A stretch of 64,000 nt of DNA from an uncultured Clostridia bacterium (GTDB lineage Bacteria; Bacillota; Clostridia; Christensenellales; UBA1242): contig CALWRJ010000010.1 of NCBI GenBank assembly GCA_944383915.1, forward strand, positions 3,099 through 67,098. The letters are read 5' to 3'. Numbering within the stretch: the stretch's first letter is position 1; each line of letters starts with the position of its first letter. The notes beneath the pieces were generated by a model, which was given only the letters and a program-made list of their open reading frames with translations, was not told where the DNA came from and did not search any database. Shown piece after piece: positions 1 through 64,000 of this stretch. The position numbers and the translations under genes are program-made.

Positions 1-2199
1 GGTGATGTGGCGTGCGCGGACTGTTATATAATTGAGAGTGCTAGTTTAAAAGCCGATGAGTCGTCTTTAACTGGTGAATCAGTTTCTGTTGAAAAAGTTG
101 CAGGGGTTGCGTTACCAGAAAACACAGTATTAGGTGATAGGTCTAATATGGTGCATTCTGGGTGTGTAATCACTTATGGACACGGGCTTGGGGTTGTAGT
201 GGCAACGGGAATGAATACCGAAATCGGCAAAATCGCAGGAATGCTAGACGAACAAGAGGACGAAAAAACCCCTATTCAAAACAAACTTAATAAACTAGGC
301 AAATGGATTACAATTGGTATTCTAGGTATTGCGGTACTTGTCTTTATAATAAATGTTGTGATAAAAGATTCGCACGATGTATTGAGCGCTCTTTTAGTTG
401 CAATTGCGTTAGCGGTTGCTGCGATTCCAGAAAGTTTGCCCGCCGTCATTACGGTTATTATGGCGACAGGTGTTAGCCGAATGAGTAAACAGCGCGCCAT
501 TATTCGAAAAATGCACGCAGTAGAAACGCTGGGCTCGTGCCAAATAATTTGTTCGGACAAGACAGGTACGCTTACGCAAAACCGAATGACTCTTTCGGAG
601 ATTTACACGAACGGCAAAATTTACAAACATAGCGAAATGCAGGAAATCACGGAAAAACGCGTTTTTGAGTGTATGCTACTTTGCAATGATTGTATTGTTT
701 CGGGGGAGAGTGTAGAAGGTGACCCGACCGAAACCGTACTTGTGCGCGGAGCAATGCGCTTGGGGTACGATTATAATAAAACGGTAAATGAATTTACTCG
801 AGTTAATGAACTTCCTTTTGATAGTGTTCGTAAACTTATGACAACTTTTCATAAAGTCGGCTCTAAAATTATTGGTTATACAAAAGGCGCGCCTGATGTT
901 TTGGTTGAAAGATGTACTCACATTGTGCAAAATGGCAGGGTGCGAGTTATAAATGATAAAGATAGGGCAGAAATTAGTGAAACTCTCGACCAGATGGCGC
1001 AAAAAGGGCTCAGGACACTTGCGCTTGCTTTTAGAGAACATAAAGGGCAAGAATTTTCGAACGATGACGAGCAAGACTTGACTTTTCTAGGGATAACTGC
1101 AATGCGCGACCCACCACGCGAAACGAGTGCTGAAGCCGTGCGTACTTGTATCGAGGCTGGCATTAAGCCTATTATGATTACAGGTGATTATCCTATTACA
1201 GCGCGAGAAATTGCGCGCGAAGTTGGTATTTACAAAGATGGCGACCGAATTTTAACAGGGGCGGAACTCGATAGTTTAAGTGATAAGGAATATAAAGAAA
1301 TTATTAAGTCCGTCTCCGTTTATGCGCGTGTTAGCCCTGAAAATAAAGTGCGAATTGTGAATGCGTGGAAGGCTACGGGGGCGGTCGTTGCAATGACAGG
1401 TGATGGCGTAAACGATGCTCCAAGCATCAAGGCTGCCGATATTGGAATTGGTATGGGTAAATCTGGTACTGAAGTAACAAAAGAAGTTGCTGATATGGTG
1501 CTTACCGATGACAATTTCGCAACAATCGTAGGTGCTGTTAGCGAAGGGCGTAAAATTTACACAAATATTAAAAAAGTTATTCAATTTTTATTTGGTACAA
1601 ACTTTGTAGAAGTGCTTTCAATCTTACTTGTTACGCTAATTAGTCCAACACTTGGCTTTTTAAGTGCAATGCAAATACTTTTTGTTAACCTACTTACCGA
1701 TGCACTTCCTGCAATTTCGCTTTCTGTTGAGCGCGCGGAAAGTGATATTATGAAAAAACCACCGCGACCAAAAAATGAGGGGCTATTTGCAGGAATTTGG
1801 GGAGCAATGATAACACAGGTTGTTTGGCATACATTAGCAATTTTATTAACATTCTATATAACATACGATATTACGGGCGACAATACACTTGCCACAACTA
1901 TGAGTTTTGCTGTTTTATCGCTATCTCAAATTTTCCACCTTATGAATGTACGTAACACACACAGTATTTTTACTACAAACCCATTCCACAACAAATTCTA
2001 TTGGCTTACAATTGTAGTTTGTATAGCGCTAAATATTGCTGTAATCGCAATTCCAGCCGTTGCTGGTGTGTTCGGCTTCGTTCCTTTAAGTATTGCTCAA
2101 TGGGGAATTGTCTTTGGTATCGCGCTTACAATAATTCCTATTATGGAGATTTATAAATTAATTCGCTATTTAATTTCGCGTAAGAAAAAGGAAAAATAA
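1..2199 (+). CDS. P-type cation-transporting ATPase, Ca2+ type (IIA-like); 5' end lies outside the window
   Basis: The reading frame is open from base 1 (track ORF 7..2199). Motifs seen: SLTGES, phosphorylation site CSDKTGTLT, PESLPAV, MITGDYPITA, TGDGVNDAPS, followed by C-terminal TM helices. Confidence 0.9.
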   Translation, partial: GDVACADCYIIESASLKADESSLTGESVSVEKVAGVALPENTVLGDRSNMVHSGCVITYGHGLGVVVATGMNTEIGKIAGMLDEQEDEKTPIQNKLNKLGKWITIGILGIAVLVFIINVVIKDSHDVLSALLVAIALAVAAIPESLPAVITVIMATGVSRMSKQRAIIRKMHAVETLGSCQIICSDKTGTLTQNRMTLSEIYTNGKIYKHSEMQEITEKRVFECMLLCNDCIVSGESVEGDPTETVLVRGAMRLGYDYNKTVNEFTRVNELPFDSVRKLMTTFHKVGSKIIGYTKGAPDVLVERCTHIVQNGRVRVINDKDRAEISETLDQMAQKGLRTLALAFREHKGQEFSNDDEQDLTFLGITAMRDPPRETSAEAVRTCIEAGIKPIMITGDYPITAREIAREVGIYKDGDRILTGAELDSLSDKEYKEIIKSVSVYARVSPENKVRIVNAWKATGAVVAMTGDGVNDAPSIKAADIGIGMGKSGTEVTKEVADMVLTDDNFATIVGAVSEGRKIYTNIKKVIQFLFGTNFVEVLSILLVTLISPTLGFLSAMQILFVNLLTDALPAISLSVERAESDIMKKPPRPKNEGLFAGIWGAMITQVVWHTLAILLTFYITYDITGDNTLATTMSFAVLSLSQIFHLMNVRNTHSIFTTNPFHNKFYWLTIVVCIALNIAVIAIPAVAGVFGFVPLSIAQWGIVFGIALTIIPIMEIYKLIRYLISRKKKEK

Positions 2200-2206
2200 T
2201 TTTAAG

Positions 2207-2230
2207 CATCGCGAAAGCGGTGTTTTTTTT
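2207..2230 (+). terminator. Rho-independent terminator after the ATPase gene
   Basis: CATCGC-GAAA-GCGGTG hairpin followed by an 8-T run. Confidence 0.7.
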
Positions 2231-2318
2231 GAATTATTTATAATTTTTGATATTTTTACACAATTTTTTCACATTTTCAAAATATAATGTGCATGCAAAA
2301 TTTTTAGGAGAAAAACAA

Positions 2319-3713
2319 ATGGAAAAAAGTATTTCAAGGTCGAAGTATATCTTAATTGCTTTGGTAATATTAGTGCCGATGATTATACTTCTTTTTGCAG
2401 GGTGCGAACAAACAGGCAAAATGATTGAAAGTATTGAAAAAACAAATACAGTTGGCAATATTGATACCTACACGATTACTTATACTGACGGCACAACTTA
2501 TGAATTTACGATAGAAAATGGTACTGATGGCGCAGATGCAACTGCAAATATTCAAGATATTTATTCTGTAGCGGTTGAAAACGGATATTCAGGGACTATT
2601 CTTGAATTTATTTCTAGTTATTTACAAGTAGAAACAGACGATACAGCAGCAACTTCGCTAGCATTGCTTCCAAGTGTAACAGTAAAAGCGCCCTATACTC
2701 GTACTATTACGCAACCTGTACTTGTAGATGGTATGCTACAAATAATTACCTATGACCAAGAAGTAACTAGTGCGGGCTCTGGTGTAATATATAAACTCGA
2801 CAAATCTACGGGCGATGCATACATAATCACAAATTACCATGTTGTTTATGCTAATGATAACCAAAATGATAATAAAATTAGTGATTCAATAACTGTAACT
2901 CTATATGGCTCGAGCGAGGATATACCAGCCGAATATGTTGGCGGTTCGATGACTTATGATATAGCGGTTTTGCGTGTGGAAAATAGTGAACTTTTACAAG
3001 AATCTAGTGCACAGGCTATAAGTTTTGTTGATTCTGATATTATTAATGTTGGAGAAACAGCAATAGCAGTCGGCAATCCACAAGGACTAGGAATTAGCGC
3101 TACATCAGGTATTGTGAGCGTTGATAGCGAATATATTTCAATGACCGCAGTCGATGAAGTATCACAAGTAACCTTCCGTGTGATTCGTGTGGATACTGCA
3201 ATAAATAGTGGTAATTCTGGCGGTGGGCTATTCAATAAAAATGGCGAATTAATAGGAATAGTTAACGCGCGTATGTCAAATACGAGCATTGAAAACATTG
3301 CATATGCAATTCCAGCAAACATTGCCATTTCTGTTGCTGATAATATAATTGATAACGCAAATGACGATTTAGACGGCGTGCAGAAATTTGTAATAGGTGT
3401 TAGTGTCGTAGGTGAAAATTCTAGGGCTGTTTATGATACTGAAACTGCAACAACACAAATTGTAGAGGATGCCGTGATTAACGAAATAACGAGTGGCTCG
3501 CTTGCGGAAAGTGCTGGTTTAAGTGTTGGCGATGTAATTAATTCAATAGCTATTAATTATACGACTTACGATATAACTCGTCATTTTCAAGTAACCGATA
3601 GAATGCTTACCGTCCGCGCTGGCGAAAGTGTAGTAATTAACTATACTCGTGACGGAACAGAAGGGAGCGTAACATTCACCGCTGATGCTTTAAACTTTAC
3701 TACAATTGCATAA
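2319..3713 (+). CDS. htrA: HtrA/DegP-family trypsin-like serine protease with a C-terminal PDZ domain; probable lipoprotein
   Basis: RBS AGGAG at 2306-2310 precedes ATG 2319. N-terminal signal peptide with lipobox LFAGC. Catalytic contexts NYHVV and GNSGGGLF. PDZ-like GSLAESAGLSVGDVI. Confidence 0.8.
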   Translation: MEKSISRSKYILIALVILVPMIILLFAGCEQTGKMIESIEKTNTVGNIDTYTITYTDGTTYEFTIENGTDGADATANIQDIYSVAVENGYSGTILEFISSYLQVETDDTAATSLALLPSVTVKAPYTRTITQPVLVDGMLQIITYDQEVTSAGSGVIYKLDKSTGDAYIITNYHVVYANDNQNDNKISDSITVTLYGSSEDIPAEYVGGSMTYDIAVLRVENSELLQESSAQAISFVDSDIINVGETAIAVGNPQGLGISATSGIVSVDSEYISMTAVDEVSQVTFRVIRVDTAINSGNSGGGLFNKNGELIGIVNARMSNTSIENIAYAIPANIAISVADNIIDNANDDLDGVQKFVIGVSVVGENSRAVYDTETATTQIVEDAVINEITSGSLAESAGLSVGDVINSIAINYTTYDITRHFQVTDRMLTVRAGESVVINYTRDGTEGSVTFTADALNFTTIA

Positions 3714-3747
3714 TTTTAATCAATTTTTGTAAATCTATTTATGATTA

Positions 3748-3776
3748 TTGACAAAAACATAACATTATGTTATATT
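3748..3776 (+). promoter_or_regulatory. Sigma-A-type promoter for the small ORF plus PHP gene, with a palindrome in the spacer
   Basis: TTGACA (3748-3753), 17 nt spacer, TATATT (3771-3776). The spacer contains the palindrome ACATAA-CA-TTATGT (3757-3770). Confidence 0.5.
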
Positions 3777-3811
3777 AAATTAATCATTTATTAAAGGGAG
3801 TAAATAAAATA

Positions 3812-3991
3812 ATGAAAATTAATGCAAAACAACTGCAATTAATTTTAACATTATCTGAAGTTACAGAACCAAATTATATAAATTATTTTGTTTTTAATGA
3901 TGATAATGAATTGATTGGTATTAAGGAGAATTCACCAGTATTAATACAGAATATTTTCAATAATTATAAAAAGAATATAGAAGGGAAATAA
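3812..3991 (+). CDS. Small hypothetical protein (59 aa), below the ORF-track size cutoff
   Basis: RBS AAGGGAG at 3794-3800 precedes ATG 3812. Translation MKINAKQLQLILTLSEV...NIEGK. The stop lies 1 nt before the PHP gene start, suggesting translational coupling. Confidence 0.4.
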   Translation: MKINAKQLQLILTLSEVTEPNYINYFVFNDDNELIGIKENSPVLIQNIFNNYKKNIEGK

Positions 3992-3992
3992 A

Positions 3993-5093
3993 ATGGTAAA
4001 AACAAAAGTGGATTTACATGTGCATGTAGATAATCGGGCTAATAAAGATTATTTAATTTCAAAATTGAAAGAGGCTGAGGCAAACGGTGTTAAAGCTATT
4101 TCGTTTTTAGAGCATAATTTAATGAAAGCTTATGAAAAAGATGGACCTTTGGCTCAAATTATTCAAGAATATGGAATAGATAAATTTTATAGTGGCAAAT
4201 TGATTGCAGGTTGCGAATTTGACTGCTTGCTTGAAAATGTTCCTGTGGGAGAAAGCGGGTATAATTACAGTAACAATATTGTTCATATATTAGGTTTAGG
4301 TTTCGATCCTGTTAAAATTTTAGATACCGATCTATACAATACTGACAAAGTATATGAAAGATGGTTTGAAGATATTAAAACACTTTGTGAAATAGGCAAG
4401 TCATTAGGTTTACCTATGCCAGAATATGAAAATTTTGATTATCATGGTAAGCATTATGTTAAGCAATTTTACTATTATTTAATGGATAAACCTGGTTTGA
4501 AAGAAAAATTTATTGAAACTATGAATATTCCAGAAGAATTTATGGATAATGAATCTATATTTTTTAGGAAACTTTTTAACGATTCACAAGGCAAAATGCA
4601 TTATAAATGTCAATCTATACCAACATTAGAAGAAGTTGTTAAAGTTGTTCATGATTGTGGAGGTAAAATTTTTATTGCTCACCCAAATCATATGAACAGA
4701 GCTTTTCCTTCTGGTTTGGAATATGTTGAAATGCTTAGAGCAATTCCAGATTATGTAAAAGGGGTAAAGAATATAGATGGCATAGAAGCGGGTTATTTAT
4801 ACAATAATTATGATGATACACTAAAGTTTGAAAATTACGCAAAGGAAAAAGGGTTGCTTTTTAGTGCTGGTAGTGATAATAATCCAAATAAAGATGGGAA
4901 TATGTTTAGGTTTGTAAATGAAGAAAAAATACTTTTTCAAGCTCATCTTGGCGAAAGTATTGAAACTTATTATCAAACAGGCAACGGAGATTTAACTGTT
5001 GATAATGAATTGGTCCAGAATTTGGCTGATGCCGAACAGGATTTAATAAATGGTTATAATTTAAAGCAAAGACAAACAGATTTAAAACGTTAA
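3993..5093 (+). CDS. PHP-domain (polymerase/histidinol-phosphatase-like) metal-dependent phosphoesterase
   Basis: N-terminal VDLHVHV (HxH), LEHN, IAHPNH and AGSDNN, in the order typical of PHP folds. The final GSDxH His appears to be replaced. Confidence 0.55.
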   Translation: MVKTKVDLHVHVDNRANKDYLISKLKEAEANGVKAISFLEHNLMKAYEKDGPLAQIIQEYGIDKFYSGKLIAGCEFDCLLENVPVGESGYNYSNNIVHILGLGFDPVKILDTDLYNTDKVYERWFEDIKTLCEIGKSLGLPMPEYENFDYHGKHYVKQFYYYLMDKPGLKEKFIETMNIPEEFMDNESIFFRKLFNDSQGKMHYKCQSIPTLEEVVKVVHDCGGKIFIAHPNHMNRAFPSGLEYVEMLRAIPDYVKGVKNIDGIEAGYLYNNYDDTLKFENYAKEKGLLFSAGSDNNPNKDGNMFRFVNEEKILFQAHLGESIETYYQTGNGDLTVDNELVQNLADAEQDLINGYNLKQRQTDLKR

Positions 5094-5407
5094 TTATATA
5101 TGTTAATTGTGAAAACAGTATATAGAATATTTGCTGTAAACATAAAAAAAATATGTTTTGCAAAAGTTAATGTACTGTTTTTTTATTTTTGATTAGTGTA
5201 TTACATTAAAAATAAATTATTAGTTATAGAAAAATAAGTTAGTTCAGGTGCATTTAATATGTCTATACAAGAATTTTTAGATGACGATTTATTTAAAAGA
5301 GAAAATTTAGATATAGATTAGAAAGACTATTTTTATATATTATGATTAACCTTAAAGACATTTTTTATATATAATTTTTAAATTTAATATATTTTCACTA
5401 TCTTTGC

Positions 5408-5436
5408 TTGTCTAAAAGTCAATTTTAGGGTATACT
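5408..5436 (+). promoter_or_regulatory. Candidate polA promoter
   Basis: TTGTCT, 17 nt spacer, TATACT, located 28 nt upstream of the polA ATG. Confidence 0.4.
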
Positions 5437-5463
5437 TTTTAAAAAAGTTTTTTGGAGTTACTT

Positions 5464-7989
5464 ATGGCAAAATTTATGATTATAGATGGAAATAGTCTTA
5501 TAAATCGTGCGTTTTATGCATTACCGCCACTTACTGCAAGTGATGGCAATATTTATAATGCGGTGTATGGTTTTGTAAATATTTTGGCGCGTATGATAAC
5601 TGATTATCAGCCACAATATTTATGTGTGGCTTTTGATGCAGGGCGACACACTTTTAGAAATGATTTGTATGCTGATTACAAAGGTACACGAAAAGGTATG
5701 CCAGACGAACTTGCAAGCCAGTTGCCAGTATTAAAAGAAATGCTAAATAAAATGGATATTTGTATTCTTGAAAAAAGTGGCATTGAGGCAGACGATATAA
5801 TTGGCACACTTACACGCAAGTTTGACGATGTAAAAAGCATTATAATAACAGGCGACCGCGACTGTTTGCAACTTATTAATGAAAAAACAGAAGTTTGGCT
5901 TACTAAACACGGAATTAGCGAAATTGTAGATATGAACGAACGCCATTTGTTAGATGAATGGGGGCTAAAGCCATCACAAATTATTGATTTAAAGGCTCTT
6001 ATGGGCGATGCGAGTGATAATATTCCAGGTGTTGCTGGAATTGGTGAAAAGGGTGCAAAAGCATTGCTAAATGAGTGGGGTACAGTGCAAAATATATATG
6101 CTAACCTTGATAAAATTGGGGGGAAAGTGCACGAAAAGTTGGTTAATGGCCGTGAAATGTGTATGTTAAGTTACGACCTAGCCACAATTCGAACTAATGT
6201 TGATATTGATGTTACTTTAGAACAGTGCAAGTACACTTTTCCTTGGGATAACTCCGTTTATGAAATGTTTACAAAGTGTGAATTTCGAAGCCTTTTAAAA
6301 CGAAAAGATTTATTTTCAGGAAACAATGCAATGGTTGATTCTACGGAATTTAGTACAATTGATATTTCATTTAATGATTTAAAGGGAGTTATTGAAAAGC
6401 ATAAAGACGCGAAAACTGTTGCCATTGCTTTTACAAAAGATGAATTTCATTTTGCCTTTGACGATTCGCCAAATTATATGATAAATTTATTTGGGATTAG
6501 CGCGGAACTCGTTTTTTCTGGGTTTAAAGATATACTAGGGGACAATACAAAAGTATTGTATACTTATAACCTAAAATTACTTTATCATATGAGTGATAGA
6601 CTAGAAATTCCTTTTAAAATAAACGGGATAGATGTGCCACTTGCGATGTATTTAATTAACTCCAATATTCGTGAGGATATTCCTACTGTTTTATTAAATT
6701 ACTTAGGATTGCCGGATAAACTGCTTGCAACAGGTTTAATGGAAGCGTGGAAAAAAATCAATCGCGATTTAGAAAAAAAAGATTTATTTAAATTATATAC
6801 TGAAATCGAACTACCGCTAGTAAAGGTTTTATTTGAAATGGAGCGCGAAGGTATTACAATTAATACCGAAGTGCTAGACGAACTAGCGCCTAAATATAAG
6901 GCTGAGATTGAAAAAATTAAAGATAGAATTGTTTTTCTCGCTGACGAGGACTTTAACATAAACAGTCCTAAACAATTAGGCACTATTTTATTTGAAAAAC
7001 TTCATTTACCTGACCGCAATAACAAAAAACATTCGACTGCTGTCGATGTTTTGGAATCGTTAAGTGGGGAACATCCAATAATCGATGAAATTTTGCGTTA
7101 TCGCACAATAACAAAACTTTATTCTACTTATATAGAAGGTATGCGTCAATATATTCGTGCGGACGGAAAAATTCATACAATTTTCAATCAAACAACAGCA
7201 GTAACAGGCAGGCTTTCGAGTAACGAGCCAAATCTACAAAATATTCCTGTACGCACGGAAGAGGGGCGCGAACTTCGAAAGATGTTTGTGGCGTCAAAAG
7301 GGTGTCAGCTACTTTCTGCCGATTATAGCCAAATTGAATTAAGGCTGCTAGCACACTATTCAGGCGACCCTGTTTTGTGTAAGGCATATCAGGAAGGACT
7401 TGATATCCACACTGCAACCGCCGCACAAATTTTTGGCGTAAATATAAACGATGTTACACCTGAAATGAGACGGAGCGCAAAGGCGGTAAACTTTGGTATA
7501 ATTTATGGTATTTCGCCTTATGGTTTAGCACAAAATTTAGGTGTGAATCAGTCTGTTGCGCGAGAGTATATAGATAAGTACTTTAAGACTTATCCTACAA
7601 TTAAGCAATTTTTGGATAGTAGTGTCGAAATGTACAAGCAAAAAGGTTATGTTTCAACTCTTTTTGGGCGTATTAGGACTTTTGATAATGTTGTACCAAA
7701 TTCTCGTGATGCTCGATTCTCTGAACGCGCTGCTATGAATATGCCACTTCAAGGTACTGCAAGTGATATTATTAAAATTGCAATGTTAAATGTGCGAAAT
7801 GAGTTGATAAAACGCAATTTAAAGACTAAATTAATACTTCAAATCCATGACGAATTAATTTTAGATGTTCCTAATAATGAAATAGACGAAGTAAGGGAAT
7901 TAGTTCGCGAAAAAATGGAAAATGTGGCAAAACTTCGTATACCTTTAATTGTGGAAATTGATGTTGGGCCTAGTTGGTACGATATTTAA
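5464..7989 (+). CDS. polA: DNA polymerase I
   Basis: RBS GGAG at 5454-5457 precedes ATG 5464. N-terminal 5' nuclease region (IIDGNSLINRAFYA, GDRDCLQL, HhH GVAGIGEKGA). Family A polymerase motifs DYSQIELR, RRSAKAVNFGIIYG and QIHDELI. Confidence 0.95.
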   Translation: MAKFMIIDGNSLINRAFYALPPLTASDGNIYNAVYGFVNILARMITDYQPQYLCVAFDAGRHTFRNDLYADYKGTRKGMPDELASQLPVLKEMLNKMDICILEKSGIEADDIIGTLTRKFDDVKSIIITGDRDCLQLINEKTEVWLTKHGISEIVDMNERHLLDEWGLKPSQIIDLKALMGDASDNIPGVAGIGEKGAKALLNEWGTVQNIYANLDKIGGKVHEKLVNGREMCMLSYDLATIRTNVDIDVTLEQCKYTFPWDNSVYEMFTKCEFRSLLKRKDLFSGNNAMVDSTEFSTIDISFNDLKGVIEKHKDAKTVAIAFTKDEFHFAFDDSPNYMINLFGISAELVFSGFKDILGDNTKVLYTYNLKLLYHMSDRLEIPFKINGIDVPLAMYLINSNIREDIPTVLLNYLGLPDKLLATGLMEAWKKINRDLEKKDLFKLYTEIELPLVKVLFEMEREGITINTEVLDELAPKYKAEIEKIKDRIVFLADEDFNINSPKQLGTILFEKLHLPDRNNKKHSTAVDVLESLSGEHPIIDEILRYRTITKLYSTYIEGMRQYIRADGKIHTIFNQTTAVTGRLSSNEPNLQNIPVRTEEGRELRKMFVASKGCQLLSADYSQIELRLLAHYSGDPVLCKAYQEGLDIHTATAAQIFGVNINDVTPEMRRSAKAVNFGIIYGISPYGLAQNLGVNQSVAREYIDKYFKTYPTIKQFLDSSVEMYKQKGYVSTLFGRIRTFDNVVPNSRDARFSERAAMNMPLQGTASDIIKIAMLNVRNELIKRNLKTKLILQIHDELILDVPNNEIDEVRELVREKMENVAKLRIPLIVEIDVGPSWYDI

Positions 7990-8016
7990 AAAACCGCCTT
8001 ATTTAAGCGGTTTTTT
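7988..8016. terminator. Bidirectional terminator between polA and a convergent membrane-protein gene
   Basis: AAAACCGC-loop-GCGGTTTT hairpin flanked by an A-run and a T-run. Confidence 0.7.
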
Positions 8017-8017
8017 G

Positions 8018-8842
8018 CTATTCATTAGCAATATTATCTATATCAGTTATTATTTGCTCTTTTTTACCATTTTTTGTTGGTTTTTTCTCAATTTTTTGAA
8101 CTGTATTTTGTTCGCTGTTTTCGGTATTTTCAGTATTTTCGTTATTTTTATTTAAATTTTCATCATTGCTTTGTGTTGTTTTAGATTTTTTCCGTTTTTG
8201 ACGCGCTTCTTTAAGTTCGACAAAGTCTTTTTTTGATGGAATAAAATCTTCTATATCATCAAAATTACTTAAAAATTCCGTTACTGTATTTCCTTTTTCG
8301 TTTTCAATAGGTTTCTCGCCTTGTTTTTCTAATCTAATACCAAACAAACCAAATAAGCCTACAAGAATAAGATAACAACCAAGAATAATTAAGTGCGATG
8401 AAATACCTTCACTAAATTCAATTAAAAGCATAATACCAAGAGAGAATTCAATAACACCTTCAATTAAATATATAACCCATTTTTGTTTGCGAACGGCGTA
8501 ATACAATAATCGGTGCAAACATTGAATACCGGATACAATAGCAAATATACCCCAAAATAAAGCGAAAATATCAAGTCCGCGTTCTGGATAGCATAAAAAT
8601 ACTAAACCTATTGCTAAAAATATTCCAGCAAATACAATTTGGGTGCAATCACCATTGCGGTAGTCTTGATTTGCGAAATATTTAGTTAAGCGCAATAACC
8701 CTGTAACTACTAAAAGTGAACCGAAAATATACGGAATAGCAGGGGCAAGTTGTGAGTGGAAAATTATACAAATAATACCAATTATTAAGTAAATTATACC
8801 CGATACAACTTCGGGTAATTCTTTTAATCTTTCTTTTAACAT
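8018..8842 (-). CDS. Multi-pass membrane protein (HdeD/DUF308-like) with a Lys/Asn/Glu-rich C-terminal tail
   Basis: About six hydrophobic helices are followed by a low-complexity tail (NENTENTENSEQ). The tail DNA carries an imperfect 9 bp tandem GTATTTTCR at about 8114-8150. Confidence 0.4.
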   Translation of the reverse strand: MLKERLKELPEVVSGIIYLIIGIICIIFHSQLAPAIPYIFGSLLVVTGLLRLTKYFANQDYRNGDCTQIVFAGIFLAIGLVFLCYPERGLDIFALFWGIFAIVSGIQCLHRLLYYAVRKQKWVIYLIEGVIEFSLGIMLLIEFSEGISSHLIILGCYLILVGLFGLFGIRLEKQGEKPIENEKGNTVTEFLSNFDDIEDFIPSKKDFVELKEARQKRKKSKTTQSNDENLNKNNENTENTENSEQNTVQKIEKKPTKNGKKEQIITDIDNIANE

Positions 8843-8940
8843 TTTTATTCCTTTGTAACTTATTTATATAAATAATAACATATTTTATCAATAAAAGAAA
8901 TTGATAAGAGTAATTTTTTAAAAATTTTTTGCAATATAGA

Positions 8941-8969
8941 TTACATTTTGTAATCAAGTGTGATATAAT
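8941..8969 (+). promoter_or_regulatory. Promoter of tRNA-Pro
   Basis: TTACAT (8941-8946), 17 nt spacer, extended -10 TGaTATAAT (8961-8969). The tRNA starts 9 nt downstream. Confidence 0.55.
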
Positions 8970-8977
8970 AATACAAC

Positions 8978-9054
8978 CATGGTGTAGCGCAGTCTGGTAG
9001 CGCACTTGGTTCGGGACCAAGGGGTCGCGGGTTCAAATCCCGCCACCATGACCA
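8978..9054 (+). tRNA. tRNA-Pro (anticodon CGG), CCA encoded
   Basis: Hand-folded cloverleaf: acceptor CATGGTG/CACCATG, anticodon stem CTTGG/CCAAG with loop TTCGGGA, T arm GCGGG-TTCAAAT-CCCGC, 3' ACCA. Confidence 0.9.
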
Positions 9055-9078
9055 CAAGCCAAGGAGAACGAGCGAGTC

Positions 9079-9102
9079 TTACGCAAAAATTTTTTTGCGT
9101 AA
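9079..9102. terminator. A/T-capped hairpin just after tRNA-Pro
   Basis: TTACGCAAAAA / TTTTTGCGTAA inverted repeat. Confidence 0.4.
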
Positions 9103-9389
9103 ATAGACTTGCTTTTTTGTTTTCGCGTTGTGCTTGCACATAAGCGGAACAAAAAGGAAGGATATTAGCAAATGCTTGTCATTTGCGTAAGACGAAGTGA
9201 GTGGCTTGCGCAGTAGTCTACCGCAAGGGCTTCGCCCGCGGATAGACAACAAGCAAGAAACCCTATCCGGCTGGAACTCTTTCTTGCATTTTGTATTTTT
9301 TTGACTATGGAAATAGATAAGCAAGTATCACAAATTTTTTTGTAATTTCAAAAAAGTGCTTTATTTAAGCCAATAAAATTTTTCATTAT

Positions 9390-9415
9390 AAAAACCGCCT
9401 TTTAAAGCGGTTTTT
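9390..9415. terminator. Terminator downstream of the ABC exporter operon (minus strand)
   Basis: AAAAACCGCC-TTTTAAA-GCGGTTTTT hairpin immediately after the stop codon at 9423. Confidence 0.7.
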
Positions 9416-9422
9416 GTGTTGT

Positions 9423-11369
9423 TTAGTATGTTTCGAATTGGCTGTTGTAAAGTTCGGCATATGCACCACCTTTGGCAAGCAATTCATCATGTGTGCCTTT
9501 TTCTACAATATCACCATTTTTCATAACAAGAATAACATCGGCATTTTTAATAGTTGAAAGACGGTGCGCAATTATGAATGATGTGCGACCTTGGGTGAGC
9601 GCGTCCATTGCTTGTTGAATAATGATTTCAGTACGCGTATCAACCGAACTTGTTGCTTCATCAAGAATTAGCATAGGGCCATTTTGTACCATAGCACGCG
9701 CGATGGTGATAAGTTGTCTTTGACCTGCTGAAATAGTGGTATTCTCGTCAAGTTTAGTATTATATCCTTGGGGAAGTGTGCGGATAAAATGGTCGAGTCC
9801 GCACGCTTTTGCGGCGTTAATGACTTGCTCGTCAGTGACGCCTTGTTTGTCGTAAATGATGTTTTCTTTAATTGTACCATCAAATATCCAAGTGTCTTGT
9901 AGTACCATAGAAAATAATTCGTGAACATTTTGCCGAGTCATATTTTGTGTAGAAATTCCGTCTATTCTTATCTCGCCACTGTCTACATCGTAAAAGCGCA
10001 TTAGTAGGTTAACAAGAGTTGTTTTTCCTGCACCCGTAGGTCCTACAATAGCCACTTTTTGACCTGCTTTTATATCTATTGAAAAGTCTTTTATGATTAA
10101 TTTTTGGGGGTTATATTTCGCTATTGCCTTTTTAAAGTTGATAGGCGAGGCTTTAAGAGTTTGTTTTTCTTTTTGTTTTACTAATGGAGATTTTGGTAAA
10201 TTAAAGTTTTTAGCATCATAACCAAATTTTACATGGTCAAATACAACCGCACCTTTGATATCTTGAATATTTTCAGTCTTTTTGCTCTCATCAGTCATTT
10301 CTTTTTCATCTAAAAATTCAAATACGCGTTCGCTTGCTGCCGATGCAGATTGAAGGTTTGTAAAGGCTTGTGCCATTTGAGATAGGGGTTGAGTAAATAA
10401 CCTTACATAGATAATAAACGCAGCGATTACACCAAATTCTATATTGCCATTTAGTGCAAGTACTGCACCGACTACGCAGACTACTACATAGCCTAGATTT
10501 CCTATAAAGTTCATTAACGGCATCATAGTGCCAGAGAAAAATTGCGATTTCCAAGCGCTATTATATAGGCTTTTATTAATTTTATCAAATTTGGCTTTTG
10601 ACGCTTTTTCACCATTGTATGCTTTTACAACATTGTGCCCAGAATAAATTTCCTCAATGTGTCCGTTAATATCACCCATACTTTCTTGTTGAGCATTAAA
10701 GTGTTTTTGCGATTTAGACATAATGAGAGCCATTATAATAAAGCCTAACAAACTTGAAGCAATAGCGCAGAGCGCAAGTATCCAATTAGTTACAAACATC
10801 ATAATTAGCGAACCAAGGAAAAGCGCAATAGATGAAACAAGTGTTGAAATACTGTTGTTTAAAGTTTGGCTAATTAGGTCGACATCGTTAGTTACACGAC
10901 TTAATACATCACCATAACTATGTGAGTCGATATAACGAAGGGGTAGGCGGTTAATTTTGGTTGAAATATCATAACGCATACGCTTTGCCACTTTGTTTGT
11001 AACAGTTGTCATTATTTGTGATTGCACAATACTAAATATTGCGCCTAGTAAATAGATTATAATTAGAAATAGCCCTGTATCCCATACTAAATCAATATTT
11101 ACATCGCGAATAGGTTGCCCTGTGGCAAGGCCACTTATTGCAGCAGCCAATTCATTTACTATTTCCTCAATGTAACTAGGACCAATTACGGTTAAAACTG
11201 TTCCCGCAACAGCGAATACTAGCGCGATTAAAATAGACCACCAGTGGCGCTTGCAATAAACTGCCAATTTGCCGAGCGCTTTTTTGAAATCTTTTGGTTT
11301 ATCTCTTGCTTGCATCGGCCCATGACCGCGTCTAGCGTGAGTTGCTTGTGTTGCTGTCTTACTGCTCAT
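9423..11369 (-). CDS. ABC exporter, fused permease/ATPase subunit (second half of a heterodimeric multidrug-type pair)
   Basis: Start reassigned to ATG 11369 (MSSKTATQ), which has RBS GGAGGAGG at 11379-11386 and overlaps the upstream stop by 11 nt. Six-TM domain, Walker A GPTGAGKTT, signature ISAGQRQ, Walker B LILDEATS. Confidence 0.85.
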   Translation of the reverse strand: MSSKTATQATHARRGHGPMQARDKPKDFKKALGKLAVYCKRHWWSILIALVFAVAGTVLTVIGPSYIEEIVNELAAAISGLATGQPIRDVNIDLVWDTGLFLIIIYLLGAIFSIVQSQIMTTVTNKVAKRMRYDISTKINRLPLRYIDSHSYGDVLSRVTNDVDLISQTLNNSISTLVSSIALFLGSLIMMFVTNWILALCAIASSLLGFIIMALIMSKSQKHFNAQQESMGDINGHIEEIYSGHNVVKAYNGEKASKAKFDKINKSLYNSAWKSQFFSGTMMPLMNFIGNLGYVVVCVVGAVLALNGNIEFGVIAAFIIYVRLFTQPLSQMAQAFTNLQSASAASERVFEFLDEKEMTDESKKTENIQDIKGAVVFDHVKFGYDAKNFNLPKSPLVKQKEKQTLKASPINFKKAIAKYNPQKLIIKDFSIDIKAGQKVAIVGPTGAGKTTLVNLLMRFYDVDSGEIRIDGISTQNMTRQNVHELFSMVLQDTWIFDGTIKENIIYDKQGVTDEQVINAAKACGLDHFIRTLPQGYNTKLDENTTISAGQRQLITIARAMVQNGPMLILDEATSSVDTRTEIIIQQAMDALTQGRTSFIIAHRLSTIKNADVILVMKNGDIVEKGTHDELLAKGGAYAELYNSQFETY

Positions 11370-13158
11370 TTTTAAGTTCCTCCTCCGATAATTGTGAAAG
11401 CGCGATTTCCTTATAAATAGGGCAGTTTTTAAGTAATTCATCGTGCTTGCCGATACCAACCATTTTACCACTATCAAGTACAATAATTTTATCGGCATCT
11501 TTTATTGTGCCAATTCGTTGTGCAACAATTAAAACAGTTGCATCACTCGTGTATTTTTTGAGTTCAGAACGAAGCACTCTGTCCGTTTTGTAATCTAGCG
11601 CCGAGAACGAATCGTCAAAAATATAAATTTCAGGGTCGCGTGCGATTGCGCGGGCGATTGATAATCTCTGTTTTTGACCACCCGAAACATTTGCACCGCC
11701 TTGGTCAATTACTGCATCATATTTTTCAGGTTTATTTTCGACAAAATCACTTGCCTGCGCAACACGAACGGCATCGCGAATTTTATTATCATCTATAACT
11801 TCGCCATTTTTGTTGCCATATGCAATATTAGAACGCACTGTTCCACTAAATAAAACTGCGCGTTGTGGAACATAACCAAGTTTATTGTGTAGCGCTTCTT
11901 GGGTATAGTCTTTTATATTTATTCCGTCAATTTTTATTTCGCCTTCGGTAGCATCATAAAAGCGTGGGATAAGGTTTATTAATGTTGATTTACCGCTCCC
12001 TGTTGAACCGATAAACGCAACAGTTTCACCTTTTTTGGCTTTGAAACTGATATTTTCGAGTACATACTCTTCAGCATCTGGATATTTAAATGATACATTA
12101 TCAAATTCAACTTCGCCAACGATTTTGTTGTCATTTTGAGTAACTGAACCATCTAAAATGCTTGGTTTTGTTTTTAAAACTTCATTTATACGGCGTCCCG
12201 CGGCAAATGCACGAGGCATCATAATAAATACCATAACGATAAGCATAAATGACATTATTACTTGTATAGCATAACTGCTAAATTGATACATATCGGCAAT
12301 TACAGCGCCGCGAGCTACAACATCTGTTATAGGAATAGCATTAAAAATATATGCTGCTAAAATGTAAATTGCAAGTGCAACTCCACTCATTACAACACTT
12401 ATAATAGGAAATAGTACCGCCATCGTTCTATTTACGAATAAGTTTGTTTTGGTAAGGTTAGTGTTTGCTTTGTTAAATTTGTCTTGTTGGTAGTTTTCTG
12501 CATTATAAGCCCTAACTACACGAATACCACGCAAATTTTCGCGAGTAACCGAGTTTAAGTCATCTGTTTGTCGTTGAAGTTTTTTAAACTTAGGATAGGT
12601 AATAATAATAACTACAGAAAAAAGTAAGATTATCGCAACGACCGCAACCGCTGTTGCCGTTGTCCATTGCCAATTGCTATCAATAATTTTGCAAATTGCC
12701 CAAATTGCCATTACAGGTGCGCGAATAACTACGCTTAGTCCCATCGCAATTGTCATTTGAATTTGTGTAATATCGTTTGTAGAACGAGTTATAAGGCTTG
12801 GCGTGCTAAATTTGTTTATTTCACTCATACTGAAATTTTGCACTTGATTAAATACGCCTGCACGAAGTCTTGCAGCAAATCCAGCCGCTACACGAGCACC
12901 AAAATATCCTGTTGCGACCGCAAGCAAACCACTGCCTAGCGCGCAAGCAAGCATATATCCGCCATTTATCCAAATCTGAGTTAATAGGTCACTGTCAGTT
13001 AAGGACATTGCATATTCGTCTCCGCGAGTCGCAAGCGTAATAATTTTGCTTAAATATTCAGGAAGTTCTAGGTCGAGCCAAACTTGCGCAACCACCAAAA
13101 GTACACAAATTGCAATAGATAAATAGTCATACTTGTTTAAGTATCTAAAAATGTTCAT
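11359..13158 (-). CDS. ABC exporter, fused permease/ATPase subunit (first half of the pair)
   Basis: TM domain followed by Walker A GSTGSGKST, signature VSGGQKQR and Walker B IFDDSFSALD. Confidence 0.85.
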   Translation of the reverse strand: MNIFRYLNKYDYLSIAICVLLVVAQVWLDLELPEYLSKIITLATRGDEYAMSLTDSDLLTQIWINGGYMLACALGSGLLAVATGYFGARVAAGFAARLRAGVFNQVQNFSMSEINKFSTPSLITRSTNDITQIQMTIAMGLSVVIRAPVMAIWAICKIIDSNWQWTTATAVAVVAIILLFSVVIIITYPKFKKLQRQTDDLNSVTRENLRGIRVVRAYNAENYQQDKFNKANTNLTKTNLFVNRTMAVLFPIISVVMSGVALAIYILAAYIFNAIPITDVVARGAVIADMYQFSSYAIQVIMSFMLIVMVFIMMPRAFAAGRRINEVLKTKPSILDGSVTQNDNKIVGEVEFDNVSFKYPDAEEYVLENISFKAKKGETVAFIGSTGSGKSTLINLIPRFYDATEGEIKIDGINIKDYTQEALHNKLGYVPQRAVLFSGTVRSNIAYGNKNGEVIDDNKIRDAVRVAQASDFVENKPEKYDAVIDQGGANVSGGQKQRLSIARAIARDPEIYIFDDSFSALDYKTDRVLRSELKKYTSDATVLIVAQRIGTIKDADKIIVLDSGKMVGIGKHDELLKNCPIYKEIALSQLSEEELKNEQ

Positions 13159-13619
13159 TTAGTGTTGCCTTCTTCTTTTTCTTTATTAATTTTTGCTAAA
13201 TTTTCTGCTAGTTTTTGTAAAGTAGATGAAAAATTAGCAAGTTCATCAGGAGGAATTCCTGTGATAATTTGCTTTTCAAATGACTTAATATTTTCGTCAA
13301 TTTCGCGGTGCAGTAAGTGTGCTTTTTCAGTGAGTAAAATCTGTTTTAACCGAGCATCATAAAGAACGCTTTTCCGTTCTATCATACCGCTTTTTTCTAG
13401 CGCATTTAATAGGTTAGTTGCTGTCGAACGCCTAATACTAAATTGTTTTTCAATATCTCTTTGAAAAATAACCTTATCAGCATTTTCCCATAAAAAACAA
13501 ACCAGCATGCGTTGAGTGTGTGTTGATTTCCCTCCAGGGTAATTACGCGCTTTGTCAACGAATATTGCTCGATGCATCAGATTTATAAATTTGCGAATTT
13601 CTAAAAATATATCTGCCAT
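13155..13619 (-). CDS. MarR-family transcriptional regulator
   Basis: Winged-helix core QRDIEKQFSIRRSTATNLLNALEKSGMIERK. The stop overlaps the ABC gene start by 4 nt. Confidence 0.8.
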   Translation of the reverse strand: MADIFLEIRKFINLMHRAIFVDKARNYPGGKSTHTQRMLVCFLWENADKVIFQRDIEKQFSIRRSTATNLLNALEKSGMIERKSVLYDARLKQILLTEKAHLLHREIDENIKSFEKQIITGIPPDELANFSSTLQKLAENLAKINKEKEEGNTK

Positions 13620-13653
13620 ATTTTCACCTAACTTAATACATTTTAGAGATTTT

Positions 13654-13699
13654 TTGTTAGCGTACTAACAATTATATACAAAGAATATGCAAAATGCAA
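13654..13699 (-). promoter_or_regulatory. marR-ABC operon promoter with an abutting palindromic operator
   Basis: On the minus strand: TTGCAT (13699-13694), 17 nt spacer, TATAAT (13676-13671), then a perfect 7-4-7 palindrome TTGTTAG-TACG-CTAACAA (13671-13654). Confidence 0.6.
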
Positions 13700-13825
13700 G
13701 CCAAATGTGCTAATTTTTTTACTATTTTTTAAACTTTTTTAATAAATAAAAAAGAACGATTAAAAAATCATTCGTATTTGTGTTATAAGTGGCTTGTATT
13801 TTAATATATTACAAACAAAATTAGA

Positions 13826-14560
13826 TTATCGACTAAATTCTGGATGCTCAATTCTACGCATTATTGCAGACATAATAAGAGAGGATGCGAAACTAAAAAT
13901 ATTGCCATCAGCATAAATTAAATGGTCTAATAAGACAATATCATTTGATAGTAAAAATTTACATAGAGATGCGGTAAGATTTAAATCTTGAACTGATGGT
14001 AGGAAAGAGCCGTTTAAGTGATTGTGTGCGAGTACAACAAAACTTGCATTGTGATTTTGTGCTAAATGAAGCACTCTGTGTTTGTCTAATTCAACTTGGT
14101 CCGCGTTCCCATGATTTAGTACAACATTAAAAATTATTTGTTTTTGTCTATTTAAATAATATGCAACTACTTTTTCGTATTCTGCCTTTTCAAATTCGTT
14201 TTCTATCATACCTTTTATGTCAAAATAGTGAATAGTATCAATAGGCTTTGGTGCGCGAAATTCACCATTCTGTGCTCTTTTTAATAAACGCAAAAGCGTT
14301 ATAATTCTTTCCGAAGTTGTTTTACCTATGCCATAAAAGTTAATTAATTCGTTTGCAGTAGCATTTTCAATAATGTTACCTAAACTGCCATAGTGATGTA
14401 GTAAACTTTTCGCTATTTCATTTGTATCCGTGCGCCTAAAAGCAAATTGTAACACTGCCTCAAGTGCAATAGTATCATTTATCGGGGCATCGTCTTGCAT
14501 AACAGATTTACGGATTCTTGAAAAGTGTCCATAATGTAATTTGGGATTTTTATTCATCAT
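13826..14560 (-). CDS. radC: RadC-family JAB-domain protein
   Basis: N-terminal HhH region (HYGSLGNIIENATANELINFYGIGKTT). JAMM-like motif AHNHLNGSFLPSVQD. Confidence 0.75.
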   Translation of the reverse strand: MMNKNPKLHYGHFSRIRKSVMQDDAPINDTIALEAVLQFAFRRTDTNEIAKSLLHHYGSLGNIIENATANELINFYGIGKTTSERIITLLRLLKRAQNGEFRAPKPIDTIHYFDIKGMIENEFEKAEYEKVVAYYLNRQKQIIFNVVLNHGNADQVELDKHRVLHLAQNHNASFVVLAHNHLNGSFLPSVQDLNLTASLCKFLLSNDIVLLDHLIYADGNIFSFASSLIMSAIMRRIEHPEFSR

Positions 14561-15131
14561 TTTTCCTTGTCTTATTTAATAATTTTAAAATATCTTTGTG
14601 AACATACTTAAATGCAGAATTTTCACCGAATTTATCACAATTTTCATTATTATTTTCAGTTTTTAAATTTTTGTCTTTAAAAATATCTAGTTTCTTATTT
14701 TCGCTTTTGTCATTGATTAGCATATTGCCAAAAACTGTGTTTTGTACTTTTAAAGATAATTCGTTACTTATTTTCTTTCCTGTAAGTTTTGCAATATCAT
14801 GTAAAAACAAAGTCGAATCGGGCGTGTGATAGTTGTATTTACGATAGGCGAATTTAGATTCTAAATCATCATTATCGATAAATTGCACAAGGGTATCTAA
14901 AATATAATTTGCTCCGTCAACTAATTCTGGCAAGTCTAAATTTGCATAAACCTGCCTAAATGCAATTACAGCATCAAAAAAGTGATGGATATTATCTTTT
15001 GTTGGAATAGTGAGATTTAGCGGACCATGAAAATTTTGAATCAAATAGAATAGTATGCTTTCGTCAATATCGAGAGCATCATCTGGAAGTGCACTAGGCA
15101 TAGGATATTTTAAAAATAAGTCATTTTTCAT
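14550..15131 (-). CDS. Hypothetical protein
   Basis: 193 aa ORF overlapping the radC start by 11 nt (coupled). No motif recognised. Confidence 0.45.
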   Translation of the reverse strand: MKNDLFLKYPMPSALPDDALDIDESILFYLIQNFHGPLNLTIPTKDNIHHFFDAVIAFRQVYANLDLPELVDGANYILDTLVQFIDNDDLESKFAYRKYNYHTPDSTLFLHDIAKLTGKKISNELSLKVQNTVFGNMLINDKSENKKLDIFKDKNLKTENNNENCDKFGENSAFKYVHKDILKLLNKTRKNDE

Positions 15132-15234
15132 AATTAAAAATATATAAAATTTTTATCAAAAAATCAATTAATTTTTGATATAAAGAAATAAAAAAGGACT
15201 TTGAATACAAATTTTTTGTCCAAAGTCCTAAAAA

Positions 15235-15474
15235 TTATTGGTTGTTGTTAGATTTTTTCTTTTCCATAAAGTAGATTGCACCTTGCATACACGCAGCAAC
15301 AATCAACCAAATGGCAGACAATAATACAAGTACATAAATTATAATACTACCTGCATTGTATCCACCAAAAATCCAGTCGACCAAATTAAAGTTGAAAATG
15401 CCGACTAAACCCCAGTTGATACCACCAATCAAAAGTATAACAAAGGCTATCCAGTTAGGTATTACAAAACTCAT
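15235..15474 (-). CDS. DUF378-family small membrane protein
   Basis: Start moved to ATG 15474, which has RBS GGAGGTG at 15481-15487. Characteristic GGINWGLVG motif and two TM helices. Confidence 0.65.
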   Translation of the reverse strand: MSFVIPNWIAFVILLIGGINWGLVGIFNFNLVDWIFGGYNAGSIIIYVLVLLSAIWLIVAACMQGAIYFMEKKKSNNNQ

Positions 15475-15529
15475 CTTTTCACCTCCAAGCAATATTTTGT
15501 GCTAAAATATAAAAAATATTATTAATAAT

Positions 15530-15802
15530 TTAGGTATTTTTTGTAAAAGTTCCCTTTAAAATATCTTGTATTTTGCCTGAAATGTAAAGTGTATCTTTTG
15601 TCATATTTTTTATATCAAGATTTTCACCAAGAATTGTGTAAAAAGAGCCACTAATACTAAGTTCTATTTTTACGCTAGAACAAAAATTAATTAAAACACT
15701 ACCTTGTATATAAACGCCAAGTCCCGAATAATTTAGAATTAAATAGTTATTTTTTACCACTCCTGCCAATCCCAAATTTTCTAAAATTTCGTTAAGAAAC
15801 AT
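15530..15802 (-). CDS. yqfC: Sporulation protein, YqfC family (YabP-like fold)
   Basis: 90 aa with a YabP/YqfC-like pattern. It is divergent from a yqfD-like gene, as in Bacillus. Confidence 0.55.
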   Translation of the reverse strand: MFLNEILENLGLAGVVKNNYLILNYSGLGVYIQGSVLINFCSSVKIELSISGSFYTILGENLDIKNMTKDTLYISGKIQDILKGTFTKNT

Positions 15803-15870
15803 TCGCGCACCTCATAAAATATTCTATTTTTTATGAATTAGTAATATGATAAAAAGATAAGGGGTGAGAT

Positions 15871-16989
15871 TTGAAAAACTTTTTAAGTAATTTTCGAATA
15901 ATTGAAATAGAAATAAAAGGCGTTGGCTTTGGTTCGTTGTTAAATATGCTCGCACGCGAAAATGTGCATATAATCTCTACAAAAAGATTAGATAACACTA
16001 CTTTAAAAATAAAAATTTACGGCAAATATGCGCCTGTTACATTTGCAATACTTAAAAAAAGATGTTATAATTACATTATAACCAAAAATTTAAGCCTAGG
16101 TTATACGCAGTTTGGGGTAATAATTGGGTGTCTTTTAGCACTTATTATTTGGTGTGTTTTGGCTCAATTTTGTTTTGGTATAAAAGTAAATAGTGATGAT
16201 GAAAATCTAGTTGAGAAAATTAATTCTGTTTTAGCATCTCACAATTATTCAACTTTTCGTACTTTTGGCTCTCTCGACTTTAACGAAATAGAAAACACAC
16301 TCCGTAATGAAATTGACGATTTAGGGCTTGTTAATGTTTCTCGCCGTGGTGCTTATTTATGGATAAATTGTAATGCAGTGACTCCACCAATTGAAAATAA
16401 TACTATCGAAAACACAACAGGCGTATTTGCTACTACAAATGGTGTTGTTTCAAGGATTTTTGTTCATAGCGGTACAGCGCTTGTTAGGGAAGGAGATACG
16501 GTAAGTATGGGGCAAATGCTTATTGCTCCGTATTATCTCGATAACAATGATGAACCTGTTGCTTCGCTTGCTTCGGGAGAAGTTTATTTGTTTGTGTGGG
16601 ATTCGGCGACTGTTGAATTTCGCGAAATAGACCAAGCGCCAACGCGCACAGGAAGGACTGAAACAAGTACAAGGGTGTTGTTTAATGACGATGTTTTGTC
16701 TGATGACGCAAAAACTTGTTCTTTTGATAGTTACGAAGTCGAAACAAAAATTAAGTACTTGTCGCAAATTATTCCGGTAAAAATAGAATACACTACTTAT
16801 TATGAAACCGAACTTGTTACTGTAAATCGTGAGTATTCGGCAGAACGAGATGCGCTTATTTATGAGGCGCGAGAGCGTGCGTTGTCTATGGTTAACGAAA
16901 GCGAAATTTTAGATGAACGATATACCGAAAGTATGGCAGGGGACACTTATTATGTAACCTATTACCTAAAAAGAGAGATAAAAGTTTAA
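15871..16989 (+). CDS. yqfD: Sporulation protein, YqfD family (stage IV-like)
   Basis: TTG start with RBS GGGGTGA. Size, a single central TM helix, and position between yqfC and ybeY all fit. Confidence 0.55.
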   Translation: MKNFLSNFRIIEIEIKGVGFGSLLNMLARENVHIISTKRLDNTTLKIKIYGKYAPVTFAILKKRCYNYIITKNLSLGYTQFGVIIGCLLALIIWCVLAQFCFGIKVNSDDENLVEKINSVLASHNYSTFRTFGSLDFNEIENTLRNEIDDLGLVNVSRRGAYLWINCNAVTPPIENNTIENTTGVFATTNGVVSRIFVHSGTALVREGDTVSMGQMLIAPYYLDNNDEPVASLASGEVYLFVWDSATVEFREIDQAPTRTGRTETSTRVLFNDDVLSDDAKTCSFDSYEVETKIKYLSQIIPVKIEYTTYYETELVTVNREYSAERDALIYEARERALSMVNESEILDERYTESMAGDTYYVTYYLKREIKV

Positions 16990-16998
16990 AGGATTGTT

Positions 16999-17493
16999 AT
17001 GGAAGTAATTTTAACAAATAAAACGAAATACATTTTGCCTAATGCAAAAATTTTAAAAAAGATTGCAAAAAAAGTTTTAAAGCACGAAAACCAGCCTACA
17101 AAACATATTTCTGTTGGCGTATTTTATGTTGATGCGAACGAGATTCAAAAGATAAATAATGAGTATCGCAAAAAAGATAAGCCTACCGATGTAATTACTT
17201 TTCGTTTAGTTGATAACCCAGAGCATAAAAAAATTTGCAAGCAAAATTTTGCTTTTGATTACGATAAAAATATGGGTGGTATTTACATCGGCGAAATATT
17301 TATTTGTGTCGAAGTCGCAGATGAACAGGCTCACGAGTGGGGGCACACGCTAAACCGTGAAGTTGCTGAATTGTTTGTCCACGGAATGTTACATGTATTA
17401 GGGCATGACCACGAGGAAGAGCGAGAGCGCGAGATTATGCGAAATAGTGAGTTAGATTTAACTAATTTTTTGGATAAAATTATAAAGAAATAA
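16999..17493 (+). CDS. ybeY: rRNA maturation endoribonuclease YbeY
   Basis: Zinc motif HGMLHVLGHDH. Confidence 0.85.
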   Translation: MEVILTNKTKYILPNAKILKKIAKKVLKHENQPTKHISVGVFYVDANEIQKINNEYRKKDKPTDVITFRLVDNPEHKKICKQNFAFDYDKNMGGIYIGEIFICVEVADEQAHEWGHTLNREVAELFVHGMLHVLGHDHEEEREREIMRNSELDLTNFLDKIIKK

Positions 17494-17518
17494 AACTACG
17501 CGGGGGCGGGGAGTATCA

Positions 17519-17905
17519 ATGGAGCAAATTATTATAGATAAACTAATCGTTAAGGCAAAGGAAGCGGCAGAGCGCGCATATTGTCCTTGCAGTGAAACGC
17601 CTGTTGGAGCATGTGTGTTAACTCAAAGCGGAATGATTTTTACGGGATGTAATATTGAAAGTACTGCTCTCGCTGGGAGTCTTGGAGCAATGGAAGTGGC
17701 AATATGCAAGGCAATTAGCGAAGGCGGAACTTCTATTATGGCGGTTGCAAATTATTGCGAACGCGGTATTTCATATCCAACAGGAAATGAAAGACAGTTT
17801 TTGCGCGAATTTACGGAACGAGCAAATATAATTTGTGCAAGCAAAAATAAAATAGAGCAATTTAAGATTCAAGAATTGTTGCCTTTTTCGTTGCGCGATG
17901 ATTAA
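17519..17905 (+). CDS. Cytidine deaminase homologue with degenerate catalytic motifs
   Basis: Aligns by eye to homotetrameric Cdd (PVGACVLT, GCNIES, AICKAISEG). CAE is replaced by GAM/AME and PCGxCRQ by PTGNERQ. Its position after ybeY matches the Bacillus cdd position. Confidence 0.6.
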   Translation: MEQIIIDKLIVKAKEAAERAYCPCSETPVGACVLTQSGMIFTGCNIESTALAGSLGAMEVAICKAISEGGTSIMAVANYCERGISYPTGNERQFLREFTERANIICASKNKIEQFKIQELLPFSLRDD

Positions 17906-18206
17906 TTGTTTTAAATAAATTAATTTGAAAAGCGCACATTGACACTACTAGGCTTTTTTGATAAAATATATTTGTTTTAATATAGTAAATCTATTTTTTC
18001 AAAATTGGTTGATTTCAAAAAGATAAAATAGCCACTACTAATTTAAAGCGCTTTTCTATGTAAATCTTATTTATTATATTTTTGTTATTATGAGCAAATG
18101 AGATTAAATTAATTTTTTAAAAGAAAGACTTTAATTAATGATTTCAATTAATAAATTAAAAACTCTTTATATTTTATAAAAATTATAATTTTAAATAATT
18201 TTTTAT

Positions 18207-18289
18207 GCGGATGTGGCGGAATTGGCAGACGCGCTAGGTTCAGGTCTTAGTGGGAAACCATGGAGGTTCGAGTCCTCTCATCCGCACCA
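18207..18289 (+). tRNA. tRNA-Leu (anticodon CAG), long variable arm, CCA encoded
   Basis: Acceptor GCGGATG/CATCCGC, anticodon loop TTCAGGT, T arm GGAGG-TTCGAGT-CCTCT, 3' ACCA. Confidence 0.9.
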
Positions 18290-18394
18290 GTAAAATTTAA
18301 TATCCTAACGGACTCGAACCTACGGTTCGCACCGTTCGCTTTGCTCACTCTCACGCCCGCCAGCAAAGCGAGTTTGCTGTCCGCTTTGGCTAAA

Positions 18395-18419
18395 AACAGC
18401 ACGCCCGTGCTGTTTTCTT
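18395..18419 (+). terminator. Rho-independent terminator 106 nt downstream of tRNA-Leu
   Basis: AACAGCAC-GCCC-GTGCTGTT hairpin followed by TTCTT. Confidence 0.65.
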
Positions 18420-18466
18420 AACGCGTCGCGCCTCTCATCCGCACCAATTTACGCAACTTCGTTGCG

Positions 18467-18723
18467 AATTAGCAATTAGCAATTAGGAATTTGCAATTAT
18501 TGTGCGCGTGCGCGCAAGACTACTCGCTGACGCTCGAATTTTGAATTAGGAATTTTGAATTTTGAATTACGGAAGGTATTATTTAAATTAATATTTTATA
18601 TCCAGCCTTAACTGCTAATTGCTAATTGCTCATTGCTAATTCTCGCAAAGCGAGTAAGATTGCTACCTGCTAATTGCTAATTTACGCTTTGCGTGGTAGA
18701 TTCCTAATTCACAATTCCTAATT
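18467..18723. repeat. Five blocks of AATT-core heptad repeats (19 units): two blocks forward, three inverted
   Basis: Forward blocks: 18467-18501 is (AATTAGC)x2 AATTAGG AATTTGC AATTATT. 18536-18570 is GAATTTT GAATTAG GAATTTT GAATTTT GAATTAC. Inverted blocks: 18614-18641 is GCTAATT x2 GCTCATT GCTAATT. 18669-18682 is GCTAATT x2. 18703-18723 is CCTAATT CACAATT CCTAATT. Confidence 0.9.
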
Positions 18724-18824
18724 AAAGTATAGCCGATAGGCGAAGCGTAAAGACATTTTTAAATTACTTGCTTATTTTTGTTGATTTTTAGTGCATAATT
18801 TTATATACTAAAAAAGGAGTGTTT

Positions 18825-19397
18825 ATGGAAAATTTAGAAAATAATGAAATTACTTTGTTTGACGGAGTTTTAGACAAAGACGAAAAAGTAATTAAGGTTA
18901 TAAAACCAAACAAGTTGAAATTGTTTATCAGTTGGTTTATGTTAGCGTTTTGGATAAATGTTTGGATAGCAATTATCGGCATTTTACCAATGGCTATTGA
19001 AACGCAAGAACCGATTGGTTGGGAATATTATATGATTCCTGTAGGGATAATCGTTTTAATTTTTATATTAACAGGAATTTTTGCGCAAATTTACTATAAA
19101 AACAATTTCTATGCGTACACAAATGCTAGAATATTAATTCGTTCAGGCATTATTGGTATAGATTTTAAAAGTTTGGATATGCGTTATGTTGGGGCATTAA
19201 ATGTTAGAGTTGGTTTTTGGGATAAAGTTTTAAAACAAGAAACAGGCACTATAACATTTGGAAGTATGTCTAGCCCTATGGCATCGTCTAAACAGGTTGG
19301 GTATAATTTTGCTCATGTTGAAAAACCTTATGAGTTGTATAAAGAAATGAAGCAAATTGTAGAGGAAGTTAAAAATCAATATAAAAATATAGTTTAA
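18825..19397 (+). CDS. Membrane protein with a bacterial PH (YdbS/DUF304-like) domain
   Basis: RBS AGGAG precedes ATG 18825. Two TM helices are followed by YAYTNARILIRSG...TGTITFG. Confidence 0.5.
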   Translation: MENLENNEITLFDGVLDKDEKVIKVIKPNKLKLFISWFMLAFWINVWIAIIGILPMAIETQEPIGWEYYMIPVGIIVLIFILTGIFAQIYYKNNFYAYTNARILIRSGIIGIDFKSLDMRYVGALNVRVGFWDKVLKQETGTITFGSMSSPMASSKQVGYNFAHVEKPYELYKEMKQIVEEVKNQYKNIV

Positions 19398-19479
19398 AAG
19401 CAAGCATTTGCTTTTTTCTTTTTTAAAATAATTTGTAAAAATAAAATTTTATGGTAAAATAATAATAAAGGAGTTTAAA

Positions 19480-19740
19480 ATGATTCATTCGTTAGCGGGC
19501 GGAAAAATGCGCGATATGGATATCGTTGATTTTGCAAAAGTTGAGATTATAGAAAGCGGTGAAGTTCGCTGGTATATAACAAATATTTTAGGGTTAAAAG
19601 TAGGGGATATAGTAAAAGTCCCAACGTTTTCTAATAATTTAACAAATGCAAAAGTCTTAAAAATAGAAAAAAATGTATCCGCTCAATGTGCGCCAATTCC
19701 CATAAAGCGTGCAAAAGAAATATTTAGCAAGGTGGAATAA
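19480..19740 (+). CDS. Hypothetical protein (86 aa)
   Basis: RBS AAGGAG. Coupled to the next gene (2 nt gap). No motif recognised. Confidence 0.45.
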   Translation: MIHSLAGGKMRDMDIVDFAKVEIIESGEVRWYITNILGLKVGDIVKVPTFSNNLTNAKVLKIEKNVSAQCAPIPIKRAKEIFSKVE

Positions 19741-19742
19741 TC

Positions 19743-20186
19743 ATGATAAAAAATATCTTTATTTTAGGCGCTGTAACAGGCACTGAGTCTGCCTGGATTG
19801 ACCATTTTTTAAACCTTAAAGAAATTATTCTTGAATTTTATCCAAATTTAAATGTTACTACTCCGCTTGATATAGAAAGTTTTTGCGATATTCAAAGGAA
19901 AAAGGGGTTGGAGCAAGGACAAATTTTATTAAAAATGGCAAATTTTGACCGCGAGTGTGTTTTAAATGCTGATTTAATAATTTGTGATTGTACTCGAGCA
20001 TCTACGGGACTCGGAATCGAATTAGGTATGGCGTACGAAAACGGCAAAAGAGTAGTACCATTTGCTCATATTAATGCAGAAGTTAGTGGCTTAGTAAAAG
20101 GCTTTTTCGGTGAAATCAATCGATATAACACTTTAACAGACATAGCGAAAAGTTTAGATAAATACATTAATGTATCAAAAAATTAA
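19743..20186 (+). CDS. Nucleoside 2-deoxyribosyltransferase-like protein
   Basis: Core ADLIICDCTRASTGLGIELGMAYENGKRVV resembles the NDT/SLOG-type Rossmann motif. Confidence 0.4.
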   Translation: MIKNIFILGAVTGTESAWIDHFLNLKEIILEFYPNLNVTTPLDIESFCDIQRKKGLEQGQILLKMANFDRECVLNADLIICDCTRASTGLGIELGMAYENGKRVVPFAHINAEVSGLVKGFFGEINRYNTLTDIAKSLDKYINVSKN

Positions 20187-20322
20187 AAATCAACTTATGA
20201 AAAGTTGATTTTTTTGTTTTTATGTAAAAAAATGTTGAAAATTGTAAAAAACTGTAAAAAAATATTTTGTAAAAATTGTTTTATTTCGTATAATATTAGA
20301 AAACTCTAATGGGAATTTTATT

Positions 20323-23300
20323 ATGTTGAACAAAATATTTTATTTATCAATTTTTGCTTTAATTTTTACTTTAGGTTTGATATTGTTATCGTTTGGAACT
20401 TTAACTAAATCATATGCAAGTGAAACAATTTATATAGAAAGCGAGAGTGACTTAATAAATTTTGCTGAACGCGTAAATAGTGGAGAAGTATTTTTAAACG
20501 CTGTCCTAACAAGCGATATTACTATAACTTCTAATTTTGATTATATTGGTAAAAGAGTTATAGTTGATGGCGAAATTTTGAGCGGGTATAGTGGAGTATT
20601 CGATGGGAATTATCATACTATTAGTGGTTTAAATTTTTCTAGTGGTGGCTTAAATGGTTTATTTGGTTACACAGATGGTGCAACTATTTCAAATTTGATA
20701 GTTTCTAGTACTGTCGATATTTCGAGTATGGCTAGTACTGCATATATAGGTGGTGTAATTGCTAGTGCGGTAAATACTACTGTTAATAATTGTGCGATTT
20801 ATTTAACGGTAAGTGGTGAAAGTAATGCTAGGACTTTAATTGGTGGCGTTTTTGGTGTTGATACAAGTACGGAACGCACTCCTAATAATATTGAAAATTG
20901 TATTGTGTATTTTGAAAATTATGCATATGAAGGAAGCAAGTCGCTATATATAGATTCTGTAACTGCGCAGACTAGTCAAACTGAACCAAAAATAACAAAT
21001 TCTTTGTTTTATCAAAACTTTAATTCAATTAGTTACTCATCTACTACATCATGTTTCCATAATTTTGAAAATAAATGCTTAAATGATAGTTGTGCCTTTA
21101 TACCAACTGAAAATATGAGTTTGTGTTCGAATTGTGGACTTTATTATCTAAATTTTGATAGTAGTCACACAAATGCTGTAAAGAAAACTGAAATAACACC
21201 AACTCTTAAAACTAATGTTTACGATTATTCGCCAAATGGCATAAAATTAGAATTTAACGAAATTAATAAGACTGATTTAAATCACGATGTTTCGTTTAGT
21301 TATGAAATAGATGACATTAATACAGGTGCGCGTTCGGCAAAAGTAACTTTGATAGGGGATGATGCCGAAAAGTACACACTTACTACCGATACTGTTTATT
21401 TTACTATTTCGCCACTAAATGTTTATATTGATATTGAAAACACAACTTCAATTTATGGCGAAACTTTATCAACTCCTAAGTATACAATTTCAAATTCTAA
21501 TGTAGAAGTTTCCTTTTCGTATAAAAAGAACGGAGTGGCTACAAATTTATTTGATGTTGGTGTGTATGAAATAGTGCCTAGTGTTGCGGACAAAAATTAT
21601 TTGTTAATAAATCAAAATTCTGCCACTTATACTATTACTCCCGCTAAAATTTCACTTGTTGAAAAATCTTTTACTCATACTTTTGATAATACTACTTATA
21701 AGCCTAATTTGATATTAAATGGTGTTTTAGATAAAGATAAAAATGAAGTTAACTATCAATTTTTAGACACTTTACCTACAAATTTCGGCACTTACTCAGC
21801 AAAAATTGAATTAATAGGTGAGCGCGCATACAATTATGAATTGTTAGATAGCAACATAGAAATAAACATTTCGCCTAAGCCAATTACTGTGATTTGGAAT
21901 AAAACTAGTTTAATTTTTAACAATGATTATCAGTCCCCGCTTGCAACACTTGATACAGGTATTGCTAATTATTCTCTAAATAATGTTTCTTATAGTGGAA
22001 AGGGAAAAGATGTTGGAGAGTATACAATTTTGTGCTCTATTAGTGACAAAAACTTTATTCTTGAGAACAACTCACTTAAATATGAAATATTGCCGTTTGA
22101 GTTAAAACTAGAGTATGAAAATTTGAGTTTTACATTTGATAATAAAGAACATTTGCCAAGTTATTCCTATACACTTCCTTTTGATTATAAATTTTCAATA
22201 ACGGAGTCTGCTAAAAATAAATTTGCAGGCGACTATACGGCAACTTTTGAAAGTTTGGATAAAAACATTGAGATTTTAAATCCAAATTGTGCTTACTCTA
22301 TAATTGCCCGTGATGTTTCGGTTAATTTTACAAATACAATGGTAGAATTTGATAATACAACACAATTTCCTAATTATTCTCTTGATTGCGAAATTGATGA
22401 TTACGAAATAAAAGTAATCGAAAATGGTATTTGCATAGATGCTGATACTTACGATGTTTCGGTAACGAGCAATGACAAAAATATAAATTTAATAAATAAC
22501 AAAACTTCGTTTACAATTTTACCTTATGAAATTACATTAGATTATTTTGATACTGAAGTAGCATTTTGTAATGATTATGTTTTACCTAAATTCAATTTTA
22601 CTGCGCCTTATTTTGCTCCTAATTTACCAATAACTCTTACGTGCGCGCAAAAAGATGTAGGTCAATATGTTGCAAACGCAGTTTTATTAAATAAAAATTT
22701 TAGTATAACAAATCCTGAAATCATTTTTGTAATAATACCTTTTAAAGCAAGTGTAGTATGGACAAATACAACGCACATTTTTGATAATGAAAATTTTGCA
22801 CCAAGTGCAAGTGTTGATTTGCCATTTGAATATAATTTAGAAATAATTGTTTCAGGCTCAGCAATTAATGCGGGTAAATATTCAGCGAACGCCACTACAT
22901 CGGATAAAAATATAATTTTAGAAAATACAACTTGCAATTATGAAATTTCACCGCGAAAAGTCGAGTTATCGTGGGGTGACCTAACTTTTACTTATAGCGG
23001 TTATCCTATTGTGCCTAATTATACTTTTGATGATTTTGGTTATAATTTCTCTATAGACTTAACTACGAGTGGAATAGATGTTGGAGAACATACGGCGGTT
23101 GCAAAGTGTAATAATATTAATATAGAACTAGTTAATTCGACTGCTAAGTATAAAATTTTACCATTAGAGATAAGTGTTATTTGGGAAAACACAACTTTCA
23201 CATATGATGGTTTGTATAAAGTGCCGTCAGTAATAGTTGATACAGCAGATATTACTATAAATCCAAATTGTATACCGAGTTTATTTGTTAGCGGTGGCGC

Positions 23301-23877
23301 TACAGAAACGGGGACATTTACAGCAACCGCAAGCACTTTAAACAATAATTTTATACTTTTAAATGATACCTGCGAATTTACGATACTTCCTTGTACAATG
23401 GTTATTGAAAATGACAACAGTGATATATCCGTTATGATTTCGGGCGAAATAAACACTTCACAAGTAGAAGCTAGTTTTATCGATACCGAAGGGTTAACCG
23501 AAATGCTTCCCGAAGGTTACATTATTTACTTTGCTATTGATTTAAATTCAACAACACTAGAATTTGGTGATGTAAGTGATTTAAATGTTTCTATCTCACT
23601 TCCTATTTTATTTCAAAATTTTGATATTTTTCTTATTACAGATACTGTTACTAAAATTGATTATACTACACTAGATAGTAACCTAAATTTTGTTATGAGT
23701 GATTACGGAATAATTTGTCTAGCACTACAAAATAATACAAGTGATAATATTAATATTGCTTATGTGATTGCTGGGAGTATTTGTGGATTAATACTTTTAA
23801 TACCAATCATAGTATTGATTTGTAGAAAAATTAAAAATTCAAAGACTATTTTAATTACAATTAGAGATGGTCATTGA
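20323..23877 (+). CDS. Giant cell-surface protein: signal peptide, GLUG-type N-terminal region, about 10 tandem MBG-like modules, C-terminal TM anchor
   Basis: The N-terminal region contains FDGNYHTISGL and GGLNGLFGY (GLUG-like). Modules of about 75-80 aa each end in Y.I.P..(I/L)..; examples are YTITPAKISL, YEILPFELKL, YEISPRKVEL and YKILPLEISV. The C-terminus has a hydrophobic helix followed by CRKIKNSK. Confidence 0.7.
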   Translation: MLNKIFYLSIFALIFTLGLILLSFGTLTKSYASETIYIESESDLINFAERVNSGEVFLNAVLTSDITITSNFDYIGKRVIVDGEILSGYSGVFDGNYHTISGLNFSSGGLNGLFGYTDGATISNLIVSSTVDISSMASTAYIGGVIASAVNTTVNNCAIYLTVSGESNARTLIGGVFGVDTSTERTPNNIENCIVYFENYAYEGSKSLYIDSVTAQTSQTEPKITNSLFYQNFNSISYSSTTSCFHNFENKCLNDSCAFIPTENMSLCSNCGLYYLNFDSSHTNAVKKTEITPTLKTNVYDYSPNGIKLEFNEINKTDLNHDVSFSYEIDDINTGARSAKVTLIGDDAEKYTLTTDTVYFTISPLNVYIDIENTTSIYGETLSTPKYTISNSNVEVSFSYKKNGVATNLFDVGVYEIVPSVADKNYLLINQNSATYTITPAKISLVEKSFTHTFDNTTYKPNLILNGVLDKDKNEVNYQFLDTLPTNFGTYSAKIELIGERAYNYELLDSNIEINISPKPITVIWNKTSLIFNNDYQSPLATLDTGIANYSLNNVSYSGKGKDVGEYTILCSISDKNFILENNSLKYEILPFELKLEYENLSFTFDNKEHLPSYSYTLPFDYKFSITESAKNKFAGDYTATFESLDKNIEILNPNCAYSIIARDVSVNFTNTMVEFDNTTQFPNYSLDCEIDDYEIKVIENGICIDADTYDVSVTSNDKNINLINNKTSFTILPYEITLDYFDTEVAFCNDYVLPKFNFTAPYFAPNLPITLTCAQKDVGQYVANAVLLNKNFSITNPEIIFVIIPFKASVVWTNTTHIFDNENFAPSASVDLPFEYNLEIIVSGSAINAGKYSANATTSDKNIILENTTCNYEISPRKVELSWGDLTFTYSGYPIVPNYTFDDFGYNFSIDLTTSGIDVGEHTAVAKCNNINIELVNSTAKYKILPLEISVIWENTTFTYDGLYKVPSVIVDTADITINPNCIPSLFVSGGATETGTFTATASTLNNNFILLNDTCEFTILPCTMVIENDNSDISVMISGEINTSQVEASFIDTEGLTEMLPEGYIIYFAIDLNSTTLEFGDVSDLNVSISLPILFQNFDIFLITDTVTKIDYTTLDSNLNFVMSDYGIICLALQNNTSDNINIAYVIAGSICGLILLIPIIVLICRKIKNSKTILITIRDGH

Positions 23878-23968
23878 TTTTATCGCGAAATTTAAGTAAA
23901 ATTTGTCAAAAAGATTGTATTTTATATAATATTATTATATAATAATTAAAAAGGAGGTCGGCTTTGAT

Positions 23969-24550
23969 ATGATGGTTATGGTCTATGTTTGGCTTGCTGT
24001 AGTGTGTGTGAGTGCGTTAGTTGAGGCATTTACCTTACAAATGGCTGGTATTTGGTTCGTTGTAGGTGGGCTAGTTGCTCTTATAATGGCGGCATGTGAT
24101 GTAGCTCTTGAATGGCAAATTATTGCATTTATTGTAATATCGCTCATCCTTTTACTTGCACTTCGCAGACTTTGTCTTAAGTTTTTGCTTAAAAAAGATA
24201 CAACTAGGACAAATATCGATGTGCTTATTGGAAGTGAAGTAAAATTACTTAATCCGCTTAATGTTGATACGCCAGGGGCTGTAAAGTTTGGTGATGTAAT
24301 TTGGACAGCAGTTGCAAAATCGTCTAGCGTTAATTTGCCAGAAGGCGCACTTGTACGCGTGCTAGAAGTGTCTGGCAATAAATTAATTGTTGAACCTGTT
24401 GAACGCGAAATTAAGGACGAGGAAAGTGAAGTGCAAAATGAGAGCATCGAAACTCAAGAAACAACGGGTGATACTCTAAATACAGCGAAAAATCAGCAAG
24501 AAAAACCTAAAAAACAAGGTAGGAAAAAGAGCGAAAAGAAATCGCAATAA
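23969..24550 (+). CDS. NfeD-family membrane protein
   Basis: Three TM helices, then a C-terminal OB-like segment (GAVKFGDVIWTAV...LVRVLEVSGNKLIVEPV). It lies directly upstream of an SPFH gene. Confidence 0.7.
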   Translation: MMVMVYVWLAVVCVSALVEAFTLQMAGIWFVVGGLVALIMAACDVALEWQIIAFIVISLILLLALRRLCLKFLLKKDTTRTNIDVLIGSEVKLLNPLNVDTPGAVKFGDVIWTAVAKSSSVNLPEGALVRVLEVSGNKLIVEPVEREIKDEESEVQNESIETQETTGDTLNTAKNQQEKPKKQGRKKSEKKSQ

Positions 24551-24578
24551 GGTAAAGTTTAATTAAGGAGTTAAAAAT

Positions 24579-25523
24579 ATGTCAGTTGCTGCAATTATTG
24601 TTATCGTAGTTTTGGCAGTTGTAGCTTTTTTAATCTTGGGATTCAGTATCAAGATTGTTAGGCAATCAACAGCACTAGTTATAGAGCGTTTGGGGAAATT
24701 TCACCGAGTGCTTGATACAGGTATACATTTTATAGTGCCATTTTTTGATAGAAAGGCAGGGGGCGAAATAAATCTTAAAGAACAAGTTCAAGATTTTAAA
24801 CCACAGCCCGTTATTACAAAAGATAATGTAACAATGCAAATTGATACAGTCGTTTATTTCCAAATTACAGACCCAAAGGCATACACTTATGGTGTAGACC
24901 GCCCTATTTCCGCAATCGAAAATTTAACTGCAACGACTTTGCGTAATATCGTTGGTGAATTAGAACTTGACGGTACTCTTACTTCAAGAGACACAATAAA
25001 TACAAAAATGCGTTCGGTATTGGACGAAGCCACTGACCCGTGGGGAATAAAAATAAATCGTGTAGAATTAAAAAATATTTTACCGCCAAAAGATATCCAG
25101 CAGGCAATGGAAAAGCAGATGCGCGCCGAGCGTGAACGCCGTGAAGCAATTTTAATTGCTGAAGGTGAAAAACGCAGTACTATATTAGTAGCAGAAGGTG
25201 AGAAAGAAGCTGAAGTTTTGCGTGCGGAAGCAAAGAGATTAGCATTAATAAAAGAAGCAGAAGGTACTGCTGATGCGATTAAGTTGATAGTTAATGCGCA
25301 CCCTGACCAAGCATATCTAACACTAAAAGGATATGAAGCCCTTGCAAAAGTTGCTGACGGCGAAAGTACTAAATTAATTGTTCCTACAGAACTTGCAAAT
25401 ATTACAAGTTTGCTTGCAAGTATGAAAGAGGCAGTTACTTTAAAAGACCCAGCAAAAAAGCCAGAAATTAAGAAACAAGATGAAAAAGTGGCGCAAAATG
25501 TAAATGAAAAGCCTAAAAAATAG
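24579..25523 (+). CDS. SPFH/band-7 (stomatin/QmcA-like) protein
   Basis: N-terminal TM helix, VIERLGKF, ITKDNV..IDTVVYFQI, and an Ala/Glu-rich coiled coil. Confidence 0.85.
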   Translation: MSVAAIIVIVVLAVVAFLILGFSIKIVRQSTALVIERLGKFHRVLDTGIHFIVPFFDRKAGGEINLKEQVQDFKPQPVITKDNVTMQIDTVVYFQITDPKAYTYGVDRPISAIENLTATTLRNIVGELELDGTLTSRDTINTKMRSVLDEATDPWGIKINRVELKNILPPKDIQQAMEKQMRAERERREAILIAEGEKRSTILVAEGEKEAEVLRAEAKRLALIKEAEGTADAIKLIVNAHPDQAYLTLKGYEALAKVADGESTKLIVPTELANITSLLASMKEAVTLKDPAKKPEIKKQDEKVAQNVNEKPKK

Positions 25524-25731
25524 AATTAGATGCTAACAAAAAATTTTTATAATAATTTAAAAATAATATTTTGTGAAAAATGTATAATTAAGAATTATTT
25601 AATTGTGCATTTTTCTTTTTTAATATAGTAATAAAACTTTATTTGCTTATAAGTCTTTATAAAAAAGTAATTATATTAAAAATATATGTAAATTTATTTG
25701 CGGTTTGCTTATTTTTATGATATATTCTTAT

Positions 25732-25746
25732 TGAAAATGATTTTCA
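25732..25746. promoter_or_regulatory. Fur-family (PerR-type) 7-1-7 operator candidate upstream of the peroxiredoxin gene
   Basis: Perfect palindrome TGAAAAT-G-ATTTTCA, 36 nt upstream of ATG 25782. It differs from the TGATAATnATTATCA architecture at one position per half-site. Confidence 0.55.
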
Positions 25747-25781
25747 TTAAGGAAACATTTAAAAATTTTAAGGAGAATATA

Positions 25782-26468
25782 ATGGAAAATACAAACAATG
25801 AAATCAACAGAATGCCACTTATTGGAGATAAAGCGCCAAGTTTTGTGGCTAATACAACTCAAGGGGAGATAAACTTTCCTGCTGACTACAAAGGTAAGTG
25901 GGTAATTTTATTTTCGCATCCTGCGGATTTTACTCCTGTGTGCACAACCGAATTTATGACTTTTGGTGCTATGATGGAGGAGTTTAAAGCAATGAATACT
26001 GAACTTGTAGGACTTTCAGTTGATTCAATCTATTCGCACATAGCGTGGTTAAGAAAGATTCAAGAACTCGAATGGAACGGCAAAAAGAACATAGAAGTTA
26101 AATTTCCGCTTATTGAGGATATAAGAATGGAAGTTGCAAACAAGTATGGTATGATTCAGCCAAACTCATCAAACACGCAGGCTGTAAGAGCAGTGTTTAT
26201 TATTGACCCAAATGGAATTATTCGTACAATTCTTTATTATCCCATTTCTACAGGGCGCAATTTTGATGAAATTAAAAGAATTATTCTTGCATTGCAAAAA
26301 GCGGATAAAGATAACATTGCCACACCGGCAGATTGGCGTCCAGGTGACGATGTAATAGTTCCAACTGCTGGTTCTTGTGGTACAGCAAAGGAAAGGGTGG
26401 AAAATCAAACAGAAGATCAATATTGCCTTGACTGGTTTATGTGTTTTAAACGCGAAAATAAAGGTTAA
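25782..26468 (+). CDS. Peroxiredoxin (thiol peroxidase, AhpC/Prx family)
   Basis: Start reassigned to ATG 25782 with RBS AGGAG at 25771-25775. Peroxidatic motif DFTPVCTTE. Confidence 0.85.
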   Translation: MENTNNEINRMPLIGDKAPSFVANTTQGEINFPADYKGKWVILFSHPADFTPVCTTEFMTFGAMMEEFKAMNTELVGLSVDSIYSHIAWLRKIQELEWNGKKNIEVKFPLIEDIRMEVANKYGMIQPNSSNTQAVRAVFIIDPNGIIRTILYYPISTGRNFDEIKRIILALQKADKDNIATPADWRPGDDVIVPTAGSCGTAKERVENQTEDQYCLDWFMCFKRENKG

Positions 26469-26480
26469 AATTAACTAAAA

Positions 26481-26879
26481 ATGGTTACGCGACAAACAAG
26501 GCAAAAGGAATTTGTTCTTGATAATCTAAAACAGAGATTTGACCATCCAACTGCTTTGCAAATTTTTAATGATGCACAAAAGCAGGGTGTAAAAATTGGT
26601 GAAGTCAGTATTTATAGAATTTTAAATAATCTTGTAAAAGAAGGTAGTGCGTGCAAGATTGTTACAAAAGACAACGTAGCGCATTTTGATTTTACAAGAG
26701 AGGACCACATTCATTTGGTATGCAATAGTTGCAATCGAATTTTTGATAGGTATATTGGTGATAACGAGAAATTAGCTGACCTTATTAAAGATTTTCATAT
26801 TGCAAAGCAGGATATTGTCCTATATGGCATCTGCAATGAGTGTGCAAAAAGTGAAAATTATAAAAAGAGTAATTTTTAG
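26481..26879 (+). CDS. perR: Fur-family regulator, probably PerR
   Basis: Wing-helix N-terminus, HxH region (REDHIHLVC), and two CxxC pairs (CNSC, CNEC). Located directly downstream of the peroxiredoxin gene. Confidence 0.7.
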   Translation: MVTRQTRQKEFVLDNLKQRFDHPTALQIFNDAQKQGVKIGEVSIYRILNNLVKEGSACKIVTKDNVAHFDFTREDHIHLVCNSCNRIFDRYIGDNEKLADLIKDFHIAKQDIVLYGICNECAKSENYKKSNF

Positions 26880-26977
26880 TTAATTAACGACCAAAATAAA
26901 AGAATGATGCAGTTTTTTTCATCACTCTTTTTGTTTTGATTTAAAATTTTCTAAAATTATGTTTTTTAGGAGTTGTT

Positions 26978-27376
26978 ATGAGAGTTTATTTAGGCGGGAC
27001 TTGTAATGGTTCGAATTGGCGAAAAGTATTGCAAAGTTTACTTAATAAAAATATAGAAACCATTGATCCAACTATACCAAATTGGACTACGGAAGTTGAG
27101 AAACAAAATGATAAAAAATTTTCGGCGGATTTTTGTGTTTATGTCATTACACCAGAGTTAAATGGTTTTTTGTCAATAGCGAATGCCGTAGATATGAGTA
27201 ATAAATATCCTAACAAAACTATATTTTGCTATTTAGATAAATTTGGTGGCAAAACTTTTAACGAGCATCAAATAAACAGTTTGCAAGCCATTTGTGATAT
27301 TATAAAAAAGAATGGCGCAAAAGTATTTTCATCTTTAGAAAAAATTGCAGAATTTTTAAATAGCGTTAATCTTTAA
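26978..27376 (+). CDS. Hypothetical protein, possibly of the nucleoside deoxyribosyltransferase-like family
   Basis: The N-terminal MRVYLGGTCNGSNWR pattern resembles Nuc_deoxyri_tr2-type proteins. This is weak evidence. Confidence 0.3.
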   Translation: MRVYLGGTCNGSNWRKVLQSLLNKNIETIDPTIPNWTTEVEKQNDKKFSADFCVYVITPELNGFLSIANAVDMSNKYPNKTIFCYLDKFGGKTFNEHQINSLQAICDIIKKNGAKVFSSLEKIAEFLNSVNL

Positions 27377-28430
27377 AAAATTGTTCATTAAATAAAACTG
27401 CTGGAGAATTTGGCTCAAAAGATTTTGCTAATTCGTGATAGTGTTTGGCTTCTTGCATTTCACCTAAATAATAACAGCAGACACTAAGTTCGATAGCGGG
27501 TGTTATAGTTGAATATCTCTTTTCTATCCAACCTGAGTCACTATCCTGCGTATTTAATGCGGTATAGTACCAAAATTTCGCCACTTTGTATGCTTTTTCT
27601 GCTTTAAATAATTCTCCAATCATACACGCGATTTTACTTCGAGGCGTATCAAAAGAAAGCGAGCGCAGTAGCGATAGTTTTGCGTTATTAACATCATTTA
27701 ACGCTAAATAGTTCCTAGATAAAATAAAACATGCGTCAATTTTATTTTCAAGCCAAGCATCTTTATTAACCAAAAATTGATTAAGTATTTTTATAGATTT
27801 TTTGTAATAACCATTGTAATATAATTCGCGACCATAATAATACAATGCTCGCGCGGAAAATAAATATTTATCTTTTTCAAGTTTGCGATAAATTTTTAAG
27901 TTGCGTCCAGCAGGTGTTGGATGCACTTTTTTATGATAAATTTTGATATCCTCGCGCACTATTTCCCCAAAAGGAGCAATACATTCGTGCACTGGCTCAG
28001 CCCAATGTAAACCTACACCATTTTTTATAATGCGCTCACGGTAATAATAAAAAATAGGTGCGCAATTTTTATCCGTTGTTGCAACATATGGACACATAAT
28101 AACATTAGGGCTAAAATTTTCATTAAGGCGATTTTTTAGTTCTAAAAATTTGGTTTGCTCGCTTTCGGGAATAACATCATCGGCATCGAGCCACATAATA
28201 TAATCGCCACTTGCTTTTTCGAATGAAAAATTGCGTGCTTTGGAAAAATCATCGCACCATTCAAAATCAAAAATTTTGTCTGTAAATTCTTGCGCGATTG
28301 CTTTTGTGTCGTCAGTACTTCCTGTATCGACAATTATTATTTCATCGGCAAACGATTTAAGGCAGTTTAGGGCTCGAGCAAGGCAATCGTGCTCATTTTT
28401 AACTATCATACAAATACTTAACTTTATCAT
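27366..28430 (-). CDS. Family-2 glycosyltransferase fused to TPR repeats
   Basis: ICMIVKNE, VDTGSTDDT and the DxD motif WLDADD. The C-terminal half has Tyr/Ala-rich TPR-like repeats. Confidence 0.75.
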   Translation of the reverse strand: MIKLSICMIVKNEHDCLARALNCLKSFADEIIIVDTGSTDDTKAIAQEFTDKIFDFEWCDDFSKARNFSFEKASGDYIMWLDADDVIPESEQTKFLELKNRLNENFSPNVIMCPYVATTDKNCAPIFYYYRERIIKNGVGLHWAEPVHECIAPFGEIVREDIKIYHKKVHPTPAGRNLKIYRKLEKDKYLFSARALYYYGRELYYNGYYKKSIKILNQFLVNKDAWLENKIDACFILSRNYLALNDVNNAKLSLLRSLSFDTPRSKIACMIGELFKAEKAYKVAKFWYYTALNTQDSDSGWIEKRYSTITPAIELSVCCYYLGEMQEAKHYHELAKSFEPNSPAVLFNEQFFKD

Positions 28431-28551
28431 ATCAATATGCTATGAAAATTAATTTAATTATGTGTTAATTTATTTTACCTTAATAAAATAGCCCAAAACT
28501 TGACGCGCTTTGTTTTTTATGTTATTATTTCATTAGAAAAGGGGAAATAGT

Positions 28552-29133
28552 ATGGAAAATAATCAATTATATGATTATAAAGTATGTGTTGGGCTATTTA
28601 TATATAAGCAAACAGTTTATAATCATCAGCCTGTAACACTTAACAATTTAATAGATTTTATGCGTAATTTTAATGAATTTAAGGATGCTGATCGCCACCA
28701 ATTAGTTAGATTTTGTGGCGGTAGCATAGACTATCTTGAAGATTTTGGTATAATAGAAAGGACTTTTGATAAAATTAATGATGTGTGGATGCCGACTTTT
28801 TATATAGATGAAATGGCACACCATATTTTTGAAAAATTAGGTCAATATTATTATAATTTAGTTGTAAATAAACCAAACAAAAGCACGATTGAATTTATAA
28901 AAAATAATTTTTCTGACAAGCAAATAGCAAAATTTGATGTAAAAACATTTGTACAAAACTTACCGCAAATTGAGGAAGCGGAAAAGTATAGTTTTGTAAC
29001 ACCTATGCAGAAAAAAGTTTTAAGTAAGGGTGCAACATTTGATTATCAATTAACTCAAATTGGCAGGTTTTGTCTTAGAGAAAATTTAAAACAAGAATAT
29101 GTTTTTAACAATGATGAGTTATTAAAAAATTAA
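28552..29133 (+). CDS. Hypothetical protein
   Basis: 193 aa ORF with RBS GGGGAAA. No motif recognised. Confidence 0.4.
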   Translation: MENNQLYDYKVCVGLFIYKQTVYNHQPVTLNNLIDFMRNFNEFKDADRHQLVRFCGGSIDYLEDFGIIERTFDKINDVWMPTFYIDEMAHHIFEKLGQYYYNLVVNKPNKSTIEFIKNNFSDKQIAKFDVKTFVQNLPQIEEAEKYSFVTPMQKKVLSKGATFDYQLTQIGRFCLRENLKQEYVFNNDELLKN

Positions 29134-29269
29134 GTACTATACAAGGTGCTATGCATATAAAAAACGCGAATTTTTCGCGTTTTTTGTATTTTTTTGAAGT
29201 TTTTGACTATTTTTGCGAATTTTACATATTTTTTACTAATTATAAAATTCTATTTCCAAGGAGGGAAAA

Positions 29270-29980
29270 ATGATTTTAAAAAATAAAAGTTTTACTATTA
29301 TTTTATGTGCAATTTTGTGTATTTTAGTTTTAGGTAGCGGATTTGCTTGCGTAAGTGCTTATGAAGGTGAAAGTTTAAATACAGATGTTGAAAATATGAA
29401 AATTACAGTAATGGGCGAAGCATCTGAATATGTCGACCCAGATTGCGCTAGGGTATATATGACTATTCAAAATGTAGATTTAGATGTAAATGTATCTAAA
29501 AGCGCAACACTAGATATGTATCAAAATGCTGTTAATAAGCTAGCCGAGTTGGAAATACCAAAAAATAACATCGATATGTCTTATTTTAGCACATATCCAA
29601 GTTATGATTACTCAAAAAATAAAACACTAGTCGGCTACTATGCGGTACTAAATTTTAATTTTAAAGTTGATAATATTGAAAATGTTAACAACATTATTGA
29701 CGAAATGTATCAATTAGGAATAACTAATATAAATCATATTAATTATGAAATTAGTGAAACAAATGAGGTATACAACTCACTTTTAGAAAAGGCTGTAGTA
29801 AATGCTGAAAATAAGGCAAAATTGCTTTTACAGAAAGATGAAGTAAGCCTTGTTAATTTAGTCGAGGAAAACTCGTATAACTGTACATCTATATACCGTA
29901 GTTATGCTGATAGTTCTATAAATGCAGATTTATCAAGCCAAATTAAATTAACTGCTCGCGTTCAAGCAAGTTTTATGTAA
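29270..29980 (+). CDS. Secreted SIMPL/DUF541-family protein
   Basis: Signal peptide, plus an overall pattern (...GYYAVLNFNFKV...AVVNAENKAKLL...) typical of SIMPL domains. Confidence 0.5.
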   Translation: MILKNKSFTIILCAILCILVLGSGFACVSAYEGESLNTDVENMKITVMGEASEYVDPDCARVYMTIQNVDLDVNVSKSATLDMYQNAVNKLAELEIPKNNIDMSYFSTYPSYDYSKNKTLVGYYAVLNFNFKVDNIENVNNIIDEMYQLGITNINHINYEISETNEVYNSLLEKAVVNAENKAKLLLQKDEVSLVNLVEENSYNCTSIYRSYADSSINADLSSQIKLTARVQASFM

Positions 29981-30104
29981 ATAATTTAATTTAGTAATAA
30001 AAAATTTTGAAAATTAAAATAAAAAAAACCTTCAAAAGTTAATTTTTGGAGGTTTTTCTTAAATTTTTATTATTTTTTAACAACGAAAGCTGTATTTTAA
30101 AATA

Positions 30105-30314
30105 CTATCTCTTTTTTTGAAATTTGCCATCTTTTTTGTAAACAACAAATTTTAGATTTTGATTTTCGCTCAAAACACGAGCGCGTTCTAATGCTTCCTC
30201 TTTCGTCTTACGGCTGTCAATTATTCTTTCAGCACCATCGCGCTTAATGTTCCATTTTTTGTTTATGCTATCATAAACAACTCTATAAACACCTTTTCTA
30301 GTGTTCTCTTCCAT
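30105..30314 (-). CDS. DUF2188-like small protein
   Basis: Start moved to ATG 30314 with RBS GGAGAAGGG. Pattern KWNIKRDGAERIIDSRKTKEEALERARVLS...VVYKKDGKF. Confidence 0.45.
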   Translation of the reverse strand: MEENTRKGVYRVVYDSINKKWNIKRDGAERIIDSRKTKEEALERARVLSENQNLKFVVYKKDGKFQKKR

Positions 30315-30481
30315 TTTTATCCCTTCTCCTTTTGTATTATATTTAATTTTAACACAATTTTTCTTAATTTTCAATACCTTACATTAAATTTTATATTCAA
30401 AAACTTCTCTTATACTTTAAATTTTATAAAAAAAGTTTATTTCCTATACAAATTTGGAAATTTATGTTAATATATAAGTAT

Positions 30482-30607
30482 AAAAAAGGAAAGGCATAGC
30501 CTTTCCCTCGGACTTCAAGTCCGTACCGTCATAAAACGGCGCAGAGTTTAAATTTATTTTAACTCTATCATGTAATTCGAGTGTTTCCACTCTAAAAGAG
30601 TATATAA
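30482..30607 (-). ncRNA. tracrRNA: tracrRNA (5' end uncertain, about 30592-30607)
   Basis: The minus strand reads UUAUAUACUCUUUUA-GAGUGGAAACACUC-GAAUUACAUGAUAGAGUUAAAAU, complementary to the CRISPR repeat. Three hairpins follow: GCCGU..ACGGU, CGGAC..GUCCG and GGAAAGGC..GCCUUUCC. It ends in a U6 tract. Confidence 0.85.
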
Positions 30608-30627
30608 AATATAAAAAGGAAAGTCAA
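30599..30627 (-). promoter_or_regulatory. Candidate tracrRNA promoter
   Basis: On the minus strand: TTGACT (30627-30622), 17 nt spacer, TATACT (30604-30599). The -35 element lies 5 nt from the cas9 ATG on the other strand. Confidence 0.5.
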
Positions 30628-30631
30628 GCAT

Positions 30632-33600
30632 ATGGTAACAAAAGATAAAAAATTTATTGGAAATTACAATATCGGATTAGATATTGGCGTAGAATCGGTA
30701 GGTTGGGCTGTAGTCGATGAAAATCAAAATTTGATTACGCGTAAAGGTAGACATCTTTGGGGAAGTAGGTTATTCGATAAAGCAACTAGCGCAAAAGATC
30801 GCCGCGCTAAGCGTAGTTTACGCCGTAGATTATTGCGCCGTAGGGTTAGAATGATGCAATTAAGAGAGTTGTTCGGTGATTTTATAAATGACAACGATTT
30901 TTTTCAGCGACTAGATGAAAGTTTTTTGCATATAGATGATCGAGAGCAAAAAAACGCGGATATCTTATTTTTTAATAGTACAGCCTCAATTATAGATTTA
31001 GAAAATAACAAAAAAATAATTATCGATAGTGACCAAAAATATTTTGAAAATTTTCCTACGATTTTTCATTTAAGGAAAGATTTAATAAATAATGAAAACG
31101 CGCAGTATGATCCTAAGTTGATATATTTAGCGGTGCATAATATATTGAAATACAGAGGTAACTTTTTATATGAAAATTTAAACGCAAATGACAAGGAAAC
31201 ATTATTTGTCTTGTATGATGATGTAGAAAATGAAGTGCAAAATTTAGTAAATAGTGATGATTATTGTTTTGCTGATGATATAGAGAAAAACTTATTAATA
31301 AACACCTTGCTAGACAGTACAAAAAAGAAGGACGAGCAAAGAAAAATTATAGCACATAACTCTAAACAACTAGCAGAATTTGTAAAGATGCTTCAAGGTG
31401 ATAAATTTGATTTATCTAAAATATTTGTTAGTGAAAATACAGATAATGATAGTAAAGATGAAAATACAATAAAGTATTCATTTTCAGATAGCGATTTTGA
31501 AAATAAAATTGAAAATGCTGGCGAATATGTAGACTTTTTACAATATGCGCAAAAATTATATTTAGCAATTGAATACCAGAAAATAATGAAGGGCGAAAAA
31601 TATATTTCTAATTTAATGGTAAAAAGGTATGAAAAATATAAAGAGCAATTAAACGCATTAAAATATATATTTAGAAATTGTTTTTCGAAAGATGAATATA
31701 AAGCGTTTTTTAGAGATTTGAAAGTTAAAGATAATTATGCTAGATTTACTGAGGGTGAAGTAAATTGTTCACTCGATGACTTACAAAAGGAAATTCTTAA
31801 AAAACTAAAAAGTATTGACCAAAATACTATTAGCCAAGACATAAAAGAAAAAATTATTTTTATTTTAGATGAAATAGAAAATAAAAGACTTTTTATAAAA
31901 CCGAGAAATAATAAGAATGGTATTTTCCCTATGCAAGCAAATCTTGCGGAACTAGAAAAAATACTTGATAACCAAAGCAAATTTTATCCTATGTTAGCAG
32001 ATATTAAGGATAAGATTTTAGAATTGTTTAAATTTAGAATTGATTATTTTGTAGGACCACTTGCCATAAACTCTAAAAATGAAAATAATTTCGGCTGGAT
32101 AGTTCGTAAACCTGGCTATGAGAATGTAGTAATAAATGCTTATAATTATAATAACGCTATAAATTTCGAGGAAACACAAACTAAATTTATAGAAAAAATG
32201 ACGGGAGATTGTACATATATATTAGGCGAAAAGGCTTTGCCTAAAAACTCTATTTATTACTGCTGGTTTAATGTTATTAATGAAATTAGTAATTTATCTG
32301 TTTCTATTGATGGTAAAGATTATACTTCGTTAAGAAAAATTGAAATAGGCGGTAAATATGCCGTTGAGTATATTATAGATAGATTAATGGAAACAAATAC
32401 TTATAAAAAGAAAGATTTAGTTGCTCTATTAAAAAGTGAGTACAATACTCCAAATATTGATGTAAAGGGATTTTCTAACAAAGAAACACTTATTTCAAAT
32501 TTAAAACCTTATAGAGACTTTATTCGAATTTTCAAAAAACCTGAAACAACTAATGCGCGCTTAGTAATCAATAATGATAATATAGATATGATAGAAAATA
32601 TCATTAAAGATATAACTATTTTTGGAGATAATAAAGAGGGCTTAAAAAATAGATTAAGGCACGCTTATCTAGTTTTAACCGAACAACAAATAAAAGAATT
32701 GAGCAATCTTAATTACAAAGGCTGGGGTAATTTAAGCAAAAAATTAATTTATGGCATAAAGGCATTAAATAGTGATGATGCAGGTAAAACAATACTTGAT
32801 TTAATGGGTGAAAATTTAAGAAATTTTAGTTCTATTTATAACGATCCTAAGTATCAGTTTAAAGAGCAAGTCGAAAAAATGTGGGGTGAGTCAAAAAATA
32901 GTATTCGTGAGCAAATAGACGAACTTGCGGGTTCTGCAGAAATTAAACGCGGAATTTCCCAGGCATTTCTTATAGTAAAGGAATTAGAACATGTTATGGG
33001 CAAAGCGCCTAGTAATATTTATATTGAGTTTGCTCGAGATGAGCAAGACAAAAAACTTACAAAATCAAGACAGAAAACTGTCAAAGAAAAGTATGATGCT
33101 ATAAAGAAAAACTATAGAGATTTATACAATGATATTGCTAGTAGAGTTGAAATTGGATACCTTGATGATGAAAATAAGAAAGCAGACTTTAATAAAGAAA
33201 AATTCTTTTTATACTATCTGCAAGGTGGAAAATGTATGTATACAGGTGAGAAACTAGATATAAATTCTTTGGATAAATATGATGTAGACCATATTATTCC
33301 ACAAAGCATTATTAAAGATGATAGTTTAGATAATAAAGTTTTAGTCTTAAAACAGGCTAATATGGACAAGTTAAATAGCGATGTAGTGCCAGAGCTTTTT
33401 AGAAATAAAATGAAAGGTTATTGGTATGAACTAAAAGAGGCAGGTCTTATTACTCAAAGTAAATATTCAAGATTAATGCGTGCTGAATTTTCTAAAAATG
33501 ATATTGGTCACTTTATAAATAGGCAATTAGTTGAAACAAGACAAATAACTAAAAACACTGCTATTATTTTGAGTGAATATTTTAAGAGGAAGAGGCAAGA

Positions 33601-34933
33601 AGTTGGAATTTATCCTGTAAAAGCAGGTATTAATAGCCTTTTTAGAAAAAGATATGATTATCCAAAAGGTGAAGGTGCGCGCGCTCTAAATGATTTGCAT
33701 CATGCAAAAGATGCTTACATAACAGCATTTATGGGAGATTATTTAAGGCAAAATTATGGTTTAGATATTATTGAAAGACGACACACAACTTTTTATCAAG
33801 ATTATTTATCAATGAAAAATACAGCAGATTATAATGAAACAGATGATGCAAATGAAAAGAAAAAATATAAGAATAAATATGGTTTAGTATTTTATGCTAT
33901 GAACAAAGAAGGCTCTTTGTGGGATAGAAAAAATAATGATTCGATAAGTGTAAATCAAGCGCTTGAAAATTTTGATAATAATTATTATAAAATTGATTGC
34001 TATGTTAGTCGCAAAACGGAAATGACGAACTCAGGAAAGTTGTTTAAGGAAACTAGGCATAAAAATAAAGATAGGGCGATACAGTTTGGTGAAATAAATG
34101 CAAATAGTAGTTCTTATAATCTAATTCCATTGGGAAAGAATAAATTTAATAAATATTATGATACAAGTAAATATGGTGGATATAGCGATATAGAATATGC
34201 GTATTCATTAGTTATTAAGTATAAAAAAGATGAAAAAGAAATCATAGAATTAATTGGTGTTCCAAGAATATATACAATAAGCACGAGTGATTTAGATATT
34301 TGTAAGTTTTTATATAATAAGTATGGGCATTTTGAAGTTTTATTTAAAATACCAAAGCATCAATTAATATTACTAAATAATAGTAAGTATTTATATGTGT
34401 CAAGTTTTAGTGAATTTTATTTAGCAAAACAATTCTTGATAACTAAAAATGACAAAGAATTAAATCGCTTTTTATATTTAGTTTTTAAATATAGTAGTGA
34501 TCTAAATAAATGGGCTATAGATAATAATTTTAAAATAGAAGGCAATATTAAAGAATATATCAACCTTAATTTTAATTCTTTTGTGAATGTTTATTTAACT
34601 TTTATAAAAAAATATATGGTAATTTCAGAAAGAAAATCTGACAAAGATAATTTAATACAAAAATTAACATACACTCTAGAACAAGCAAATGATAATTATT
34701 CAATAGAGGAGAAAATAAAAATAATTCCTGAATTATTAAAAATTACTGCAAATAAGCCAGTTAGGGGAAAATTTGATGGATACTACTATTTTAATATTGA
34801 TGGTGAAAAAATAAACTTACCGAAAGAAATGGGGAGATTAAGTTTTACATTAAACTTAAATAAGAATGATGTAACGCTTATATATAATTCCATCACTGGT
34901 ATATACTCAAGAAAGAAAAAAATAATAAACTAG
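30632..34933 (+). CDS. cas9: Cas9 (type II-A), 1433 aa, all nuclease residues present
   Basis: RuvC-I is IGLDIGVESVGWAVV. An Arg-rich bridge helix (RRAKRSLRRRLLRRR) follows. RuvC-II is IYIEFARDEQ. HNH is YDVDHIIPQS...DNKVL...N. RuvC-III is LHHAKDAYI. Confidence 0.95.
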   Translation: MVTKDKKFIGNYNIGLDIGVESVGWAVVDENQNLITRKGRHLWGSRLFDKATSAKDRRAKRSLRRRLLRRRVRMMQLRELFGDFINDNDFFQRLDESFLHIDDREQKNADILFFNSTASIIDLENNKKIIIDSDQKYFENFPTIFHLRKDLINNENAQYDPKLIYLAVHNILKYRGNFLYENLNANDKETLFVLYDDVENEVQNLVNSDDYCFADDIEKNLLINTLLDSTKKKDEQRKIIAHNSKQLAEFVKMLQGDKFDLSKIFVSENTDNDSKDENTIKYSFSDSDFENKIENAGEYVDFLQYAQKLYLAIEYQKIMKGEKYISNLMVKRYEKYKEQLNALKYIFRNCFSKDEYKAFFRDLKVKDNYARFTEGEVNCSLDDLQKEILKKLKSIDQNTISQDIKEKIIFILDEIENKRLFIKPRNNKNGIFPMQANLAELEKILDNQSKFYPMLADIKDKILELFKFRIDYFVGPLAINSKNENNFGWIVRKPGYENVVINAYNYNNAINFEETQTKFIEKMTGDCTYILGEKALPKNSIYYCWFNVINEISNLSVSIDGKDYTSLRKIEIGGKYAVEYIIDRLMETNTYKKKDLVALLKSEYNTPNIDVKGFSNKETLISNLKPYRDFIRIFKKPETTNARLVINNDNIDMIENIIKDITIFGDNKEGLKNRLRHAYLVLTEQQIKELSNLNYKGWGNLSKKLIYGIKALNSDDAGKTILDLMGENLRNFSSIYNDPKYQFKEQVEKMWGESKNSIREQIDELAGSAEIKRGISQAFLIVKELEHVMGKAPSNIYIEFARDEQDKKLTKSRQKTVKEKYDAIKKNYRDLYNDIASRVEIGYLDDENKKADFNKEKFFLYYLQGGKCMYTGEKLDINSLDKYDVDHIIPQSIIKDDSLDNKVLVLKQANMDKLNSDVVPELFRNKMKGYWYELKEAGLITQSKYSRLMRAEFSKNDIGHFINRQLVETRQITKNTAIILSEYFKRKRQEVGIYPVKAGINSLFRKRYDYPKGEGARALNDLHHAKDAYITAFMGDYLRQNYGLDIIERRHTTFYQDYLSMKNTADYNETDDANEKKKYKNKYGLVFYAMNKEGSLWDRKNNDSISVNQALENFDNNYYKIDCYVSRKTEMTNSGKLFKETRHKNKDRAIQFGEINANSSSYNLIPLGKNKFNKYYDTSKYGGYSDIEYAYSLVIKYKKDEKEIIELIGVPRIYTISTSDLDICKFLYNKYGHFEVLFKIPKHQLILLNNSKYLYVSSFSEFYLAKQFLITKNDKELNRFLYLVFKYSSDLNKWAIDNNFKIEGNIKEYINLNFNSFVNVYLTFIKKYMVISERKSDKDNLIQKLTYTLEQANDNYSIEEKIKIIPELLKITANKPVRGKFDGYYYFNIDGEKINLPKEMGRLSFTLNLNKNDVTLIYNSITGIYSRKKKIIN

Positions 34934-34940
34934 GTTAGTT

Positions 34941-35813
34941 ATGAGTTTTAGAACAATAGTTATTACCCAAAAATCTAAATTATCGTTTAAAGATAATTTT
35001 ATGATGATACATGGCGATGAATTAAAAATGGTGCATTTATCAGAGATAAACACAATTATTATTGAAAGTAATTTAGTCCAGATTTCTGCATACTTATTAA
35101 ATCAAATATCGAAAAATAAAATAAAGTTAATTATATGCGATGAAAGGCATAATCCCACCGCTGAAATGGTGCCTTATTATTCAAATTATAATACATCCAA
35201 AAAAGCAATTCAACAGGCAAAATGGACAGATGAAGCAAAACAAGTTGTTTGGACAAATATAATAATCAACAAAATAAAAAATCAAGCAAATTTGCTCGCT
35301 GAAATAGGTAATGATAGGGCTGTTTTGCTTGCGAAATATGTTGAGGAAGTCGAATTGGATGATGTAACCAATCGTGAAGGACATTCTGCAAAAGTTTATT
35401 TCAATGGCTTGTTTGGGCTAGATTTCACAAGAGATAAAGTATGTGATATAAATATGGCTTTAGATTATGGATACACTATTTTATTATCGGCATTTAATAG
35501 GGCTATATCAAGTTTAGGTTATATTAATCAATTGGGAATTAAGCATAAAAATGAGTATAATTATTTTAACTTAGGTTGTGATTTAATGGAGCCATTTCGA
35601 GTGTTAATAGATAGTTATGTCTATAACAATAAAGAAAGAGTTTTTGATGCAGATTACAAAAAAGATTTAGTGCAAATTTTAAACAAAAATATTGAATTTT
35701 GTGGCAAAAATATGTATTTAATTAACGCAATTAGTATTTTTGTAAATAATGCCTTAAGGGCTGTTGATGAAAATAGAATAACGGAATATAGTTTTTATGA
35801 GTATGGAATATAG
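34941..35813 (+). CDS. cas1: Cas1 integrase (type II)
   Basis: 290 aa with the typical type II Cas1 N-terminus (RTIVITQKSKLSFKDN), plus EGHSAKVYF and HKNEYNYFNLGCDLMEPFR. Confidence 0.9.
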   Translation: MSFRTIVITQKSKLSFKDNFMMIHGDELKMVHLSEINTIIIESNLVQISAYLLNQISKNKIKLIICDERHNPTAEMVPYYSNYNTSKKAIQQAKWTDEAKQVVWTNIIINKIKNQANLLAEIGNDRAVLLAKYVEEVELDDVTNREGHSAKVYFNGLFGLDFTRDKVCDINMALDYGYTILLSAFNRAISSLGYINQLGIKHKNEYNYFNLGCDLMEPFRVLIDSYVYNNKERVFDADYKKDLVQILNKNIEFCGKNMYLINAISIFVNNALRAVDENRITEYSFYEYGI

Positions 35814-36123
35814 ATTTATGAGATTGATAGTATTTTTCGATTTGCCAACATATACAAAACAGGATTTGCAAAATTACAATTTATTTAGAAGATTTTTAAT
35901 TAAAGAGGGTTTTGCAATGATGCAAGAATCAGTTTATACTAAAATTTTATTAAATGGGACAATGGCAAATTTATTAAAAGAGCGTATTAAGAAAAATGCG
36001 CCCAAAAAAGGACTAGTTCAGATGCTTTTAGTTACCGAAAAACAATTTGCTAGTATAGAATATATTAGTGGTGAATCAAAAAGCATTATAGAAGATTCAG
36101 ATAAAAGGTTTTTAGTATATTAA
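35797..36123 (+). CDS. cas2: Cas2
   Basis: 108 aa, MRLIVFFDLPT...FRRFLIKEGFAMMQESVYTKIL. Overlaps the cas1 end. Confidence 0.9.
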   Translation: MSMEYRFMRLIVFFDLPTYTKQDLQNYNLFRRFLIKEGFAMMQESVYTKILLNGTMANLLKERIKKNAPKKGLVQMLLVTEKQFASIEYISGESKSIIEDSDKRFLVY

Positions 36124-36803
36124 TGAATATAAAATTTTTTGAAATAGAAACACCAATTTATTTTAGGCAAGGTGTTATTAGCGTTTTGGAAATTCATAAT
36201 AAATTATTGTTTAAAAATTTAGTTATGAATTTATATAAAATAAATCAAGGTTTGAGTACTGATACCTCTATTAATATAATTGATAAAGATGAAATATCTA
36301 GTCTAAAAAATTTCGAGTTAATAACTGATGTTTTTAATATAAATGAAAGCGGAATTAATAACAAAATAACTAAATTTTTAAATAGTGAATTGGAAAATTC
36401 CGATTTGTATAAACCTGTGTTGGAAAGTTTGGAAAATTTAAAAGGTAATTTTTTGCGTTTTTTTGATGACTTTCCTTTTGAGTTATGTTATAATGATAAT
36501 GTAACAATTTTAGATTTATTAAAAGATTTTTCTCCTAAAATAAGTTTTCAGTCTCAAGTAAGTTATTTAGGTATAATTAATAATTATTTAAAGGCTATAA
36601 AATTATTAAACATTACTAATTTAATTATTTTTGTAGATATAAAAAAATACCTATCAATTGACGAAATAAAAGAATTTTATAGCAATATTTTTATGATAGA
36701 TATACCTGTACTTATAATTGAGTCAACTTCAGCCGATTTAATAAAAGACTATGAATGGAAGTTGATTATAGATGATGACTTATATGAAAAAAGTTCTTTT
36801 TAG
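36123..36803 (+). CDS. csn2: Csn2 (short form), the type II-A marker
   Basis: 226 aa, positioned between cas2 and the array. Csn2-like N-terminus (...VISVLEIHNKLLFKNLV...). Confidence 0.75.
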   Translation: MNIKFFEIETPIYFRQGVISVLEIHNKLLFKNLVMNLYKINQGLSTDTSINIIDKDEISSLKNFELITDVFNINESGINNKITKFLNSELENSDLYKPVLESLENLKGNFLRFFDDFPFELCYNDNVTILDLLKDFSPKISFQSQVSYLGIINNYLKAIKLLNITNLIIFVDIKKYLSIDEIKEFYSNIFMIDIPVLIIESTSADLIKDYEWKLIIDDDLYEKSSF

Positions 36804-36849
36804 ATTGTAAAAAATTCTATCCAATGATACTAAGTCACATGAATTTGAG
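36804..36849 (+). promoter_or_regulatory. CRISPR leader with a candidate promoter and leader-end motif
   Basis: TTGTAA (36805-36810), 17 nt spacer, TACTAA (36828-36833). The last 7 nt before repeat 1 read ATTTGAG. Confidence 0.45.
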
Positions 36850-38271
36850 GTTTTAGTATCATGTAATTCTAAAAGGTAATATAACTGTCTTTTTCCTTAG
36901 TGTACTCCGCGTACTGTTTTAGTATCATGTAATTCTAAAAGGTAATATAACGTTCACCCGTTACTAAGCGCTCCTTTTTCTGTTTTAGTATCATGTAATT
37001 CTAAAAGGTAATATAACTCAAGGACCGCGCGGACTCCAAGGTCCTCAGTTTTAGTATCATGTAATTCTAAAAGGTAATATAACTTACCTATCAATTTAAA
37101 CTTACCGATATAGGTTTTAGTATCATGTAATTCTAAAAGGTAATATAACTTCAATAGTTGCGTAGTAACGAGTGATGCCGTTTTAGTATCATGTAATTCT
37201 AAAAGGTAATATAACCGGTTATTTAGCGCAAAACCTGCGTGATAAGTTTTAGTATCATGTAATTCTAAAAGGTAATATAACTAACCAATCATATACTTCC
37301 AAAAATTTTAAGTTTTAGTATCATGTAATTCTAAAAGGTAATATAACCATATGGTGCGGGCGTGTTCAAATATGCGCGTTTTAGTATCATGTAATTCTAA
37401 AAGGTAATATAACTCGTGCGGTTTAACTACAGTCGCAATTAACGTTTTAGTATCATGTAATTCTAAAAGGTAATATAACTACTTCACGCGCGTTAGTTAT
37501 TAATAGTTTGTTTTAGTATCATGTAATTCTAAAAGGTAATATAACGTATAGACGCGCTTATCTTATTATATAAAGGTTTTAGTATCATGTAATTCTAAAA
37601 GGTAATATAACTTACGATGGAAAAATGCACTGCAAGTGTGCGTTTTAGTATCATGTAATTCTAAAAGGTAATATAACATAGAGTCATAGAGTAGCACCGC
37701 GGAGTATGTTTTAGTATCATGTAATTCTAAAAGGTAATATAACATTTACAATGTTTTAAAAGGAGAAATAGTAGTTTTAGTATCATGTAATTCTAAAAGG
37801 TAATATAACATACAATGTTAGATAAAATAGTTAGAACAGGTTTTAGTATCATGTAATTCTAAAAGGTAATATAACTAAATTTATAGGTTGCCCAAACATT
37901 CTACTGTTTTAGTATCATGTAATTCTAAAAGGTAATATAACTGACCGTATGAACTCAATTATCAAGAGTTTGTTTTAGTATCATGTAATTCTAAAAGGTA
38001 ATATAACTCTAAAAACTTATACAACCTATAACCAAAGGTTTTAGTATCATGTAATTCTAAAAGGTAATATAACGTACGCTATGCCACCGCGTGCTAAGTC
38101 CTGGTTTTAGTATCATGTAATTCTAAAAGGTAATATAACCCCTGTAATTGTATCTACGAACGCAACTGGGTTTTAGTATCATGTAATTCTAAAAGGTAAT
38201 ATAACAGACTACCACGCGAGGCGGTGTAATATGTTGTTTTAGTATCATGTTATTCTAAAAGGTAATATAAC
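36850..38271 (+). CRISPR. CRISPR array: 22 repeats of 36 bp and 21 spacers of exactly 30 bp
   Basis: The repeat is GTTTTAGTATCATGTAATTCTAAAAGGTAATATAAC with a period of 66 bp. Only the last repeat (38236-38271) differs (A to T at position 16), consistent with a leader on the csn2 side. Confidence 0.98.
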
Positions 38272-38328
38272 CAACTGTCAACTAGATTATATAAAAACAA
38301 AATAAATTTTTAATCATATTGATTTATA

Positions 38329-38357
38329 TTGACAAAATCTTATTTAATTTATATAAT
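38329..38357 (+). promoter_or_regulatory. Consensus sigma-A promoter of the MetRS-like gene
   Basis: TTGACA, 17 nt spacer, TATAAT. No T-box-sized leader is present (35 nt to the ATG). Confidence 0.6.
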
Positions 38358-38392
38358 TAGGTTATTATTTTGGTAGAATAGATGAGGTAAAA

Positions 38393-40327
38393 ATGGAAAG
38401 AAAATTGCCAAAAAAAGTTGTTATTACTGCTGGTATGCCTAATGGTAACAAGGGGTTACATTTAGGGCATATTGGTCTTTTTATTTGGGCTGATTTTTAT
38501 GCTAGATTTATGCGTGATAGAATAGGGGCTGAAAATGTTTTGTTCTTTTCTGGAACAGACGGTTTCGGCTCATCTACTGATGAAAAATACCGCAAACTGA
38601 AAGAGGCGGGGGAGATTGATTCAACGCTTTCAGAATATGTTAAGCACTTTCACGATATCCAAGAAAATACTTTAAAAGACTACAATATTTCGGTTACAAG
38701 ATTTTATGCATCTTGTTTAGAGCCTGCGTTTCCAAATCATAAAGAAATTTCAGCATATTTTTTTGAAAAAATGCTCAAAAATGGCAAGATGCAAAAAAAA
38801 AGCACACAGCAATTTTACGATGAAAAATTAAAGCTCGTCCTTAATGGAAGGCAGGTAGAAGGCAAGTGTCCAATCGAGGGGTGCAAGTCCGAAGTTGGAT
38901 ACGCGGACGAGTGTTCTCTTGGTCACCAATATAATCCGTGCGACCTAATAGAACCTAAAAGCACTCTTTCTGGCACTACTCCATCATTTCGCGATATTAC
39001 AAACTACTATTTTTCTTTAGATGAGTATCGCGAAATTTTAAATAATATGGCAAACGAAATTAAAGAGCGCCCAAATACTCACAAGTTTTTGGTAAAAGAG
39101 ATGAAAGATTATCTGGTTAGGCCTGCTATTTATGTAGCTAAAGAACAAAAAGATTCGCTTGAAAAAATTTCGTTTACTACTAATTTCGAGAAGCGTTACG
39201 ATGAGAAAAAAGAGCGCTTTGAGTTGTTATTTAATAGTATAATTGATAGAGATAAGGCTTGCGACCTTTTACGCGATAACGGTATCCATTATACGACAAA
39301 CAAGGCTCTTGCCCCATTAAGAATAACAGGAAATTCTCCTTGGGGTGTACCTGTGCCACAAATAGAGCCTGAAACAAAGGATTTAACCTTTTATGTTTGG
39401 CCTGAATCACTTTGGGCGCCCATTTCATTTACTAAAACTTATCTAAACGAAGCAAACGATGGGCAAGTTTGGCAAGATTGGTGGTGTAGTCCTGAAAATG
39501 AGATTACACAGTTTATAGGCGAGGACAATATTTATTTTTACGCGCTTGCTGAACCTGCTATGTTTATGGCGGTTAATGGTGATGAAAAGCAAAATGATGA
39601 TGATTTGCAAATGCCTAATATTATTGCAAACAAACACATTTTGCTCAATGGTTTAAAAGCGAGTAGCAGTGGTGCGTTTAAAGCACCAATGGCAGATGAT
39701 TTGCTTAAATATTACACCGCGGAACAACTTCGTTGCCACTATTTAGGAATGAATGTAAACAATACGGCGTATAACTTTAAATCAAAGGCCTTTTTCCCCG
39801 ATGATTTTCAAAATACAGGTGACCCTGTGGTAGCGCAAGGAAATTTATTAACAAATATTTTTAATCGCATCGTGCGCTCGGTGTTATACAGTATTCAAAC
39901 TCTATTTAATGGGGAAATTCCTGAACTTTTGCCAACTGATGAAGTTATTCAAGAAGCAAATGATATAGTTAAAAAATATGAAGAAAAAGCGCTTGACTTT
40001 AAATTTAACGAAATAATTATTTTGCTTGACGAATATTTTCGCAAGGCAAATCAAGATTGGTCTGTGCGCTCAAAATCTCAGGACCAAGAAGTTAAAAAAC
40101 AATTAATTGCTGACACAATTCATATAATTAAAACAGGACTTTTACTTATTCACCCAATAGCTCCTAAAGGGGCAGATTTGGTTGCTGAATATTTAAAAGC
40201 GGACGAAAAGTTATATAATTGGAATAATGTTTCAAAAACTTTTGCTGAAATGTATCCAAGCGTTAAATCATTTAAATTTTTAGAGCCCAAATTCGACTTT
40301 TTTAAAAAGCATCCAAGCCAATTATGA
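38393..40327 (+). CDS. metG: Methionyl-tRNA synthetase-like class I aaRS (E. coli-type core, no C-terminal tRNA-binding appendix)
   Basis: HIGH motif as PNGNKGLHLGH. Zinc knuckle CPIEGC...ECSLGH followed by LIEPKS. The KMSKS position reads LKASSSGAF. Confidence 0.7.
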   Translation: MERKLPKKVVITAGMPNGNKGLHLGHIGLFIWADFYARFMRDRIGAENVLFFSGTDGFGSSTDEKYRKLKEAGEIDSTLSEYVKHFHDIQENTLKDYNISVTRFYASCLEPAFPNHKEISAYFFEKMLKNGKMQKKSTQQFYDEKLKLVLNGRQVEGKCPIEGCKSEVGYADECSLGHQYNPCDLIEPKSTLSGTTPSFRDITNYYFSLDEYREILNNMANEIKERPNTHKFLVKEMKDYLVRPAIYVAKEQKDSLEKISFTTNFEKRYDEKKERFELLFNSIIDRDKACDLLRDNGIHYTTNKALAPLRITGNSPWGVPVPQIEPETKDLTFYVWPESLWAPISFTKTYLNEANDGQVWQDWWCSPENEITQFIGEDNIYFYALAEPAMFMAVNGDEKQNDDDLQMPNIIANKHILLNGLKASSSGAFKAPMADDLLKYYTAEQLRCHYLGMNVNNTAYNFKSKAFFPDDFQNTGDPVVAQGNLLTNIFNRIVRSVLYSIQTLFNGEIPELLPTDEVIQEANDIVKKYEEKALDFKFNEIIILLDEYFRKANQDWSVRSKSQDQEVKKQLIADTIHIIKTGLLLIHPIAPKGADLVAEYLKADEKLYNWNNVSKTFAEMYPSVKSFKFLEPKFDFFKKHPSQL

Positions 40328-40589
40328 TATGGAAAAGTTTTTGTACAAATTTGTTATATTAGAATAATTTGCTAAAAATATTAAAAATATTTATTCTTTA
40401 AATAAAACCGTAGGTAAAAGACTAACTCTTTTGAAACTAGTAAAAATAAAATAAGAATTCTATCTAATTTAAATTAAATTTTAAATATTGATATAGTTCT
40501 TTTTTTGCTCGTTTAAAAATGGATTAACATTGTATTTTATTGATTGCTTTTTATTTATAATTATGATATCCTAAATATTAGGAGAAAAA

Positions 40590-41297
40590 ATGGCAGAATA
40601 TAAAACATTTGAAAACGATAGTTTTAGAATAGAATATCCAATAGATTTAGAAAATTTTACGCAATTTTCAGTTAAAAATGCTATGGATAGTATTGAAAAA
40701 CTTAAGATGCTATTTAAAACAAACGAAATCCTAAAACTCAATGCAAATTTTTTTGATATTAAAGAAGATTTCGTTAAATTCATAAAGCAATATTCAACAG
40801 AAGAAATACCAGATTGGGTGAGGGGTTGTTTTTATAATGATGGAATACAGCTTTATGTAGACAAAAATAGTAGTTATCAGTTAGAGAGAATGAAATATAC
40901 TTTACTACACGAAACAGCGCATTTATATTTTAATAATTTTATTTATGATAAATATAATATTAATAGAATTTGTTGGTTTGATGAGGCTTATGCTAACTAT
41001 TTAGATAAATGCCCAAGGGATATAAAAAAAATTTTACAAACGTTAGAATTGCCTCTTGATTTCGATATGAGTAGTTTATCTAGTCCAAAAAGTGATGCTT
41101 ATGGTGCATTTAATTTGATAGGATATTACATTTTTTCAACGCATCAAGAGAAAGAATTACTAAATCTTTTAATTAAAGATAGCGAACAAATAAGAGAAAT
41201 GGGTAAAACAATTTTGAAAAAATCAGTAGACTATATCAAAAACGAAAAAATTAGTTCAGTTGAAATAGATGATGCAGAATTAGAAAATAGCAGATAA
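40590..41297 (+). CDS. Hypothetical protein with an HExxH zinc-peptidase-like motif
   Basis: LLHETAHLYF, with downstream FDEAYANY as a possible third ligand Glu. Confidence 0.35.
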   Translation: MAEYKTFENDSFRIEYPIDLENFTQFSVKNAMDSIEKLKMLFKTNEILKLNANFFDIKEDFVKFIKQYSTEEIPDWVRGCFYNDGIQLYVDKNSSYQLERMKYTLLHETAHLYFNNFIYDKYNINRICWFDEAYANYLDKCPRDIKKILQTLELPLDFDMSSLSSPKSDAYGAFNLIGYYIFSTHQEKELLNLLIKDSEQIREMGKTILKKSVDYIKNEKISSVEIDDAELENSR

Positions 41298-41539
41298 ACT
41301 AAGCTTGTCTTGACACAAGTCGGTGTTGCTCCCCCGAGCGACAAGCAATCAAAATCAAGTTAAGTAATGTGAAAGAGCCAGTGCTGGTAAAAGCATTCGC
41401 ACACAACTCTTTAGCTTTTTATTTCTCTTTTTTAGTATAAACGAATACTCTTTGTTGTCAAGGTTAAAGTATTATAAAATTTACAAATGGGAAATTAGGA
41501 TAACAATTTGAGGTAACAGCAGATAAATAAGGGCTTTTC

Positions 41540-41572
41540 ATTAGTAACGTGGGTAGGATTTGAACCTACGAC
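41540..41572 (-). pseudogene. Degenerate copy of the 3' 30 nt of tRNA-fMet plus 3 nt of flank
   Basis: 30 of 33 identities to 41748-41780. A 22 nt T-arm core (41551-41572) is identical. CCA is mutated to CTA and the acceptor strand is broken. Confidence 0.7.
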
Positions 41573-41710
41573 AACAAGCGAAGGGGAATAGATTCTTGTA
41601 TATCTAACCCGAGTGCAGTTGTATGCTGCGAAGTCAGCATACATAAGGGGAGTAGGTTTAGCGTACGCAGTACGCAAAGAGCGAAGCGAAACAAAGACTA
41701 CACCCGCCAA

Positions 41711-41738
41711 AGAAAAGGAAAACACGGCATAAGCCGTG
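41711..41738 (-). terminator. Rho-independent terminator after tRNA-fMet
   Basis: On the minus strand: CACGGC-TTAT-GCCGTG followed by TTTTCCTTTTC. Confidence 0.7.
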
Positions 41739-41749
41739 CATAGTAAAAT

Positions 41750-41826
41750 TGGTAGCGGGGGTAGGATTTGAACCTACGACCTTTGGGTTATGAGCCCAAC
41801 GAGCTGCCGGACTGCTCTACCCCGCG
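41750..41826 (-). tRNA. Initiator tRNA-fMet (anticodon CAT), CCA encoded
   Basis: The reverse complement reads CGCGGGG...GGGCTCATAACCC...GTAGGTTCAAATCCTAC-CCCCGCT-ACCA. It has a C1:U72 mismatch and three G:C pairs closing the anticodon stem, both initiator hallmarks. Confidence 0.9.
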
Positions 41827-41836
41827 ATGTAATATT

Positions 41837-41866
41837 ACTATAACATAATTTATGTGGTATTGTCAA
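41837..41866 (-). promoter_or_regulatory. Promoter of tRNA-fMet
   Basis: On the minus strand: TTGACA (41866-41861), 18 nt spacer, TATAGT (41842-41837). Confidence 0.5.
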
Positions 41867-42019
41867 GAGTTATGCGCAATTTTTTCATATTTTTTACAAA
41901 TTTATGTGTTATCAAAATATTTTTAAACTTAATATAATAAAAATAGGTTAAATTTTACCGATATTTCCTTGCTTATATTTTGGTTATATGGTAAAATGAA
42001 AACCTACAAAAGTTGATAG

Positions 42020-42916
42020 GTGAATGAATTTATGGGTGCAAAATCTAGTGAAGTTGAAAAGTGTTTGTCTAAACTAAATTTGTTACTTTCAAGTGGTCAG
42101 AGACTACAAGATGAGGATAAAAAAGCGAAACTTGAACTTGATAGTGCTTTGCGTAGACTTCATGCACAAAAAATAAATGGTAGAATTAGTAAGGAAGAAT
42201 TACATAAAAATCTTGAATACGAATTACAAGACTTTTTCGTTAATTGTGAGTCATTAAATAAAAACCAAGCACAAATTCTTGGAGAAAGAGCAAATTTAGA
42301 AGCGTATTTGTTTGAAAATTGCCAATTTAAAAGTTCGTCAATTACAAAATATCTTGCTTCTGTTTTAACAAAAGAAACAAAAAACGAGTGGTTACCAATT
42401 CGCTATTTAATTGCGCAACAAAGCGGTAATTCTTGGCAAAAAGAGGCTTATGGCATAGTTCTTTCTGAGGCGATATTTAGTATTGAAAATATAACTGATT
42501 GTATTACGCTTTTAAATACGCCTCAATATGTGCCAATTGACCGTTTTAATATTAAGTATACCGAAAAAAACCATCCAGAAATAACTATTTACGATGAAGC
42601 ACATGCAAAAAATATGCAAAATATTTGGTTTTTAGGAAGTTATAATTTTTTATCTATTTCAAGCAATAAAAATTATAATGCCTTATATGATTTAAATGAT
42701 ATCAAAACTAAACCTTTTCTACATATGCCACTTAGTGACGCATCTCAAAAAGTGCTTAAAAAATTAAATAGTGAGTATCCTCTTTATAGTAATTACTCAA
42801 CTCCTTCTTTATCACCAAATCACCCAAGAATGATTGCGCTAAACGCAATAAATAATTTAATTGATAACAGAATGAATAATCAAAAATACGAGCAAATAGT
42901 AGTAAGAGATAGGTAA
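42020..42916 (+). CDS. Hypothetical protein (the start could be ATG 42032)
   Basis: 298 aa ORF with an N-terminal coiled-coil-like region. No motif recognised. Confidence 0.4.
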   Translation: MNEFMGAKSSEVEKCLSKLNLLLSSGQRLQDEDKKAKLELDSALRRLHAQKINGRISKEELHKNLEYELQDFFVNCESLNKNQAQILGERANLEAYLFENCQFKSSSITKYLASVLTKETKNEWLPIRYLIAQQSGNSWQKEAYGIVLSEAIFSIENITDCITLLNTPQYVPIDRFNIKYTEKNHPEITIYDEAHAKNMQNIWFLGSYNFLSISSNKNYNALYDLNDIKTKPFLHMPLSDASQKVLKKLNSEYPLYSNYSTPSLSPNHPRMIALNAINNLIDNRMNNQKYEQIVVRDR

Positions 42917-42994
42917 AAGCCTATCTTTTTTAATATTTTAATAAAATTTACTTAAAAAAGCATAAATAATAAAAAATTTGTCTATATTTTTAAT

Positions 42995-43522
42995 ATGGAA
43001 ATTTTTAGAGGATATGCGTTTTCAACGCGAACAGTTGATGCTTTATCAAACGCATTAAAAAATGAATTTTTGGACAAGCAACCAGTTTTCCTTTGTTTAG
43101 GTACTGATAGAATTGTTGGCGATTGTCTTGCGCCATTAACTGCTGATATTATGCGCCAGCGAAAACTGCCATTTTATATTTATGGTGGACTTAATGCACC
43201 AATAACTGCAAAAAATTGCGAATTTGCGTGTGATTTTATAAGAGTTATGCATCCAAATTCGTTGCTAGTATTAATTGATAGTATGGCAACGCGTACGCAA
43301 GCAAATCTTGGTGATATAGTTGTAAATAATGATTATTTTGGTGCTATTAATGCTTTAAAAATACAGCCAGATTTGTGCATTTATGGCGTAGTGTCTATGC
43401 TAAAAAATAACTTATTAAATTGTGCTCGTTTGCGAAATGTTGAGTATATTGCTCGAGTTATCTCTAACGCGATAGAAAATGCTTTAAGCAATTCACAAAA
43501 AGAATATATCGAAGTGAAATAG
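42995..43522 (+). CDS. yyaC: Spore protease YyaC (GPR-like endopeptidase family)
   Basis: CLGTDRIVGDCLAPL, typical of YyaC (GTDRxxGDxLxP). Confidence 0.7.
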   Translation: MEIFRGYAFSTRTVDALSNALKNEFLDKQPVFLCLGTDRIVGDCLAPLTADIMRQRKLPFYIYGGLNAPITAKNCEFACDFIRVMHPNSLLVLIDSMATRTQANLGDIVVNNDYFGAINALKIQPDLCIYGVVSMLKNNLLNCARLRNVEYIARVISNAIENALSNSQKEYIEVK

Positions 43523-43795
43523 TTAAGTTATGCCAAACCAGCGTTTTTCGTTAGGATAAGAATAACCATTTTTTCGCGCCTCACTTTCTTGATACTCTTT
43601 TGATGAAACAATTTCAAGTGTTGCTTCTGCGTTCTCAATCTCTATTGCTAATTCTGTTTGCCTTTCTTTTAGCGATGCAAGTTCTTGTTTTTTGCCAGCG
43701 AGAATTATAAATTGATAAACTAAAATGACTAGTAAAATTAATGCTAGTAAAAAAATCCCGCACAAGATTAAATTTGATTTTTTAAAAAGTTTCAT
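43523..43795 (-). CDS. divIC: Septum formation initiator, FtsB/DivIC family
   Basis: Start moved to ATG 43795 with RBS AAGGAGTG. One TM helix plus a coiled coil. Follows yabP-yabQ as in Bacillus. Confidence 0.6.
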   Translation of the reverse strand: MKLFKKSNLILCGIFLLALILLVILVYQFIILAGKKQELASLKERQTELAIEIENAEATLEIVSSKEYQESEARKNGYSYPNEKRWFGIT

Positions 43796-43875
43796 TTTGC
43801 ACTCCTTATAAAAATTTAGCGAAAATTGTTGCATAGTACTTATTTTTTGTCGTAAAAACGCAAAAAATTGCAGTA

Positions 43876-44349
43876 TTATGCAACTTTTTCAATATCTGCG
43901 CCTTTGTGCGCTTTTCTATTATACACTATATTTTTTATCTTTTTTATAAGCCCGACAAAAATAGTGCGTTCTGTAATAAAACCTACAATAAATGCTAAAA
44001 TTAAATATAATCTTGTATCGCCATAATTTACAAGTAATGTTGTTATAAAAAATATTGCAAAATTAAGTAAAACTCTAAATATATCACGAATGCATAATAA
44101 TGTATTTTTAAAAAATTTAGTTTTTGGCTTATTTTTTTCTTTATTATTAGGGGCTTGAGTAATAAATTCTATTTTTTTATTAATTTCTAAACTATTTTTA
44201 GTGTTTTTTTCGTTTTGTATGGTTTGTTTATTTGTCTTTTTTATCCAATAGGGCAATACACGCCAAATTTCATCTAGTAACGCAGAACAAAAACCAATAT
44301 AGAGTAAAAATAAAAATATCCAGCCCTGTCCTACGGCTTCAAATAACAT
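43876..44349 (-). CDS. yabQ: Spore cortex biosynthesis protein, YabQ-like
   Basis: Small multi-TM protein with a start overlapping the yabP stop. The call is mainly positional. Confidence 0.5.
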   Translation of the reverse strand: MLFEAVGQGWIFLFLLYIGFCSALLDEIWRVLPYWIKKTNKQTIQNEKNTKNSLEINKKIEFITQAPNNKEKNKPKTKFFKNTLLCIRDIFRVLLNFAIFFITTLLVNYGDTRLYLILAFIVGFITERTIFVGLIKKIKNIVYNRKAHKGADIEKVA

Positions 44350-44633
44350 TATTTAAATATCCTTTTTAATAAACTTTTCTTTTCTTGTGCATATTCAAAT
44401 TTATCTATATCACCAACAAGTTCTACAACTCCTTCCGTTGTGTCAAGTTTTTTAACACTTAAATTTTGTCCTGAGATATGCAATGCTGTGTTCATTACGA
44501 TACATTGAAAATGAGTCGGTGTGGCGGTATCTGCCTTTTGTACGCCTGTTATACAAATATTTTTACGATTTTCACAAATTATCTTATGATTTTTATGCTT
44601 TAAGCTAATAGCATCGGTTTGATTTTGTTCCAT
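44349..44633 (-). CDS. yabP: Sporulation protein YabP
   Basis: 94 aa with a YabP pattern (ITGV..A...P..F.........L.ISG.NL.VKKLD...G.VEL.G.ID). Confidence 0.65.
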   Translation of the reverse strand: MEQNQTDAISLKHKNHKIICENRKNICITGVQKADTATPTHFQCIVMNTALHISGQNLSVKKLDTTEGVVELVGDIDKFEYAQEKKSLLKRIFK

Positions 44634-44845
44634 AATTACCTCCGCTAAAATATATGTTATAAGTTTTTAATTAATGCAAGGCAGTATAATTAAATTTTAT
44701 TTAAATCATTTTTTAATATTTATTGTTTTAGTTGCATACCATATATTAAATAAAAGATAATATTATATGACAAAAAATTATTTTATTTTTAAAAAATTCG
44801 CGAAAAATAAACATAAATTAACACAAAATAATTAATTTTATATGA

Positions 44846-44878
44846 GTTATCCACTTTTCCACAGGCTTTGTGGATAAC
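44846..44878. promoter_or_regulatory. Cluster of three DnaA-box-like 9-mers forming a 9 bp-stem inverted repeat
   Basis: TTATCCACT (44847-44855), TTTTCCACA (44855-44863), and TGTGGATAA (44869-44877), which is the perfect complement of TTATCCACA. Confidence 0.55.
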
Positions 44879-44948
44879 TTTTAACTAAAAAAGCACCTAA
44901 ACTTATGTAATAATCCATAAATTTAAGTGCTTGTTTTGTTAATTAATC

Positions 44949-47900
44949 TTATTTTTTAGTATTTTTAGTTGTTTTTTCTTTTGATTTTATTTTTATAGTA
45001 CGATTGCGTGGCTTTGTTTCTGCCTGTGCATTTTTTAATGCCATATATTTTGCTTTATTCTTTTCTGCCGTTTTTGCGATAGTATTAATAACTTTCGTTT
45101 TACTGAGCCACCAATCACGACTCCACACACGCAAAATATCCCAACCACGCGCTTTCAAGAAAGTAGGTCGGTAGACATCGCGTTCAAGTAGAGAGTCAGA
45201 TGAATGATATGCTGTATAATCACATTCGATACCGATGAGATATCTTTCTAGAGTTTTGTCATAAATACCAAGTGAAATTTTATAATCAGCATTTCCAAGA
45301 TGTGTATAAACTTTGTAACCAAGTTTTTCAAGTTCAACTTTTATTTTTTGCTCTAAATCGTTAGTAATTAATTGTTTTGCAGGCTGTTCTGGTAGTGATA
45401 AAGCTTTTTCTAGAATAATTTTAGTTTCTGTTTGGTTGCCGTTTGATACCGCGCGAGCATATTGTAGATAATTTTTGAAAATTTTAGGACCAGCATTTTT
45501 TGTGCCTTCTACATTCAATTCCTCAGGTTCAATACTAGTAACTACATAAATTTTTTCTTTTGCACGCGTAATTGCAACATTTAAGCGGTTTTCACCACCT
45601 TCGGTAGAAAGTGGACCAAAATGCGCTACGACTTTTCCATATTCATTTTGAGCATAACCTATACTAAATATTATAATATCGCGTTCATCACCTTGGACAT
45701 TTTCTAGGTTTTTAACAAAAATACTAATGTCCTCACCGTCTTCTTTTCGGTTTTGTTCTTTGATAAATTGTTCCCTAAAACGCGGGTTTTTGTTGCATTC
45801 GGTGTCTATTGCATCTTCAATAGCGCTTTCTTGCTCTGCATTAAAAGTAATTATTCCTATAGATTGCTTGTTTTTTCGTGTGTTAAAAATTTTCTTTAAT
45901 AAGTCAACGACTGCTTGCGCTTCGGCAAGATTTTTGCGGTTTATCCATTTACCGTCAACTTTAATTCGAGTAATTGGTCGACTGTTTTGCACTATATTTG
46001 GTGAAATTTCAAGACGCCCTTCGTAGAATGCGTTGTTTGAAAAGTTAATTAACTCTTCGCTCTTACTGCGGTAGTGATATGTTAAGTGCGCACTAGTGTA
46101 TCGAGTCATCGCTAAATCTAGTAAACTTTCTACTTCGAGTGCGGCCTGAGTGCTTAAATCAATATCGTCATCTTGGTCGTTACCTAAGTAGCGTTTCATA
46201 AATGTTGCTGTTGGGCGCAACTGCTTTGAGTCACCAGCAACAACTATATTTTTACCCCTAAAAATTACTGGGAGGGTGTTTTCGATAAATACCTGTGATG
46301 CTTCGTCAAATAATACTATATCAAAAAGATTGCGTATTAAAGGCATAATTGTGGACACGCCTTCGGGGCTTAAAAGCCAGCATGGGAATAGGGTGAACAT
46401 ATAATCGCCATAAACTTCCATAAATTTACGAATTGGCCACTGATTTTGCTGTTTTGAAATTTGATAAAGGAAGTTTTTGTTTTCAGGGTCTTTGTTAAAT
46501 TTTTCTTGATATTCGGTTTTAAATTTTTCGTCACACATAAGGCGCGATAATGCATTTTTCTCCGCAGTTAGCGAAATTATGCGGTTTTTCGCGTTTTCGT
46601 AGTCGATAATGTGCGCAAGTTCGTCTTTATGCTCGTCTTCTAGAATTGTAGTTTCGTGGTAAACACGAATATTTAGCAATTTTTCTAATGTTTCAAGGTA
46701 GTGCGCCTTCGTAGTTGTATTTTTATATGCAAAATTCAAAATAATTTTTTCAATGTCGTTTAGTTGAAGGAGCATAGCGTTAAGTTCGCGCGACTCAACA
46801 TAGTCATTTAACGCGTTTAAAAGAAGTCGAAGGTAAAGCATATTACCATTTAAAACATTATCAATCATCATTGCATAGCCTGTATCAGTTAAAACAGGTT
46901 TTAAAAATTTGAAGTCGCTGGTGTATTCCTCAATAGCAGAAATAATTTGTTCAAATTCCTGCTCGGTTTCTTTTTCGCGCTTATTCATAGCCATTTTAGC
47001 AAAAGGATACATAGGGAACAATACATAACTTGCTTTTAGTGTTTTTGTTGTAGTTGGATTTGAATCTTTTGCTACAAATTTCACCAAAGGCTTAATTTTT
47101 GTAACATCAAGATTGTTATCTAAATAATAAGAAATTAACTGCCTTGCGTGCGGATATTTGCTCATATCAAAGGGGGCAATGCGCTCCGAAAGTAATTTTT
47201 GAAGCATTGCTTTTGTTTGTGTAAGCGTGTGAAATTCAATGTCGGTTTTCAGGTTATCAATAAAGGGATTAGACTTTTTTGCTTCCAAAAATTTGTAGTA
47301 AAGTTCGGCTTTGTTCTTTTCTTTTATTAAGCGCAAGTTCTCGCTTATTTCTCGATAAGTAAGGGCAAGTAATTTTGGATTTTTAAGCATATTACGGTAA
47401 ATTGTGTAGTCGTAACTTGTCTTGCCTAGGACATAAGAATTTGTGTACATTTCTTGAAGGGTTAGTCCAAAAGGACGCGGGCTAAATAAACAATCACTAA
47501 TAGTTTGGAGTTCGGCTTTCTCGCGTGCGATTTTTTCCTCTATTTCATCATAATTTTTTTGTAAATACGATGGTTCCCACTCCATAATTTGTTGGTGTGT
47601 GGTGCGCACTCTATCATAAAAGCCATTTTTATTTTTTTCGGGGTCAATTAAGTACATCGCCTTATTGTTAAGAGTCCCAAGTCTATTAAATACAACATCA
47701 AGAGCGGCTTTTTTCTGTGAAACAACTAATACGCGTTTGTTTTTGCAAATTGCGTCAGTAATTGTGTTGACAATAGTTTGCGATTTACCTGTTCCTGGAG
47801 GGCCGTAGATTACAATATTACCGTATTTATTCAAATTTAAAATAGCATTTTGTTGCGCATAGTCGAGATTGCTTACAGTGTAAAGGTTTGTGTTGGGCTT

Positions 47901-48824
47901 TTTAATCTTTTTTGGTTTTTTAGCGTATAAAAGTTCGTCTATTGCTTCATTTGTTAGGCGCTTTTTTTCTAAGAGGGTGTAGTCGTTATAAATGGAGTTA
48001 GCAAGGGGGAAACGTCCGAGAATGCAATAGTGTTTTACTTCAAGAGAGTCGTTGGCTTGTGGCTCCTTTGATTTTTCAAAGTCAAAAATGCCTTTTCGAG
48101 AATTATATCCCAGGTGAAAACCAAATTTTCGTAGATATTCAACACATTCGTTTATGTTTTTAAAGCGAGACGAAATTTTGCCTTTAAATTCCATATCCAT
48201 ATCTTCAAGATTGAGCCTGCGATTTTGTGCGTATGCAACAAGAAAAACTTTGTTAAATTGAATATTTTCATCGCGCTTTAATTCAACTTGGACTGTGTTT
48301 TCATCAATTAATTCAATAGAAACAGGGAAAAGAAGCAAAGGCGCTTTTATAAGTAAGTCTTTGCCAATACACCCTTGAATGTATGGATAACCGATGTATA
48401 GTTCATATCTACCGGTTTCTTTCGCAAATTCCTCAATATCGCGTTTTAGATTTTTAAGAATAGTAACTTGCGAGTTTAAGGCACGCCTTGTTTCATCTCG
48501 GCGCTGGCGCTCTACTCGCAATGCTTGCGCACTTTTTTCGTTTCCTGAAAGTGTTTCAAGATTTTGATAAGCCTTGCTCATTTTGTGCTCAACGCCAAGG
48601 TTTTTATAAAGGCGGTCGCGTGCTTCTTTACCAACAATTGTAAATGCACCGCTTTTTTGATTCCATAAAAAGTCTAAAAATTCATTAATGGCATCGTAAT
48701 CGCCATCAAGCGTTTTCCCTATGTCATAGATGTACTTTTTGCTACTTTTTCGCGTGTAAAGACTTCGATTTTTACCGCTAATTTCGAGCAATCTCTCTTT
48801 GTAATAAGTATAAATTGATTTCAT
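44949..48824 (-). CDS. Upf1/DNA2-like SF1 helicase (DUF4011-type N-terminus) with a C-terminal DUF559/Vsr-like endonuclease fold
   Basis: Helicase motifs are GPPGTGKSQT, LFDEASQV, VAGDSKQLRP, HYRS, VQGDERDIIIFS and LNVAITRAK. The C-terminus reads IGIECDYTAYHSS...ERDVYRPTFLKARGWDILRVWSRDWW. Confidence 0.75.
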   Translation of the reverse strand: MKSIYTYYKERLLEISGKNRSLYTRKSSKKYIYDIGKTLDGDYDAINEFLDFLWNQKSGAFTIVGKEARDRLYKNLGVEHKMSKAYQNLETLSGNEKSAQALRVERQRRDETRRALNSQVTILKNLKRDIEEFAKETGRYELYIGYPYIQGCIGKDLLIKAPLLLFPVSIELIDENTVQVELKRDENIQFNKVFLVAYAQNRRLNLEDMDMEFKGKISSRFKNINECVEYLRKFGFHLGYNSRKGIFDFEKSKEPQANDSLEVKHYCILGRFPLANSIYNDYTLLEKKRLTNEAIDELLYAKKPKKIKKPNTNLYTVSNLDYAQQNAILNLNKYGNIVIYGPPGTGKSQTIVNTITDAICKNKRVLVVSQKKAALDVVFNRLGTLNNKAMYLIDPEKNKNGFYDRVRTTHQQIMEWEPSYLQKNYDEIEEKIAREKAELQTISDCLFSPRPFGLTLQEMYTNSYVLGKTSYDYTIYRNMLKNPKLLALTYREISENLRLIKEKNKAELYYKFLEAKKSNPFIDNLKTDIEFHTLTQTKAMLQKLLSERIAPFDMSKYPHARQLISYYLDNNLDVTKIKPLVKFVAKDSNPTTTKTLKASYVLFPMYPFAKMAMNKREKETEQEFEQIISAIEEYTSDFKFLKPVLTDTGYAMMIDNVLNGNMLYLRLLLNALNDYVESRELNAMLLQLNDIEKIILNFAYKNTTTKAHYLETLEKLLNIRVYHETTILEDEHKDELAHIIDYENAKNRIISLTAEKNALSRLMCDEKFKTEYQEKFNKDPENKNFLYQISKQQNQWPIRKFMEVYGDYMFTLFPCWLLSPEGVSTIMPLIRNLFDIVLFDEASQVFIENTLPVIFRGKNIVVAGDSKQLRPTATFMKRYLGNDQDDDIDLSTQAALEVESLLDLAMTRYTSAHLTYHYRSKSEELINFSNNAFYEGRLEISPNIVQNSRPITRIKVDGKWINRKNLAEAQAVVDLLKKIFNTRKNKQSIGIITFNAEQESAIEDAIDTECNKNPRFREQFIKEQNRKEDGEDISIFVKNLENVQGDERDIIIFSIGYAQNEYGKVVAHFGPLSTEGGENRLNVAITRAKEKIYVVTSIEPEELNVEGTKNAGPKIFKNYLQYARAVSNGNQTETKIILEKALSLPEQPAKQLITNDLEQKIKVELEKLGYKVYTHLGNADYKISLGIYDKTLERYLIGIECDYTAYHSSDSLLERDVYRPTFLKARGWDILRVWSRDWWLSKTKVINTIAKTAEKNKAKYMALKNAQAETKPRNRTIKIKSKEKTTKNTKK

Positions 48825-49067
48825 TTGTATGCCCCTAAAAGAAATAATAATTTTATTATACTAAAATAATTTACTTTTTTCAATATTTTTTGATAAATTA
48901 AACACAATTTTATTATTTGATTACGATTATTTATGAATATTAGTTGCTAATACTTTAAATTAATTAATTTTTAATCTATTTTTCTTATTTTTCTAAAATA
49001 AAACCTAAATAAAACATTTTTCTACAATATTTTTAGCATAAAATATAATGTTTTAGGGGTATTATGC

Positions 49068-49673
49068 ATGGGGTTTTGTAAGTTTAAAAAAAGGTTTTCT
49101 ATAATTAGCAATAAAAAAAGAAAAAAGGCTATTTACATTTTTTCTTTGTTTTTTAAAATATTATTTTCTTTGTTTTTGGCAATTTTTATATTTTTTGTAC
49201 TTTATTATTCATTTACAAAATTTATTTTTAAAGACAACATACCAAACTTTTTAGGTTATTCTTTTATAATTGCAGTTTCAAATAGTATGGAACCTGCGAT
49301 AAACTCTGGCGATTTATTAATTGTCAATAAAAAAGAAAATTATGTAGTAGGTGATATAGTAGCATTTATAAATGATAACAATCAAATACTTACGCATCGC
49401 ATTATTGAAATTGATAATAATAATTACATAACAAAAGGTGATAATGCAGAAAGTTTAGATAGTAAAGTTTTATCATTAGATAAAATTGTGGGTAGCGTAA
49501 ATTATGTTGCTTGTGGTGTAGGTGATGTCTTGTTATTTTTGAAGTCGGGAAGCGGAATTGTATTAATACTATGCATAGTACTATGCATATCGTATTTTAA
49601 GAAAAAATCGCAAAAAATGAATAAAAATAACGAAAAAATGCCTAGAAATATTATTTTTAAGAAAAATTTTTAA
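49068..49673 (+). CDS. Signal peptidase I, SipW (ER/archaeal) type
   Basis: TM anchor, catalytic SNSMEPAINSGDLLIV, and the His region ILTHRII. Confidence 0.75.
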   Translation: MGFCKFKKRFSIISNKKRKKAIYIFSLFFKILFSLFLAIFIFFVLYYSFTKFIFKDNIPNFLGYSFIIAVSNSMEPAINSGDLLIVNKKENYVVGDIVAFINDNNQILTHRIIEIDNNNYITKGDNAESLDSKVLSLDKIVGSVNYVACGVGDVLLFLKSGSGIVLILCIVLCISYFKKKSQKMNKNNEKMPRNIIFKKNF

Positions 49674-49754
49674 AAGATAGTTATCACTAATTGCTAAAAA
49701 TACAATTATGTTGTATACTAAATTATACATTTGAAATTTTAGGTGGTGAATAAA

Positions 49755-51122
49755 ATGGAAACTAATCTTTGGAAAAAATACGCAGATAAGCGAGATGAAC
49801 TCGAAAATTTTTGCTCTGGGTATAAAGACTTTATCAGTACTTGCAAAACAGAGCGCGAATGTATAAAGCGTGCAATTATTGAGGCGGAAAAAGCAGGGTT
49901 TCGCAGTTTGCGTGAATTAATAAAAAATGGTGAAAAAATTAAGGCGGGCGACAAAGTTTATTCGGTGAATATGAATAAATCAATGATTTTATTTGTCGTA
50001 GGTAAACAGCCAATTGAAAACGGTATTAATATTTTAGGCGCTCACATTGATTCCCCAAGACTTGATTTAAAGGCAACACCTTTGTATGAGAGTGGCGATT
50101 TTTGTATGTTTGATACACACTATTATGGTGGTATTAAAAAATATCAATGGACAGCCCTTCCATTAGCGCTTCACGGCGTTGTAGTTAAAAAAGATGGAAG
50201 TACAATTGAAGTAAATATCGGCGAAAATGAGAACGACCCAGTATTTTGTATTTCTGATTTACTTCCTCACCTTGACCGCAAGGCTGAGGCAAAATATAAA
50301 GAGGTAAATGGCGAAGATTTAAATATACTTGCAGGCACAATTAGTGATGAAAAGGCTAAAAAAGATAAAATAAAATCTAATATTTTAGGAATTTTAAAAG
50401 AAAAGGGCATTGAAAATGATGACTTTTTCTCTGCAGAAATCGAAGTTGTGCCAGCGGGGCGTGCGCGTGATTTGGGGTTGGATAAAAGTATGGTATTAGG
50501 TTATGGACAAGATGACCGTGTTTGTGCATACACTTCGTTAAAAGCAATATTAGAAGCAGAAGCACCCGAATATAGTGCTATGTGTTTGCTTGTGGATAAA
50601 GAGGAAATTGGAAGTATTGGTGCAACGGGTATGCATAGTCAATATTTTGAAAACGCGCTTGCGGAAATTATGAATATTGCAGGACAATATACCGAGCTTG
50701 CTTTGCGCCGTGCTATGACGAATAGTGCGATGCTTTCTAGTGATGTGACTGCCGCTGTTGATCCAAACTTTACAGCACCTTTTAATCTTGCGACTGATGC
50801 TCATTTAGGAAAAGGTTTGAGTCTAAATAAGTATACAGGTTCTGGCGGTAAATCAGGGGCAAATGATGCTAATCCAGAATTTATAGGTCAAATCCGCAAA
50901 ATATTAGATGATGCCGATGTTGTGTATCAAGCAACGGAAATGGGACGTGTGGATGAAGGTGGCGGTGGTACTATTGCTTATCTTATGGCGAAGTATGGAA
51001 TGAATGTTATTGATGCCGGCGTGCCTGTAATTAGTATGCACGCGCCTTGGGAAGTAACAAGCAAAGTTGATATTTATGAAGCATATCGTGGTTATGTAGC
51101 ATTTTTAAAAAGCGTTCGTTAA
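49755..51122 (+). CDS. M18-family aminopeptidase
   Basis: Start at ATG 49755 with RBS AGGTGG. Motifs GAHIDSPRLDLK, YGQDDRVCAY, VDKEEIGS and ISMHAP. Confidence 0.8.
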   Translation: METNLWKKYADKRDELENFCSGYKDFISTCKTERECIKRAIIEAEKAGFRSLRELIKNGEKIKAGDKVYSVNMNKSMILFVVGKQPIENGINILGAHIDSPRLDLKATPLYESGDFCMFDTHYYGGIKKYQWTALPLALHGVVVKKDGSTIEVNIGENENDPVFCISDLLPHLDRKAEAKYKEVNGEDLNILAGTISDEKAKKDKIKSNILGILKEKGIENDDFFSAEIEVVPAGRARDLGLDKSMVLGYGQDDRVCAYTSLKAILEAEAPEYSAMCLLVDKEEIGSIGATGMHSQYFENALAEIMNIAGQYTELALRRAMTNSAMLSSDVTAAVDPNFTAPFNLATDAHLGKGLSLNKYTGSGGKSGANDANPEFIGQIRKILDDADVVYQATEMGRVDEGGGGTIAYLMAKYGMNVIDAGVPVISMHAPWEVTSKVDIYEAYRGYVAFLKSVR

Positions 51123-51400
51123 GGCATATTGTTGTAATTTATAAAATTAAAAAATTATTGGAATAATGTTCGCTTTGGAAAGTTGTTGCGCACAAATAAT
51201 ATAATGCATAATACTGTATAATACCTATGCATAGTACTGTAAAAATGCTAAAAAATACAAAAAATATTAAATAAATTTGTTAATTAAATTAAAATAAAAG
51301 GGTTTTGCTCTTTTATTTTTTTGTTTTGTAATTTTATAGTAAATTCTATTATTTAAATTTATTTTTATTTAATTTAATTTTTTAAAAAATAAAAAACGCT

Positions 51401-53704
51401 TTAATTTAAAGCGTCTTTTTGTATTCGGCTTGAATGGCAGACTAAATAAAGCACTTGAAATTCTTTTGCTATTTCGTTTAGCATATCGAGTGCCTTTTCT
51501 GTCTTTTCATCATCAAGATTAGAAAAAGGGTCATCTAAAATTATAGGTGGTGTTTCTTTATCAAATAATGTTTTTGCAAGTGCTAGTCGCATACAAAGTT
51601 CGATAACATCGCGTCCACCCTGACTAAAAGATTTTGAGCCTTTCTTTTCGCCTTGTTTTTCTATTAAAACATTTAAAGTTGTATCAATGCTGACTTTATC
51701 AAAATTTTCGCCAACTATTTTACGAGAGAACTTGCGAAAAGCATCTGTTAGTGGTGTTAAATATTTACTTGTTAAGTTATCACGCGCTTTCGATAAAAAT
51801 TCGCGCGTTAGTTTAACAATTTCAACATCACTTTTAACTTTATTTAGTTCTTGCTCAATTTCGTTCTCGCGTAATAAAAGAGTACTTAAATTGCTAGAAT
51901 GGGCGGAGGCTGTGAGAAGTTGAGAATTTATGGCACTGTTTTCGTGCATAATTCTATCTTTTTCGCCTTCTAATAAGTTAATTTGATTAGTAATTTCGTT
52001 AATATTTATATTTATTTTTTGAGAATTTTCATTTACTTTATTTGCGCGCGAAAACTCGCGTAATTCTCTATCTTTTTGTTCACAAAAATTTTGCAAAGTT
52101 TTAAGTTCGCGTGCTTTATTGCTAAAATCATTATAGCAAGCGCTAAAATTATTAGGGTTTTGATAATATTGACCATAAAAGGTTAAAAGTGATTGTTTGT
52201 AATTTTTCACTCTGCGTTCTAGTTCATCGTGTTGTGCTTGTGTGGTCTTTGTGTCTTGCGAATACTCTTTAAGCCTACGCAAGTTTAAATCAATGTTATA
52301 AATTGCTTCGACATAATTTTGCGGACTTTCGTTGTAGCGCAATATAAATTTTTCAATAATTTCGTAATTTTGGTTATATTCATTTTGCAAATTTTCAAAA
52401 TTTGTCTTTGAAGTGATTTCTGCAGGTAAGTTGCTAGATTTTGCAGGTTTAATAATTAAAAATGCTCCTATACCGCCAAAAATTGCACCTATAACTATAA
52501 ACGCAATTAGTAGGGAAGTATTGCTTAAAAATAAGGCTACACCTAAAATAATTAGCAAAACACCTATTATACAAGCACCAATGCCAAGAAATTTTTTGCT
52601 TTTAATATTTTCTTGCTTTGCGCTCTTTTGGTATATATTTTGCGAAAAACGAAGTTTGTTTTCCGTTTCGCGAAGTTTTTCGCTTAAATTTTTTATTTCA
52701 GCCATTTCGCTATTTGTTGGAACGCCTGATTTAAAATAGGCTTGCAAGCGCTCAATACTTTGTGCTTGCGAGTTTCCGTTTAATGTGTCTAGCGTTTTTT
52801 GCATAGATGAAATATTATTTTGCGTTTCTAACAACTCGTTTAATTGTGTCTCAGTCGGCGGTTTCTTGTGGAAAAAGTCAAGTAGTATATTGCGCTGCGT
52901 GTTTAAGTCATCCAAATCTTTTTGCATCGCTTCAAAATGCTTTACTTTTTCTTGTTGAATAAGATTTTCATTCGCTTGCTGTTGCGCTTTGCGTAGTTCG
53001 TCTAGGCGTTTATTTGTTGCGTTAATTTTGTCTAGATTAGCCGAATAATCTAGAGTTAGGGAATCGGCTTGCGCTTTAAATTGCTTTGCAGACATAATAT
53101 TAGCGCGAGTGCTTTCGAGCTCGTTTTGCAACTGCCATAATTTTCCGCCTTTTCCTTTTAGATATTCAAGGCTACGCTGGTAGTCAAGTAAACGCTCATC
53201 AACATCTTTTAAACTTTCAACTTCTTGATTTTCTATCAATTTACCTAAACGCTCTCTAATGCTTTCATCATCATTAGGCGCTACATATCCTTGTTGAATA
53301 AAAGTACTGCGCGCAAAAGTATCTGCGTTGATGCAGAGTTTGTTTTGCACAAAATCATCATTTTTTATAGGCGTATTTGTAGTTAGGTCGTAAATAGTTA
53401 CGCGGTCTTTAGAGGCTTTTTCTCCAAAGAATCGCTCTATTCTATAATCTTTGCCATCGAGTGAAAATTCAAGCCAGCCACCATACGCTCCATTTTGCCA
53501 CGGAGAATAACGCAAGCGCTCATTTTCGTCTAAATTTCTCTTTGTGGTGTAGGGGAGCCCAAAAAGCATTGCTTTTATAAAACTAGCAAAAGTCGATTTT
53601 CCCCAGCCATTCGCTTGTAAAATTATATTAAGGCCAGAGTTGAAGGTGTAGTCGAAATCTTGCAATTTGCCGTAATTTTCGACATGGCAACGGAGTAATT
53701 TCAT
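51401..53704 (-). CDS. sbcE: SbcC/SMC-like ATPase with central TM hairpin (YhaN/SbcE type)
   Basis: Walker A QANGWGKST, long coiled coils interrupted by two TM helices (GIGACIIGVLLIILGVALF..., IVIGAIFGGIGAFLII), Walker B ILDDPFSNLD. Confidence 0.75.
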   Translation of the reverse strand: MKLLRCHVENYGKLQDFDYTFNSGLNIILQANGWGKSTFASFIKAMLFGLPYTTKRNLDENERLRYSPWQNGAYGGWLEFSLDGKDYRIERFFGEKASKDRVTIYDLTTNTPIKNDDFVQNKLCINADTFARSTFIQQGYVAPNDDESIRERLGKLIENQEVESLKDVDERLLDYQRSLEYLKGKGGKLWQLQNELESTRANIMSAKQFKAQADSLTLDYSANLDKINATNKRLDELRKAQQQANENLIQQEKVKHFEAMQKDLDDLNTQRNILLDFFHKKPPTETQLNELLETQNNISSMQKTLDTLNGNSQAQSIERLQAYFKSGVPTNSEMAEIKNLSEKLRETENKLRFSQNIYQKSAKQENIKSKKFLGIGACIIGVLLIILGVALFLSNTSLLIAFIVIGAIFGGIGAFLIIKPAKSSNLPAEITSKTNFENLQNEYNQNYEIIEKFILRYNESPQNYVEAIYNIDLNLRRLKEYSQDTKTTQAQHDELERRVKNYKQSLLTFYGQYYQNPNNFSACYNDFSNKARELKTLQNFCEQKDRELREFSRANKVNENSQKINININEITNQINLLEGEKDRIMHENSAINSQLLTASAHSSNLSTLLLRENEIEQELNKVKSDVEIVKLTREFLSKARDNLTSKYLTPLTDAFRKFSRKIVGENFDKVSIDTTLNVLIEKQGEKKGSKSFSQGGRDVIELCMRLALAKTLFDKETPPIILDDPFSNLDDEKTEKALDMLNEIAKEFQVLYLVCHSSRIQKDALN

Positions 53705-54780
53705 AGTTTCACCTCCTCGCCAGTTAACGCGCGCAAACCGAGAGTTATCACGCGTTCTTTATCCTCGATTGAAAGGTTGCTTGCTTGTACCTGGCGCACA
53801 AATTCGCCCGCAATTGATACATCATCAAGATATTTATTGATATCCAGTTTTAAATGCGATTTATCGCGAATTGTTAGGTAGAAAAACCCCGTTTCAAGCG
53901 ATGATAAAAGAAGTTCCAAATGTTTTTCTGTTTCAAGAGTGTAACTGCCTACTAAATTAATTCGTACAAGGTCATTTTGCGAAATTTGAGAAAGGCTTGA
54001 TTTTATTTTTTCTAAAATATCGTGCGTTGATTTTAAATTTGTAATGTCGATGTCTATGTCGTGAAGCATTCGTCTTGCAAAAGGTATAAATTTTCGCGAA
54101 ATTGAGTGTTCGTTTATATCTAGTAAAATAAAACCTTTTGGACCGCATTCGTCAAAACCGCGTCCTTCAAGACAACCACTATAAGCATAAACACCGCGCG
54201 AGTCAAGACGCCCTTCACGAAAGGAGTGCAAGTGCCCAAGCGCAAGATAATCAATATTGTGATTTTTTAATAAGTCGAGATTTACTGTATCGGGCTCGAC
54301 CGTTGCTCTGCCGTGAATGTCTGCGCCGTGAAGTACAACAATATTTGTTTCCTTAGGGGGTAGGTTAAGGCTATTATATAGGCGAAAATTGTCCGTTCCT
54401 AGCGTAACACCCGTTATGTTAATATTTTTAAGTTTAAAAGTTGTCCAAGTGTCACCAAACACATTAAGGTTGTTTGGTAAACTTTCACCACGAAGTAAAA
54501 GGCTATTTTCGTCATGATTTCCGCAAAGATAATAAAATTGTACATTAGAAGCGTTTTTTATTGTGTCAATAAGGAAGTTGCGCGTCTTTAAGTCACATTC
54601 GTCAGTGTCAAGTAAGTCACCAGCAATAATTATGCCATCGATTTCATTTTTTACCGCAAAATCAATCATATGCGAAAAAGTGGCAAGCAACTCGTCTTGG
54701 CGTTTTTTTGCATCAGTATCACCAAGATGTGCACGCATACTAGCGCCTAAATGAATATCACTGCAATGAATTAATTTCAA
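53701..54780 (-). CDS. sbcF: Mre11/SbcD-like metallophosphoesterase (YhaO/SbcF type)
   Basis: DIHLG, AGDLLD, GNHD, and GHLH. There is a 4 nt overlap with the downstream ATPase gene. Confidence 0.75.
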   Translation of the reverse strand: MKLIHCSDIHLGASMRAHLGDTDAKKRQDELLATFSHMIDFAVKNEIDGIIIAGDLLDTDECDLKTRNFLIDTIKNASNVQFYYLCGNHDENSLLLRGESLPNNLNVFGDTWTTFKLKNINITGVTLGTDNFRLYNSLNLPPKETNIVVLHGADIHGRATVEPDTVNLDLLKNHNIDYLALGHLHSFREGRLDSRGVYAYSGCLEGRGFDECGPKGFILLDINEHSISRKFIPFARRMLHDIDIDITNLKSTHDILEKIKSSLSQISQNDLVRINLVGSYTLETEKHLELLLSSLETGFFYLTIRDKSHLKLDINKYLDDVSIAGEFVRQVQASNLSIEDKERVITLGLRALTGEEVKL

Positions 54781-54803
54781 ATTTTCGCACCCCCTTAAAA
54801 AAT

Positions 54804-55436
54804 TTAATTGTCCCCAAATATTTTGTTTGTAATATCACCAAAGCCTTTCATAACTATGTCAATTTTTTTAATTAAATTGTTGCGCGTGTCATCTAGCGAA
54901 ACGCGCCCTATCGTCATTTCAACAATCGAGGCAAGAAGGACACTAAAAATAATTTCTCGTCTTAAATTAATTTGTTCGCGAACGGAAGGAGTTATTTCAA
55001 TGTTTTTGTTTTCCAAGGTTTCCTCTAAATGCTGATTTATTGTTTCGCCAAATTGTTCCAAAGACGAAATAAGCAATTCTTGGACTTCGCCATTCATATT
55101 ACTACTTATTTTTTCGAAAAGTCCATGCTCAAATGCGCTTAAATGAGTGAAATAATCAAAAATTTGCAATACTACATCTGCTATACTTTTTGCTTTTTTG
55201 TAAATATTTAATAGGTCGTTCTCTACATGTGATTTATAAGCCTCTATTACCGCCATAAAGCAGTCTTCTTTATCGTAAAAATATAGGTAAAACGAACCGC
55301 GTGAAATGTCGGCGCGTTCGGCAATGTCACGAACGGAAACTTCGCTATAATCACGAGTTGCAAATTCGCGTGTGGCAGCTTTTATAATGGCATTTTTTCT
55401 ATCAGTCTTTAATCTTTCGAAATTCTCTGTCGGCAT
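54804..55436 (-). CDS. TetR-family transcriptional regulator
   Basis: N-terminal HTH, ATREFATRDYSEVSVRDIAERADISRGSFYLYF. Confidence 0.8.
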   Translation of the reverse strand: MPTENFERLKTDRKNAIIKAATREFATRDYSEVSVRDIAERADISRGSFYLYFYDKEDCFMAVIEAYKSHVENDLLNIYKKAKSIADVVLQIFDYFTHLSAFEHGLFEKISSNMNGEVQELLISSLEQFGETINQHLEETLENKNIEITPSVREQINLRREIIFSVLLASIVEMTIGRVSLDDTRNNLIKKIDIVMKGFGDITNKIFGDN

Positions 55437-55481
55437 TTTTTCACCTTTTAGATAATAGTCGATAAAATTATATAAAAAAAT

Positions 55482-55495
55482 TAGACACTTGTCTA
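55482..55495. promoter_or_regulatory. Palindromic operator candidate upstream of tetR
   Basis: TAGACA-CT-TGTCTA, 46 nt upstream of the tetR ATG. Confidence 0.4.
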
Positions 55496-55599
55496 TTAAT
55501 TTGTAACATTTATTAAAACATTTTTTATTTTATTTTAATAAAAACCGCAGATGTAAAGCGGTTTTAAAAGATATTGTTTGCAAGGTTTAATCTTTTAAT

Positions 55600-56319
55600 T
55601 TAACCTTTATTTTTTTCTTTTTTCTTGTCGGTTAAACAATGCTTGTGGTAGAGTTCGTTTGCTTGATTTTTTAAGTCGTCAGCAATTTCACGCTCGTCTT
55701 TTCCTGATTTTGCTAGGTCAAGATAAGTTGTCGCCTTTGCAATAATTACAAGATTCTTTTTCTTGCAGTAATACATATTATAAATTTTTAAATTTTTGCC
55801 ATATTTTTTGTAATACTGCTTTGCTAAAACATAAAAGCCCGCAAAATATTGCTTTAACTCCTTGTGATAACCGTCTGATGAATTTTCTGGGAAAATAACA
55901 ATACTAACGCCTTTGTTTAGTTCGTCAAAACTTGTCTTTAAGGTCGAACGCAAACGCGAATCAGGGTAGGTAGGAATGATTTGTATACCTTTATAAAACA
56001 TTTGCATAAAGGGTGTAACAATGGTGGCTAAAATTTTAGATAGCCATTTAGGAAAGTGTTTTTTATTAGGGAAGTAAATATTTGCTAGGTATTTCCAACG
56101 CTCTTTGTTTTTTCCGCACATCTCATATGTACCCCAAAATCTGCAATCAAGCGGAAAATAAAGTTCGTGAGTAAAAGGACCACTCGCTGCGCTGTGGTTT
56201 GTAAGATATATTGCACCGTTTTCAAGAGGTTCATCATTATAATTTATCAATTTTGGTTTTCGCTTGAATATGCGCATAATGCACTTGCAAAAGCGAAAAA
56301 ATGGTTTTCTATTTTTCAA
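55600..56319 (-). CDS. Acyltransferase-like protein (PlsC-type fold suspected)
   Basis: NHSAASGP region and FPENSSDG (FPEG-like) motif. A terminator AAAACCGC..GCGGTTTT lies at 55543-55568. Confidence 0.35.
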   Translation of the reverse strand: MKNRKPFFRFCKCIMRIFKRKPKLINYNDEPLENGAIYLTNHSAASGPFTHELYFPLDCRFWGTYEMCGKNKERWKYLANIYFPNKKHFPKWLSKILATIVTPFMQMFYKGIQIIPTYPDSRLRSTLKTSFDELNKGVSIVIFPENSSDGYHKELKQYFAGFYVLAKQYYKKYGKNLKIYNMYYCKKKNLVIIAKATTYLDLAKSGKDEREIADDLKNQANELYHKHCLTDKKKEKNKG

Positions 56320-56518
56320 TATTTTTTCCTTTTAAATTAGTGTAAAGATATTGTATTATAAATTTAAAAAATAATCAAACAAAATTAATAAAAATTTAAC
56401 AGTTTTACAGTTTTTATTCAAAATTTTTTAGTGCTAAAAAATAGTAAAAATAATAAAAAACAAACAAGCGGTGGTTTTGCTTGTTTGTCTTTGTAAAATA
56501 ATAATTTAAGTTAAGTTT

Positions 56519-59500
56519 TTAAGCCTTTGTGTAGTCTGCTGTTTGTGGTGTGAATGTTATGTTTGAAATAATAACTTTTTCATTGCCATTCATAACATAA
56601 AATTCAACAGTCCACTCTTTGTCAAAGTCCTCTGCAGCCCAACCAACCATAACTGCGGCAACGGTAGGGCGAGCAGGTGCATCAGTATCTACATAAACAC
56701 CTTGTGGGCTATCACCGTTAAGCACAAAATCTCCGTCTGTTAAAGTCCATTTTACTTGGCTTTGGTCAATGCCTGTGATGTCTGCTGTAACGATTGTGCG
56801 GTGCAGAGCATCACCCTTAACATCACTCAAAACATGGTCAGAGAAAATTGCAAGAATTTCCTCGTCACTCATATCTTTAGTGTTTTGAACAGTTGCGGTT
56901 GTTACATAGTTAGTTGTATAAGTAGATAAACCTGCTGGAATATCTATACCAAATGATTGTACAAGAAGGAAACTTGCATCACAACTTCTAGCAGGATATA
57001 ATACAAATGTAACTTCTCTTGTTTGTTCGTTTATTATTGTATTTTTAACTTGCATTGTAATAGTTTGAGTTGTATTATCAATATAAGTTACTTCTATATT
57101 TGAGAACGCTTTATTAATTTTACTGCTTATTTCATCATAATTTATATTGTTTAATTCGGCAATATTATTAATAGTTTTAATCATTTTGCTACTGTCTTCT
57201 GCAGAATATTGAACACTGCTTTCAGCAAATAATTCATCAATGTAACTACTTTGTGTAGAATTATTTACCATTTCATTTTGATCGTTTCTAGCATTTAAAG
57301 TACCATATGAAAATTCTGTGAATTTTAATGAAACTTGTGTTCCATTACCAAACAAGAAATTCTTGAAGTCAATAGGCATTTCAGCAATATTGATAGCCAA
57401 ATTAATGTTGTTAAGATTTAATGTAATGCCTTTTTCTTGGTTATATGAAAGGTCGTTCATAATAGTACTATTATTACTTGCTAAAACTTGAATTAAAGCC
57501 ACTACTATTTGATTAAAGTTAAGGCTTTCATTAGTTGTTGTCGAGTTCGAATTACTTAATGCAAGTAAACTAGTACTTGTAGTTGTTTTATTCATATCCT
57601 GTATGTTTTGAATGGTTGTTGCCAATGATTGAACAAATGTAGAAATTTCATAAGAACCATTCAAATTAAGTTGCATACCAAATAAACTAATTGGGTTTAC
57701 AAAGTTTGCGTATAAATAGATTTGTGTGCTTTGGGTTGAGTCGTAAAGAATGTTTAAATAATCGTTTTCTACGCCTTCTGGATCGTAAATACGAATGCTA
57801 AGGAAGCCTAAGTTTTCCCAATCAATTCTACCTAATGTATCAGCGATTGTGTCACCTTCTTGAGCCAATAAAATAGCAGGTAATACTGCAAATGGGTCAA
57901 TGTTAGTGTTAATTTCAAGTTTGTATGCGTGGTCGAGTGTTGTACCATTTTCACCGCTGTAAATATTGAAGTCTGCGCCAATGTGCGTATTAAGTAAATT
58001 GATAGGTTCAACATCAGCAAACGCTGTTGTGATTTCGCTTATTGATTCAGCACTTGCAGGAGTACCAAAGCCCATACTTAGACTGTCTGCTCTTAATGTG
58101 ATTGCAGAATTTGCAGGAAGGGTGATAGTGGTTTCCTCACCAAGTTTAAGGTTGTAATCACCATTAACAGATAAGCCTAAGCCGATAGAACTAAGGTATT
58201 CAAGGCTACCTTGAGTCTCAAAACCTGCTGTGATGTCTAATGCGATTGTAGGCATAACAGAATCACTGTAAGCGCCTGTAAAGATGTCTAATATTTGACT
58301 TAATGTTTCATTTCCAAGAAGTCCTAAAAGAGGAAGGATTTGAGAAAGGTTGATTGAAATCATTGAATCGCTAGCATTGTTTGATGTGTCAAGTGCAAAT
58401 CCTTGCAATAACGCTCCGATATCAAGAGATTCAAAACCAGTACCTTCTAATAGTCCAGCCAAAATGCTATTTAATGTCCAAGGAGTACTTGAAGCGGTAG
58501 GGAAGTCAATGTCTTGAATCATTGCAAGAAGTGAAGCCATATTAATAGCCATTTTTGCAGGTAAGCCTTCTACTATTGTGCTTAGAGTTGTAAAGTCTAG
58601 ATATAGCATTTGAGTTTCTGTGTTTTCTACATAGTAGATATCAGCGATAGGCAATGGTGTGTTTTCTTGAATCATTAAATCAATGCTTAATGTAATTAAG
58701 TTTGATTTTGTAACAACATCGATTGAAGCGGTTGCATCAATTTGAAGTGGAAGTTCGTGGAGTGTAATTGGTATACCACCCATATTGATACTAAGGTCTA
58801 CACCTTCAATATTTACAAACAAACTTGCTTCTGCATTTAATGCTGTGTTTGTTTCGTCTTTACCATTTTCAAATGTGTTGTAAGTGTTGTATGCGCCGTT
58901 TAATACGCGGTCGATAATAAATGCTGGGTCAACTCTAAACAAAGCATACAATACTGTAGGTTCGGTAACAGTGAAAGTGTATGTGGCGTTAGCTTTTGGA
59001 ATTGGTGCTCCACTGCCATCAACTGTTGTGTACCAGCCAGCAAAGTAGTAGTTGTCGTTAGGGGTAGCAGTCAAAGTGATTTCCTCGCCGTATACAACAT
59101 TGCCAGCGCCAGAAACAGTACCACCGACATTGCCAACTACAAAAGCAGTAACATCGCTAGTTAGCACTTCAAAGTGTGCATAGTAAGTAATGTCTCCCGA
59201 CAAGTTTTCTATGGTATAAGTACTTTGTGCGCTAATTAATTCACCAGCACCGTTTGCTTGTGTGTACCAGCCTACGAAGTAGTAGCCTGTGTCCGCAGTC
59301 GCTGAAATTTCAATGGATGAGCCCTCAGTATAGTCACCACTTACTGATGAAACAAAACCGCCGGCGTCAGCGATAAGACTTAAATTGTACTTTGCAAGTA
59401 ATTCAAATTTAGCATAGAAAGTCATATCTTGCTCGACAGTAACTTCAAGAGGGTTTGCCGTGCTGTATACATTGCCAGAAAGGTCTTCTGTCTGGTACCA

Positions 59501-59710
59501 GCCGACAAACTTGTAGCCAGAGTCGGGTGTTGCGGTAATTTGCCCTGTTTCACCAGAGTTGACCATAACTGACTCGGACACAGTACCACCGGTATTGCCA
59601 GCAACTGCGCTTAGTCTATATTGCGTTTCGCCACAAGCAGCGAGTAAAAATACACAGCATAACATTGTAGCAAGAACTGCAACAAGACTAAAACTTTTAG
59701 TTTTTGTCAT
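56519..59710 (-). CDS. Large surface lipoprotein with three N-terminal Listeria-Bacteroides-type repeats
   Basis: Start moved to ATG 59710 with RBS GGAGAAAAAG. Lipobox LLAACG. Three repeats of G(Y)xFxGWY...F (GYKFVGWYQT, GYYFVGWYTQ, NYYFAGWYTT). Confidence 0.65.
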   Translation of the reverse strand: MTKTKSFSLVAVLATMLCCVFLLAACGETQYRLSAVAGNTGGTVSESVMVNSGETGQITATPDSGYKFVGWYQTEDLSGNVYSTANPLEVTVEQDMTFYAKFELLAKYNLSLIADAGGFVSSVSGDYTEGSSIEISATADTGYYFVGWYTQANGAGELISAQSTYTIENLSGDITYYAHFEVLTSDVTAFVVGNVGGTVSGAGNVVYGEEITLTATPNDNYYFAGWYTTVDGSGAPIPKANATYTFTVTEPTVLYALFRVDPAFIIDRVLNGAYNTYNTFENGKDETNTALNAEASLFVNIEGVDLSINMGGIPITLHELPLQIDATASIDVVTKSNLITLSIDLMIQENTPLPIADIYYVENTETQMLYLDFTTLSTIVEGLPAKMAINMASLLAMIQDIDFPTASSTPWTLNSILAGLLEGTGFESLDIGALLQGFALDTSNNASDSMISINLSQILPLLGLLGNETLSQILDIFTGAYSDSVMPTIALDITAGFETQGSLEYLSSIGLGLSVNGDYNLKLGEETTITLPANSAITLRADSLSMGFGTPASAESISEITTAFADVEPINLLNTHIGADFNIYSGENGTTLDHAYKLEINTNIDPFAVLPAILLAQEGDTIADTLGRIDWENLGFLSIRIYDPEGVENDYLNILYDSTQSTQIYLYANFVNPISLFGMQLNLNGSYEISTFVQSLATTIQNIQDMNKTTTSTSLLALSNSNSTTTNESLNFNQIVVALIQVLASNNSTIMNDLSYNQEKGITLNLNNINLAINIAEMPIDFKNFLFGNGTQVSLKFTEFSYGTLNARNDQNEMVNNSTQSSYIDELFAESSVQYSAEDSSKMIKTINNIAELNNINYDEISSKINKAFSNIEVTYIDNTTQTITMQVKNTIINEQTREVTFVLYPARSCDASFLLVQSFGIDIPAGLSTYTTNYVTTATVQNTKDMSDEEILAIFSDHVLSDVKGDALHRTIVTADITGIDQSQVKWTLTDGDFVLNGDSPQGVYVDTDAPARPTVAAVMVGWAAEDFDKEWTVEFYVMNGNEKVIISNITFTPQTADYTKA

Positions 59711-59910
59711 ACTTTTTCTCCTTTTAATTAAAGTATGAAAATATTTTAACAAATTTTCTTTTTATGTGCAACTATTTTGTGTAATAATTATTTTATAATT
59801 ATTAAATTTTTAAATTTCCTATTTTTTCTAAAAATTAATTTCGATAAAATACTACAAATTTATCAAAATTTAAACAAAAAATACCTACCTTAAATAGATA
59901 GGTTATTTAT

Positions 59911-62448
59911 TTAGCCCTGATAATTATAATTCATTACGATAACTTTCAAGACGCGTAAAGTATCCATTGCATTAAGTGCTTCAAAAATTCCTAGCCAGCC
60001 ACATTGTTCAAAAACTGTGTAGAAATTAATTTCAATAAATTTGTGCGTTGTGTCTACTCCGTTTAAACAGAAATTCATATCAAATTGAGTGACTAAGTTG
60101 GTGTCTGTTATTTCAAAAGTTCCCGCTTGTGTGGCATTAAAGTAGAATAAATTAAATAGGTCGTAGTTATTTCCGTTTATTGTTTCTGTAGTTAGCACAT
60201 TAGTTTGCGATGAACGAATTTGTGCTTGCATTTCAGGGTCATTAGGGTAGTAACTCATCATACGACTTACAAGTTGAGATAAAACGGTATTAATTATCGT
60301 TGAAAGACTACCGCCAAAACGATTTATAATAGAAACGATAGCACTAGAAGCATCATCGCGCGCAAGTTGGTATTTTAAATATAAGCCTCTACCGTCAGTG
60401 CGATTGTCTACTTCAATTTCACCATAAATATTAGTATTAGCATTTTCGTTGCGGTAAATTCCAGCGTTGTCTGCTGCGCCTGCGTCATTCATAGCAACAG
60501 GTGAGCCACCTACCATACCGCAAGTAAAGTTTTCAATATTGATTTTAGAACCGATGAAAGTTATACCATCTCCAAAAAGATTGTGTACCGACACATCGTA
60601 TACTGCAGGTTTATCTCCAGTGCCGAGTGTAATTTCATCAAGGCTATAATAGAATTTTATGCCATGGTTAAAGTTTTGAATATTTACATTTTTAACATAT
60701 GGAACCGCGTAGGCGTATGCGTTGCCGTTTGGATTGTCTATTTCAGGGTTATCAAAAATAATTGCTGATTTATAATAAATATTATCAAAAAAATTACAGT
60801 TTACGCCGTTAGTACCATTTTCTAGGTCGTCTTGGGTAATATTAAGGTTTGGGTTGTCTATTAAAAGTTTGTTGTAAATTTGTTCGGCGCTTATGTAACC
60901 GAATCCACCAATAATTGTAAGGTCGCGAATAGTTGCGTGGTATGGGGTAGTATCGTTTACGGGGTTAAAGTGGAATAAGTTAGTATAGTTGTAACCGTGT
61001 CCGTAGCCGAAAATTTGCTTGCTTGCGTCAACTGTAAAGCCATTTCCATTTAGGATTTTATCGCCAAAGCTTTTGAAACTATCCATTCCACCAACAAGGA
61101 AAATATCATTCGTCAAATTTACAATTTTTACATTTGTATCACTAAATGCCAAACTTAACTGTTCTTTTGTACTTACATTTGTACCATTATTAAAAGTAAG
61201 GCTAATTTTTGTCGTTTCGCGTTCGTTTACGCTACCAGTGATTGTTTCAAAGGAGAGTTGGTAGGTGTTTTGAGCGCTACTAGATAAGGTGTTTCCGTCA
61301 TAAGAAATATTTGCGTTTGCTACTGTTTGAGTCGACACTCCGTCAACGACCTCAAAGCGCGATACAAGGTTGTCATTTGAGTAAACATTAAGGGCGTAGT
61401 CATCTGCGCCGTTTTGTTCAAAATATTCTGGTACGAAGTTTGCAATTTCGCTGTTTACAGCATAGTTGTAATCGACATCAGCATCGTTAAAGTTTGTTGG
61501 CATATAGATTGTAGTAGGTAGCATAATGACTTTTACGGAAATTTCTTTGTTTATAACGCGAAGGGTAGTATCAAAAGTGGCTGTAACTAGCGTTGTCCCA
61601 TTTAAAAGTGGAGTAATATTTCCTACATTGTCTATTGATAAAACTTCGTCATTTTCGACAGTGTAATTTATTCCATTATAAAAAACAGTTTTATATTCGC
61701 CAGCACTTTCCCCGCGCACGGTAAGGCTAACAAGTAGGCGAGTTGTGTTTGTGCGCTCTGTATCTATAGTTAGTATGTCTTGGGCAAAATCTGTGCGATT
61801 TTCGATATTAATTCCTATGACTTGAGTAGGGTTGAAATCGATAATTGTAAGTGTTATAGGATTTGAATGTACATTGCCTACTCTTGCGGTTACTGTTATA
61901 GTAGAACCAGTACTTAAAGTCGAGTCTACAACTAAAACATTCCCTAAAATTGTTGCATTTCCACTCACTTCATAAGTTATGCTATCAGTCGAATTTGCAG
62001 GGGTAACATTTGCGCTTAAAGTAATTATTTCGCCAGCAAAAATGTTTGAACTTGTGTTATTTAAAGTAACGCTTGTAGCGGGTACAGCCGAAACGGTCAA
62101 GGTTAGTACAGTACTAAAAGTTTGATAAGTCGCGCTTATAGAAATTGTGTCGTTTGGTTGCGCATTTTCGCTAACGGTTAGCACATTATTTTCTATACTT
62201 GCGATATTTTCGCCACTTGTGACAGTAAAAGTCGCATTTGTAATTGTCTCATTACTATTTGTCTTGACAACTAGATTATATTGACTGTTTGGGCTAACTG
62301 TCGTGACACCACTTTCAAGAGTTAGGGTAATGCTTGTAACTTCGGCAGGCTGTTTTTCGCCACAAGCCACGAGTACAAATGGAACGACAATTAACATAAT
62401 CATAACAAAACAAATTATAATATTTTTATTTTTTGTAAGTAATTTCAT
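59911..62448 (-). CDS. Large surface lipoprotein with N-terminal Big_2-like Ig domains
   Basis: Lipobox VLVACG. Repeated segments of about 80 aa (VTSITLTL..., ATSVTLNN...ITVTARVG). The C-terminal region is Asn/Gly-rich and possibly beta-helix-like. Confidence 0.55.
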   Translation of the reverse strand: MKLLTKNKNIIICFVMIMLIVVPFVLVACGEKQPAEVTSITLTLESGVTTVSPNSQYNLVVKTNSNETITNATFTVTSGENIASIENNVLTVSENAQPNDTISISATYQTFSTVLTLTVSAVPATSVTLNNTSSNIFAGEIITLSANVTPANSTDSITYEVSGNATILGNVLVVDSTLSTGSTITVTARVGNVHSNPITLTIIDFNPTQVIGINIENRTDFAQDILTIDTERTNTTRLLVSLTVRGESAGEYKTVFYNGINYTVENDEVLSIDNVGNITPLLNGTTLVTATFDTTLRVINKEISVKVIMLPTTIYMPTNFNDADVDYNYAVNSEIANFVPEYFEQNGADDYALNVYSNDNLVSRFEVVDGVSTQTVANANISYDGNTLSSSAQNTYQLSFETITGSVNERETTKISLTFNNGTNVSTKEQLSLAFSDTNVKIVNLTNDIFLVGGMDSFKSFGDKILNGNGFTVDASKQIFGYGHGYNYTNLFHFNPVNDTTPYHATIRDLTIIGGFGYISAEQIYNKLLIDNPNLNITQDDLENGTNGVNCNFFDNIYYKSAIIFDNPEIDNPNGNAYAYAVPYVKNVNIQNFNHGIKFYYSLDEITLGTGDKPAVYDVSVHNLFGDGITFIGSKINIENFTCGMVGGSPVAMNDAGAADNAGIYRNENANTNIYGEIEVDNRTDGRGLYLKYQLARDDASSAIVSIINRFGGSLSTIINTVLSQLVSRMMSYYPNDPEMQAQIRSSQTNVLTTETINGNNYDLFNLFYFNATQAGTFEITDTNLVTQFDMNFCLNGVDTTHKFIEINFYTVFEQCGWLGIFEALNAMDTLRVLKVIVMNYNYQG

Positions 62449-62457
62449 ATTTTCCCC

Positions 62458-63327
62458 TTAAATAATATAATAAATTCTAATAGAGTCGTAAACATCAAGA
62501 TTGCCGTCATAATAAACGCGAATTTCTGCGCTATCTTGTTCACTAAATGTAAGAGTGTGTCCATCGGTATTTATTGAACATTTTCCGCTTCGAATTTCAA
62601 AAGAAATTTTGTCTAGTTCGCTAATTTCGCCCGTTATGTAATCGAATAAATCAATAGATGGTTCATTAACTTCTAATATATCTCGTGTAAACGACACAAT
62701 AGGGTCATCGGTAACGGTAACAATGCAGGTATCACTTAATCCACCGTCAACAGCACGCACTGTAATCACTGCCGAGCCAACAGAATTGAATGTTAGTTGC
62801 CCGTAATTATCTACCGAGCAAATAGCACTATTTGACGAACTCCACACTACATTTCTATTGCTTGCTGTAACAGGTAAAACAGTCGCCACGAGTTGTGCTG
62901 TTCCGCCGACATATCCTGTAATGCTTTCGCGGTTTAGGGTAACTTCGCGAACTTGTGAGTCAACAACGGTAACATGGAGGGTGGAGATTAGGTTGTATGT
63001 AGAAATTGTTACATCGGCAGTGCCTAGCGCGCGTCCAATCATTATGCCATTTTCGTTAATAGTAACTATGCTTGTGTCTTGTGTCTCAAAACGCACATTT
63101 TTATTTGAAGCATTTTCGGGCAAAACTACATAGTAAATTTGTGTTTCGGTGTTTAAATTAATTGTATACGCGGTGTTTGAATCAATGCGATTGCCTGCTT
63201 CGTCAGCAAAATAAACATCTGTTACTTCGATAAAATCATAATCTCCATAAATCATTCCTGCAATAGAAATAACTACTATTAATAAGAAGGGAAGTATGAG
63301 GAGGATTGATATAATTGCTTTTTTCAT
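62458..63327 (-). CDS. Secreted/anchored protein with Big_2-like Ig domains
   Basis: N-terminal TM or signal segment. VREVTLNRESITGYVGGTAQLVATVLPVTASNRNVVWSSSNSAICSVD is a typical Big_2 signature. Confidence 0.6.
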   Translation of the reverse strand: MKKAIISILLILPFLLIVVISIAGMIYGDYDFIEVTDVYFADEAGNRIDSNTAYTINLNTETQIYYVVLPENASNKNVRFETQDTSIVTINENGIMIGRALGTADVTISTYNLISTLHVTVVDSQVREVTLNRESITGYVGGTAQLVATVLPVTASNRNVVWSSSNSAICSVDNYGQLTFNSVGSAVITVRAVDGGLSDTCIVTVTDDPIVSFTRDILEVNEPSIDLFDYITGEISELDKISFEIRSGKCSINTDGHTLTFSEQDSAEIRVYYDGNLDVYDSIRIYYII

Positions 63328-63330
63328 AAT

Positions 63331-64000
63331 CTATACCTCCATTCTCTCGTAGAGTTTATTGACTTTCAATTCAAAAATAGTAATAACTATCGAAGTAAAT
63401 GTAAGGACGACAATTCCAGCAAGTATCCACGGAAGCGCAGGCATCACAGGGAAAAAGGCAAGTACAAAAAGCAACGCAAACAAAATTATAGTAATAAGCA
63501 GTCCTATCCACATAGATTGTTTTGGCGCTTTTGAAATTTTGTCAATTTCGCTTGCATCGTACCAATCAAGCACGGGTTTGCGAAGGTCAAGCATTATATT
63601 TAATACGATATGACCCAGACTAAAAATCATGGCAAACACGATGCACAAGAAATTTTGTAAGGGGTCAATTTCTATAAAAATTGAAGTAAATAAATAGGTT
63701 AGCAATAAGCCAGCGTATGTTATGATAACATTAAATAAAATTTTTGCGCGTGTTTGAAGTTTTATGGATATAGGGCTTATTTTTGCAAGATAAAAGTTTC
63801 CGCCCTCGCGTGAAATTGTAGTTGCACTCATAAGGTTTGACATAACACACAAAATGCAAATTACAAGCAAGTGCGATGCTACTACCATATTTACGCCCGT
63901 CGTGTTTACATTTAGACTAAACAACAATTTATCATACATCATTACTATAAAGGGCATCAGGATAGCAAATATTGTATATGAGAACACACTAGAAGGGCTA
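63331..64000 (-). CDS. Polytopic membrane protein (ABC-2-type permease-like), probably truncated by the window edge
   Basis: Six or more hydrophobic helices. The frame stays open upstream of the track start (GTG 63987) to the window end. Confidence 0.35.
   Translation of the reverse strand, partial: SPSSVFSYTIFAILMPFIVMMYDKLLFSLNVNTTGVNMVVASHLLVICILCVMSNLMSATTISREGGNFYLAKISPISIKLQTRAKILFNVIITYAGLLLTYLFTSIFIEIDPLQNFLCIVFAMIFSLGHIVLNIMLDLRKPVLDWYDASEIDKISKAPKQSMWIGLLITIILFALLFVLAFFPVMPALPWILAGIVVLTFTSIVITIFELKVNKLYERMEV

Follow-up and report, generated by a model that had tools for sequence, protein, structure and literature searches.

The STRR of cyanobacteria are heptanucleotide repeats of Calothrix and Nostoc, and small dispersed repeats in heptamer arrays were reportedly described by Elhai et al. 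in 2008. MITEs, REP/REPIN elements, the pneumococcal BOX and the Neisseria Correia elements are non-coding, intergenic, quasi-palindromic and modular sequences, which contain internal tandem units and are enriched away from promoters. Heptanucleotides form an over-represented class of intergenic simple sequence repeats (SSRs), for which polymerase slippage has been proposed (Mrazek et al., 2007, as summarized in PMC4679880 and PMC4692102). In Xanthomonas, GGGAATC repeats are intergenic, mostly consist of four units and form 70-75 convergent pairs per genome (Rehm et al., 2015, PMC4692102). TAACTGA direct repeats have been found in Beggiatoaceae, cyanobacteria and Bacteroidetes, and their patchy distribution across phyla suggests horizontal spread, without a known mechanism (MacGregor, 2015, PMC4679880). 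Heptads also serve as binding sites of the omega protein, whose consensus is 5'-WATCACW-3' and which uses 7-10 contiguous heptads, direct and inverted and without gaps, at least four of them being needed (PMC9499535). A literature search for arrays of AATTAGC, AATTAGG or AATTACG found no paper, and the published cases are taxon-specific (GGGAATC in Xanthomonas, TAACTGA in Beggiatoaceae and cyanobacteria, and STRR).

Here we describe heptad arrays in an uncultured Clostridia bacterium, in a stretch of DNA of 64 kb that was analyzed at its full length (the window). Positions 18448-18751 form a block that is a compound heptanucleotide-repeat quasi-palindrome, with five arrays of AATT-core heptads (18467-18723), two in forward orientation on the left and three in reverse orientation on the right, and with small GC-rich hairpins between them. 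The features of the locus are as follows (a strand is given where one applies):

18207-18289, plus strand: tRNA-Leu (CAG), called by ARAGORN and by Rfam (tRNA, 50.7 bits), left edge of the hot spot
18290-18430: GC-rich filler of 141 nt between the tRNA 3' end and its second copy (GC 0.50-0.57; inverted repeats I18 and I21)
18431-18446, plus strand: 16-nt direct repeat identical to the tRNA-Leu 3' end, CCTCTCATCCGCACCA, an att-like duplication (repeat analysis)
18448-18466: left end, TTTACGC, overlapping mini-hairpin 1; its outer stem pairs in folds
18452-18466: mini-hairpin 1, CGCAAC-TTC-GTTGCG (sequence)
18467-18501, plus strand: block A, AATTAGC/AATTAGC/AATTAGG/AATTTGC/AATTATT (TRF period 7, 4.7 copies)
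18502-18536: GC-rich spacer of 35 nt, equal to five heptad lengths, starting with GTGCGCGTGCGCGC (sequence)
18537-18571, plus strand: block B, AATTTTG/AATTAGG/AATTTTG/AATTTTG/AATTACG (direct repeats D2 and D4)
18572-18608: AT-rich center (GC about 0.27)
18609-18641, minus strand: block A', TAACTGC-TAATTGC-TAATTGC-TCATTGC-TAATT, 4.7 heptads (TRF; inverted repeat I1)
18642-18654: mini-hairpin 2, CTCGC-AAA-GCGAG (sequence; folds)
18659-18682, minus strand: block A'', ATTGCTA-CCTGCTA-ATTGCTA-ATT, 3.4 heptads (TRF; second copy of the 41-nt unit, D1)
18684-18694: mini-hairpin 3, ACGC-TTT-GCGT (sequence)
18700-18723, minus strand: block B', CCTAATT/CACAATT/CCTAATT (18703-18723), 3.4 heptads (TRF; inverted repeat I3; third copy of the 41-nt unit)
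18724-18751: right end, hairpin GCC-GATA-GGC followed by GCGAAGCGTAAA (inverted repeat I22; folds)
18781-18809, plus strand: promoter TTGATT-17-TATACT of the bPH_2 membrane-protein gene, outside the element (promoter scan; kept in the relatives L001-L003)
up to 18827, plus strand: ribosome-binding site AAGGAG and ATG (18825) of the bPH_2 gene, outside the element (Pfam bPH_2)

Inspection of the sequence gives 19 phased heptads in the block, and the arrays hold 5, 5, 4, 3 and 3 units from left to right, each in one orientation and separated by gaps of 13-43 nt. The register can be chosen in more than one way: block B is also readable as GAATTTT/GAATTAG/GAATTTT/GAATTTT/GAATTAC (18536-18570), in which case the spacer before it measures 34 nt (18502-18535), and the core of block A' as GCTAATT/GCTAATT/GCTCATT/GCTAATT (18614-18641), while two GCTAATT units lie inside block A'' at 18669-18682. 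The opening GTGCGCGTGCGCGC of the GC-rich spacer is a 14-nt alternating purine-pyrimidine tract. At the right end, GCGAAGCGTAAA has two complements, TTTACGC (18448-18454) and positions 18681-18692, and the block is bordered by an outer inverted repeat of 7 nt, TTTACGC (18448-18454)/GCGTAAA (18745-18751). The hairpins, heptad arrays and GC-rich unit listed in an earlier reading made from the sequence alone (the sequence-only reading) were all recovered base for base, and its statement that no ORF, tRNA or known riboswitch accounts for the region agrees with the ORF, ARAGORN and Rfam scans. There is no ORF of at least 40 aa in 18422-18787, and Rfam 15 places no family over the block, either in the whole window at gathering thresholds or in 18150-18900 at E<10, where matches were at chance level only. 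Readings of the block as a coding region, a CRISPR or a riboswitch were rejected, and so was that of a replication origin, as no skew change occurs.

The heptad arrays are far beyond chance. TRF reports four period-7 arrays in the block (18467-18499, 18609-18641, 18659-18682 and 18700-18723, with 76-88% matches) and no other AATT-type period-7 array in the 64-kb window. With up to two mismatches, AATTAGCAATTAGC has 9 matches in the window against 2.2 expected, a count reached in none of 100 shuffles, and eight of the nine fall in the block region; AATT-7-AATT pairs are concentrated in the same way, 12 of the window's 26 lying inside 313 nt of this region. The arrays are embedded in larger repeats: a 41-nt unit present three times makes up the right half (18618-18740), and block B is a diverged copy of block A at 70-nt spacing, both sharing one 7-nt register across the spacer 18502-18536. 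The GC content of the block is 27-43%, against 9-19% in the flanking spacers.

The neighboring genes are of the housekeeping type (YqfD, YabP, YbeY, cytidine deaminase, ABC transporters, MarR, NfeD and Band7), and Pfam detected no gene for RHH, ParA, ParB, Rep, integrase or transposase proteins among 19 neighboring ORFs, within about 9 kb. An exact-protein look-up of the cluster mate P0104 led to an assembly from another sample, L226, whereas look-ups of bPH, cdd and P0001 returned no record. L226 is 99.96% identical over 7.1 kb and its block is identical, indicating that the block is not an assembly artefact; in this sole second, near-identical strain no length difference in 7-nt steps is seen. 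No relatives with protein identity between 80% and 100% were found. Among orthologous spacers from 11 related loci, an upstream tRNA-Leu is kept only in the MAG L002, which has no heptads there and for which Rfam returned tRNAs only. The related MAGs keep the bPH promoter, their regions upstream of it are short, AT-rich and heptad-free, and about 70 kb of relatives contain no such arrays. No plasmid or phage sequence matched 18290-18760 in blastn ('distant'), and when the block was compared by blastn with all fetched loci, the arrays alone aligned, with no homology beyond the heptads.

How does this locus compare with the described systems? The long SSRs of Mrazek and the STRR are genome-wide traits of heptad-rich genomes, whereas the genome studied here appears heptad-poor in the 64 kb. 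Similarly to the block, the GGGAATC arrays of Xanthomonas are intergenic 7-nt tandems that occur as convergent nearby pairs, can form stem-loops or cruciforms and have no established function (PMC4692102). However, their unit is G-rich and G-quadruplex-prone and there are about 185 of them per genome (PMC4692102), whereas the block has an AATT core, is a lone cluster in 64 kb, and combines five arrays with mini-hairpins and with higher-order repeats of 41 and 70 nt. The TAACTGA repeats share with it an A/T-rich heptamer and short intergenic arrays (2-6 copies) in which related heptads are mixed (PMC4679880), and the first reverse heptad of the window, TAACTGC, resembles TAACTGA. Differently from the block, which is inverted-paired and precedes the next ATG by about 100-360 nt, outside the promoter, TAACTGA sets are almost all direct and lie a few nucleotides upstream of start codons, suggesting a translational role (PMC4679880).

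Counterparts also come from metagenomes. The pattern AATTAGSAATTAG-N{110,140}-CTAATTSCTAATT, that is, two AATTAG(C/G) heptads followed after 110-140 nt by two in inverse orientation, was matched in at least 120 metagenome contigs of 34-68% GC. Among the matches listed, the S bases of one arm complement those of the other in 122 of 124 sites, and arm length has its mode at 4-5 heptads (medians 5 and 5), compared with 5 and 4 in the window block. The sites lie in intergenic DNA, directly against the neighboring ORFs, with gene flanks convergent in 32 and divergent in 8 among the matches listed. Metagenome contigs with the motif carry 2.4 arrays per 10 kb, and tandem repeats most often have a period of 7, by a wide margin, both in these contigs and in viral contigs with the same heptads. 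In the viral contigs these heptads are organized as arrays and hairpins, and pairs of inverted arrays are frequent; at a spacing of 110-140 nt the few counts are 0 convergent, 0 divergent and 2 direct matches. In IMG/VR, triplets of AATT-core heptads (24 and 72 loci) are 3-24 times commoner than those of two scrambled heptads with identical composition (3 and 7 loci). The contig L233 has the same compound layout with mini-hairpins. Note also that an ACGCTTYGCG-type mini-hairpin is common to the window and L233, although it is too short to count as homology. Rfam gave no match on 20 metagenome loci of related architecture. The block has the hallmarks of heptameric SSRs, namely 7-nt head-to-tail tandems, an intergenic, non-coding position and short convergent complementary arms, and judged by its sequence the assignment of the block as one copy of a widespread intergenic class of convergent heptamer arrays appears solid. 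The narrow mode of 4-5 copies and the use of the same heptad at very different GC contents fit better with constraint or a dedicated mechanism than with neutral slippage. The arrangement is a dispersed repeat type without positional conservation, an outcome that the sequence-only reading had itself named as counting against its proposal.

Dispersal raises the question of mobility. The block could be a non-autonomous mobile element (MITE- or REPIN-like) that inserted beside tRNA-Leu, its arrays being terminal or subterminal sites for a transposase or recombinase encoded elsewhere; we consider this unlikely. Like MITEs, REP, BOX and Correia elements, the block is non-coding, intergenic, quasi-palindromic and modular, and a metagenomic family whose arms consist of the same heptads is clearly dispersed: AATTAGG arrays around a conserved GC-rich core are present as 19 copies in 18 contigs, with flanks common to one pair only. 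A 16-sequence core of this family gave no covariation support for structure (covariation term -0.07), as would be the case for spreading copies. For the sites listed, the class-wide fixed arm length, the complementary arms and the constancy of the heptad across 34-68% GC also point in this direction, as do the avoidance of divergent (promoter) spacers by the class and the short outer inverted repeats of the window element. However, the palindrome of the 19-copy family runs past the arrays, which are therefore not its termini, and the cores of 59 of the 124 sites listed are singletons, so that the arrays are not bound to one element. In the window, moreover, the arms are microsatellite arrays and not unique terminal inverted repeats, no target-site duplication or flanking direct repeat was identified at the block, no second copy of it was found in the 64 kb or in relatives, and no transposase gene lies within the 9 kb mentioned above.

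The position next to tRNA-Leu brings another kind of element into consideration. The sequence-only reading had placed the block downstream of tRNA-Leu, which holds for its position, but the two are not directly adjacent, since the 141-nt filler and the 16-nt tRNA-end copy intervene. Within the filler, the T-arm recurs in inverted form at 18310-18321, and a terminator-like hairpin at 18393-18416, with TTTTCTT behind it, was spotted by eye and not called by the terminator scan; pieces of the filler are 77-98% identical to L002. That the heptads are arm-type integrase or excisionase sites, left in a remnant attachment-site arm of an element for which tRNA-Leu once served as attB, is very improbable, even though the block starts 2 nt after the exact 16-nt duplicate of the tRNA end and three such copies of CCTCTCATCCGCACCA are found in L002. 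The 16-nt duplication flanks just 141 nt and no integrase is encoded within about 9 kb, which is not the arrangement of a tyrosine-integrase att site, and an excisionase gene was likewise not found nearby. Relative to the second tRNA-end copy, moreover, the block is on the chromosomal side, and the class is not enriched near tRNAs (3 of the 124 sites listed). Finally, known arm-type sites measure 9-11 bp and are not known to abut at 7 bp, unlike the heptads described here.

In the case of RNA, the inverted arrays have folding potential. The arms 18466-18499 and 18609-18642 (A:A') are 88% complementary over 34 nt, and those at 18541-18567 and 18700-18726 (B:B') 85% over 27 nt. The A:A' stem, with 30 of 34 bp, dominates both RNA and DNA folds; because the order is A-B-A'-A''-B', both stems can form together only with a pseudoknot. 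The fold z-scores of the block, -3.7 on the plus and -3.2 on the minus strand, would suit a functional RNA, transcribed by read-through from tRNA-Leu or from a weak promoter-like site (18555-18582), whose long hairpin would act as a terminator, RNase III site, insulator or stabilizer. Elsewhere, members of the class are found preferentially at the 3' ends of genes, arrays in viral contigs and in L233 are located inside operons directly upstream of start codons and are hence transcribed there, and those of L334 separate two tRNA genes. A functional RNA is nevertheless improbable: strong folding is a trivial result of inverted repeats, the block follows the terminator-like hairpin and precedes a conserved promoter, no T-run stands behind the stems and the terminator scan was empty, Rfam has no matching family, and the sole alignable family lacks covariation.

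The sequence-only reading had considered a protein partner, comparing the strict 7-bp phasing with the heptad iterons of omega-type RHH repressors or centromeres. The block shares with the parS/operator sites of omega (RHH ParB) from inc18 plasmids, e.g., pSM19035, a 7-bp abutting unit, both orientations and arrays with at least four contiguous units, the working minimum for omega parS (PMC9499535). A cis-acting array, be it omega-like (an operator or centromere) or a place where nucleoid proteins nucleate on phased AATT minor grooves, that regulates the PH-domain gene or is a relic of a partition site or origin would also agree with the single register held across the 35-nt spacer and with the position just upstream of a promoter. 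However, none of the block heptads is WATCACW, which is absent from all of 14831-19983, and the arrays are in single orientation with gaps, unlike the contiguous, orientation-mixed omega sites. There are no omega or delta genes and no plasmid context, the plasmid-type partners RHH, ParA, ParB and Rep being absent from these chromosomal, housekeeping surroundings, and the block does not overlap a promoter. In addition, the heptad unit elsewhere varies among sites on one contig, which argues against a single sequence-specific binder for the class. Such an array is thus quite improbable. The proposal that the block regulates the PH-domain gene fares no better: the conserved promoter lies downstream of the block, relatives have this promoter without the heptads, and a dedicated regulatory role for this gene is unlikely. 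What survives of the sequence-only reading is the relic of an integrated element, given the tRNA-Leu 3' hot spot with its duplicated end, a GC content above that of local intergenic DNA and the lone heptad cluster, whereas its centromere part is not supported.

We therefore favor, with a probability of roughly 0.55, the reading that the block is an isolated compound heptad quasi-palindrome of a widespread class, likely passenger or relic DNA at the tRNA-Leu hot spot, which exerts effects, if any, through fold-back. It is the location at a tRNA-Leu 3' recombination hot spot that makes it most likely that the block is passenger or relic DNA which was acquired or arose at this site; the qualification as an isolated copy in a heptad-poor, AT-rich Clostridia genome is provisional and refers to the 64 kb. 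As for its formation, we infer that arrays may grow by replication slippage in 7-nt steps, that larger units would duplicate locally (70 nt on the left, 41 nt three times on the right), and that inverted duplication or intrastrand template switching could keep the two sides complementary. No dedicated partner protein appears to be encoded nearby. Any activity would come from the fold-back structure; the A:A' stem could extrude as a cruciform in DNA or form a long hairpin in read-through RNA. The block sits between the terminator-like hairpin and the conserved bPH promoter, and such a structure might be a barrier that separates the tRNA-Leu unit from the promoter of the following gene.

For this genome the consequences are small, the block being most likely passenger DNA rather than an unnoticed plasmid centromere or regulator. 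The wider class is of more general concern: a small set of AATT-core heptads turns up repeatedly in bacteria and in viral contigs that differ greatly in base composition, and the arrays occupy intergenic spacers as far as the stop and start codons on either side. One may speculate, tentatively, that AATT-core arrays (AATTAGG, AATTAGC and AATTACG) with a fixed number of 4-5 units in convergent complementary pairs represent an unrecognized cross-phylum system, either a mobile palindrome superfamily or the ruler of about 30-35 bp of a dedicated enzyme, of which the window block would be a Clostridial copy captured at tRNA-Leu and not a product of ordinary slippage. If a common mechanism that generates or reads these arrays exists, they would provide an easily searchable handle on it, and the class may merit a dedicated survey.

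The block at 18448-18760 is built of heptads that run forward in its left half and in reverse in its right half, and direct reading of the DNA bears out exactly the layout that the sequence-only reading had described.

Layout of the block
18452-18466: hairpin of 15 nt, left half
18467-18501: five forward heptads, left half
GC-rich spacer between the two forward heptad groups, left half
18536-18570: second set of five forward heptads, left half
AT-rich centre, between the left and right halves
18609-18641, 18659-18682 and 18700-18723: three groups of reverse heptads, right half
CTCGC-AAA-GCGAG and ACGC-TTT-GCGT: separators of the three reverse-heptad groups

Tandem Repeats Finder, which is independent of that reading, detects four period-7 arrays at the block and nothing similar in the rest of the 64 kb. 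The double heptad AATTAGCAATTAGC, with up to 2 mismatches, has 9 matches vs 2.2 expected, a number reached in 0/100 shuffles; eight of the nine lie inside the block region, and 12 of the window's 26 AATT-7-AATT pairs fall within these 313 nt. As had been claimed, neither an ORF (≥40 aa) nor a tRNA accounts for the region, and Rfam likewise gives no match. A near-identical contig from a different sample (L226; 99.96% identity over 7.1 kb) carries an identical block and was assembled separately, which shows that the block is genuine DNA rather than a product of misassembly.

The right half comprises three copies of a 41-nt unit (18618-18740), the other two with 73% and 63% identity to the first; heptads make up about 24 nt of each unit, and a 13-nt hairpin plus 4 nt the remainder. 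A 70-nt duplication forms the left half, whose two heptad groups (A and B) are kept in a single 7-nt register by an intervening spacer of exactly 35 nt. This spacer starts with GTGCGCGTGCGCGC (18502-18515), a 14-nt tract that is Z-DNA-prone because it alternates perfectly between purines and pyrimidines. Group A is 88% complementary over 34 nt to the first reverse group (A'), and B is 85% complementary over 27 nt to the last (B'); given the order A-B-A'-A''-B', the A:A' and B:B' pairings therefore cross. The A:A' stem dominates the RNA and DNA folds, and an outer TTTACGC/GCGTAAA stem closes the fold. A functional RNA, which such a stem might suggest, is an improbable reading of the block; its fold z-scores (-3.2 to -3.7) are those to be expected of any inverted repeat. 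Arrays of AATTAG[C/G] have stop codons in 6/6 frames, as a direct consequence of their sequence.

The window is chromosomal DNA from a Clostridia-type genome of low GC (32.5%), and its closest relatives are MAGs that carry the label uncultured Clostridia or Christensenella.

Surroundings of the block
Upstream genes: YabP, YqfD, YbeY, cytidine deaminase
tRNA-Leu(CAG): 3' end at 18289
Downstream genes: bPH_2 membrane protein, two small ORFs, 1184-aa protein without Pfam domains, NfeD, Band7

The 1184-aa ORF (20323-23877; no Pfam domain at E<0.01) is conserved in L226. Farther along, at 30632-38271, lies a complete type II-A CRISPR-Cas locus with cas9 (1433 aa), cas1, cas2 and csn2 (Pfam), the cas genes being followed by an array in which the 36-nt repeat GTTTTAGTATCATGTAATTCTAAAAGGTAATATAAC occurs about 21 times with a 66-nt period.

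Genes for RHH, ParA/ParB, Rep, integrase or transposase proteins are absent within ~9 kb of the block. The omega parS consists of 7-10 contiguous WATCACW heptads in mixed orientation and overlaps the copS, delta and omega promoters of inc18 plasmids (PMC9499535); of its defining features (WATCACW, contiguous mixed-orientation array, partner-gene promoters, plasmid) the block has none. The proposed kinship with omega-type iterons is thus unsupported, for lack of WATCACW heptads and of partner genes within ~9 kb, and a protein operator or centromere of any kind, suggested at first sight by the phased heptads, is still less probable than a functional RNA.

The last 16 nt of tRNA-Leu, CCTCTCATCCGCACCA, recur as an exact second copy at 18431-18446, 157 nt downstream (window 18274-18446). 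Within the 141 nt of filler between the copies (50-57% GC) lie the T-arm in inverted copy (18310-18321) and a hairpin resembling a terminator (18393-18416), with TTTTCTT after it; this hairpin was spotted by eye without a call from the terminator scan. L002, a related MAG and the sole relative among those compared to keep tRNA-Leu upstream of the bPH gene, has three copies of CCTCTCATCCGCACCA (L002 2835-3317), and parts of the filler recur in it at 77-98% identity, but its tRNA-Leu/bPH spacer holds no heptads. This duplication, together with the L002 copies and the shared filler, marks the tRNA-Leu 3' flank as a hot spot of recombination or integration within the lineage; judged from its sequence, the flank looks like the scars of repeated integration or excision with no integrase remaining. 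The earlier idea of a relic of an integrated element hence stays plausible, shorn of its omega-type centromere or operator component. That the block is the remnant of an att arm, as its place beside the duplicated tRNA end might suggest, is very improbable. The bPH promoter (TTGATT-17-TATACT, 18781-18809) is kept in relatives, and its position and that of the hairpin mean that the block has a probable terminator on its 5' side and the next promoter on its 3' side. The relatives' regions upstream of the bPH gene are short, of 17-26% GC and devoid of heptads, so the downstream gene does without the block there.

Exact triple heptads were also surveyed in viral contigs (IMG/VR), with two scrambled heptads of the same composition as controls.

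Loci with tripled heptads in IMG/VR
AATTAGC: 24 loci
AATTACG: 72 loci
TAACTGA, published family: 115 loci
ATAGTAC, scrambled control: 3 loci
ATGATAC, scrambled control: 7 loci

Among tandem repeats in the viral loci, period 7 accounts for 509 arrays and every other period for fewer than 150. The arrays often form inverted pairs of 4-5 units each with a loop of 10-40 nt (32 inverted vs 19 same-orientation pairs), and many lie immediately 5' of an RBS or ATG. Certain variants recur as well, for instance CGTAATT-CGTAATT-CGTCATT-CGTAATT-C in viral contig L068 vs GCTAATT-GCTAATT-GCTCATT-GCTAATT-C in the window. Repeated hairpins (AATTACG x4, loop of 10-14 nt, CGTAATT x4-5) occur in viral contigs of 55-58% GC, immediately 5' of several genes' RBS and ATG and in some with a conserved AGCGAA-AGAGAGCGA leader, and may serve phages as an intergenic module for regulation or processing.

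Viral AATTACG/CGTAATT hairpins
L060: 5825-5899, 9607-9680
L068: 3649-3724, 4776-4857, 5920-5995
L074: 1488-1563, 3000-3075; also in L036 and L047

In two giant-virus MAG contigs (L017 13086-13184; L022 1-127), the stretches examined have perfect terminal arrays with 14-18 copies of GCTAATT; long arrays of heptads may be where assemblies break, or may mark the ends of genomes.

In metagenomes, at least 120 contigs match the pattern AATTAGSAATTAG, then 110-140 nt, then CTAATTSCTAATT. The contigs among the matches listed span 34% to 68% GC; the variable S bases of the two arms are complementary in 122/124 sites, and arm length has its mode at 4-5 units (medians 5 and 5; window 5 and 4). These listed sites are intergenic and mostly touch the flanking ORFs, several of which stop within the first heptad; their flanking gene pairs are convergent in 32 cases vs divergent in 8 and, since the two kinds are necessarily equal in any genome, the elements favour 3' ends or shun promoter spacers. 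The motif-bearing contigs among these matches hold 2.4 further period-7 arrays per 10 kb, 72 of 164 with an AATT core. Compound architecture like that of the window is seen in metagenome contig L233 (6174-6340), with small CGC-TTY-GCG hairpins between arrays: forward heptads, ACGCTTCGCGT hairpin, reverse heptads, GCGCTTTGCGTC hairpin and reverse heptads extend from the stop codon of a lemA-like gene, inside the first heptad, to the next ATG, with no Shine-Dalgarno. In L334 (257-395), convergent AATTAG arrays fill the tRNA-Leu/tRNA-Cys spacer of a tRNA cluster and must therefore belong to the tRNA precursor transcript.

Inter-arm sequences are mainly unrelated (59/124 singletons among the matches listed). 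One family among them, with 19 copies on 18 contigs and a single pair of copies with common flanks, forms a dispersed ~300-nt quasi-palindrome whose arms contain AATTAGG arrays around a conserved GC-rich core; Rfam gives no match to it, and covariation lends no support to a structure. Its contigs are high in GC (~60-67%), and its outer repeats are GGGATTT/AAATCCC.

Members of the 19-copy family
L236, L241, L246, L253, L254, L258, L276, L290, L292
L294, L309, L314 (two sites), L316, L320, L321, L325, L338, L339

The chief rival, possible though unlikely, sees the block as one copy of a palindromic mobile element in which the heptad arrays are repeats bound by protein. Fixed arms of 4-5 units and one heptad recurring over unrelated genomes suit it better than neutral slippage, and for this reason the reading of these arrays as marks of an unrecognised cross-phylum system, mobile or enzyme-made, is retained.

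Cyanobacterial STRR are older examples of heptanucleotide repeats. They are mentioned in PMC4692102, and Mrazek (2007), as cited there and in PMC4679880, found heptanucleotides over-represented among longer SSRs in many bacteria and proposed polymerase slippage as the cause. Xanthomonas GGGAATC repeats (Rehm et al., PMC4692102) are intergenic, mainly of four units and without established function, and their 70-75 convergent pairs per genome can form stem-loops or cruciforms; TAACTGA repeats (MacGregor, PMC4679880) are patchy across phyla, with a suggested translational role. Our literature search found no publication on AATTAGC, AATTAGG or AATTACG arrays.

The block is a convergent heptamer-repeat element of compound build, and its unit, its spacing, its intergenic position and the length and complementarity of its arms all match those of this large class; nearby partner genes, a conserved position in relatives and a known RNA family are all absent. 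It would have grown by 7-nt slippage and duplication of the 70-nt and 41-nt units, and inverted duplication or template switching would have made or maintained the complementarity of its two sides. It probably arrived or arose within the tRNA-Leu hot spot, because its GC is 27-43% vs 9-19% in neighbouring spacers and heptads are otherwise scarce in the genome, as represented by the 64-kb window and the relatives' loci. If the block has any activity, it would be a structural one (fold-back, cruciform, or hairpin in read-through RNA). To class membership and these steps taken together we give a probability of about 0.55. Heptamer arrays of this kind were known before and are unexplained; new here are the unit and the lineage. 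The locus itself is probably inert, and the cross-phylum regularities of AATT-core heptad arrays may make a systematic survey worthwhile.
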